Shown here: in pieces, positions 1 through 64,000 of the stretch | Position numbering within the stretch: the stretch's first letter is position 1 | Layout: every line of letters starts with the position of its first letter | From: Balanoglossus misakiensis | Taxonomy: Eukaryota > Animalia > Hemichordata | Assembly: GCA_040954595.2 (NCBI GenBank) | Contig: CM082593.2 | Location: 124,001 to 188,000, forward strand | Reading direction: 5' to 3' | DNA length: 64,000 nucleotides | The notes under the pieces: model-generated | Database searches by the model: none | Told to the model about the DNA's origin: nothing | The model's input: the letters and a program-made list of their open reading frames with translations, nothing else | Program-made: the position numbers and the translations under genes

Positions 1-183
1 ATAGTTTGACAATGTACAACCATTGTTTTGTGGGGTAATATTGAGAACTTTAAAGGGTGGTAAAACGGGAGGTAAAATCTTCAGTGGACAAGAAATTAAA
101 ATGTGAATCATGTCACCAAAAGAAATATCTAAAATAATTTTTGATCACATTCACAGGCATATACAGATAATGACGGTTATGAT

Positions 184-224
184 TGTGGTGGTGGTGGTGG
201 TGGTGGTGGTGGTGGTGGTGGTGT

Positions 225-315
<91 letters not shown>
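184..315. repeat. Compound trinucleotide microsatellite (GTG)n(ATG)n, probably intronic in the Slo1 gene
   Basis: Directly visible run of GTG units followed by a longer GAT/ATG run; explains the poly-V/M and poly-I/T ORFs at 110-447. Confidence 0.97.
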
Positions 316-1330
316 AGAAATAGTCATGATTACAGTTTTATTCTGGTGATGGTGAACTTGGAATATTTCCATAAAGTGCCATAAAAATAATGAGAAATAA
401 TAATCATGAAAATAATTGAAAATATAGCCATAAATAAAGCATAGCAAATGAGTTCAAAATCATGAACTTGACCATTAAAAAATCATGCAGTCATTTGTCA
501 ATAAGGACAATTAAAGTCTCTGATACACAAAAAAAAAAATGAATGGGCTGGTGATAAACACATACCTATTCCGACTACTATAGGGGTGTTAATTTGCAAG
601 CAGTAAAAAATGAATGATTGACATTGGTTGATTAGAACGTGTTACTGTAGATGAAACATGGAAGTTAGTCTTTGGGTGAGGATATAAGCAGGTTATGCAG
701 TGGCTGCAGTGATTACTGAAATTAAACCACAAAAGCATAAACTTTGTGCGATGTTTGCCGAGGTGAAAACTATTCACACTAGAATTATATACAACATCTA
801 GCAGTAAACAGACAAGTAACAAGTTTACTTCAAATTATAGATCTATAGGCCTGTGGAATCTGGTTGAACGAGCGGTACATCTCCGCTGCGATACTTTGCG
901 CATTATTAAAAAGATAACTGCTTCAGAATTAAATGGGGCACTTCTCTTGAGACTGAGACAAACTTGACAGCAGAACTAAAAAGTTGAGTTGTGACAACTG
1001 CCGATTCAGCATATTTCAGTAAGTAGAATGTAAATAACAAGAAACTAAAACAACCAAAATAATGTCAAAGGTGAACCAACTTTGCCCCTTTAATACAAAG
1101 TGGGATTAGAATGGAAAGAGAGTTGATGCTGTTCACTGTAGATTGGATAGCATTACAATCCTCTTCATAGTACTGGTGCAAAGGCACTGATAAGAACCAT
1201 CAAAATGTCCATACACAAATATGTAATTGGGCATGTAACGCATCTCTTCAAGGCAAGAAAAGCATCAAACCTAGTGCATATGCAGAATCTTTTTAAGCAC
1301 ATAACAAACTGAAACACATTGGTAACTTAC

Positions 1331-4300
1331 GTGCTGTCTTTGCTGTCCATCCCAATTTCTACAGCAACGAGCAATAATTTCAGCTTTGTGAAACAGAATC
1401 TGCAGAAAATAAAACATTCAGAGGTTATATAAAGCAATCTTTTGACATAACAATCTGATTAAAGTTTGCTAAAATAATCTGTTTGGTTCGTATTGCATGG
1501 TAAATCAGTCCTATACACTTGTAGTATGCATGAATACAGCCTGAAAGTGTAGAAATATTCAAATTTGAAAAATAGCATGATTTGATGTGAGGCAGCGTCA
1601 AAAAATAGCTGTGATAACTGTTCTAAATGTTGTACTTTTTCTTGCGTAATAAGTATTTGAGTTGACTGGAATCTAATTAAATTTACAATGGAATGATTGA
1701 TGTAATCACGATGATCATGGTATCAAGGTTAGTAATAATTCCTGCCAGAGAAGCCATGACCAACTGAGGTTTCATGACTCGTTCTCTTATTTAAACGTTA
1801 ATGCTCCGCTGTAATTGTTCTAGTGAGAAACCAACTTATGTTCCCACAAATATTTTACTTACTCTGACACATCTGTGAAAGACATTCCATTGAATGCAGG
1901 TGATAGGTATTCTGTGTACATTTCATTTCCACAACCAGCTAAGTAATGTTTTTGCCAAGTGTCCTTATTTATCTGCAAATTTTCACAAAATGATTACGGA
2001 AAAAAAATCAGTGGTAGACACAAAAATAGAAATTGCAGCCACACTGTAACAACATTACAGTACAGGAAAGTATGGGAGATGCCGTGTATGGGTTGAATGA
2101 CAAACAAATTGAAAACAAAATGGTGACAAGTATTTACTGAATGACTTGGTAAAGAAGATTTGTTTGTCAACAATGAACTTCAGTGGTTCAGTAAGTATAG
2201 TGGTAGTCAATAACAAGATGAGTGTGTATGCTTTTGTTCATTGTTATTGTTGTGCATGTATAGGCACGCATATTCAGCATGTGACACAAAGCTTGACACA
2301 AGCAATGTAACCTGATTCCTCAAATGATTGGGCTTGTAATACACAGTGCTTTCAATTCGAGATGCAAGCGACAAAAATCTTCAGCTGCTAAGCAGTTAAT
2401 GTCCAAAGTGATTTGTTCTTGTGTGTCATTCCAAGATTTAAAAGTGACAGGTTGAAGGTGGTAGAGGTCAAAGCGTTGGCAAACATCAGTGACTACATAT
2501 CCATTCAGAGCCAAGATAATGGTTAGTACAACTGTGCAGGTCATCAAGGTATTGTCTACAAGCAGGTGTACATACTCATCATCTAATAATCAGGAAATTT
2601 AGTTAGTTACCATTACAATATACACCATGCTGTTATTCATATTTTCCAATAAAAATCTAAAATCTATCAATGTTAGTATGTAAAAAATACTATTGCTTTT
2701 GAGGGTTTCTTCATCTTCTAATTATTTGCATTCTTAGAGGAGAGACATTGTCAGTAGCAAATACTTTTTATTTTATGCAGGTATGAACAGACAGTGGCAT
2801 TATCCGTATCTAGTTTAGCAGTTGAAATATTCATCCTCTGATTAACCCTTGTATGGTAGCTTTATCCAGGCGTGGGAAACAATTAACACCAGAAACAATT
2901 CTCTGATCAAGTGAGCTCCACATTAATGAATTATCATTTTATATGGTAGCTACATGAACTACAAATAAATCTAATCTAATTTTATATTCAAATGGAATCT
3001 TCTATACAGTTTACAATACTCAATCACTAACCCATTTCACCGATTTTGACTGGCAGTCCTTAATAATTGTTGGTTAAATGTTGTCAATATTTTCAGTCTT
3101 TGCTGGAGCTTATTAAAGGTAAATGCAACAAAAAATTTTTGCGTTTGACACATTCAAACAGTGGACTGCCTTCACTTCCTTCCATATTTTGGGTGCACAG
3201 TATAAGTAGACTTTAGTTTTTTCCCTTCTTCGTCCCTTCTTCTAACTTTTCCCAATCTTAGACATAAACTACGGTCGCCACCATCTTGTCTGTTGTTAGG
3301 ACAGCACACTGCCTTATGGCATTGACTGTATACAATCTTGTAATGCTCGTAAGACTATTGTCACCCTTTAATAAGCATCGTGCCAGAAATATTGCTTGTA
3401 AAGTTGACAACATGTGCTATCCCACAGATAGGGAAATGCCACTGTGTGATCAACACTGACAATGATAAGAAATTATACATCTATAATTAATACACATTAA
3501 AAAAATCTATGTAAAGTTGCAGCGCATACTGATATGATACCAAAAAATAAAATAAAAAGCGCAATTCACACAATATTAGAACAGAAGGCAGAGAATTACT
3601 AAAGGCAACAGAAAACCATGCAAGAAATAAATGAGAGCAGATAAGATGGGGTCAGTGAAAGGTCAGTTGTGGAAGAGTAAAGAATGATTTTTTTTCAATG
3701 ATACACAATGGGATTATGGGAAATTTTTGATGTAGAATGGGTTTTTATAGACAGGTGTTTGGATTATTTTCTAAAAACATGGTTTTCATGAACACATCAA
3801 CATACTAGCTATCAGGGTGTGGGTAACTTAATGCTTGATGAGGGACTGTTAACGTTTCATTGTTCTCATTCTTACATCAATAATTGCGGATTACAGAGGG
3901 CCTGAGAGAGGTTGGGAGAGCACAAAAATTTGGGTGACACTATATACAAACAGTGTAATTATTAATATACAAAAGTGGATTTTGCTTTCTAGTGTGACAT
4001 GCATACACTTTTGATTGTTCTTTTGTTCTCTACACTGTGTAATTGATATGGAACATGACTACACTAACAGAAATGATATGTGAAATTTATACTAAACTGC
4101 AATCATCAATGATTAACTATCTGACAAATTTACACCACATAGATCAAATCTATAATGCTAAATAAAACATCTTAAGAAATATCCTTCTTTCTGACTGCAA
4201 TAATATTTAGCCATGCTTTCAAACTGATCTGCTACTTATTGTTAAAGTCTCTCATTCAATCTCTTTGGAACAAAATTGCAGAAAATAAGGCCCATAATAC

Positions 4301-7300
4301 ACATTCCAGAATTAAACATTATTTATATGGTGTCAAAATTGCAGTCTGTTATACACAAACACTTCAAAATTATTATGATTTTAAAAATACCAACAAGACT
4401 TTTCAAAGTCTTAAAAAAAATGGTTACTTAATGAGAGACATTAACACGTCTAACCTCTTTGATTCTAATGCTTACTTTTCCAAGTAACTTGGCCTTAACC
4501 TTGCTGCTCATAACTCGAAAACTTTTTCCCAAAGTTTTGGTCGATCTGCCTGAATTCCTCTCCACTTTCTTATCCTTTTCCTGTCTTTCCTTGTCTATTT
4601 CCTGGTTGTTTTCTGCCGAGTACTGACTACACCTTTCTTCCATGCACACACTAGATGATGTTTCTGATAGGTCCAGTGAGTCTGACAGAGATGTCTGTGT
4701 CCCTAAAGTAGCTAGCTTTGCTGGTGGGGAACTCAGCTTGTCCTGACTCTGAAACTCAATGTTCTCCTCTTCAAGTGTGTTCATTTGAATCTCATCTACA
4801 ATACTTAAATTGGAATCAGGTGCTATGTCTGGCTTTGGTTCATCATCATCTCTTTCCTCAAACTGTAAGCAGGTAAAATAGACTAATCAGAATTACTGAC
4901 TGCTCCCTACATGTAATTCCCTAAGCTACTACAGACTCTCTATTGCAACAGCTATACAACTGCTACGCAGGTTTCCCAGGGTTTTGCCATTAATATCTAG
5001 GGCTGGCTGAGAATGAGATGCTTTGAGAGAACATGTGTTTTTGGGAAAAAACTCACATATCAGTCAGATTTGGACATCTTGTAAACTGATACACAATAAA
5101 CATCTGCAGTCAATTCCAGTTGGACAGGACATTGAGAAGATAAAGTTGGAAAGCTTTTACACATGCTGTCAGTATTAGTATTAAAAATATTTTCTTGTAT
5201 TCATATACAGTCACAACTTTTTATTTGACATTTTCAGAAAAATGTTACGTTTTATTTCATAGAATTAAATTTAACAAATTTCGTGCATAATTTTGTAACG
5301 TAATTGTTTGATGTGTTGGCATCTCACAGTCAACCATCCTTAGAATATAATTTGGTTATGTGGTGCCCCTTAAGCATGTCAACTACTACAGTTGATGCAT
5401 TCCATGGAGGATCTTTTGGGGACAAACCTGTTTTCCTTTCCCATTGCTTGGTTCAGCTTCTTCGGCCTTCATGATGGGGGACAGAAAAGCAGTTAGAGTT
5501 ACTCAGAAAAAAGGGCAAACACAGCTGCGTTTGAAAATAAAAGAAAGTTAGGCAAGTAATGAAAAGAAGCCCAGAGAATATAAAAGAAGTCATAACTACA
5601 GTTACTGATATTTTTTTCCTTTGGACATCAAATCTTAGAAGATTATCGTTAGAATATGTGTTCTGAAATTAGAATGGTGGTACATGTACCATTAGCTGAA
5701 TGAGTTGGCTTACATCAGATTTCATACACCATTAGTAAATAAAATAACTGAAAAACAGACCATTGATCAATCCAATGATAAATCAAGACTACACATCCAG
5801 CATTTCAAAAGAATATATGACAAAAAGAAAAAAAAATCACAAAATATATTCAGAGATGTTTTTATAAACTGATATAAAAATGACACAGTCAATTCTCAAA
5901 TTAACATTGAGTAAAACAGTGTTTTATATTGGATAAAAAAAGACATGGTTTTGGCAATATTTTGGGTTGTTTTGAAGCTGCAAAAAGAAAGTAAGGATTA
6001 AAGTTTAATAAGAAAAAATGAACAACTTGCAAAGGGGAAATGGGGAAAATAATAATAATGGGGAATGCTGAGGAACCAGCATAGGAACAGGGAATTGTTT
6101 TGGGTCTTTTGTAAAACAAAAGTACAAAATTGGCAGAAGTTAAATTACAACATCCTCTTGAAACTCTTGAAAGGTTGAAGAAGAAAAATTGTTAGGTTCT
6201 TGCTGAGTTTCTCACCTCACTGTTTGACCTCATGGCAAACAAATTGGCCATAATGGTAGAAAAGCCCGGAGCCAGACAACTTTGAGCGATCAAGCCAAGT
6301 TTCAACTCTGCAATACAGATCACATCATCACCTTCACGCCAATTCCAACTTGGAATATTCAGGAGATATGCCTGTGAAAATGTAGATATAAACCAAACAA
6401 TGATTTCAACAAACCAACATTTTTGTGTAAGAATGCTATCGACATAGACGAGTATGCTTTCAGATTATTTGACACATTTTCTATAATAATTATCATTATT
6501 ACAGAAAAGAAACAGCCATGAAAGGCGGAAAACTTCACATACTGCATGGCAGAATATTTTGATGCCAGTAATCCAGTTTTGGTGTTTATTGAGTTATATA
6601 AGTTGATCGACTGACTGAACATACTAATAAGATTTTTCACCTTGTTATGGTATTGTAGGAGTTGTACTATGGTTCGTATTTTCGGATGGTAATTTTTGAT
6701 GGAAATTACTCTCATGATATTGGCAGCATCCTCTTGATCAGGATCATCACAGTACTTGTTAGCAAGTACTAAGCATGCATCTGCATTCTTTAGCTGCAAA
6801 AAAAAGTTAACTGCTGTTACCTAATGGAGTTCTGTCATAAAATAATTTCCAGCATCAGAATTGAATACAATTGTATGGAACCCAATTCATTGTCATTGAC
6901 TTGACAAATATTATGTAAAGCATCACTAAACTAAGCTCTTGGGTTCTGGTGTAAATAAGCTTAACTGGATTGTAAAGTTACCTAACATGGATATTACTAT
7001 TGAAATCAGTACAATGCTTTTTGTGAACAAAGCAGAATGTAAAAATCACATAGGGACTTACCCTAACTCTTTCCAGATCTGTGGAATCTAAGACAGAACC
7101 TTGGAAGAACTGTAAGTGTGTAAAATGCCTCTTGAAAAAAGCCTCCAAGGCAAGGTCTGGTTCAGCACTGAAACATGAAAATTATTACAATATATACTCA
7201 TTCTGATTTTAAGACATCTCTGCCATAATGTCAATGCTGAATTTCTTTAAGTCCTTTTCACTACAATCTATTTTTTCCTACTTTGTGTTGTACTCAGAGA

Positions 7301-10300
7301 ATGTATTTCAAGGTACTCTTACACACACTGTGACAGGCGCGCCTGTTTAACGTAAGCTTATTTATCAATACATCTGACTTTATGTAAAATACTTACTTGT
7401 GAAGAAGTATAACTTCCACATTGACATCATCTCTGTCTTTATGAAGGAAATCTTTGATGAAGTTTGACACAGATTCATAGGTGATATGACCACATAATAC
7501 CACATGTCTGCAAAGAAGAGTGTGGAAAATATTTGTATTGTAGAGTCAAGATTGCTTCAATCTGTGATTTCTATATCACCACCCTACCATACACTCAGCT
7601 GGCTGTCTAGGCATAATGTCAACCCCAAATCAAGTGAATCCTGATTGCTTGCAATAAGAATCTGTTGCTGGACACAACTCTGACAGACTGCATCGAGTCG
7701 TAAGAAGAAAGAGCACACAGCACCCTCGAGCATCATAACTTCATGTAATCAATAATAACATAACTATAATAACATAACTTAGTCAAATAATTCTTACTTT
7801 TTCCCACTTTCTCCACTGTATGACCCACCATATTTTCTTCTCCCACCAATCAGCTCCATAATTTCTGGGACATAGCTTGCAAACATGGCCTATTGTTGGA
7901 AGAAGTAAATGTAAAGTCTACCACTTTTTGCAAATGAAGGTAAATATCTATTTTGACATATACCACTAGTCCAGACTGCTCTGCATCAGTGACAGAGGAG
8001 CTCACAAGTGTTCAACAAATGTGTCCTTTGTTAAATTTTCAAATAATAGTTGTTAAAGAATTGGTTGATTATTATTTTTCTAATTTTTCCACCAAGTAGG
8101 TCTCTAGATAATAAAAATCACAGAAAGCCAACATCAACCAGAAATCTAATCAAGAAATATAGTAACTGAATCTTACCAAAGCACCCATAATGAAGAAAGT
8201 CATAAATATTCTACCCATCGTGGTTTCTGCGTAAACGTCACCATAACCAACAGTTGACATGGTAACCATTAGTAAATAGACACATAGCCAATAGGTCATA
8301 TGCTGAGCATTGGCAAACTGTTCCCAGGGATCTCCTGAGTTTTCAACCTAGAAAAGATCACGAAAACTTAGCAGTACTTGACTCCATGTCCATTGTCCAA
8401 TTTCTATCTATTTTCGTATTAAACATACCTTATCTAATACTCTCAATTTGCCATTTCATTAATGCTGATTAATTTTCAATTTATCTAATAACAAACAAAT
8501 TTGTAAAACTGTTAAAATTTGTTTAACATAAGTTAGTAAAAGCCAGGGTTTTTCATTATCAATGGGTTTTTTTCTGTACAACCACAATTATAATTCTATA
8601 CATACCAAATGTATAAAACCTGCAGCAGTTAGCCAGATACTGACCAATGTGCAGCACAAGTTGGCTAATTTTATTGAGTTGCTTGTCTTTAAGATGGTAA
8701 GAAACTGCATAATTTCTGGCAGCTGCATTAGCCTTAATGCTCTCAAGAATCTGAGGCCTGTAAGGAAAAAATCAATTTGTCAAAAATTAAAGAAAACTAA
8801 TGATCCTGACACTATGCAGACATTTTGAAAAGGAAAAGGGGAAAAGATTATTGTGTGGTGTGATTCAGTACAAGCAGGTACCTGTAATGCATTTCTTTGT
8901 GGGTAATATGATTTCTTATTGTATACCTCATTTGTGTGTCTTTGTTAAACTCTACAGGGGAAAAAGTGTCAGAAAAGTTGTCATTACCTGGTATACTTCA
9001 CTGACTTTCAGTGCAAGCTTGAAGAGACAGCCAACATATTTTACATGTCTTGAATGCAATGATTTTACATGAACATTGAGGCTTGTAATAAACAACACAA
9101 ACCTGTGATGTGCGACTTACCTAGCCAATGCCTCTGAAGATAAATGGACACAAAAATTGGCGGAATGGTAAAGAAATCTACCAGAGAGTTTAATTCTAAC
9201 CAAAACCATAATCTGTCTGTTGCTGCAATGAACTGAAAAAAAAATGAAATCAACATATAAGTTTTAGTGGACATTCTAGACTCTAGGTTATATTGTATTG
9301 AAGATTAGCATGGCTATACTACTATTTTACTATGTTTATTGTCATACAGTGTAACTGAAACAGGGGACTGTCAGAAGTCCACCACATTTTCACACAACAC
9401 ATTTTCTAAAAATTGTGCCTCAGTACTTTTGGGATGTTAAGTACATACAGTTTATACTTGGTCTAATACATTGTAAGAGGAAGGAGTACGTATGCATCAG
9501 GTAATGTGACTTACCCGTAGACCAAAATAAAGCAAAAATACCAAATTAAAACCAAGATCAATCTGCCACACAATATCTTCTGCAAGATTAAAGCATCTTT
9601 CTATTGGTCTGTGAAGTAGAAAACATGGCATAATATTATTCAACAATATATACATAAGTTGTTGCTTTAATTTCAGATTTCAAAAGTGGATAAAATGCAA
9701 GTATATCAGATTTACTTCGGTAAGTCCTACTGAAGTTGGTGCGGCAAGACATTTGTGTGAGGTGAGATATTTAAGTCACTGACAACGCACAACGCATAAC
9801 CCAAGAAACCAACATATATCTATCAACAGCATACTGTTAAGGAGTTCCTTTCCAGACATAAGTACATTTAGGAACAGAACAATCATAGCCTAATAGATAC
9901 CAGACCTGAAGTAGTGTGTCAGTCCAAGGTTGCCTGTTACGTGATTTAACCCTTTCACCCCAAGTTCCCTCCATAGAGTTCCAATGGGTTTGGTCTGAAC
10001 CATGGTGGTGAAAGGGTTAATAGCCTAATGTAACCAATGTGCCAACAAAGAGCTAGATCTTATGTAAGCACAGTTAACGGAGAGTCAGAACTGTGACTAA
10101 GGTTTTCCTTAAATGGACACAGTCTCTCACTTTTGTGACTTTATTTTGGTTCATTTTGATAGTTTATTTTTGTTGTTTAACTCACAGAAATATTACCGCA
10201 ATGACCTGCTTTTCCAACTCAGCTCACAGCAAAACATTATCATGATACTAACATTAACAATGTTTGGTAATGTATCGACCAAAAAGGTTGCAAGACAAGT

Positions 10301-13300
10301 ATTCTATAAGAAACTGCACATAAATTTACTCTTTCAGGTGATGACTGACTTATAAAGTGAGTTCTAACCTGGACAATTTGCAGTTCTGCAGCTTGATACA
10401 TAGATGCCCTTCCTATGTGAGTGAGTGACTAACATGTTTTATCACAAAAATCAAGAGGTTATGCACAGGACAATCTCTCAATTGGTGAAACTGAAAATAT
10501 CTTGCTTTGATTGACTGAGAGGAAAGCAAGGGTTTTATCAAATGAAACTGTTCACCAATCAGACTTTATGTACCGACAAACCTTATGGTCATTTTAAAAC
10601 ATTCACTGTTGGTAGCAATTGTAATTGGACAAAATGACATCGTTTTATAGATACTTACTCAGATGTCTGGTAAATGTAGATAATGACTGACCCAACACTC
10701 AGCAAGAATATCACCAGAACCTACAGTTCAACGAGTGGATACACACAAGAAAAAAAAAGAAAGAGAAAAAAGAACACTAAAATCTAGAACAATCATGCAT
10801 ATATACCAGAAACATGCAAATTAATCCACAAACTATACAAGGACCACTGCACCATAGGAACGTGATCACCACCAGGGAGTACTAAGGGGCATTGTGCATG
10901 TGTACATCAGCAGCAATGATTGGCATATACTTACAGGTCTGATTCAACCAAATAGAATACAAAAGATGTTAAGCTTAGTGATAAGCAAACAACCACCTGG
11001 CAGATGCATAGTTGGGGCAGATGAAGTAAAAAGAGAAAACTACATTAGTAAATAATCAGATAAAATGACAAGTTGCTTCCATATTTTGCTTAAAATGAAA
11101 TCTTACATTTGAACAGGAAGCAGCTGAAAATGTGGCCTAGTTTATCATCTCTATTTCAAATTTCTTTTTAAATTAATGTTAGGATATACTGGTTGTTAAT
11201 TGCCAGTTGATATTTACCAAAAAAATTCACAATACAGTAACTATGATAACTTTGAGGACTTGTAAGGCTTCCGTTCCTCGGCAGGGTTTCCTTGGGGTTG
11301 ACCGCTTCCATTTTAATACCAGGTTGATTACATATATATGTGTTGAACACACATACACAGGATATTAACTCAACTTGAAGTGAATTTAGGCTTTCTGTGG
11401 TGTCCTAGCAATGGCAATAATCACCAACCACTCATCAGGAAGTGATCTCTCCACACATCATGAATATGTTTTTGTGACGTCAATGCTACAATGTTTTATT
11501 AAGATTCTGTTCTGTTTTTAACTCGGATCTCAATAGATGGTTACACATTGCAGTTATTATGGCTTAGCATCATTGGTCTGAACTCATGCTACAGTCACTG
11601 TTGAGGAAACTCCCTATGATTAAAAACTGGCCATTGCCTATAAAACGGTGTCACAACAAGCTTAGTAGAAGCATCTCTTCCAAGGGAGTGTGAAAAAATA
11701 GCTACCATAGATACATGTACTGTATTGGTCATGTCTCATAGTGCTGCCTCATATTTAGCCAGTACACGTTACAATTATCGTAATGTCGCAGATACACTGA
11801 TCTCAGGTTGAGTTGTGTATGACTTGATCACTATTTTATAATAACCACATATTCATCAATTATACCTCTATAACTATTTTGTCTTTATGAAATATGACCA
11901 ATGTGTTATCAATTTGTGTTCTGCTGTGGTACAAAGTGTATCCGAAATATAAAACCTTATCACCAAGAGTTTCGATTCTGTAGTTTGTCTTGGAGCGATT
12001 AAAAAAGTAATTCAACAGAGCAGGAAGAATAGAACCTGTTTCCTAGCAACTAATGGGATATTTCAAGGTGTAACTTTCCAGATATTTTGTAATAATTTGG
12101 TTACTGGTACTCATGAAAGTAAACCAAGCTTTTCATAAGTTTTTTAACACTGCAGGGAACTGCCTCTATGCCATTGGAACATAGAAAGCCTTTTGACTTC
12201 AATTTTTATTATTGAATTTCACAATTTATACCACCTGCAGCATAAAAATAATGCGCTACTACATTTTTATCCTTGTTTTTGCCATTGAAATTGTAAATGA
12301 AAGAAAGACCTTTGTTTTTGACAACTGATGGGTTTTTCCATTGGTTTGTTGATTCTGCTTAATTTGGGGAAGCGTAATGAAAATCTCAAGCAGAGAAAAA
12401 ATAGCACCATCAAAGACACTGTAATCTGTAAACCCTTTTGATCAGGACTGGTACATTCAAATGTGCATTATACCATGTCAGTTAAATATATGGTCTCATG
12501 TTGATCACTTTCAATCACACACCCTTTCCATAAAAGCATTTCTTTCCCATTAGCAGTCCTTTACCTTTCACTTTCCAATTGTAAAGTCCTGCAATTTCTA
12601 AAAAAATCATTACTGTTGAAATGAATGTCAGTGCATTCTGTTCATTTTACAAAAGCATGAATCACAAAAGAATCAAACTTTACCAAGGTGAAAAAGATAT
12701 AAATATTCTTTGCACAAATGAGCAATTACTCGTACCAATGTTCATATTGTTTCTCATGGGAAGTGGCTCCAAGGCAACCACCAAATTTCAATAGATAGCT
12801 TACTTTGAGATTGAAAGGAGAGTGTACAACAACAAACATAATTATACTGTATTTGGAACTATCAAATCAATACGCACCAAGATTTTTTTATACAAAAGAG
12901 AATACTATTTGATCAGTAAATTTAAAGAAACCATACACTTTCAATGCAGTTATTAAGCTATGATTTTATCGATAGATTGCCATATATATATGAACATGAA
13001 TGGTTAAAACACACCACCTCTGAGATTTTTGACACTGAATGTTTCTTTTTCAATTGCAAGCACTGAAGCAGCAAGTGATAAAGTTTTCATGCTGACAAAA
13101 CCAAACTGGAATTTTGATTAATTTCACCCATACATGTTGTATTTTGGCACCCACGGTAATACAGCCGAAGGGATTGTTAATATACAAAATGTACAATTAT
13201 ATATTATGTACTCTGATTAGAATGTGGATTTGTAAGCTTATATAATGGACTTCATTAACATACACATGTTCATTTAATTCTAGTTTATAATTAAGCAATA

Positions 13301-16300
13301 AAACACCCCCAGCCATGGTATACCACTCGATTTTGACCAGTTCACGACATATACGCACGAGCGATAGCGAGTGCGTATATGGAGTTGAACTGGTCAAAAT
13401 CGAGTGGTATACCATGGCTGGGGTGTTTTATTGCTATTATATTATGCCAGTATATTGAAACTTTGCATAAAACATTTTTAAAAGGCATTTTCTTTGACTA
13501 TGATATATGACTGTGGTATATGGCTAATATATCACGGTCACGTGTCATGTCTCGACCAATCAAATAGCGTGATTTACACCATCAATATACTGGTATAATA
13601 TAATACATAAACAATACATAATATCAATAAGCCAGTTTCATTTTTATAGAATATAAAACATGTTAAATGAAAAGACTGAAACTTCACATATCAATATTTG
13701 TTTTCAAATGTCAAACTTACACATGCAATATTTTAATGATAAAAAATTAACACTATGAAAACTTGTATCAAAATTGTGTATTGAGGCCATGTATTGCAAT
13801 CAAGATAATAGTCAATTTCATCTTCTCTGAAGTAGCATGTGTGTCAATGAGAATTTATTGCATTACTACAGTCACATTAACTGTTTCAATCAATATCAAA
13901 GTAAAAATAGTGTGATCATCTTAAAATAGAAGGTAGTCACATAAATTTTCCATTAGAATTGCTGTTAGTATAAGTAACAGTGAAAATGACATGATATCTA
14001 AAATGAATTGTACATGCTACATATTAATCTTGCACGTCTAGCAAAAATAAATTAATGTAGGATCCATCTTTGAATTTTATAGTGAACAAAATATGTATAA
14101 CTCTCAGCAGGATAGAAATTTTCAAATTTAAAATGAATCAAGTGGGGATGTGAAAGGTATTTTTGCCTTGTGGTATTAGACAAAATTTCTATACAGTATG
14201 CCAGGTTACAGGCACTCTTCTGGGGCATTCTGGAGTTTTGTGATACTTAATGAGCAGACTCAAGGTCTTTGAGAGAGTGAGGCACGCACGGCTTGTAGAA
14301 ATGAGAACACATCAGATTTTGTGTTCTTTCTATGTACATGTACTGTAGCAGTCTGGATACATCATTTGGTTATAGGCTTTAATTATCCCCTTGATTGAAT
14401 CGTGAACAAGGCCCCAGATGTTGGTCAAACATTAAAGTTGTTTGGATATTTCACCTGATAGGCTCATTCATAATATGAATATGATATGAAGGTGTACATT
14501 CTGTCTATATAATCATATGTGCATGAAATCAGACTACATGTAGCAACATTCCTCTGGTACAGAAGGGAACAATTACAATCCATGCCATACATGTAATTTG
14601 TTCATTTCATGACATGTAAATTATTGTAAAATGTCACCTGGTTATAATCAATTGGTTTGAATTGAATTGAATAAAATATAATATAATATAAAAATGAACT
14701 GATTTGAATTGAAGAGAATATATGCGCAAAAATATCTTTACACTGAATGATTCATGTTGTCGACCACTGTTCAAAACAAGATGAACACATTTCTCATAGT
14801 TGACTTTTCAGTCACCCAATTTTTTGATACAGCTATTATAAGTAGTTAAATCAATTACGTCAAGGTAGTTTTGTGATTATATAACCACATGTATGGATAT
14901 CACAAGTTATTTGCTGAACAGTAGACTGTAATTAACTCACAAAATCTTCCCATTTTAATCTTAGTTGGGACAAAAATTATTAAAAATTTCATTGACACAT
15001 TTAAATATGTACTGCCTGTATGACAAACACAAAAATCAGTGCAGCTCAAGTGTTGCCATGGTAGCTGGCAGTTGTGAATTAATTAAATATCTGTGAAAGC
15101 AAAGACTGAACATTGATGATTAAAACATCTTACAGATAAAAAAATCATATTTTTCATGTTGTGCAACCTGAATCATTCAATGTAAAAATACAGCCACAAC
15201 AACGGTAATGCTACATTTTCATGGACTGGTTTATACAAGGCCATACAGTCATTATGTAAGAGAAATGTTTGCTTTAATTTTCTTTCAGTATTTTTTTATT
15301 TTTTCATTAATCCAAATTGGATGACTGGGAGTCAATTTCCATCCATACATGTACTAGATGTAGCTTATTTTACCAGAAGCAAAATTAATTTGCTCGATTG
15401 TTTGAAGTCAAGCTACAATTAAATATTTTAATACAGTCTGCTTGCACTTTAATCTGCATGACCACAGTCAAAGGTCAACCTACATGTATGATCAGGGTCG
15501 GTCAAGTCATGAGTACACTGTATGAGTACACTCCGCTCGTTGGATGTGCTTTTATAAGCAAAAATGAAAAGATATCTTACAAGTATCTTCTCTATTTAGG
15601 TCACATGCCTTCTGTGTACTCTTCCATAATTCATACCTTATACAGTAAATGTTAGCCTATGTTAATTTGATTGTTAGTTTGGGAAAACTCTTTTTTGAGT
15701 TAATAGATTTTACTCAATTCAATAATCCATTTCTCTCAACAAAAAGTATAAATTTTGTCTCATTTTGATTAACCACAATGGTTGTTGTGTTGTCGATTGG
15801 AGCTGTAGAAATCCCACTTAAAATAAAATATTAATTCAGCTTCATAGCAGGTGCTTATGAAAATGACACCATTATTAACCCAATTGTAAATAAGATTGCA
15901 CAAATTAAAAGCACATAAATCATTCATGTAAACGTAAGTTCACACTAATATATTCTCTGAATTTTTTATCAAATTGCATTTCACACAGAATATTGCCGAA
16001 TAAAAAAAATACACGATACAGAAATTTGTAGCTTGTGAATTGATTCTAGACAAAATGATCAAGTAACAATTTGTAAAAACATGTTGTTACTTTGCATCAA
16101 TTTGTACTATTAGACCATGAATGGACTGCATTGGGAAATTAAATAAATCCAAGCCTTTCCATGCTTCATTATACTTGTTCTAGCGTATATTACTCTGGTA
16201 AGATTAGGAACAGCTACACCATGATACATGTTGCTGTCTTGCTTTTAATTTTATTAGACAATCATTCATAGTCATTTACAATAAAATATATAAAATTGTG

Positions 16301-18981
16301 GATATAGTTTTGGCTCAAAATTACAAAAAGCAGACTGTGCTTACATCATTTTCAAAGCATGTTTGCTATCCAGACAAGCCATGCCTTTGAGTTAATCAGT
16401 AGTAGATCATAAAATGTAATTATCCTCAACATAAATTAGACTTTGAGGTAAAAAATACATTTGTATATTTGTTAGGTTTTTAAAAAATATTTTAAAGTCA
16501 TATTTTATGGTTGTGACTATCAAAGATGCAGGCAGTCAGATAACATATCTTATCTATTTCATGTTTCCTTTGTAACTTACATGGACATTCATAAAAAAGA
16601 AATGTTACCAAACATTGAAATGTACACACATGTCTCAGTATTAACATATTTGAGCCAAGTCACAATTTAGGTTGCAAATAGCTGTTAATACCCCCATTTA
16701 ATTTTCATCATAATGATTAATACAGCATGGGGTTTAGCACACTTGCCTATGGTCAAACTGATTTAATAATACATGTACCTAATTATTCAGTACTTTCATG
16801 TTGGAGTCAACAAGCCCATTCCGAAACCTGAAAATTCTTGATTTTTATTCAGTTTACCAATTAGCAAGATAATGTATTTTTTTTGGCAATAAACTATAAT
16901 GTATATCATTATCAGATTGACTTAATTTCATAACACCAAACAGATAAAATAAAAGAATAATTAAACTAAGGAAGATCATGTGGGCTTGTGGGAGTTTGAT
17001 ATTAATTGTCAGGAACGTCACATTGGCACAATGACAACCAAACAAATGTTTGACCCGCACACACATAAAATACCTGACTGAATTCAGAAATTTAAAATTA
17101 ACAACAGATAACTGTAACACGACAGGAACCAACAGAGGAATTTAAGATGGAAGCATTGGGCCAGGGGCTTATTACATTGTTATCTACAGTACAAAAATGA
17201 TATTCTAGAGCTGAACAATTTACATTTCCAAAGGTATCTCACTAGATGTGAATATTTTTTCTCTGCATACCATGGAAACGGCCCCTGCTATGATGTTCAC
17301 ATTGACTATTGGCATCAAATACTGTAATAATACTATGGCCACTATTGATAATTCACCAGTTTCCAAACAGACAACATACAATCATTAACATAATAAAAAA
17401 TTAACCATTGAGTCCTTTTCAAACTACATGTACAAGATAAATAATTATCATATTATGCATGATTCTTTATCATCTACATCACACTCTCATACACAGTAAA
17501 TAATATAATTACTAAAATTAGAAGAAATAGTAAAACTTTTAAAGGTTATCACAAAAATAGTATACTGAATATTTAAATTTCAAAAATCACACTTCTTTAA
17601 TGTTTAGTATTAAAATTGTACACCCTAATCAAAATGTACAGGATTGGTTGGCAGCCGGTTACACTTAACATTTCTAATTATTTTTTTATCATATGGATGG
17701 ATTTTGCTATATTTGACGTTGTTAAAATGTTCATTATTTACTTGCCAATAAAATATTTCACTCATTCTGTTTTCCCTGATACCAAACACTGACCTTGACC
17801 AAACCTACAGAAGCTGTTATCCATCTACATATTGTAAATACAATGAATGGTGGAGTCCTATTTTAAATGTTGTATGTGTACAAACTACATGACCATCCTT
17901 TTTGAAATATATCTTGTGAAAAGCCTTACATAACTAATTCAACAACAGCATTCTCTACCAGTAACCTTCCCAGTGTTAATCCCTGTCTATGCTAATTAAA
18001 AAAACCTGCTGTTATCATTTATTTACTGAGCGAATCCATTCTCGTCACCATGTACATGAATATACGAATACAGAATAATAACTGCACTATCTACATGTAC
18101 ATACACAGTTACACTTGTCTTTCTAATTTAAAGTGAAGTCAATCATTATGATAGACGATTTTTAGTGCAAACACAAGGACTGTACCAGAAACTGGTTAGA
18201 TACAAAAATATGACGTATTTTATATGATTTATTTTAGTGTTGAATATAATTATAAATTTGACATTTTCAAGTTAATTATAGCCCGTGGATGACAGCTATA
18301 TCCCAACCATATCTCTGGACGATTTCCGTATTATTTTTTTATCAAAAAAGGAGAGATATTCTCCCAATTACCATTAAAATATTCATTTAGATGCTAAGTA
18401 TACAAAAGGATCTGTGTAGGGTAAAACATCAATCGACTGGTGATCTATAATAGCAGCGTCGCGCGCAATATGGCAGCAAAAAGAGTTCAGAGAAAATACA
18501 CAGCTTGCATGCCTGGGAAATAAAATAAAAATTCTAATCAACTGTTTCACTGAAAACTAACAGTAGAACAAGCCAGGATATTACGAGCCGTTTGAAAATG
18601 TATAACACGTCAGAAATGTTACAAGGAATGTTGCAACTGTCTTACCAGGATCCTGCCACTGATGGTTTGTGCGGAAATCAGGCTGGCGGCCCAGTCCTTG
18701 ATAGATGTCATCCATCCTACTTCACTTTCTGAATTTTTGAAGATGGCACTAGAACTCCCGGTCCCTTTTGAGTTCCCCTGTAACGCACTAGGAGCTGCTT
18801 CAACCTTACTTCTTCGGAAGCACACGTATGTAAAGAGTCTGAACAACAAAATCAGCAATAGTCCACCGAAAAATGTTATCAAGCTTGAACTCAGAAAAAT
18901 ATACCATTTTCTTTCCAAACACTCGGGGTATCCACATTCTGTGGCTTGACACTCCGCTGGAGTGAGGTTGGCATATGACAT
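1331..18981 (-). CDS. KCNMA1: Calcium-activated large-conductance potassium channel alpha subunit (Slo1/BK), 5' part; gene continues past the left edge
   Basis: GT-AG exons with compatible phases: 18646-18981 (S0, [20 protein letters not shown]), 10659-10720, 9515-9608, 9121-9232, 8606-8757 (S4 [11 protein letters not shown]), 8177-8347 (pore TMSTVGYGD), 7798-7889 ([10 protein letters not shown]), 7397-7507 (DFLHKDRDD), 7062-7167, 6641-6793 ([27 protein letters not shown]), 6216-6371, 1863-1972 ([17 protein letters not shown]), 1331-1399 (CFTKLKLLL). All motifs are diagnostic of Slo1. RCK2 and the Ca2+ bowl are not in the window. Confidence 0.97.
3113..3371. mobile_element. Possible non-autonomous TTAA-flanked DNA transposon (Kolobok-like MITE)
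   Basis: Ends read TTAAAGG ... CCTTTAA (inverted termini with TTAA); interior slightly more CpG-rich than the surrounding intron. The termini are short, so this could be chance. Confidence 0.35.
4476..4862 (-). CDS. Candidate 387-nt in-frame cassette exon of Slo1 (129 aa, acidic/Ser-rich then basic)
   Basis: ttacag|TTT GAG GAA AGA GAT ... CTT GGA AAA|gtaagc; open for 129 codons in the same frame as ORF 4428-4784; phase 0-0 matches the host intron 1973-6215; composition is typical of a disordered protein segment. Confidence 0.68.
5428..5466 (-). CDS. Candidate 39-nt in-frame cassette microexon of Slo1 ([13 protein letters not shown])
   Basis: Minus strand reads ctaactgcttttctgtcccccatcatgaag|GCC GAA GAA GCT GAA CCA AGC AAT GGG AAA GGA AAA CAG|gtttgt: branch-point-like CTAAC, pyrimidine tract, phase 0-0, purine-rich body, no stop. 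Confidence 0.5.
8177..8347 (-). CDS. KCNMA1: Slo1 pore exon (turret, selectivity filter, S6 start)
   Basis: Translates as [57 protein letters not shown]; AG acceptor and GTAAG donor. Confidence 0.97.
9946..10020. mobile_element. Tiny TTAA-flanked MITE (piggyBac-like ends)
   Basis: TTAA-CCCTTTCACC ... GGTGAAAGGG-TTAA: perfect 10-bp terminal inverted repeat starting CCC with TTAA on both sides. Confidence 0.7.
13286..13604. mobile_element. Non-autonomous foldback element (long 5' hairpin plus second inverted repeat)
   Basis: Near-perfect hairpin 13294-13435 (agcaataaaacacccccagccatggtataccactcgattttgaccagttca and its reverse complement, loop cgagcgatagcgag); second inverted pair 13436-13458 / 13582-13604; gtcacgtg...ccaatca motif near the 3' end. 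Confidence 0.8.
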
Positions 18982-20243
18982 TTTGTCACAATTTGTAAAT
19001 TTTAACAGTCGACCGCCGTAGTCTTGTCTAGCCCTATCCTAGTCGCCCCATTTTACACACTTTTTGTCGTTCGTCCAGCCTTGGTCGGTCGGGCTTGCTT
19101 GGTTGTGTGTCCGTTGCTGATATCAACATGAATATTAATGTAGTAGTGTATGCTAATTAGATGATTGATGGCGACAGGTTCATTTGAGGTTGCGTTAGGG
19201 GATTTCTTGAAATGTGCGCTTCATATTAACTACCCGAAATTAACGCTATTAGCACGCATATCTTAGCATGATCTGTTTATGAAAAATGCAAAAGTCTTTG
19301 GTTATCATCTGTCCGTCGATCTGGTCGTTCAAATGGAAGAAAATACATCCGTAGAGGGCGCCTTGGATGATATGAGCCACATAAGGTCATTTGACATGAC
19401 CTGGTTGTGGTCATGAGAAGCTGCTGTCATGGTAACACAAGTTATGTTTTAGGGTGCTCATAAAATAACCAGATATGAACTGTCAACAATTTTCTACGGT
19501 ATAAACTTATTCATTTCCTGATATTCATTACAGTTGAACCTTCTAAAAATGTTCACAGTGAAAATTTCAGAGTTTTAGTTTTGCATAATGATCATCTTCA
19601 GTTTTGGGCAGTCTAGGATGTAATAGAAATCTGTATTTTCAAGCCGTGGATGATTGCCATAATTAGCCTTATAAATTCAGAGCTCCTACATCAAATTTGA
19701 TGAAAGTTGCTGGATAAATTGTTTTTACATGAAAGATGCCACTATTCAGTTCAACTGCAAAGTTACATTTCTAAAAATTATCACAGTTGATAAAACTTTC
19801 TACTACGTTTGCTTGCCAGAGTCTAACAGAAGTATAATATTCTCAGCTTTTATCATTGACAATAAACTTCAAATTGGTAATAAATATTTTTAAAATTGCC
19901 ATACAACTTACTGCACTGAATATCATTGACATAACAGAGATCTACCCGTACTATGTATTTAACCAATGACACAGGTTAGCTGCACATTTTCAATGATTTT
20001 TGAAAAACCGTAATTGCTATTTTTTGCCATTATTGCTATAAATGTGAATAAACAAGAAAACTATTAATATTTGATGTGGTTGATAGCGTCCCGACTGACG
20101 CAACTGTTTCAGGCTGTACGTAGTCTGCGGTACATATCGCCCTCTGGAGTGCATCTGAGGACAAAGGGTAACAGGTCATTAAACGTGCAACCAACCAGAA
20201 ATAAACAAGTTTCCCCAAACGTATTTCCGGGTTTACAGGTGCA
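18982..20243. promoter_or_regulatory. Divergent (head-to-head) promoter interval between Slo1 and PLA2G12
   Basis: Start codons 1.26 kb apart on opposite strands; CpG-richer patches next to each gene start; two CTCF-like motifs (19347-19362 plus, 20136-20151 minus). Transcription starts cannot be placed. Confidence 0.6.
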
Positions 20244-21988
20244 ATGACGAGGTCTGTTGTCGATTTCTTCCTCTTATTTCTCAGCATTTCATCAGTTTTT
20301 GGAGGCCAAAGTGGACCCGGGACCGATTACTTAAAGCAAGCTGCCGGGGGAATAATGGCCGGTCTTGAGAAGTTGGAAGGAATGCTCGATGCGTTTCAGA
20401 GCGTAACAACAAAGTGTGTTTACAAATGTCCAAACGGTAATTACTAGATGATCTAAGTTCGTTACCAGCCACTTTCATTATTTTTTTAACATGAAGTATT
20501 ATCTAAAGACAAGCAAGAAGGATTTGCGATGCATGCCAACCGAATGACAGAATTTCAAGTCCGTTTCCATGGAATCTGCGAAAGGGCTTGCAAGTTGCAG
20601 TCCTGACCTGTGTTACCCGGGAAAAACAGGTCCAATGGGCATGGATTCAATACATATTATATATTCATGAAAGCTATAGGTCAGGTGCACCCATCCACCA
20701 GAGTTTGCAGTGCAGGTTTTTTATCATTTCCATTAATTTCCCATAGAAATTAGTTAATTTTTTTTAAATGTACCGTAATATCGGTTAAGCGCCCCCTATC
20801 GGGCAAACGCCCGAAAGAATTTGTGACACATTATGTTGTTAGGTACGGTATGCCCACAACTCAATCTAGAAACACAACTGTTTTTGTTTTCTCCTAAAAA
20901 CACCTATTTCTAATTTCTCAGGAGCCATGCCCACCAGAAATCCTGATCACATTCCAAGCTACAATGGTTGTGGTGCTATGGGATTGGAAGTAAGTTACAC
21001 ATAATTGTGCGAACTGTTTCACTGAAATACTGGTATTTGCTGTATTTTTTCACTTTGTAGAAGAATAAAATCATTTTTGGATTTGACATATTCAACCCAG
21101 GAATCTTGAATAGTCTTTTTCCTTTAAATCTGCAACTTTATTTACACATTGTACAATAAGAATTTGATATGTACTGGAAGGCAATACTGGTACATTTGTC
21201 ACAGAGAAAATACACCCTTTATTGTTCAGAGTATTCATTTTCTGATTTTCTAGCTTGTTTCAGATGGCCTTCCAGAAATGACAAAATGTTGCAATAAACA
21301 TGATATCTGTTATGACACATGCGGTGCCAAAAGAAACAAATGTGATGATGATTTCAACAAATGTTTGCAAAAGATGTGTAAGAAATACAAAGACAAGAAA
21401 AATATGACAAAAAGACAAAATGAAGGTAAGTCTCATACTTTTGATATGGTTATCTTTCAAAAACCTTTTCTCTTCCACATTACTGGCCAGTGGGTATGGG
21501 GCCAAAGGCACTGCTGAATGTGGACTGATCTTAACTCCAATAAGTGAAATAATTCTTGCACGATTCGTGACAGATTTTGATTGAATTGTTATGTTTTTTT
21601 TAACAAAACAATCCGTGATAAACTTCAAAGATAAAAAAATTACAGAAACAATGTATAATATGGCCTAAAAATTACAGCATTTAGAAGAATAGGAATGTAT
21701 CATGGTAAGAACACAAAATTTCCATCATCAGAACATAAATCCATAATTAAAATTAATACTACCTGCAGAAAATGTATTTTTCAAAAATGGTTAATGCTAT
21801 AATATGTGCAAATGTAAAATTGAAGCTGAATGTGTTCTATGTTTATTAACATATTTTTCTTCTCAATTTTCACAGGATGTAAAAATATAGCAGACTTGAT
21901 GTCAGCTGGTACAATGGGTCTTGGCTGTAAGGCCTACCTTGATGCACAAGAACAAGCATGTATTTGTAGAAAGAAAGATGAATTTTGA
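20244..21988 (+). CDS. PLA2G12A: Group XII secretory phospholipase A2 (XIIA-like, catalytic His-Asp intact)
   Basis: Four exons 20244-20436, 20922-20989, 21254-21425, 21876-21988 join in frame: signal peptide, CVYKCPNG, NGCG Ca2+ loop, MTKCCNKHDICYDTCG active site, GLGCKAYLDAQEQACIC, ends KKDEF-stop. It is a co-ortholog candidate of vertebrate XIIA/XIIB. Confidence 0.93.
20771..20850. mobile_element. Possible degenerate Tc1/mariner-pogo type MITE in PLA2G12 intron 1
   Basis: TACCGTA ... TACGGTA inverted ends (TA plus CCGTA) around a short CpG-rich hairpin-like core. Confidence 0.35.
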
Positions 21989-22513
21989 CAAATATTTAAC
22001 ATTATTACAATAATTTCAATTTCAGTACATTCATTGTTACATTCTCCCATGCAATCCTCTTGCCTTACCTGACTGATACAAAAACTATCAGAAGTTGCAG
22101 TTGCCATCCATTGGAGACCCCACTTTTTCCCTGAAATGTGATCATACTGACATTAAATGGCAAGAAAATGATTAAACTTTGTGAATTGTACATTTTGAAA
22201 GTAAAAGGAGTTTGTTTTCAATGTTCTGTCCCTGCGTTAATGGCATACTTTGAAGTTGATACCGACAGCAATTAATGGGCAGAACTATGGTTTTAGAACC
22301 AAAATTCAACTTGTGCATGTACATGTACATGCATAAATGACAACCATTCTGGTGGTAAACATGTTGCTATTAAAACAAGGCTGATCTTTCTTTATTTTTT
22401 TGTCAAGTGATATTTCAACTGAGGCTTACCAGCCTGTTTTGCCACCATTGTGCTGAAGAGATAATTTTGACAGACTTATTGATATTTCTCACGATGTGAC
22501 ATTGTAATCTTTC

Positions 22514-22519
22514 AATAAA
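22514..22519 (+). terminator. Candidate polyadenylation signal of PLA2G12
   Basis: AATAAA about 525 nt after the stop codon, followed by T-rich sequence. Confidence 0.45.
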
Positions 22520-23160
22520 GAATACTTCTGAAAAGAATAAGACTTTGTCTAGAATTACTTTTATGTCCAACTGAATTGTGGTCTGCTGGACCCTTATGGA
22601 TTGGATTTAGAGCTAAAACTTTCTTGTACTTCTGAACATCTCAATGGTAAACAACACTGCAACCCCCTAAATAAATACTGCGTACTTCAATGGATAGATA
22701 TATGCTTTGATTATTTAAAAAATATGATCAGCATTGATTAGCATTCCTTTAATGACATCTCTCTCATTATGTAATTTTGTATACAATGCCTTTAAACTTA
22801 GAGAATCTGTCTTTAAAATATCTTGAATCATCATTGATAATAATCTATCTACAAGTCTGAACCTTTGTAATCTGAATACATACCTGGTATTTCCACACAT
22901 TTGCTGCTTGTTGTCTTTTGTATCATTTGATTGTATATTATTTATATTTTATTTCATTTCTCTGTATGATTATCCGATTATGCCCCCTTGCTTAAGGGCT
23001 GGCGGCCTTGAAAAGCAATAAATGTGCACTGTTGCGGGTGCACCTGAATTTTAAACACATCTTAATGACATCAAAGTTAATGTGATCAATCACTGTTGCG
23101 CTGGACACAAAAACATGCAAGTATATCATATTTCGTGTAGATGGGAATTCCTTTTGGACA

Positions 23161-23817
23161 CTAAAACCAGGTATAAGCGGTTTTTGCTTCATGCTCATAC
23201 ATAGTTGGCGTCTCATCAAAAGTGACTACTTTCTTTTCTCTTGCATCATCTTCATTGACTTCAACATCATCTGCTGTTGCTAAGTTTGGGTTGATATGAT
23301 CATCAATTTGACCACCAAATGATTTCTTTCCCTCTTTTGATCGTAACTTTGGGCTATTCTCAGTTAATATCTTAGCTTTTACTGAATGGTCAACACTGGC
23401 TACTGGGCTTGTATGCACCATTTCTTGGCCACCATGATGACTATGTGAAGATATGATCCCATCACCTGCCTTTGGCTGATATTCTACCTTTCCTGCTTTG
23501 TTTCTTCCAAGTTCAAGGACAACCACATCAAAACTGCTTGGTGGTAAAGATGCCTTTTGTGACTCTACTGGTTTCATTGGAATGGACTCCACCTTCTTCA
23601 GATTTCTGCTGACATCATTTTCACCACTGTCGCCATCATAAGTTGGATTGCCATTTGTGACAGACACGCTGATGGAACCTGCATCCACTGCAAATGGATC
23701 AAAGGCTGGGTTGTCTATGGCGAATGGTTCAACACTCTGCAAAGCCTCAAATCTGTCTGCATATGACCAATCATCACCCAGATCAGATGTGTCTTGGAAT
23801 AAATTCATGGACAGTTC
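23161..23817 (-). CDS. Cadherin terminal exon (disordered cytoplasmic tail ending TAYTWF-stop)
   Basis: ttttag|GAA CTG TCC ATG is in frame with ORF 23161-23808 and follows the phase-0 donor of exon 24059-24164 (IIYEEQ|ELSMNLF). Confidence 0.85.
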   Translation of the reverse strand, partial: ELSMNLFQDTSDLGDDWSYADRFEALQSVEPFAIDNPAFDPFAVDAGSISVSVTNGNPTYDGDSGENDVSRNLKKVESIPMKPVESQKASLPPSSFDVVVLELGRNKAGKVEYQPKAGDGIISSHSHHGGQEMVHTSPVASVDHSVKAKILTENSPKLRSKEGKKSFGGQIDDHINPNLATADDVEVNEDDAREKKVVTFDETPTMYEHEAKTAYTWF

Positions 23818-26800
23818 CTAAAAATAAAATGGGTTGATTGCATGAATCAGAGAGTTATCAGTCTAAATTATCCAGATGAACTACTAATATATCTGTAGGT
23901 TTTGATGGGAGAGGGTTTTGTGGTTGCCAAGAGTCTAAATCGTCCTGATGTACTTTTACCAAAGAATTGAAGTCAAGAGAGTTGAGGAATGAATACATTT
24001 TATCAAACAAACTGACGTATGCTACATAATGGCTAACTTTGATCTCTTTAATACATACCTGCTCCTCATAAATAATTTTACGAGTGAATGTGGTTTGTTC
24101 TGACTGTGGGTCAAGTGGGGATATCCAATTATCAACCATGGCGTCGTCATTCACTTTATCATCACTGTGAATTCAAGCAAAGCATCACATTGAAGTCATT
24201 TGTCTCGATCAAAGGAACCAAATTACATTGATAAAATGTAAAATCTCAGGACTTTTCTCTTCCTGATATTTACTTGTCACAAATGCTATTTTTTGTATTC
24301 AAAAAGGTTCAAGATCAATTTTAAATGGTTGCATAGAGTTTTACCCAAGTTTCTAAAACACTTTACGATACGTACAGTCAGACGTATATCATTGACAGCA
24401 GAATCAATAACATCGCCAACCAAATATTACTCATTTATGTGCTTTATAGAAAGGAAGATACCCGGTACGTTATGTTTCCAGAAAGAAGAACAAGAAATTG
24501 CATTTGACACACAAAGAAAAAAAAAACATTGAAAAAGATAACCAAATTGAAATAGTAATTTCTCCGCGAGGTTTACACATGCAAGTATTGTTCTAATAAA
24601 GAATAGTGGATATAAAAATACTACTCACTTAAGTGACAAGTAAGGGTTTTCGATAGATGACATTCTCGTAATTCTGTCCCAGTATTCCTTTTGCTCAAAT
24701 AACTTCCTCTCACTCAATCTGAAAACAGAAATGTATACATTTAAGCCAAGTGAATTCAGCATGCATGTAGTACTAGCTTGAATGCCAGGCATTTTGTACA
24801 GTGGCCCCAAAAAGAATCAAACCAAAGAGAACTGTAGTGAAGTGTCAAACAATCAAAGGAGACACATTTAACACTGAATAATTACCTATCAGAACAAAGG
24901 AGATAGAATATACCAAGTAGGCTACCACACATGATCACCATTCCAGTCACCAAAACAGCAATTTCAGTTGACGTCATTCTGTTTTGTTCTTTCACAATCT
25001 TTCCACCAATTCCAGAAAACTCGACAACATTCCAATAAAGACTGAACTCCTCAAAAGTGTTGCTCTGTCTGCGTTTTCGTGTTATCGATTGCCTACAAGG
25101 AATGATAAGATAATAAACAACTGTTAACAAACATGGTGGAGGAGATATGCTTGAGATGACCACTTGTCTTAGTTGGCTTATTGACGTTATTTTATACAGT
25201 TGATTGGCAATGTTGCCTTTGTCTTGCCATAATAGCAACATTGTAAATTTAATATTATCTATGTTAGATATATTCTTGACACTAGTAGGATCGAGGAAGC
25301 TGTTTTTGGCTGCTTACAAGTGAAAACACATGGACGATTAAAACAAGTTGTTTACATGACTGCAGTTTTTAATTTCACAATTCAGGTGGCACATATTGTA
25401 TGACTTTTGATATATACCAAATAAAATGGTGCTTCAAAACCATGAAAACAGAGAATTAAGCTGTCCAATATGTGGCCCAAATCAATGGATTGAAATATGC
25501 AATAACTTACCCTTCAGAGAGTTTTAAGAATTTCTTGAACGGTAGTACCTGGTAGGTTTCAGGGTTTACAACATAGAACCACATGTCAGTTCTGAAAAAA
25601 TGCAAAGATGTTATCAATGTATCAAATGATGTACAAGTAGATTTATCATTAACCCTCAAAGTAGCACCCCCTTGTAAATGATTAGGCAACATGTACTAAA
25701 AGTACGTCCCATGATTTTGAGACCCAACCAAATGTGAGTTTATAATTTATGATATGATACAACATAATACAAGGTAATAAAATTAATAATTAATACATAC
25801 TGATCAGGATTAATTATGCCTTCTTCATTTCTAGGTGCTACAAGAAACACATTAATCCACAGATTTGTCAAAGCTTCTAATTCCCTACCAATAAAAAAGA
25901 AGATATTAGTATATAATGTTACTTACTTGTTTTGTTGAAATTATTTCATATGCAATAAACAGTTTTTTATTCTGCGCAAAGATTAAATAGGAGTAACTAG
26001 GAAAGCCGTTAAGCCTATTGAATGAGTAGTTCAGGATGCTATACTCATGCATACTACCTTTTAATTGTTTCCAAGTTCTTGCTAATATTAGCATTACTTT
26101 GTTTCGACTCCATAATGCAGTAATCATATACGGTCAGAATATGGATCTGCAAGATAATGATATGTTGAAGGTTATTTGGATGAGAAATGCACAAATTATA
26201 TGCATAAGACATAAAACACATGCACTACTACTTATTGTGATAGCTTCCAACTCAGATACTGAGTTACAAAATGAATACCACCCATGCAACTTTTTAGCTC
26301 CCATTTGGTGTATATTTATATATCAGAGGGAGTAGTAGCAGAAGTGACTCTTCTAAAGCCAATTTGTGTAGCCTTAAATACAGAAAGGTTACTCACAATA
26401 GCCTGGGTACTATTGCTTCCTTCTAGACCTGTGCCAAGTACATCATGTGCTTTCACGTCAAGAGTGAACTGCTCACCAGCAAGACCTCTCAAAATTGATC
26501 TAGCATATACATCACCAGTTAGGCAGCCAATGTCAAATCTATCATCGACTTCATCAACATAGTAGCAGAGTTCTTCATTTATACCAATATCTTCATCATA
26601 ACCCTGCACAACCCAATCAGTAGGTTCATTAATATAAAGTACAATAACTTGAACTATTGGGAAGACTTGGGCATTTGATAAAGACACACTAAACAGATAA
26701 AGTTATGATCAGAACCATTTTTTTTTTTGCCTTTTAAACTCTGACAGGGTAATTACATTCCCTTTCAATGGGTGATACACTTTCAGTGAAGTGATCAGTT

Positions 26801-29800
26801 GTTCATCTACAAACTTTAGAAAAATTGTGCTGAGAAAATGTCATAGTATCACTTACCTTGACTTGAAGAATTGACTCACCATATCTGATATAATCATGGA
26901 TACCTGAGACATACACTGGTTGAAGGAAATATGGTGCATTGTCATTGATGTCCAAAATGGTAACATGTATCAGGAGTTCGTTTGCCAACAAATAGTTCGA
27001 ATCTGTAATGACAGCATTGATAATTTATTTTAAAATGATACCTTTAGTTGTATAGATTAACTTGTTCCAACTATGAAAGTGTGAAGGAAATAATAAAAAA
27101 AGTTTTACTTATAGAGTTTTATTGAAGAAATTAAAGATCTGGACTTTAAGAAGGCTGTGGCTATAGCAACCTAGATTTCAGTGTCAACTACAGCAACCAG
27201 AGTTCTGTCTAGGTTGTGACACAATGAACATTAAGTGCATCAAAATGTGAATAATTCTAAGACCATGCCTATTTCTGGGAAATTAGCTCAGCTGAATATC
27301 ATCCATGCAGTTATCAGTAATTGCAAGCCGTACGTACTGCATTGTGGTTTCTTTGTCACATTTCAGTCAGTTCTGTTAGGGGACAATTGTCCTTAATGTT
27401 TCATTAAGTCAATAAAAGATTGAAACAACCTAAAAACATACAGATGTAACATGTTCCTTCAAATTATGAAAATGTAAATGTGGTCTTCAAAACAACAGGC
27501 AATATTCCAATTTGTTTAAAGTATCTTAAAATTATTTTGACAAACATGAAATCTATGTACATACCACATGATGACATTAAGCCTACATCCACCATGCTGC
27601 TGTTTCCAACAGTGGCAATGACTTTTAATGTGTAACTATCTATTACTTCCCTGTCAAGTTCGCTGTTGTTACAGAGTTCAAAGGTCATTTCATCGATCCT
27701 CTGCAATCTAAATGTATCTGGGGAAATGAAAAGGTAAATAGGAATGCACCAGCAATATGAGATGAAGTGAATTTTTCTTGATATGTTGCACTGCCAAAGT
27801 TATGGAGAGTAGATGCAAATGTTTTACAAAATTTCCTTAAAACGTATGTGCATGAGTTCAATCGATCTAAGTATTAAAATCTTAAAAATTCAATAAAGAA
27901 ACCAATCTTTCCAGTTACCTTCATGTCCACATACATAGGCAAAGTTATATATAACTTGTTGATTTCCTGTCAGGGTATAATTTGCTTTAGGTAAAATTTG
28001 ACGACTGTCATTATGTTCTGTCATGTTTATCCTGAAATAAAACAACAACAAACATTGTTATTTTTTGTATCCCTGTCTTTTGTAGAGTCTTTCACACAAA
28101 TAATTTAAATCATTACAGATGTTGACACCTATAGTATATGGCTCACCTTCCATAACTCAACAATTTACCCAAAATGTAAAATTAATCATTTTTCAGAGAC
28201 TTTTTTCTTCCACTGATGCCAATCATGTTTTGATCTTCATTATGAAAGAATGCATTTCATATACTAGAGATTTGGAATATCTAATGTACACACAGTCTAA
28301 AATACAATCAATCAATCATCATCAACATGAATTACCAAATTTCCTGTTGTAGCCCTAGGAAAGTTGGCTCGTCATAGCTACTATCCTTCACCACGATGAT
28401 GGCCTTGCTTTTCTTATTTCTCCTAGGGGAACCATTGTCATAGGCAACAATAGTAAACTGAAACAAATTAAAATACATGTTAAATTTATTTTCAAATGTA
28501 ACATCAAGCTGGAAAATTTCTTATTTTCTTCAAACACGTACAGCCTGCACAATATTCCTGTTAATTCTTTTGTTTATTTGGCTGGAGAGCAAATGAGAAA
28601 AGTTTTTAAACCGCTACAATATTTTGTGAACGTAAATCTTAATCTCTTTTTTCGCACAATGTACTGGTCAAGTTGTGTCAATGTCATTAGAGCCGAGAAC
28701 ACAGCATTTAAATAACAAATTAGGAGAGCTTGACTGAGAATAAAAATGAGCTTACTGTGAAAACCTTTTCTGGTCCATCTATATCATGGACACTGGGAAA
28801 CATTGAAGCAACACGAAGTTCTCCACTTGTCTCACTTATTTTAAAGTATTTCAAAGTATCTACTGAACTGCTGTCAGCTTCAAGTCTGTAGGAAACTTCA
28901 CTGTTGTAACCCTGCAAAAATGTTAATTCTTGGTAAAGTTATGCAACATAGCAGTTGCTACATTCAGTGTATTTTGAGGTTTGGCAATTATTATTTGCAA
29001 CAATCCAATCTTCCAACAATGCAAGAAAAAATAATAATTATCATAATAATAATCATCATCATATAATATCAAAATTTGAATAGAAATAATAGCTATTTTG
29101 CCATATTTTGTGGTCCTATCAACAGTGCTGCTGTATTTCCCATACAGCTGGGATGAGCAGAACAAGACACTTCAAATGTGTTAGAATTCTGGTTGCATAG
29201 ACTGCATTTACCGAAAATAACCAAATCTTAACTTTATGGATAAGTGCATGAATACAGACAAAGTGTGTGTAACACAAACCATGATATATCAAAAAATTGA
29301 AATACTTCAAAATAACTTACTGAGTCAATGTCATTAGTCTCAACGGTAAACACCAGATATTCAGGGGCCACTCCTAACAATAATGCCTTGTGGTATGGTT
29401 CGTTCAGGAAATATGGAGCATTGTCATTAATATCTTTAACCACTATAAAAACAGTAATTACATCTGAGAAACCCTTGTTCTTATCAGCATAACTATTGGT
29501 AGCGGTTACAGTCAAGCTGTACTCCTGCCTAGATTCTCTGTCCAACGGTTGATCAGCAAATATTTCTCCAGTTGTCATATTTATCATGAATAATCCATAA
29601 TCATCTGTAGAGAGAATGTGATATTTTAATTTTACATTTGTTATCCGGTTCTAATTCATCTGTTGCAACATTCATTTGTGCACTTCAGCATTTTGTTTAT
29701 TCATCTATGTTTCATTTCTAATTAAAGTTTCCTAGGATAATACACTGCATAACTATGAGTACAATGCCAAACTATAGCCTTGATTGTACCATATTTGGTA

Positions 29801-32800
29801 AAAATGAATGCTGCAACAACCGTCTCATTGCACATCACAGATACTATTGCTCAATTGTCATAATATAGGCAATTAAATGTGCATGGGGAACAAAGAAATA
29901 AACACAGAAACCATACCAATCATTGTGTAATTGATACGAGCATTATTTCCAAAGTCAATATCATCAGCCTCAACTTGACCAACTAACACTGAAATGTTGC
30001 CTTGATCTTCAGTAACATAAAATGGATCATGCACCTGAGAAATAAAGAAACTACTGATGTAAACAATGTGCTACTACATAGACAAAGACAATTACTATTT
30101 TATGGAAAAAAATCCAAATTCATATTGAACCTAAAGACCGGCATTAGATTTGGAGAACATTGGACTAAACTATCTTCTGTGAGGACAAAGGCTGTTCAGG
30201 CAGTTGAGGCCCACAACATAAAAACCTAGATAAAAATTGTGTCCAAAGTGCCTTTGCTTGGTTTTAATCAATCAAAAGCGCAATGAGATGCCTTGAAATT
30301 AATTCGCTAGCATATTAGACAGAATACTTGGCAGGAAGCATGCAGTAACATTTGGGTCAAATCGACTTCATGGTTTTGAACATGGACAAAAGGTCAACCA
30401 ATTGACTTACATCCTTATAGTCCAGCCAAGTGTTATGCAATCAACTTGCCACATTGAACTTCAGCCATTTGACAACTTACCATCTTGAATTTTGGCCGAT
30501 TGTCATTCACATCTTGCACATATATATCCAGTGTTCCAAATCCAGTTTTCGATGGATTTCCATTATCAATCACAGATACAAGAAGCTGAAAGGAAAATCA
30601 CAAAAATTATATACTTTTGCCTAACAACTAATACACCTGGCATTTCACTTGTAGTATTTAGCTTTTATAATATATTATCTGATAAGTTCGTTAGGGTGAA
30701 TTGGCATATTGTGTAAGGCACAGAATGTTCTATTACTTACCTGGAAATACCGTTCCTGTTCTTCATCATAATCAAATGTCCCATTGGTTGTGATGACACC
30801 ACTTGTCTCATTAATGACGAATTTTTTTTCAATTTGTCTACTATTTCCACCAATGTTCTCAATGCTGTAAAGTCTGATAGTCCCTGCATCTCCATCATCT
30901 GTGTCTGTTGCGTTCACCTGATGGACAACACTGCTATTTGGTATGTCCTGCCAGAGTGTCAAACAAGCAGAGATTTGTTTCAACTTTGCAGCATTGTGCA
31001 TTGTGTTTGTAAAATGACTAACTGAACCTAAAATTGGGTGGTTTTTAAATCTATGATCGAGAAATAGCAAAAATACAGCATCCAGAATTAACTTACGAAA
31101 CATTAACACACCAACTTCACTGCCCAATGCTTATCTATTTTGCTCACAATAAGTGCCAAAATAACTTTTGAAACAACTGCTTATGATCTTTTCCTTATTA
31201 TGATCTGACATAGTTGTTGGAAAAAAATTATGCAAATGCTTCGGCAATTCTCCCTACCTAAATAGGTTAATTAGCTACCTAAGCGAGTGATGAAAATCTC
31301 ATATGGTCGACACAATTTTAAGATGGCTGATTTTTGCCACGTTTAAGAAATGGGAGTTCATAAGCTAAAGTGATGATCGATGGGTCATTCTGAAACTTTT
31401 TAACAGAAAAAATAACAAAATGTGATACAAGTTTAATGAGTTTAATATGGTAACTACAAAGACAGACATGTTTGACCAAAGGAAGTCATGAAATACAGTA
31501 AAAAAAAACAGTGGGTTGTCGACTTTTTCCCGAGAATGCAACGTGATTTGACCCCATAGCGAAAAGTGAAAACCTAATTAAGGCAGCCAGAATTACCTCA
31601 CTGATTTCAATTACACCAGACATCACCTCTGGTGTGTAGCGATTCGTTACTATGTAGTTGACTCTGACTGTGACATTGGCCACATCACTCAAGGGCATCA
31701 CACCACCATCAGTAACCAAGACTTCAAAGATGATATAGTCATCCCCATAATCAGCTAAGTTTCCTGGTCCTTTTGTGAGTGTGCCGGTTTCTGTACCGAG
31801 GTCAAGATAATCTACAACCAAGAACAAGTTTCTCAAATGACAGGTCAGTAAATATGTACATGTTGGTTATTTCAGAGTGCAATGCAGACGTTTCATATTA
31901 AACAGAGATTTATAATGCACCTAATCTCCAAATGGCCGGGTTCATGGTGCAATACAAGACACTTCTACTGCATTCCTAAAACAACATTTGACGTTAGCTG
32001 CTTACCTGCAACCCAGATGTAATTTTGGACAAAGTGATATGTAACATCTCCTTTGCCGTATGCAGGTACATCCAAGTCAGTTGCCATGACAGTAAGGATG
32101 AGAGTTCCTTGACTGTCTGCATCATTCACTGATCCAGTGTATTCACTCTTACTGAAAACTGGTCGAGAATTGTTGTATCCTACAACAATGACAACAACCT
32201 GTAATGAATGGGACAAACGGAAATTATTTCAAACAATGCAAACAAATCATCAACATTTGCTGACAGTTGTTCTGTGGTGGATAACTCTCTGCCTTAATAT
32301 TCCCCTTTAATATAAATTTAACTCATTTACCAGACATGCATGTCTACCTATATTGCATCAACAAGGTCCCAGATGCTTCTTACCTCTGTAATGTCATAGT
32401 GACCAGTTTCCTGCTTGTTTGAATTGGTTTTATTGTAAGCTTCAATACTTAGTGTGTATTTCCCAACACTTTCGAGTTCCCCATTCACACTGATTTTGCC
32501 TGAAGACTCTTCCACCTTAAAACTTAATGATGATTTTGGTTTGTGCATTATTGACTCTGAAAAGAAGAAGACTCAAAGAAATTAGTTAAAATGTCATAAG
32601 CTGAGGCTATGATGATCCATATCAAGGATCCTGAGATTGTCAAGAAAGCAGTCCAAGTTTTACTGAACAAAACCACTGAGTTAAGAATTAATTGATCCAT
32701 TTGATAATATTACTTCACCGTATTTTTAATTAAATCTCATGTGTAATCAATATTCTTTCTAGTATACAATATTGTTCTCAAGGTTGTTCTTGAAATGACA

Positions 32801-35800
32801 CATTATTTTTACAAAGGAGAAACCAAAAAACCACAAATAAAAGAAATGACAAAACTTTCAACTTTACTGATTGTACATCCTTAACGCACCTTCGTAGGTT
32901 TCAGAAACAATGCTGTACACTGTGTCTGAGGATTTCAATCCACCATAAGTTGCATTCACTGTCACTACATCCTGATCTGACGTGTGATTCTTAGCTATGG
33001 TCTGTCGGTAATAAGCTTGTTGAAACAGCAATCGTTTGTCATCATCAGGTGCTTCAGTGATAGATATGACAACCTGTGTTACATTCGACTTGGTCAGATC
33101 ATTTTCATTGTATGCTTCAATGGTTAGAGTGTAGGTAGTTCCTCCCATACCAGACAGCATATGTGTGTTACGAATTATCCCTGAAACATCTGTCAAGGAG
33201 AAAGGTTTTTGTCAGGCAATCCAGAAATATTGTTCATATTTCATATAAAACAAAAGTTATCAGGAAAAATGGGCCAACAGGAAAACATGTTCATTCAAAA
33301 ATTCTTTGCTACAGGGCTGTGACATAATCAAAACACACAAATACGATACACTAATCACATTCACTGCAACTTTCCCATTCAGTTCTCACACAAAAGTTAG
33401 GAATTGGAAAAATGCAATAAAAGATAAAGTTCCAATATATTTAGTTAAATAAAAAAAAATAATATTGCATCGCTTCTTTACTATTTTCAGGGTCACAACA
33501 TTTTAAAACAATGTTCAAAGTATTTCTTGGATAACATGAAAAAATCATGACATACTATGTCCTACCTTCAATGTAAAAGAAACTTGTTGGATAAATGATA
33601 TCAACAATCCGATAATAGATGAGACCATTTAAACCATCATCTGCATCAACAGCAAAGACTTGAAGGATCTGGATAAATTTCATTTTACAGTATAATGTTA
33701 CAATTATATGGTTTGAAAAAATTCAGTCCATGCACTTTGGAGTGGAATAGATCTTCTGGATGTGGAAACATTTCAGACAATAACAATTTGGCTGGTTGTC
33801 ACTGCAGATGCCAATAAATATTTACAAAAATGTACCTTTGTCATAAACTGACGTAATTGTTGCTTGTTACATACATAAAGGGCAAATCCAAAGGTCAGAC
33901 TTAATTTTTAAAAACATAATGGTAAGCTATAGAAATGCATTGAACAACAGTGTCACTCACTTTAAATCATAGCAAAAGTAATAACTGTCTGGGAATATCC
34001 AGATTGTTTTCAACTTACACTGGTTTTGGGAGGGTCTATCTCAGACACCTGTGCTTGATTAAAAGATCTGGTGAATTGTGGGCTGTTATCATTTACATCA
34101 AGTACATGTACTATGACTTCTACTGAAGAGTTTAATCTGGGATCATCATCACTGAGGTCCCCAGCCTATAAGACAAAGAGAACATGATAACAATCTGTCT
34201 CCAAAAACTCTACAAATACGGTGACTATTAAAGTGTGGAAAAGCTAGAAGTAAGATTTCTGAATAAAAGTACAAAAATAAAAATATGACCAAATAAGAAA
34301 TTTGGAAGTTTAGCTTAATTTGTTAAAACACTTTTAGCAAAAAACTAGGTGCTCATGATGATCATAAGGTAATCTCGCCCCTGAAACCAGTGATTGTATC
34401 ATTCGAAAATGTATTACTGTATACCTACATAACTTACCATGATTGTCAAGTTATAAGTGGCATTCCTCTCCCTGTCAAGTTTCATCCCAACACTTAGAAA
34501 GCCAGTTGTTTCATTTACCTTAAATGCATCTTCTTAAATACAAAACAGTAAACAAACGAATTGTGATTACCAATTCTCTTAAAATGCACAGGTATGTACT
34601 TACCACAGGTATGTAATGTCTGGTAGTGATAATGTTTCACACGATCTCATTAATTTCAAAATCAATAAGTGGCCATCTCATTGAATTCACTGGCTGGTGC
34701 TATATTGATGATGACTAAGGCAAACATTTACAGTAACATACCTTGTAAACCATCAATGATGGTGTACCTGATCTCAGCGTTGCTCCCAAAGTCCCTGTCT
34801 GTTGCAACAACCTGGCCAACATTCTCTCCGATGGCAACACTCTCAGACAATTGAAATTCATATGACGGAGCACAGAAACGTGGCTCATACTCATTTACAT
34901 CAATTATCAAAATAGTCACCTGAAACAATGAAAAAGTTCAGTTAGAAATAATGGTTATTGAATGAAATTAGAACAATTTTAATACACAAATTGTATGACC
35001 AACAAGAACGTCATAATATTACTATTACCAGACTTTGTATGTGCAACAGCTACACTACATAGCTTGAACGACACAGTGGAGTATGTATCTGTGTTACAAC
35101 TATGATCAACAGAGTTTGTGGAAAAAATTGGTACTAAATGTCCATACTGTTGCATGCCTATGGGGTTTTCCTTTGAACTATTAAGAGGAAAACATACCGA
35201 TGTATATTCTTCAGGAAATGGTGAAATTGTCCCAACAGCCCCTACAGCCAAGTTATAGATAGCCCTGTCTTCTCTATTCAAAGTTCGTTTAGTCATTATT
35301 GTTCCCTAAAAATGGAAGTAACCACATACAAAGAGAAATCACAATAACTCATAAATGTGTAGTTACATGTACATTGTACATAATACATACCTACATTTAA
35401 ATTCAAAACAAGATCTTTTCTAGTAAACACGCAGGCAATCTTAGACTTAGTGCTTTAATCATTGCATATCAACTTAATACGCATTTGAAATTTTAAAACA
35501 TACTTGATGATTAATAATTACTTATGGAACAATAATGTTATATTTTCAGTAATTAAGGACAAAAAACATGGGATGATGCCATTGTATCAATGCTTTCCAT
35601 CATATCACCAAACCATATAAGGTTCCAGGACACTTAACTTTAACTACTAAGGCCTGGACATTTACCCAATTCACTAGGGATTATTAACTGCCCTTATACC
35701 AAAAAGGCAGTACATGGCTTAATTATCAAAAATCTGTCAATTACTTACGTCATCTGAAATATCAAAGTCATCACTTCCACCAAGGATAAAATATTTGATA

Positions 35801-38800
35801 TCAATACTATCTCCTGACTCAGTTAGCAATTCTGCAGAGACGGTCAAAACAGGTGAGCCTACAAGATAAAAAATTTAAAACATGTTCAGAACAATGATAA
35901 TCAAAGGCAAGAGCAATACATCATCCTTGGTATTGTCAGTTTCATGATATTTTGCACATAGCTCAGTCACAGTGCTTGGTTTCACAATTGAGAGTCAAAC
36001 ATCCGTAATTTAAAAAAAATGACAACACCAAGGGGTAAAATTATATGTTTTTTTTTTGGTCATTTCAGTTGTAAATTAATTTACATTAAACTGTTCGTGA
36101 AAGTTACAAAATTAATGTAATTCAGGCAGTAAAATTGCACCTTGTTTATTAAAAGCACATGCCCAATATAAACTTAACTACTATGATCCTCTTCAGTTTA
36201 AATTCTCAAGGCAAATTAAAAAAAAGAACTACGGTAGGCTCAATAAACTTTGATGAGAAAATAAATTGTAAGATGAAAGTTTTACCTATGGACATGTTTT
36301 CTTTTACTTCACCTTCATAAGAGGTAACATTAAATAATGGCTTTTCAATAACTGTTTCAACAACAGTTACTTTTATCAAAACATCAGTTGTCTGTTGTGG
36401 CATCCCAGTATCTATGGCAACAACATTCATTGTCATGAAGTATGTTCCATTGATATCATCAACTGGTTCTATCACGCCTTTTTGAAGCATTTCATGACTG
36501 TGGGAAAATCACAAATGTTAATATGATAACCATAACAAGTTTGTCATTACTAACAGTGGTTAAAAGTCGTGTTTGTCTGGGTGAATATCATTTGTACAGA
36601 TTTCCAGCTGTGACTTCAAGTCTTTCAACTCAATCATATAATTATGACGTCAATATATGTTGTCATCTTTATCAAGTTTCTTTAAATTTGTCACTGCACT
36701 AACTGTGCAAAAAATATACTTATCTGAAAAAAGTTCATCAAGGATGTATGGTACATACACTATGAAACGATAATATTTGTCTATTCTCAAAGCATTACAT
36801 TAAGAATGACTAGAAAATCTTCAATGACCAAATGACAAGTTAAACGTTAAATTTACAGACCAAACAGCCAAATAATTGAAAATATAAAAATTGATTACCT
36901 GTTAATCTTTTTTGCTATCTGGATAAAACCTGTGTTTTTATCTATTTTGAAATAGTCACTACCATTACCAGCAAGATCATACTCAATTATGCCATTAGCA
37001 CCAATATCATCATCTGTTGCCCTCACACTAAGTGCACAAAGTCCAATGGGTGATTTGTCAAGTACTGTGGCATTGTATGAAGGTCTGTCAAAGACTGGTG
37101 GGTTGTCATTGACATCAAGGATGGTAATTGTGACAGGAACTACTGCATTGAGTGGTGGTTGTCCAGCATCTGTGGCTATGACATCAAATATGTAACGATC
37201 GGTTCGTTCTCTGTCCAGTGTTTTTGTCACGCTGATCACACCTTCCTTATTTACTTCAAACGGTATCAACCCTGTATTAAAATGAGACCAACCATCATGT
37301 GCTGTATTAACACATACGGAACAATAAAATTGAGCTGACTGATAGTACCTGGTAACTCTTTCTCTTCTGAGATTAATATATCTTTTTAATCGCAAATGAC
37401 TCCATCTTTTCAGAAATTCTTCTATAACACATTAAAGTTTATATTCTGTCTTATGCCATAATAAAGCTTACCGTCACTTGATATTGTGTAATTGAGGTTG
37501 CCATTTTGACCTGAGTTGATATCTGATGCTGATACTACCAAGACAGAGTCACCAACAGTCTCGTCCTCATACAATGATCCACTGTATTCAGATTCAGGGA
37601 AAATCGGTGCAACATTGTAGTAATCACCAACTTCAATGGAGATCCATGTGCTGCTCTCGAGAATTCTATCTGTGCCTGGGTTGTATGCCAGCACTGTGAT
37701 GTTGTATGTATATCGTCCAGTTACATTGCCATATAGTGTGTCTGCTACAGTGATGTTACCTGTCCCCCACATAAACATTAGTATATTATTTGTGTAGTAT
37801 TATTTATGAATATGATAATTGCATAACAAATAATTTTCCCAACTAAAATTTAAATCTTTGGGAATATGTGTGATTTTATATTTATCTATTCTGTTAATTT
37901 TAATAAAATTGTTATTTGCATCAAGGTCCTGGTTATGATCAAATATTTCCCATATAGACTTCATTGCGAAAAAATATTAAAACATTTAAAATCTCCCTGA
38001 TTTTTTTATTGATTACATCAATAGAAAAACACTCAATGATAAAAATCTTACCTGAGAATCTGTCGATAGAAAACTGTCCATAATCTCCATTGATAAAGAA
38101 ATAATGAATATCCTTATTTATATCATCGGCGTCAATGTCATAAGCCATGACAGAGCCAATAGGGAAACCAACTGTTTCATTTTCAACAACTTTGAAGGAT
38201 TCATTCAACGGCACAAATACAGGTGGATTGTCATTTAGATCAATCAGACTGATGACCAATTGTGCAGTCACTGTCAAATTGTCAAAGTTGGAGGCATGAA
38301 TCTATAAAGAAAAAATAACATCGATTTGTAATTACAATTAATATCTTGTACACTTGCAATTTCACCAAATACAGTTTTCTTCAAGGAATAATGAGTTCAC
38401 TGATGAGATAAAAAAAACTATACAATTATTTGTTTCATACTTCTTCACGGAATATTTGTTAAATATTGAATGAGAAATAGTGCAAGAGTGAAGAAATTAC
38501 CCTAAGGGTGAAGTTTTCCACAACTTCTCTGTCCAGATCTGAGTCGTTGGCAACTTGGATCCTGGCCACGCCATTTTTTTCCATTGTGATGACGAAATTG
38601 TCCCAGCCATCTCCTGTCAACGTGACGGTAACTTCTGCATTGATGCCGATGTCATCATCAGTAATCATTATATCTGATCCCTGTCATTAAAAGGTCAATG
38701 ATCTTTATACATTTTAAATTATAATATAAAGCCAAGTGAATTATGAAAATGCATTTATTTGTTCTACACACTCATTTTAAATAACTCAACAGTTTGAACA

Positions 38801-41800
38801 ACTCAACTCTGAGTCAATTGTTTGACTTTTCAATGCAAATCAATTTGTTACTGTCCCATCCTCTACTTGCTAATATTTTAATGATGGATCCATACATAGA
38901 CGGCAACTCTTGTGTTTGGCAATAAATATTTGATAGAACAGTGTTTGCAATTCTCAATTTTTACTCACAGAAATGTCAACTAAGGTTCCTGGCATAGAGT
39001 GTTCTTCTATTTGGGCAAAATAAGACTCCTTTGAAAACTTGGGTTTGTTATCATTAAGGTCTTCAACTGAAATGACAACTTCAGTAACAGACTAATAAAG
39101 ACAAAATATAAAAGTATGTTCAGTAAAATAATACGTTAACATTATAGGAAAGATTTCATTTCAGTAACTTTTACTTTATAAGATATGCATATGACAAATA
39201 GACTCAGCATTTAATTCCTGTATTACAGCATAATGATTCACAGCTGTAGTGTTTTGTTTTTGTCAACACTTACAAATTTAAGAGCAACGTTTTAAGACTT
39301 AACTTAAGTCTGAACTGCAATTCAATTGTCAATATTTCCACTGATGATGTTTGGTGATTTATACTTTTCAGTTTTGTTGAAAATACAATTTTAAGGAGAA
39401 GACATTTCCATGCTCTGACCTGTCTTATTTCTGGGAGACCATTATCAATTGCCTTTATTATCAAAGTATATGAGTCATTGTGTTCCCTGTTTATAGCTCC
39501 AATTATGTGGATTTCACCATCCTGAAATTAAAAAAATACAAAATGTATAAATACTGGTGATTTTTAACAACTAATGTAACAATGATTGTTACATTAGTTG
39601 TTAAAAATCTCACACTCGACTATAAAGTCACATGCAAATGCTGTAATATTTATGATTAACACTTTCAATTACAGCAAAACACTTACCTCAGTTATATTAA
39701 ATTTCTCATCAGCACCATACATGATTTCGTACTTTTCAATCGGGAAATTGGTATCTGGGTCAGTTGCATAGACATGTCCAACTGATTTTCCAAGGTCATC
39801 GTTTTCGTAAACCTTAAAAGTGTACCTTGTATCATTGAACTGTGGGTCAAACTTGTTGCAGGCTCCCTGTTCATAAAATAAAGGTGCACATCCAACTGAG
39901 TTGCTCAAAATGAAAAAGAAATTCCAAAGTATTTTTATATGGCTGAAAGATACACAATGCTGCTTTTGTTCACCAAGAAATCGGAAAAATAACATATTTT
40001 TATTACCTCAACTACTACCAATACAGTAGCATTAGCTTTTGAGGAAGATGTGCCTATATATGGCTCAGTGTTGTTAGCCACCACTTCCAGAGAGATAAAA
40101 ACTCCCGTCTCATTGGCGTACAAAGGCTGAACAAGTGAAATCTCTCCTGTGTTTTCATTGATTGCAAACCTGTCAAATGGGATGCCCTCACCAGTAAGAT
40201 AATATCTGATTTCTGCGTTTCTTTCAACATCATCATCATGTGCCTGGTAGATGGTAAACACAAAATGTAAATGAAATATCTTGTAATTTGCTGACCTTAT
40301 TTTGTTCAACGACTATCATTTTCATTGTAACACAGAAACATATTACAACCAATATCAATATTTGGACAATACTGTTGCATACAATGTATTTAGAGTTTAA
40401 CTATACAGTTTTGAAACATTAAGCATAAGTGGATAAGAATGCCATGAATGTGGCAGATCTTGATTCCTAGTCACTATAACAATTGTAAACTGTGCACTTG
40501 AAGTAATGTCAATCTTAATTGATATCATCGGTACAATTTCCCAATGGTTGGTTGTCATTTCACTGTTTTGTCAAATGTTTGTAACAGCATTCCACACAAT
40601 TCTTCTTTTTTTTTTTTGTCTTGTTCTTTTTTTTATTGTTTTTTTTTTGTAAGTTTATTTTTATGACCCAGGAAGTGTGCAGATGTGCTGCAGTCATTCC
40701 ATCTGTTGCACTTCATAAATACAGCAAGTTATTTTTTGCATCTCAATCAATCAGAGTCATGTGTAATCCATGTACAGTCTCATAACATAAAAATAGGTGT
40801 AGTTTTTTGTCAGTCTTACCGTCACTTTCAACACCACATTACCACTTGTACCTTCTGCTACAGTCACATTGTAGTGTGACTTCTCAAAGGCAGGAAGATT
40901 GTCATTTTCATCTTCAACTTCAATCTCCACAATGGTGTAACCCTGAGTTTACAATATTAATGTAGTTAGAACTTATGAAAGCTAATTAGCTGTAACTTTT
41001 TGGCTATTTGTGTCAGTATTTAAGTTCTATGTATCAGCAGCAATTTCTTGTTAACTCTCTCCAACACAATGAAATCAGCACATGAACACACCAAATATGA
41101 ATCACATCTGGACTTGATTTTATAGTAATTTGTCTATAATAACGGTGTTTTTGTTTCACAGATGCAGGCCATGTTGACAAGCAGAATATCTAAAGACAAA
41201 TGTAATTGTGATAAACAGAACAAAATACTAAAAATACAGTCAGATGTTACTTAAACACCACTACATAAACACAGTATAGTTCTATGAATGTTACAAACAG
41301 GGTTAAGCTGTGAAATTTACAGTATCTATGTAATGTGCATTTATATGTACATGATCCTCTGTGTATTTCAGCATTATCCACATTTGGGTCACACATAACA
41401 TCTGTTTATAGGTCATCTTTTTAAAAAAATGACTTTGACTCATCTATGATTTAGCTGAAGAAATAAGTCTAATACAAGGTTACAATTTTCTGTACATGAA
41501 AGATTTAGAATTAAAAGTAAAAAAACTCACCATTCTTGGTGGCAGACCATTGTCTTCAGTATAAATGACTATAGTGTAGCTTCCCCTTTCTTCTCTGTCA
41601 AGTATATCCGTGATAAAAATACTTCCATCCTATGAGATACATACCGACATATTTTGGCTAAACTGCTTTAAAGTGTCATATATGTCACAACTGACACGAA
41701 ATACCTGACAATTAACTAGTAGATTATATTCAGTTGAACTGAAAATGACATTTTCGCACCCCCTGCAGCATAGGACATTGAACATTATGTTATACAAGGA

Positions 41801-44800
41801 CCTCAAACCTACTTGCGAGATATTAAACCGATTCTCTTCATTGCCATAGTAGAATCCATAAGATACAATGTCGCCATCAATATCGCCATCAGTGGCAAAT
41901 ACTTGGCCAATTTTACCCACAACTCCATTCTCCTTCACTCGCAGTTGGTATGTAGTAGTGTTGAATGAGGGATCATCTATGTTGACTTCCTAATACCAAA
42001 AAAATATACACAAATAAACAATTCCACCATTAATACCACAGATGTATATGCCACTAAAATTTACATGTATGTTAAACATTTTGCTTTCTGCAAGTTGACA
42101 ATCCTGAATGCATCTAATCAATGATTAAAGTCACACTTACAAAAGGAATATAATCATAATTACTACATTTCAGCAATAAATAAATAAAAAGAGTTATGTT
42201 TCTGGTCTGATTAAATGCAGATAGGATATACCGGTACATGTACCAGGTAGATACTGCTGGTTCACATAGTAAATTACTGTTCAAAGCTTTACTGCAATTC
42301 CTTGTAACATAAAGAATAACAGCCAAGCCATTCTATCGGGTCTGTCCTTACCATTACAGACACCTTCACTATGGCAGTGTTGACATCACTCAGTGGGCCT
42401 TCAAAGGGAACGATGTTACTGGCGACGACTATCAATTCAAAGGTTGCTTCATTTCTGTTGATGTACAGCGGTTCTATAAGATTTATAATACCAGTGGTGT
42501 TCTCAATACTGAAATGATCGTAGACACCTCCAGTGTCATTGAATGTGTAAGAAATGACTGCATTGCTACCAATGTCCTTGTCGGTTGCCTAGAGAATTAG
42601 ACAAAGAGATTTAAAATAATTTCAGATGGTTCGGACCAAATTCATTGGGATTTTTGCATGGGCCCATGCGTTTCTCATGTGTCCTAGCTATACTCCCTCC
42701 CCTTCAAAGTTGGACAGTGATATTGATGGAATTATCAAAAATATACTTAGAAAGGTGCCATATGGACAACTTATAGGTGAACAAGCCCTGACAGTAACTC
42801 ACAAGCCATACTGTTTGGACTAAGTTGACAAGTGATCAATACTGATAACATAACTGCTATAATTTTCATATGGGTGTAACATGTACAGTGAGCAAGTATT
42901 GAAAGGAACTCATCATTGGTAAGATAAATGACAAATTTGCACATTGTTTGGTGAATGTTAAGGAAAGTTTCATGGTGGCCATATTCAGGAAAGGGAAATA
43001 CCTGTATTACTGTTTTTGTGATACAACAGAACGCATTATAATTAGTTATAAACTGACATTAAGTATCCTGCTTATCTTACCATAACTTTGGTTACGACCT
43101 CAGTACTTGTGCCTTCCAACACAGTAGTCTGGTAAACACCGCTTTGAAAAACTGGCAAGTGATCATTAACATCTTTGACCTCAATCTTCACAGCACAATA
43201 TCCCTGTATTGAAGAGGTCATTGACAGATATAATGTTTTTGAAGACAGTGGATCTTTTGATATGATTAAATTTGATCTGATCTAATTTTGTTTTTTATTT
43301 GAAGGGATTGCAAGGCCAGCTCCAAGCTGCTGTCTTAATTTGTTGTATTCTATTATATGGACAAAATATGTGGAAAAGCCTAAACATAAAAGGATACAAC
43401 TTCTTCCACATATGTATGCAGCAAACACAATGGTTTCCTTGTTTAGTAATACATTAAGGATTCATAACAGTAGCTATTGCACATGCCTGTGTTAGATTGG
43501 TATAGAGTTATATCTTACCGTTCTTGGTGGCAGACCATTGTCCTCTGCATAGACAAGCAAGATGTGGATGGATTCGGTTTCCCGGTCAAGTGGACCATTG
43601 ATAGCTAAAATACCCTCCTTTAATTGTTTAAAAAACAGCATATAATGTTCACATGTGCATTATTTGGTTTATGAACAATTCACCATCTCTGCTTATAGGC
43701 ACAACACATGACTATAATATGTGTCAATACGAATGATATATTGAATATTACTCTGCAGTAACAGAATTAGGTGTTTTATAATAAACCTCATGCTAACAGT
43801 TGGGAAAATCTTGCAATTTTCTCTTTAGGTAATTGGCAGACGACATCTTCAGCGGTGGCCATTGTGTCAGACGATGCGACGCTGATTGATGTGACCCAAA
43901 GTCTATGAACTCACATTGGTCACGTGACCGGTTTATATTTTTTCTGCTATTTCCCTCGGGATTCATAGTCGATTCTATTTTCCAATCACGTGACGGATTC
44001 TGGCAAATCACGATACAGTATTATAATTACTGATACAAAACAGTCTTTAAAATAGTAAAATGAAAATATTAACTACATACTTGTGAAATGTTAAACTGCT
44101 GATCTTCATTTCCATACATGATGCCATAAGTAAGAATGTACCCATCACTATCTGGATCTGTTGCATTAAGTTGCCATATTATTCCACCGTCTTCATTCTC
44201 ATGGACAGATAGCTCGTAATTCATTGAGGTAAACATAGGGTCATATAGGTTGGTATCATTGGTTTCCTGAATGCATATGAAGTGACAGTTATTGTGCACA
44301 GGAAGCACATGCAGTTGGGTTCAATGTAAACAGGTTTCATGAATGGTTATAAAATGTCGCATTAATGGGTGCAGTACCAGAAACCAATTTAAAGTTTGGT
44401 GTTCACGTTTAATTTTACATGTACTTGTTTGTTGTTTTCTTAATTCAAGAACGTTTAATTGAATTTACCTACCTTGAGTGTGACTCTTAATTTGGTTGTA
44501 TGATTAGACATTGTGTGCTGGTGATATTCCACAATGTTATAAGCTTCTATTACAACAATTAGTGGTTCACCTCCATAGTCTTCTATCTTGACAGACTCAC
44601 TGATAGTTACTTTGCCTGTGATAGCATCGATGTCAAAGATGTCATGATCTGTATCATTTTGGGCAACGATGCCATATCTCACAATAGCATTATCGGCCTC
44701 ATCATCATCAGTTGCCTGTTGAAAACAATGGTAATTTTTATGAGAACAAGGGAAGACAACAATGATGATGATGGTGGTGCTGGTGCCGAAGTTGATGATG

Positions 44801-47800
44801 GTGGTGGTGGTTATACTTGTGTACAAGCACTATGCCAAATATAACATGCAGCAGCATTCAACCTCTCATGCATTAATTAGATTATCATTTTCTGAAACTT
44901 TGATATACCTTAATTGTCTTTATGTGTAATTTTTATCTACAATAAAACCAATGAACAAAAATCACCTTCACTGTTATCACGTGATAACCTATGACCTTTT
45001 CGGCTACGGTGACATTGTAAATGGACTGTTCGAATACAGGCTGATTATCATTGACATCTGTCAGCTCTACTGTTACCATAGTAATTCCAGTCCTTGGACT
45101 TCTACCTTGATCATTGGCTAACACATACACATTATATGTGGCTTGTTCTTCTCGGTCTAATGGTACTGCTGTGGTCACAACTCCACTGTCGCTGATGTTA
45201 AACAAACTACATCCAAACATATACAACAAAGACCACTGAAGTTAATCCAGATAAACAATTTCAGTTAAATACTGCTTTCATCAGATCTTGTGAGAAAATT
45301 ACAGTTTGAAAGGATTTTGAAATCTACATAATCATACCAAACATGAGATTTTTTTCCCAAAAAAGCAAAAGCTTGGCAATAGCGTTACAAGTTATATATA
45401 CTCACTCGACTTGAGCATCACTGAGTTTGTAAGTCACTTTTCCATTTAAACCATCATCAAAATCAATGGCCTACAAAGGGAAAACAGGAAAAATTGATTG
45501 GTTTGTTATAATCATTTCATGCTGTTGCATAATAAATACTGGTAGGTTCAAAATTTAAAAAAATATTAATTTTATAGTCAGTATCAAACACGGGAAAATT
45601 CAAAACATTCACAGATGGATGAATGAACAGATGCAGCAACATCATTATACTGTGGCAGACTAACTATACCGGTTCATGATTTTTTGATCTCATATCTCTC
45701 TATCATCTGGTTCAGTTTCTCACAGAGTCACCACAATATTTGAAAAGCAGAGTTAACTGCAATACATGTGTCTCGTTTCATCTCTTAATATAAATGAGCA
45801 TCATCGAGAACTTACATTGACCACTGTGATAAACTCTCCTGTCACCATCTCAGGGATCATCACTTTTGTGTCATTTGCAGTTATCAATGGGTCATTATCA
45901 TTTATATCAGTGACATCTAAAATGATGAAAGCATCCACAGGTGACTGTAAAATATGAAAAAAGCATTTCTTGTTACAGTCATATAAAACAAAGTCTGATG
46001 TGAAAATTGTTGATCAAATTAGTAGACTAAAGCAAAGCTGCATATTACAATGCCTTAAGAAGACTTTTTAATTTATCCTAATTACTAGCTAATGAACATG
46101 TGTGCATTACACTTTATAACAGAATACAGAGATGTGAAAATTCCCATACAGACTGTCGAGTAAACAGACTTAATCCATTGACGGAAATGTTATATTACAG
46201 ATATATACAAACAAGCATGCACACGCACACATATATGTACATACATGATACCCATCTGTCACTTGAATAGATAAATTGTATTTATCTGTCTTTTCTCGGT
46301 CCAAATATTGACTGACAAATATCTCACCACTGCAAAGGAAGAATATTAAATATAATCTGAGTTAGTTAACTGAAAGGCAGCATTGCAGACAGATACAAAT
46401 ATTTTCATGCCATTGTCCATAAAGTGTTTCCCAACATTATTGACAGGTACATTTGAATTTTGAAAATGAGAATGTAATTCCCTGGTAGCCTGGTCAGAAA
46501 GTCTTGTCCCACCCAGTGACCAGGTAAATGAGCAACAAATTACATGTATTTATCACTTTACAGTAATACATATTAATGTTAGTTAAGAGAGTAAAAGAGC
46601 TTACGTCATGTTGTCAATGGAAAACATGCTACTGCTAATAAGTGAATAAAAGAGCTCATCCCCATCTCCATCAATTGCCTGTAAAACCAAGAAAATGTAT
46701 TATACGAAGAGAATTTTCTGTTCACTCAGCATTCTAAGTCATCCATCCCTTTTGGATCACCCATAAATCAAAATGTAAAACATGAAAATAATACTTTGTT
46801 ACATTCAGTACACTCCCTTTAACATCACAGGATGGTTTTAATGTGTTCCCCTGATGTCGACTTTTAATCTGAGATGTCCATGATTGCGCGAGTACAGTTT
46901 AAAAAGTGTTCATATTATTGTAAACAATGATAAAACATACGGTACACTAACAATTATAAATTTGCAAATTGGAATGACAACAGGTCACCCTTGAGTTTTT
47001 CACTGAAGTGGTAAACTCTGTTTTAAGAATTAATAGCTGCCTCTACAAAGCAGAGTGAGAAAGTTGTTTTAAATGTTATACCAAATTTTGTGCATGTAAA
47101 ATTAAAGATATGTTTCTATTGTCAAAAAGTCTGCAAATATGCATGGCTGTCTAACAGGAGAATACAGATTAAAGACCTCTTGAGAGGATTTCGTGCAAAG
47201 TCTGAGCTTCTCTGTTGAGTATATACATGAAAACACATCTACCGTACATACCATGACTTTGATGACAGTTGCACCAAGAAGTGCGCCCTCACTGACTGTT
47301 GTGATATATGGCAATCCAATAAATACAGGGGTATCATCATTCACATTAAGTACTGTTATTTTAACTGTAGTCGAATTTGAGCTAAATGAAATGAGACAAA
47401 TAACAATGAAACAGCATGCACAAAATTGTTAGCCAAGACAGCAATTTTGAAATCATAAAAGTTTAAGACAAAATCATTCTTTTTCTAAATAAAAATAGGA
47501 ATAGTAAATGTAAAACATTGGTTTTAACAATATAAACAAACTAAGATATAGCAAGGTATTAACATAACAGTTCAAAACTAAAAATGATTTATACTCTCAG
47601 TTAAGTTACAGCTAGTGTTTAGAATTTTACAAATGAAAAAGTAAGTTTTACAAAAGTTTATCTTACTTTGGTATATCCCCGTTATCAGTTCCCAAGACTA
47701 TAACATTGTAGTTTTTTATTTTCTCTGCATCCAGACTTTCCAGATTGTCTGTTGCAAATAGTTCTCCACTTGTTTTGTTGATGGTGAATATATCGCCCCC

Positions 47801-50574
47801 GTTGTCCGTAACAGACATAATAATGTATGTGATGGCACCATTCTTGCCCATATCTACATCATATGCTGTGACCTACATTGTAAAAGAGATTGATGTGTAG
47901 CAAATGGTATCTACATTATTTAGACATTTGCGCCTAACCATAGCCTGGTAAAAGTTGCTTTCTTGGATTTCATTAACTCAATACATTTTAATCATGAGAA
48001 AAAAAACACACCAAATGTGGGGATTTCATTGAGCGATAAAGCAGGGACCATTCTCTGATGGTTATCAACTAGAATTTCATGTTTCAGTTAATCTAGCCCA
48101 TGTACATTGGTTCTGATTTGAATTAATTTGTCAACAATAAAGATTGTGATGGACACACATAAGCTTTATATCATGACAAAAGGACTAGTGGGCATGTAAC
48201 ATGTTTAGCATAACAAAGCACAAGGAGAATAAACGTTGTTGCAAAATATTACTTACTGTTGTCAAGTATGTTTCTTGAGTGATGTTTTCATGTACTTCAG
48301 CATAATATGAACCATGTTCAAATTGTGGAGAATTGTCATTTATGTCAATCACAGTCACGGAAACCTTGGATTTACTGCTTTGATATCTTTCTCTTGTTAA
48401 TGTCTCAACTGCATATACCTGTCACATCAATTTCACAGGACATACCTGTTAAAAAACTGCTTTTTATGTTACAAAATAATCGATGGGTATAAAATTGACA
48501 AAAACACAATTCACTCAAGAAGTCATGCAAAGAAATAATTCTGTATAAACAATTAAAGGATATGATGATTAGACATTCAAGCCACGTCAACACAACACAG
48601 CATACAGCTACAGCATACAGCTAATTAATTGTAGCAACTGCACGCTATTAACTAAACTGTAGCAAATAATATCTTATCAGAGCTTGCAATCACTGGCAAA
48701 TACATCTGAGGGCCACAAAAACATTATACAAGGGTCCTAATTGTAGTTGACCAGATTTACTATCACTTACAGGAAATACTAAGTGACAGAGGAAATGTTT
48801 GGACTTGTTTGGACTTTCTAAGTTTCATTCCTTTTACAAAATCTACTCACCGTGAAATTAATGGAAACCGTAGATTCAGCATCGATCATCGTTGAATCAT
48901 TCACACGAATATAACTAATTGACGTACTCGGAGACACTGATATTGGTATATCTACGGCAAACATATTGTAATCAGACTCAACAACGAATTTGATTACGGC
49001 ATTCGATCCCTGATTAGAATCAAACAAGAGTGAAATTAATTATCTGTACATGAATTTATATATTTTGTACTGATGGCTAATTTTTTAAGGTAAAAAACAA
49101 TGTACGCCTCGGTCATTTCCCCCAGTACGAATTTGCCATTTTGATGTACAAAGTCCCCCTTCATTTCTTTAACAGAACAATGTCCAGGTATAAAAATCAA
49201 ACCTCATCTAAATCTGTTGCCATGACTCCACAAATAATCGTTCCCACTGCAGAATGTTCTTGAACTTCACCAGAATATTCAGGAGCACTCATATTGGGGG
49301 TATTGTCATTGACGTCAAGTAGAGTTACTACTAAGGATGCATATGCATCTCGATAACTGTAGAATGGATAGCCACGGCTGTTGTTCTGTGCTGCCTGTAA
49401 AAAAAACCAATGTGCAATAAATTATATGCCAATATATAATGAATCATTTGAGGAAATACTGTAAGCCATTCCATCAGACAGTGGTTGGGACTATAGTTGT
49501 TTAACGTGATCAAAAAAAGAAAGGTTTAGAAGTGTTGGTTCTCAGTACCAACATTTGATCAAATAGATAAGTTTGATAAACACAGCACAAAATCGATGCC
49601 AAGTTTGTGAAAATACAATTTAAACTTCAGACTTACTCTGAGACCAACAGTGATCTTCCCATCAGGAAATGCTTCTCTGTTCAGTTTTTGTCTCACTGTA
49701 ATTTCTCCTGTATCACTTTGTATTGAAAAGTATTCATTGACAAAGATAGAGTCATTCAATCTTTCTGGATCTGTAAGATATTATCAGATGAGATAATGAT
49801 TTCACAATTACTAACAGTTTTACAAATGTACGTCAGATGGCCTCACAATGAAAAAAATATGAATGATAAATGTTAATAGTAATGTCATAGTAAATTTGTG
49901 TAGTAATACACTATTTTTTATGCAGACCATTAAGGCACATTAGTGTGACTTGGCCAATTTGTCCAAGAAAGAGGGTACAGGTCCATGCATGGACAAAAAT
50001 ATACAAGAAAGTGTTAATACAATAATGTGTGTGTTATATAAATAATTACCTGCAAAACTGTAATAAACAATGTCGTTGATCTTGATGTCCTGGTCATAGG
50101 CATTAATCGCCACATCCACTGATGTTTCATTTTCCCACATCTCAGCAACATACACTGCTGAATCAAAGATTGGACTGAGGTCATCTGCATCTAACACTTT
50201 TATGGTAAGAAATGTAGTGTTTGAGCGCGTATCTTTCTCAGCTGGGATACCCTAAAATTGAAAAAAAATGACTGTATCAGTGTCCAAGAAGAATTAATTT
50301 ATGAGATTCCTTATGCCACTGTCATTGTGTCTCACATGAGCAGACATCTGTCGTACATGTATGTAGACAGTGTACATGTATGTATGTATGTATGTATGTA
50401 TGTATGTATGTATGTATGTATGTATGTATGTATGTATGTATGTATGTATGTATGTATGTATGTATGTATGTATGTATGTATGTATGTATGTATGTACGTA
50501 CGTACGTACGTACGTACGTACGTACGTACGTATGTATGTATGTATGTATGTATGTATGTATGTATGTATGTATG

Positions 50575-50606
<32 letters not shown>

Positions 50607-52801
50607 CATCAACATTTGTAGACATCTCAATAATATCTGTGATAAAATAATTAGAGACTTTACTTACATCATAGACAACCACGGTCAGATTGAACTCATC
50701 TATTTCCTCATAATCAAGTGTTTTTGTCAAGAATATTTCTGGTTTGCTGTAAACAGGAATGTCAAAATATGTTGACCCAGGTCCCTGTAAAAGCAACAAA
50801 GGCATTCTGTTCAACATTACTATGGTTACCACAGCATCTTCTGGATTGATGTTCATGGACAAGACGTCATCACAGTCAAACAACCATAAAGCATGTTGGT
50901 CAAGAATTATTCTATTTGGTACAAAAACAAACTGTTAGTGCCCTTATAATAGAATGTATTACTTACTTCTTGTATTTTGTAAAGAATGTATAAGGTTTTG
51001 CTGCAGTCATTATCATGACCATTTAATTCGTTATATATCATCGAACCAACTGATGTCAGCTGTGAAAATAATGGCAAAGAACATATGAACCATGGATTCC
51101 CTTTCAACAATAATTACTATGAGAAATTCCCACTGAGTGTAACAATTCTTCAAACCGAAAAGAAAGAACTAAAGGAATACATTTACTTATCATTAAACAT
51201 GAAAATTTATGATTGGCGAAATGTAACCTGTTCATGTCTATCACAGATTTTCACCAGGTGTCCACATGGAAAAAGTGCACTGCAAAACATGGTCAGAAAG
51301 GCTTAGAAATGACTTTTTAACTAATGTATGGACAAAAATGTAAATAATTGTAATTCTTTAATGCACAAGTGACTATATGACTAAATTTTAAAAATAATCA
51401 TCTTCAAAATGACTTGCCTCATCAACATAAATCTCATATGGCGCATTTACAAAATAGGGGTCGTTATCATTAAGCCCGTAGATATCAATCTTCAATTCCA
51501 TCTGTGTGCAGTCATAAGAATATGGTTATAAACAAAATAATACACAGTACACAGTCAAATGCACATGTGTGCACTTGAGTGTGTGTGTGTGCAAATGTGT
51601 GTGTTAAATAATTTGAGGATACACATCACTACCATATTTCTATACAAGCTGTAGTCTGCTACTCTCATTTTATGTATACAAATACATAATACAGAATTGA
51701 GAAAGACAGACCTAGCATGCTGAGAAAGATAAACATGTAGGTAAATGTGTAAGTCATAAGAAGAAGAAAAAATTACATACAGTTTCTGCTGGACCACTGG
51801 GAAGCTCGGTGCATATGACTGTTATCAAAAGTTGCTTCCTGGTGCACTGAAACAAACAATTGGTTATAGCTTAGAAAAGCTGCACTAGACTGTATGATTG
51901 TAAAATCAACCTCTGAACTTCAGGTAGTACGTGCAACCAGTTGGCACACGCATCTGAGTTTTTTGGGGGTTTTGGCGAGTGTGATATCAACTAGGTTGAT
52001 TAATTACATTTTTATCCAGATCGTATTGCTGTTTCCATTTGATTTCTTTTTCATCCAACGAAAACAACTCTTTATCGCTGCCACCCAGAGTTAGACTGAC
52101 GTCTGTGCCAGGGTCACCAGTAACTGTAACATTGTACACCGATGTGCCTGAAAGAACAGTTTTAGAACTATGAGTTTTATTCCAATACTTTAAAGATGCG
52201 CTTTCAGGAATTCTTTTTTTTTGGTCATTTATGGAAGTCGTAAACACCAAAATCTAAAATGTTCAGCTTTCAACGATGAATATTTTTGTTAAATATCATC
52301 ACGAAGGCCAATAAAAGAGCAACCAACAAATCATCCATGGAATTCTATTTGCTTTGTTTCCTTTCCTTGTTTCTTTCGTAATTTGATCACTGTCATTGTC
52401 TGCAGTATAGACTAACTACTTGCCACTGTCCATCCCACCTGATAGACATCGGTGGTAAAGGCCTACATTCAATCTATACTCAATATACCGGTAAATACTT
52501 AACCTTACCTTGTGGCAACTCTTCATGCAATTCAAGTGGCGAATTTGGTATATTGCTGAAGATGCACAAAGCTGTGTATATAATATAAAAATACAATGTA
52601 CAATAAATTATCAACAGAAGTAAGCCTCAAAGCTATAAAAAATCAAAAATCAAAGGTGTCTGCGCAATGATTCTCTTCCTGATGAAAAAATCTACAAGCA
52701 TCATTGGGCTTTGCATGTTTATTTTGTAATTTACAAAAGAAAAATGCTTTATTTACCAGAAACCGCGTCTATGCGAAGCAATCCGATAATAAATATCACT
52801 C
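23161..52801 (-). CDS. Giant single-pass cadherin-related protein of the PCDH15/Cad99C/CDH23 group, about 27 EC repeats + membrane-adjacent domain + TM + PDZ-binding tail; ATG exon not located
   Basis: About 63 phase-compatible exons: 52757-52801, 52509-52571, 52008-52147, 51781-51846, 51418-51501, 50967-51059, 50668-50784, 50050-50251, 49637-49770, 49203-49394, 48851-49009, 48257-48418, 47667-47872, 47252-47381, 46605-46678, 46245-46329, 45816-45944, 45406-45470, 44966-45206, 44473-44715, 44081-44266, 43519-43617, 43081-43203, 42352-42588, 41813-41989, 41531-41629, 40820-40942, 40007-40243, 39687-39866, 39420-39521, 38969-39091, 38501-38680, 38052-38301, 37472-37759, 36899-37271, 36286-36497, 35749-35858, 35198-35305, 34742-34919, 34438-34532, 34019-34165, 33566-33668, 32890-33189, 32384-32556, 32006-32198, 31597-31811, 30741-30947, 30481-30585, 29917-30034, 29321-29604, 28756-28911, 28336-28457, 27919-28031, 27565-27717, 26857-27002, 26397-26603, 26058-26146, 25801-25884, 25511-25591, 24886-25092 (TM), 24629-24718, 24059-24164, 23161-23817. 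Recurrent LDRE, AxDxD and DxNDNxPxF motifs. No EGF or laminin-G domains seen. Confidence 0.92.
24886..25092 (-). CDS. Cadherin transmembrane exon
   Basis: Encodes QSITRKRRQSNTFEEFSLYWNVVEFSGIGGKIVKEQNRMTSTEIAVLVTGMVIMCGSLLGIFYLLCSDR; hydrophobic helix; phase 2-2 fits both neighbouring exons. Confidence 0.88.
39559..39609. repeat. Perfect 25-bp-arm palindrome with 1-nt loop in a short cadherin intron
   Basis: gatttttaacaactaatgtaacaat-g-attgttacattagttgttaaaaatc. Confidence 0.95.
43775..44026. mobile_element. Probable truncated member of the gtcacgtg/ccaatca foldback repeat family
   Basis: CpG-richer island in an AT-rich intron with ggtcacgtgacc (43918) and ccaatcacgtga (43982), bounded by ttataata / tattataa; the 5' hairpin is missing. 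Confidence 0.45.
50376..50603. repeat. Tetranucleotide microsatellite (TATG)n(TACG)n(TATG)n
   Basis: Directly visible; explains the YVCM/TYIH ORFs at 50258-50883. Confidence 0.97.
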
Positions 52802-52989
52802 CTGAAATGAGAAATAAAAGAGCCAACAAGTTAAACAAATTATGACTATGTTGACTTATCATGAGTGAGGCAAAAGAAGTTTAAATAAAATACATGATAC
52901 ATCTCAGCTCACCTAACAGATGCTGCCAGCCTGACCAACACATTCTGCTTGTTTTGCCTCTGAAAACACCTGCACAATGATTAGAGATA

Positions 52990-53620
52990 TTGTTAGCACA
53001 TGATAGCGAGGGCAATATCACGATTTGACGCCTGCACGAGGGATGGTGATCTCTAACCATAATATTGATGATGCCCGAGCCGCAGGCGAGGGTATCATCA
53101 ATATTGTGGTCAGAGATCACCAGCCCGAGGGCAGGCTTCAAATCGTGATGTTGCCCGAGCATCATGTGTTATTAATTTTATTACGCCGAACATTTGAACG
53201 CACATACACTACAGCATAGAAGAACTTAGGGTTGCATCCATGTCGTACGTTGCTGAGAATGTAAATGATATCCCAAGAACTATACCTACTTCGAACATAG
53301 ATAATTTTGAGGATACTGTGCTGTTGCCTGCCATTTTGGTGTATTTACTGCCCGTTTGCAGTAAAATATCTTCCAGTTGAACAGGTGTTAAGCCCGTGCG
53401 GCTCTTTGAAGCCATAGATACGGGAGTTGACTGATCGTGGAGGAAGCCATTGAACGACAGTTTGTTACGCGCAGAAGTTGTGCGCAGAACACCAAAACAA
53501 CCCAGCGGGCAATATCAACAGGGCTTTATCAACTCTTGCCATGTTATGTCACTTGTTCTCTATGTCACGTGAGCGCGTCTCAGCCAATCACGAATACGAC
53601 ATAATACGCGAGGTATAATA
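52990..53620. mobile_element. Non-autonomous foldback element, same architecture as 13286-13604
   Basis: Imperfect hairpin 52997-53168 (loop cgagccgcaggcgag), CpG-rich interior, tgtcacgtg...ccaatcac at 53563-53590 and ggtataata terminus. Confidence 0.75.
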
Positions 53621-55947
53621 ACATACACATAAAATGTAGAAACAGAAGTTGCTTTGTTCGTACGTGTAATTCTGCGTTATACGAATGTCATTTGGCAATT
53701 ACTCTTAGCCTTAAAGTATATGGGTGTCTGGATGTCCGTCTGCATACGATAATTTTACTCTTCAACCTGGGAGACCGTCGAAAGGTATAAGGAGTAGCAT
53801 CGAGAGCCAATTATAGACAGAAATCTTTCGTTAAAATTGACCATTGAAAGTTTGCGTTACATTTCACAATGTGTCAGTAATTTTGTTTGGGCTAATGCAC
53901 TGGTGGGATACAGCAAGGTCAGACTTTGGATCATGAGGGCTCTCAAGTGAAGTTGACTCTTGGGGGCGGTCACAGAATAGCAGTCACGTGACCTTTGGCA
54001 GTCACAGAATTTATCTCAAGACGGCTGCGTACGTGTTCTGCAGGTATTAAAACGAGTCCCTATCAAAATTTCGATACGCGAAGATTAATGCTGTACTTCA
54101 ACTGTCAGTCAAAAAGTGGTTATTGTTTGCTCATTATTTTCGGCTTGTGGTGGGCGACACTCAAACATTCTTGTGGATAATAATTTATTGAGTTCAAATA
54201 TTTCGTATCAATTAAATGCACATGCCAGGTAAAACCTTTCAGATGTTTTTATTTGGTTAACTCGTTGTATAATCGCCCCATTTTTGATTCAGTAATATAA
54301 AAGTTGAAAATGTGATTAAACGAGGGCGGCACTGCTAGCTCTGTGGTGTTTGCTGAGTGCGTTAGCAGTTGACGTGTGTTATTTACAGTCTACAGAGTAA
54401 TTTAAAAAAAAACGACCTATTAGTTACTATGCCATCATGCTAACGTGCTACCCACAAGACACACGTACTGACGATGTCACAGATTATTAAACGACGTTCC
54501 CATGAACATAAACGTCGTCAGAAATAGGGAATAGTTCCCAAATCGTGGACATCTATCAAAAATGCGGCTGTATGTGATGTTTGAAAAACAGAGTGAGTGA
54601 CCGAATTATATCAGACAGGTAGGCGCGGAAAGTGAATTGCCTTTGCTTTTGTTTTTTAACCGCCTCATTTAAATATGTCAGCGTTTATGGGAAGACCATT
54701 AATGTGTTTGGTTACTATGTTATAAATCATATATCTTAACCGTCTACAACGGCGTATCTAGCATTCTAACTTCTGCTAGGAACATACAATGCCATACTGA
54801 CACAAGAATTGGTTTCAGCGAATCATATGAACAGTTAAAAACATGTCCGCCGAGTCTAAAATCAACAAATTATTGATTTCGTATTTGAACTACTTTTTTC
54901 TAATCAGTTTTGAACAGAGCCAAATATGCCCCGTAGGCCTAAACACAAAAAATCACAAATTAGAATGTCAATGAGCTCAAAGAACAAAGACCATAAAGTC
55001 GCAAATCCACTAAATGCCAATATTACCATGATGACCAACAAGTAAATTTCTGATCCGATTGGAGAGAATAACCACGAACAGGTTCAACTTCTGCAAAATC
55101 GAAATTAATTAACCAGACACGGTAGTTCGAGAAAACGAAAGGCAGGGATATGAAATCTCAAATTACATGTGAAGAAAATAGATTCCGGGTGGCTAACACA
55201 ATCGAAAACGGTTTAAGACTGTCTCCTGCGCGACAGGTCACTTACTTGACTTACGACGCCAGTGATATCTGTTTCCACTGTTTGCCCCGTGCCCGATACG
55301 TCACTTCGCACTAGTCAACAAACCATATGTCTTCAAAACGACCGTGACACGATTTGTGTCCGTCACCCAGATTGTCCGCCGCTCGTCTTACTTGTTACGG
55401 TGAGACTATCGTTTTGGGGGACTACAATTCGTTATCAACACAGCGAATGTGTGTCGTCGTATTTGTTTGACAGTTCTACAAGCGACCAAAGTTAATGATT
55501 AAATTGCAATAGCTCAGTAGACCTAATTTGGATGAAAACATAGCGTCGTCAAAGTATGTTTCTGATGTTTTTTCTTCGACATTGAAAAAAGATAAATTAT
55601 TTCCGACTGATATCCTATTTCTCAGAATGAGTATGCATAGAGGGCTCTACTCCTGGGTAAAATATTCAAATGTAATTTACGTGCGTGACAACAGTATACT
55701 GTCCGTTTCGTCGACCTGCAGGAGATCTAGAACTGTTTATTTTTACCAAGTGTGTTTGATTTATTGTTCACGTTGGGGTTGTAAAAAACAGTACGTACCA
55801 CAATCATCAGTTTTACCTTTTCAAGATCTGCAAAGGAGCATGCATCTTTGCTTCGAACAGTCTGTAGGTGTTTCAATTCACTTTCAGCCTTCCGAACTTC
55901 CGTTGTGGGCTTGGTAGCATTCTCATAATTATATGACTTCATGTTAT

Positions 55948-57065
55948 CATGAAAAATGTCAAGAAACGACAAAATGACCGAAATTCGCAAAGTCGGAGAG
56001 CTCTTGCTGACCGTGGTGGTCACGGACATTTTTTGGCTCTAAGAACCACGCTCTTCCTGACCGCGGTGGTTGTCACAAGATGGTAAGAAATACACTAGCC
56101 AACTGCGACGTGAATTTAGTATCGCCAAAATGAGTGTTTGAGATCCAAAGTGTTGTGCAGAAAAGAGCTCACACGTACACATTTAAATATGGTTTAACTA
56201 GTTTGTAATTCACCAAATACAACGAAATACAAAAAGTATGCACATAAAATGCCTCTGTGGGAACAACCTATAATAATGCGGGTGATGAAAAGTTATGCAC
56301 ACAAAAACTCACGACAAGAACAATGTCCAGAGTCCCCGAGCGAAGAACGACGAAGCAAGGTCCGGCAACCGACAAAACGACGATTTCCTGGGCCTGGAAC
56401 GGAGTTGCTGGCTTCACGACTGTTCGGAGACGGTCGACGGTGAGTGGACAATGTAGACGTAAACGCTGGTAGGTGACCGATGTCTCGCAACCGATGACTG
56501 GTAGGCTGGCAGGCACAACAGACGAACGCACGCCCAACCAACACGGACATGGACGGTGGCTCTGTACCCTGAAGCAACACGCGGTGACCAGAGGAACGAT
56601 GGAAGTAGAGTGGAGCCCCCTAAGACCCGAAGCACCGACCTTTTATATGACCAGTTTTGCATCACGACTGTTTCAAACGCGGTCTCAGAAGCTGATTGGC
56701 GTACTCGATGCCACCCAACAGATGTAACGCGTACAATATGTTAATAACCCGCTCAGTTACCTACTATAACTTGTAAACACCATGTGCTTGTGTCATGTAA
56801 ATTCACAGAACTGTCGTTCACAAAACAGAATTCAAAAACAAAAAGTCGTCACTTTACAAACCGGTGACCATGTCAATCATATCGTGACAGTGGTCGTGGA
56901 CATTTTTTGGTCCTAAGAACCACGCTCTTCCTGACAAAAATGACAAAATGACCTAAATCCGCAAAGTCGGAAAACTGTCATTTTTGATAAAAAAATCATG
57001 ACCTATAACCCATGAAAAATGTCAAGAAACGGCAAAATGACCGAAATTCGCAAAGTCGGAAAACC
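55948..57065. repeat. Shuffled direct repeats flanking a GC-rich insert (possible solo LTR)
   Basis: catgaaaaatgtcaagaaacg.caaaatgaccgaaattcgcaaagtcgga at 55948 and 57011 (partial third copy near 56936); ggacattttttgg..ctaagaaccacgctcttcctgac near 56024 and 56898; GC-rich core about 56150-56840. No clean target-site duplication found. Confidence 0.6.
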
Positions 57066-58152
57066 GTAGAGTGTAGATTTAAAACGCCGATGACTTTATT
57101 CAGAAAGGCCAGTCGTGGACATACAGGACAAGCCTGCAGTCCCAACTGGACAAGCGGAACGAACTGGTCGAACCCAACAGTAGAACTGAACTAACTCACT
57201 AAGATACAGATATTTTAAAACACATCAAACTGCGCGCATTGGGTCTGTACAAAACAATATTATTCTTCCCCCAAGATGTGAACAAGACAAAGACTACTTT
57301 AACAGATACAATATTATGATAAATTTTGAGGTCGTTTCATTTCGAAGACTCTTTGGAGTCAAAGTGAAACGGCAAAATCGCGTTTACTTGGACTCGAATG
57401 AGACAGCAGTGATCTAATTTTCAAAAGAGAAACCTTTGTACAAGATATATGAGTGAGTTGAACGAATTTTGTAAATGTAGTTGAGTCGGTAGATTAGTGT
57501 AAAATATGTGGCTTAACTTGCCGGGCCCAGCTGACTGTGGACTTAATATGAAATGTCACGCATGCCCGTTCGCAAGTTTGTGTGCCAGTCAGACTTTTGC
57601 AAAGCAGACAACAGACCATCATGACAATTCATTTATACGCGAGACCTTGGTTACACAAGTAAAATTTGGAGGACACATGCAATGTACGGGTTTCCAGGTA
57701 TCATTTCTACCCTGTTACATATATGGCTAATTATTCAAACATGAATTTATCCACTATCAAATTGATAATTCATAATCATAATTTCTTCCCAGTATATCCG
57801 GAATACGTTTTTTAAATAAAGCTTACATATAACATACATACAGCAGATATATAACAGCTATGAACATGAAAAGAAAATTCTCTGCGAGATTTTCCACATA
57901 ACAATTTATTATACTAAAACAGTGTATCTTAACGTTACATATCGATTACAACCACGCATTACCTCTATATGTAGTCACTGGCAAAACAAAAAAATACCGC
58001 ATTTTCGCTGACAACACTACTTTCTAAAATATTCGAAAATAACGGTAGATTACTGTATATAACTGCTTGCTTGAAATCCGCTTTTGCCCAATTCTTGTTC
58101 TCTAAATGCGTTCAACATCAGATGCCAGTGAGTAAATGTGCACAATCCTATT

Positions 58153-59289
58153 TCAATGTCTTACATGTGGATTGTTGTTCGTTAAGGGTTCGTCACTCTC
58201 AGACCTTGAAGCATAGTCGTGTAGGAGTGTCTTTCTTTCTTCTTTTTCTTTCGCCTGGTTTCTCTTCCATTTTATGAAAGCAACCAGAACGGAGCTGAGA
58301 ACAATGATGGTAGCACCGGCGATTTCGAACGGATTTGGTGTTGTGTCAAATATCGTTGCCTGGTAAACATAAGTGGCGAAGACTTCGATGTTAAGAAGCA
58401 TGGCCACAGTTGCCGCGACTTCAAGTTGAAAACTTCGATAATACGCATACAAAGCTACAGCGTCGACGACACAGTAGAGAGCGAGTGTAACCGCCAGTTG
58501 TGGAGCCATCGACCACACCGAGTTTGTGGTGACTACAAACAACGGTACTGAAGACAGAATGACTCCGGTTAAAGCATCGTAAAATAGCCTACAGGAGACT
58601 GTCCCGCTATCGCCGAGAGATCTCGCCAGGACATAAGCGAGTGAGAAAGAAACACCCGTGCTCACTGTAAGCGCGTATCCAACAGCCAGATTCGAATTGG
58701 TGGGTTCTGTTGGCCCAATGATTTCATCAGATGAATTGTATTGACCCACTTCGATAGAGTGTGAGGTTTCAACAAACGTGTTGAAAGGTCCAGCCACTGC
58801 TACGACGCCAATTATGTTCATCACAGTGACAAGTATTTCTACAATAGTCCACGATTCTTTCAAAAAGAAGAAAGCTAACAAGGGGGTCAAAACCGGCGTA
58901 ATACCTCTGACGATAGCCGTGACGTCACCGAATTCTACGAACTGGTAGGCGAAGTATGACAACGTTAAAGCTGACCAACGGAATATTCCAGTCGAAAACA
59001 GAACTATAATTGTTTTGGCACCAACGAATAAAACGTTTTCCCTGCTAACTACACACAACAGAATTGCAAACGTAAATAGTGTAATGTAAGCCAGGAATAA
59101 AATTTGAAAAGTTGGAATCCCGTGATCCTCTGCGATATTCACCGCAGTTGTCGCTGTGGCGAATAAGATGCCGGTCAAGGCGGCAAAAATAATTCCCAAC
59201 AGTGTCTTTAAGACTTTCTTGCATCCATAGCAACAGCTGTCGTCATTATTGTTGACACCATCATATTCCTCGGCATTTCTTGACGTCAT
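58153..59289 (-). CDS. SLC35G1-like EamA / drug-metabolite transporter family membrane protein, intronless
   Basis: Single 378-codon ORF from the first ATG at 59289 (the track begins at an upstream TTG; an in-frame stop lies just upstream); about 10 hydrophobic segments in two repeats; motifs GD.TAI...TPVLT.LLAFFFLKE, GY.L, SFQLE.A..VA, E....Y.YQ..IF...PN.FEIAGA.II typical of SLC35G. Confidence 0.87.
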   Translation of the reverse strand: MTSRNAEEYDGVNNNDDSCCYGCKKVLKTLLGIIFAALTGILFATATTAVNIAEDHGIPTFQILFLAYITLFTFAILLCVVSRENVLFVGAKTIIVLFSTGIFRWSALTLSYFAYQFVEFGDVTAIVRGITPVLTPLLAFFFLKESWTIVEILVTVMNIIGVVAVAGPFNTFVETSHSIEVGQYNSSDEIIGPTEPTNSNLAVGYALTVSTGVSFSLAYVLARSLGDSGTVSCRLFYDALTGVILSSVPLFVVTTNSVWSMAPQLAVTLALYCVVDAVALYAYYRSFQLEVAATVAMLLNIEVFATYVYQATIFDTTPNPFEIAGATIIVLSSVLVAFIKWKRNQAKEKEERKTLLHDYASRSESDEPLTNNNPHVRH

Positions 59290-61556
59290 AATTATTCTGT
59301 TCAATAGCGTAGTATTGGCTATTTACTGAAATTAGTCGCTCGTTGTTGTAATAATTTCTTTGGAGTTCTCTTTTGTAGCCGTTCTGACGATCACTACACG
59401 AAGTTTCTAAAAAAAATATGTATTTTTTTGTTAGTTTCTACATACAGCAGCAGCAACAAATAATCGTTAGTTAGCATTTTAAGGAACAGAAGGTCGAGTC
59501 TCTGCCAAGACGAGAAAATCATGCTACACGTCTATACATTGATGTCAAATTTTACCAGAACATCTTGTCACTTCACAGGACAACTTAATTACGTTTAATA
59601 TAAAAGAATATGATTATGGCAATTCAAATTCTCTCTTCAGCTAAAGGCAGTAAAGCCCAAGAAAAAAATACATTTTAATCTACCAGCATAAATGACAGGG
59701 TGTAATTAAAGGAAACCAACATCGAATGAGATGGCTCGTTACCATCACTGTTTTATGAAGTTTACACCTAAAACACCACCAATATGTTTAAGCCTTATAT
59801 TCATAGACACAACACTAGAATTTTAGATGGAAGAACACATTTATACAATAATTTTAATTTAATGGACATTATAGAAAACCTCCACACTTGCGATCATATG
59901 TCCTGCAATGCGAATGTCGAGTAGTTCTCTGGCCGTGTATATCAAAACTGCGGCCTTTGAACAATAGATCGGTATTCATCTGTTTAAACAGTCTATATTC
60001 TAAGATTATACTATCTCATGACAGATACATTTGGCGACGAATGGACAATTACAAAATTACATGACTTACCCAGCTGTAGTTTACAATATGTTTTCCATTA
60101 ATGAACTGCACGGAAAATTTCATGCGATTCAGCATCAACCATGACAAGATAATGAATGGAATTAATTAATTAGCTGCTGTTTTACCGTGTTGTCTGCCCG
60201 CTTGCTGGGTACCGTTTAAGTTTGCGAATACGTGCTGAATCTGTTTACGACCGAAAAGCCAACAATCCTATTGGACGTACACGTGAACATAATCCACGTG
60301 CTGGCGGTCATGCGTGAATGCGGGTATGAAAGTTTCCAGCTATGAGTCAGCATGCACATCATGATCACATGACCAAACTGAACATCTCTCTCTCTGACGA
60401 TAGGTCCATCACCAAAAGAACTGAACACCCGTCTAATCCATGAATATGCCTGTCTGTCAAACACAAAACCAAGTGCTTTCCTTGTCTCGTCAGAAAAGAC
60501 AACCAAATTATTTTATTTCGATGTTGGTACATTATGAACTGACTTTAGACAGCGCCCTCATTCGTCATTATTTCTTTATATAAGCCGTAGTAAGGATGCT
60601 TACATAAACAGCCAGCATAATAAAACATGCAGCTGATGGCTGCATGTATTTCACTGAAATTAATTAGTATGCAGACATCGAATATGCTTTTCTATCGCTC
60701 ATGAAACATCTAAGGCATGTACCTTGACAGAAGTGTGAGCATAAAAGTCCCATAAATCCCAGGGCAGCCTGACTGAAACTCAAACCCCTGTACCACTATT
60801 TCTTGGTATTTTTCACTGCTCAGATGAGGTTACCACCTTCTTTCACAGTGGCCAAGCTGCTTTTTTCTGTTTAGTGCTGGTACAGTTACACAACAGCCAT
60901 GACAACGACCAGAAAAGGTCACAGACAGAACCGGCTAGGCAGACCATGAATCTAAAACATGAGGACATTTCTCAACTGTTTTGCACACAGTCTCTTTTTT
61001 AGTGGTTTATTTTAAAAAGTGATACAAGCATTGCTTCAATGATAAAGTCAAAACAACGAAAAAGAGGCCTGGAAAAATGTGAAGGTCATGGCTGTCGTCG
61101 ACCATTTTCAAATGACAAATCATGATGATACAGCAATTGATTCAGACAGACCAGCAAAAGGTGATGGACACAAAAATTGGAAACAAGGTCTCGAAGATAC
61201 TACATGTATTTTATTTTCACTAAAAATATGTGGACATTAACAAAAAGAATTTGAAGAATACTGACTACAGAAAAACTAGGTTTGTACAACAGTAAAAAGG
61301 ATATATGAAGTGTTACAGCACATGTGAACTGCGTTACTGCAGTTCAGATCTTTTTCTTGTTTGCCAACACTATCCTAAGCACTGAACAGCTGACCTCTCT
61401 ACATTCAAGATGGTTGCCTGTGCTGTCGTTGCCAAGCTTCTCATTTTTACTGCCACAATGGTGTGCATTACATATTTACAGGACAAAATTACTATTAATT
61501 TTTGGGATATTTTCTTTTGCTAATATCAAGATAAGAGATCACTGACATTTGCACAA

Positions 61557-63759
<2,203 letters not shown>

Positions 63760-64000
63760 CTGAAAGTCATTAATGCCCGCGACATTCATTTTCTGCTGAA
63801 AATGTCCATGCACTGCATGCTGTTGCAGTATATGTATTTTTCATCCAATTCATGTTTCAAATTTGTTTTCAACACAGAATATGTAAGTAACTTAAGTTGC
63901 CAGCAACTTTGACCATTGAACAGAGCGACTTATTCAATTTGTGTCAATCTAACACAATTTTTAATTCCTTCCTGTATCTCACAAATCCAGCTTTCATTCC

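What the first reader, a model, noticed from the sequence alone, without database searches (positions are those of the whole stretch)
4476..4862. Large in-frame exon that would insert 129 aa into the RCK1 Ca2+ site of the BK channel
Seen: the 4.2-kb phase-0 intron between ...LFAMRSNSE (6216) and [19 protein letters not shown] (1972) holds a 387-nt stop-free segment with good splice sites and phase 0-0, encoding an acidic/Ser-rich then Lys-rich disordered peptide ([12 protein letters not shown]...[12 protein letters not shown]). Known: in mammalian Slo1 this junction lies between M513/R514 and E535, which shape the RCK1 Ca2+ site; the familiar large inserts such as STREX sit further downstream in the RCK1-RCK2 linker. 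Inference: a lineage-specific splice switch that retunes or disables one Ca2+ sensor. If the 4475 donor is read through, a stop at 4428 would give a channel truncated in RCK1.
Basis: partly seen in the sequence, partly recalled or inferred. Interest (0 to 1): 0.8.

Follow-up and report, generated by a model that had tools for sequence, protein, structure and literature searches.

The report
Giant insert beside BK calcium sensor
A BK potassium-channel gene, likely from an acorn worm, holds a stop-free 387-base stretch with splice signals that likely acts as an optional exon; it would add a predicted floppy 129-residue loop next to one calcium sensor, at a spot where gene models of related animals already carry shorter inserts, so it would likely tune the channel rather than switch the sensor off.

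Summary
Observation confirmed. Segment 4862-4476 (- strand) is 387 nt, stop-free and AG/GT-bounded, in the phase-0 intron of a Slo1/BK gene close to Ptychodera flava. It scores as coding only in the channel's frame, only between its splice sites; 0-2 of 2000 null introns matched it. The junction is human K518/I519, in a loop four residues past the Ca2+ ligand R514.

The site is not lineage-specific. A 13-aa microexon in the same intron is identical in Ptychodera and Glandiceps models, 11 of 12 echinoderm species carry 6-70 aa here, and a 3-aa microexon sits here in protostome-type contigs; 26 amphioxus models carry none.

The 129-aa exon has no homologue in five searches, and no RNA run was listed, so splicing is unproven. 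Best reading: a young, likely tissue-restricted cassette adding a disordered acidic-then-basic loop that tunes the RCK1 site (0.5). Main rivals: trafficking-defective isoform (0.2), unspliced remnant (0.17). 'Disables the sensor' is not favoured. The scan had not noted this elsewhere.

The parts
4476..4862 (-). Candidate 387-nt phase 0-0 cassette exon, 129 aa: residues 1-89 acidic and Ser/Thr-rich (net -17), residues 90-129 basic (net +9); predicted disordered
   Evidence: splicing not shown
4455..4475 (-). Possible 21-nt in-frame extension to a second donor at 4455 (136-aa form)
   Evidence: donor score 6.0 vs 6.1
4428..4430 (-). Stop codon reached if both donors are read through (truncation in RCK1)
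   Evidence: nearest poly(A)-like hexamers are far off, at 3372 and 2772
5428..5466 (-). 39-nt phase 0-0 microexon [13 protein letters not shown], alternative in Ptychodera models
   Evidence: identical in 19 of 25 full-length P. flava models seen and in the one Glandiceps model
6216..6371 (-). Upstream constitutive exon (human 467-518), ends in helix G and the M513/R514 equivalents
1863..1972 (-). Downstream constitutive exon (human 519-555), holds the S533 (here Gly) and E535 equivalents
1973..6215 (-). Host intron, 4243 nt, phase 0; same intron position in fish-like, protostome-type and other loci
7397..7507 (-). RCK1 exon with the intact [10 protein letters not shown] motif (D362/D367 equivalents; numbering recalled, not mapped by a call)
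1331..18981 (-). Slo1/KCNMA1-like gene, 5' part: exons 18981-18646, 10720-10659, 9608-9515, 9232-9121, 8757-8606, 8347-8177, 7889-7798, 7507-7397, 7167-7062, 6793-6641, 6371-6216, 1972-1863, 1399-1331; the rest lies beyond the window's start
10935..10996 (-). Either-or alternative to exon 10720-10659 (S1 region), same length 62 nt
   Evidence: 21 of 21 residues identical to P. flava isoform X2

Best explanation
The 387-nt segment is likely an optional in-frame exon of this BK channel gene that would place a predicted disordered 129-residue loop in the helix G-helix H linker of RCK1, beside the RCK1 Ca2+ site, and would likely retune gating while leaving the channel working. Shown: the segment is stop-free, phase 0-0, has splice sites in the range of the gene's own and a coding signature confined to it; the junction maps to human K518/I519; database gene models of related animals carry 6-70 aa at the same junction. 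Inferred: that it is spliced in, probably in few tissues or stages, alone or after the 13-aa microexon. Inferred: the fold survives because this loop takes natural inserts and no ligand is removed. Inferred: the effect runs through R514, four residues upstream, whose backbone carbonyl binds Ca2+, so loop length and charge would shift the Ca2+ dependence of opening. Most speculative: the basic, amphipathic last 30 residues with four S-x-K/R motifs would bind anionic membrane or a partner and be released by phosphorylation, working like STREX but from another site.
For: Exon anatomy and nulls. Coding score in the host frame only, starting and stopping at the splice sites. At the thresholds of these two segments, only the conserved microexon and this segment pass in the whole intron. 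No antisense candidate longer than 240 nt among 15 in the window. Junction mapping; R514 in the G-H linker and ligand list: PMC4319557 and bioRxiv 10.1101/2022.12.15.520511, passages. Natural inserts at this junction: 2 of 3 hemichordate and 11 of 12 echinoderm species, up to 70 aa in Lytechinus variegatus, 65 in L. pictus, 57 in Amphiura, 50 in Apostichopus; with- and without-insert models side by side in six genera. 9-nt microexon in 11 of 11 protostome-type loci of one class whose whole intron was held (about four distinct lineages). P. flava models already carry a 94-aa optional acidic insert in RCK2. Disorder, charge split and amphipathic moment up to 0.59 at residues 100-117.
Against: No homologue of the 129-aa peptide. 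It is absent from all 25 full-length P. flava models seen (of at least 34; X1 and eight others unseen) and from the 1 Glandiceps and 2 Saccoglossus models, although the window's other two alternative exons match P. flava at 100%. It is nearly twice the largest natural insert found. In human Slo1 none of 12 GFP insertions in RCK1 reached the surface clearly; the nearest, at 512, gave very low labelling (PMC2266602 Table I), though none was in the 514-522 loop. The inserts in other species are automated gene models, not characterised channels. No electrophysiology exists for any insert at this site in the papers I found.
Confidence: 0.5

Rival explanations
1. It is a real cassette exon, but inclusion breaks RCK1 folding or the RCK1 Ca2+ site, giving a subunit that is held inside the cell or responds to Ca2+ through the bowl only; it would act as a brake on BK current, possibly dominant in mixed tetramers.
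For: 0 of 12 GFP insertions in human RCK1 gave clear surface expression (PMC2266602). The insert is 129 aa against at most 70 in other species. It starts four residues after R514.
Against: GFP is a folded domain and was not placed in this loop. Natural inserts of 36-70 aa stand in the only or main model of several echinoderms. No ligand is deleted. No R-x-R or acidic dileucine motif in the insert.
Confidence: 0.2
2. It is not spliced into Slo1 mRNA: a remnant of coding sequence (decayed exon, piece of a mobile element or of a nested gene) or a chance open frame with usable-looking sites.
For: No homologue anywhere; not in the relatives' models seen. One of 24 homologous introns from other animals had an even longer stop-free AG..GT stretch (L060).
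Against: Frame, length and both ends fit the host gene, which a foreign insert would do by chance only; 0-2 of 2000 nulls match; coding score ends at both splice sites; no Pfam or Rfam match and no second copy in the window. A genome-wide repeat check was not possible.
Confidence: 0.17
3. It is an alternative last exon, or its donor is often read through, so that translation stops at 4430-4428 and yields a channel cut off within RCK1, or a message sent to nonsense-mediated decay.
For: The frame stays open for 15 codons past the donor and then stops. The donor score, 6.1, is in the lower part of the gene's range. An out-of-frame donor at 4652 also scores 5.5.
Against: Two in-frame donors are available; coding score turns negative at 4475; the first poly(A)-like hexamers lie 1.1 and 1.7 kb further on.
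Confidence: 0.08
4. It is an alternative first exon from an internal promoter, giving a soluble C-terminal piece of the gating ring that starts at one of its three Met codons.
For: Three Met codons in frame. P. flava has models that hold only the C-terminal half of Slo1, though they start further downstream and at another locus (P0122, P0134).
Against: A strong acceptor with a branch-point-like motif, and coding signal that begins at the acceptor, 26 codons before the first Met.
Confidence: 0.05

Closest known systems
Mammalian Slo1/KCNMA1 STREX insert (59 aa, site C2, RCK1-RCK2 linker)
   Same: Optional in-frame insert in the BK cytosolic domain that changes regulation by kinases and membrane association (PMC4141542, passages); BK splice inserts are mostly disordered (PMC3984161, passages).
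   Different: Other site (linker after RCK1, not the G-H loop); no sequence likeness found; this insert is twice as long, has 2 Cys and no PKA consensus. The human isoforms listed in PMC3984161 have no insert at 518/519.
Nematode slo-1 RCK1 either-or exon (Brugia exon 14, isoforms a and f; C. elegans site A, recalled)
   Same: Alternative splicing in RCK1 with a measured effect on the channel (PMC6779273, passages). The exon is 37 aa, the size of the exon just downstream of this junction (110 nt), so it is likely the same exon (inference; sequences not compared). A Brugia read holds both copies (PMC7704054, passages), which would lengthen the same region.
   Different: A swap of a duplicated structured exon, not the insertion of a disordered loop; no second copy of the downstream exon was found in this window.
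Echinoderm and hemichordate RefSeq Slo1 models with cassettes at the same junction (e.g. XP_070544695.1 Ptychodera, XP_041486016.1 Lytechinus, XP_071828785.1 Apostichopus)
   Same: Same junction, same phase, low-complexity inserts, often with a skip form alongside.
   Different: 6-70 aa; no sequence likeness to the 129-aa peptide. Automated models; I found no paper on them.

Membership tests
Slo1 / KCNMA1 (BK) channel gene | S0-S6 membrane domain followed by RCK1, with BK_channel_a match | tested here: met
   PF03493 E 5.7e-14; best solved-structure matches are slowpoke/BK; exons align in order to P. flava Slo1
Slo1 / KCNMA1 (BK) channel gene | RCK1 Ca2+ ligands D367, R514, S533 backbone, E535, S600 backbone | tested here: inconclusive
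   R514 and E535 equivalents present, Gly at 533; [10 protein letters not shown] present (numbering recalled); the S600 equivalent and the Ca2+ bowl lie outside the window
Alternative cassette exon | AG/GT ends with scores in the gene's range, length a multiple of 3, no stop in host frame | tested here: met
Alternative cassette exon | Coding-type base periodicity in the host frame | tested here: met
Alternative cassette exon | Inclusion and skipping junctions in RNA | not testable with these tools
   no run listed, so no reads could be laid
Alternative cassette exon | Frame conserved in related genomes | tested here: inconclusive
   absent from protein collections and from relatives' models seen; no hemichordate DNA among 70 loci fetched
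STREX-type insert | Position in the RCK1-RCK2 linker (site C2) | tested here: not met
   junction is K518/I519 inside RCK1
STREX-type insert | Cys-rich palmitoylated segment with a PKA site | tested here: not met
   2 Cys in 129 aa, no [RK][RK]x[ST] motif
Nematode-type either-or RCK1 exon | Tandem duplicate of the downstream structured exon | tested here: not met
   one copy only in tblastn of five relatives against the window
Transposon or nested gene remnant | Known domain, repeat copies, or own start and end independent of host frame | tested here: inconclusive
   no Pfam or Rfam match, no second copy in the window; whole genome not held

The most novel reading that the evidence does not exclude
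The G-H loop next to R514 is an ancient splice-programmed tuning port of the RCK1 Ca2+ site, used by protostomes (3 aa), hemichordates (13 aa) and echinoderms (6-70 aa) and left empty in chordates; this 129-aa exon is its largest plug-in and uncouples or resets the RCK1 sensor through a phosphorylation-controlled membrane tether, giving one gene a one-sensor and a two-sensor channel.
Probability: 0.2. Interest if true: 0.75.

Novelty: new variant of a known kind. Interest (0 to 1): 0.5.

Why it matters
BK channels read calcium through two sites, and how the RCK1 site is tuned and coupled to the pore is still studied mostly with point mutants. Engineered insertions suggested that RCK1 tolerates nothing (0 of 12 in PMC2266602). 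A natural series of inserts of 3, 13, 17-70 and perhaps 129 residues in the loop that carries R514 gives a ready-made graded test, and a candidate site for placing probes in RCK1. If the exon proves not to be spliced, the insertion hot spot and the conserved microexon still stand.

Tried and rejected
RNA: search for runs holding window 4400-6800, kind rna: none was listed; this is no evidence on expression, and no reads could be laid. Own genome: not held. Homologues of the 129-aa peptide: none among proteins of 227-2000 aa (326 candidates) or 70-226 aa (10 candidates); two weak hits among 1.84 billion representatives (E 6.5e-5 and 2.6e-4), both repeat-rich proteins without the Slo motif, set aside; none in metagenome contigs or the ESM Atlas; no Pfam family; no Rfam match in the intron. 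Relatives' DNA: 70 loci fetched with the junction peptide, none hemichordate-like. A second cluster look-up did not show the unseen P. flava isoforms. Fold of the Lytechinus protein with its 70-aa insert on a 20-row alignment: mean pLDDT 43, the junction region under 50, so it is not used as evidence and no fold search was run. Fold of the insert alone: pLDDT 58, pTM 0.17, one helix at 86-103, in line with disorder but weak as a single-sequence model. A conserved block in three other loci's introns (L046, L049, L052) has no splice pattern and looks like a repeat. The 'benign K518N' human variant (PMC11309989) was not used: that paper's numbering appears offset, so it is likely another residue. 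A calmodulin-type 1-5-10 pattern at residues 118-127 is too loose to count. Paper searches for a described insert at this junction or a hemichordate/echinoderm BK splice study (listings and abstracts' starts) showed none; subscription papers are mostly missing from the library, and no supplements were read.

Full report
Question.

The gene. The exon at 6371-6216 matches Pfam BK_channel_a and solved slowpoke/BK structures. Its closest named relatives are hemichordates and echinoderms. Exon by exon the window is closest to Ptychodera flava (first coding exon 95% identical, against 81% for Glandiceps and 75% for Saccoglossus), so the source is likely a ptychoderid acorn worm (inference). Thirteen constitutive exons read 574 residues without a stop; the gene runs out of the window after the exon at 1399-1331 (one boundary was off by one and was corrected). 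No whole genome is held.

The observation. Segment 4862-4476 is as described: 387 nt, 129 residues, AG and GT ends, phase 0 at both ends, in a phase-0 intron of 4243 nt. Its acceptor scores 9.5 and its donor 6.1 on a model from the gene's own sites (leave-one-out ranges 3.8-10.7 and 3.1-12.0), with a branch-point-like CTGAT at -28. At the thresholds set by this segment and the microexon, nothing else in the intron passes; at relaxed thresholds 15 candidates pass, of which eight are versions of this segment, one is the microexon and six are 12-36 nt. Nulls: 0 of 1500 simulated introns at the observed scores (32 of 1500 with no score asked); at the weakest real sites, 0 of 2000 Markov and 2 of 2000 block-shuffled introns. 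A scan of both strands found 47 sense and 15 antisense candidates of 150 nt or more, the longest antisense one 240 nt and inside a real gene. A coding model trained on 37 other pieces gives +33.6 bits in the host frame, -45.1 and -52.7 in the others, against a best of -12.8 for 387 overlapping intron windows; the signal begins and ends at the splice sites. Limits: the background was trained on the same introns, the segment was picked from 64 kb, and 1 of 24 homologous introns from other animals held a longer open stretch when no splice score was asked (L060).

Where it lands. The upstream exon aligns to human 467-515 and the downstream exon starts at 519, so the junction is K518/I519. R514 lies in the linker between helices G and H (PMC4319557, passages). 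[quoted passage not shown] The insert therefore sits four residues after one ligand and about 15 before two more. It removes none of them.

The junction is an insertion hot spot. I read the junction in all full-length models fetched. P. flava: 19 of 25 carry the 13-aa peptide encoded at window 5466-5428, letter for letter, and 6 skip it (two further models lack the region). Glandiceps 1 of 1 carries it; Saccoglossus 0 of 2. Echinoderms: inserts in 11 of 12 species, from 6 to 70 aa (Lytechinus variegatus 70, L. pictus 65, Amphiura 57, Apostichopus 50 or 36, Diadema antillarum 42, sea stars 15-26, feather stars 6-18; D. setosum none), with skip forms alongside in Patiria, Asterias, Acanthaster, Anneissia and Antedon. 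Amphioxus: 0 of 26. In the 70 metagenome loci the intron lies at the same place wherever both exons were held and an intron was present (24 of 29 loci examined; five were intronless). One class of protostome-type loci carries a 9-nt AG/GT-bounded microexon, ENV, in 11 of 11 loci whose whole intron was held; the pattern was drawn from six of them and they represent about four lineages. In nematodes a 37-aa RCK1 exon is spliced either-or and changes drug sensitivity (PMC6779273, passages), and one Brugia read holds both copies (PMC7704054, passages); by size this is likely the exon just downstream of the junction (inference). These models are automated and no function is known for their inserts.

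What is missing. The 129-aa peptide has no relative in five searches and no likeness to the other inserts. It is not in the 25 P. flava models seen, of at least 34; X1 is among the nine unseen. This counts against it, because the window's two other alternative exons match P. flava at 100%. No RNA run was listed and no hemichordate DNA was obtained. So inclusion is inferred from sequence alone; I put it at about 0.75.

The peptide. Residues 1-89 have net charge -17 and 19 Ser/Thr; residues 90-129 have net +9. A single-sequence fold gives no globular structure and one helix at 86-103. Residues 100-117 have an amphipathic moment of 0.59, and S104, S107, S114 and S119 fit S-x-K/R; there is no PKA consensus. 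P. flava models carry a 94-aa optional acidic insert in RCK2, so large charged cassettes are not foreign to this gene.

Mechanism. Most likely (0.5): a cassette exon that yields a working channel whose RCK1 Ca2+ response is shifted through the R514 loop, perhaps with a phosphorylation-controlled basic tether, working like STREX (PMC4141542, passages) but at another site and with no sequence likeness. Rival (0.2): inclusion spoils folding or the site. In human Slo1 none of 12 GFP insertions in RCK1 reached the surface clearly, the one at 512 giving very low labelling (PMC2266602, parts 2-3 of 6 read); but none was in this loop, and echinoderm models carry up to 70 residues there. Other rivals: unspliced remnant (0.17), last exon or read-through to the stop at 4428 (0.08), internal first exon (0.05). 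A fold of the sea-urchin protein with its insert was too poor to use.

Novelty. Optional disordered inserts in BK are well known (PMC3984161, passages). I found no paper on inserts at this junction or on BK splicing in hemichordates or echinoderms (open-licence library only, no supplements read). The scan's earlier notes hold nothing on this stretch; notes on other pieces of the genome also call it an acorn worm. Verdict: new variant of a known kind, interest 0.5. The solid gain is the hot spot and the conserved microexon; the large exon is a good candidate awaiting junction reads.

Noticed in passing
window 5466-5428 (-): 39-nt microexon, identical at the protein level in Ptychodera and Glandiceps models; one P. 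flava model (X3) pairs it with an acceptor 9 nt inside the next exon.
   Followed up: yes
window 10996-10935 and 10720-10659 (-): Pair of 62-nt either-or exons for the S1 region of Slo1; both match P. flava isoforms.
   Followed up: partly
L018:871-879, L022:2098-2106, L038:5418-5426, L040:3032-3040 and seven more loci: Conserved 9-nt microexon (ENV) in the homologous intron of one class of protostome-type Slo loci, with a synonymous GAA/GAG change.
   Followed up: partly
window about 20240-21425 (+): Group XII secretory phospholipase A2-like gene just upstream of Slo1 on the opposite strand (PF06951 E 1.2e-16).
   Followed up: partly
window about 23164-50934 (-): Multi-exon cadherin-repeat gene with a transmembrane segment near 24886-25092 and a last exon ending in AYTWF.
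   Followed up: no
window 58156-59322 (-) and 62100-62462 (-): Single-exon EamA-like transporter, and a piece of a MOZ/SAS (MYST) acetyltransferase gene.
   Followed up: no
P0122, P0134 (P. flava XP_070544736.1, XP_070544730.1): A second P. flava locus holds only the C-terminal half of Slo1, nearly identical to the main gene: partial duplicate or assembly artefact.
   Followed up: no
window 56568-56313 (-): 256-nt stop-free stretch with passable splice scores and no Pfam match.
   Followed up: partly
window about 190-320 and 50340-50530: Simple repeats (CAT/CAC triplets; a tetranucleotide run) that produce spurious long open frames.
   Followed up: no
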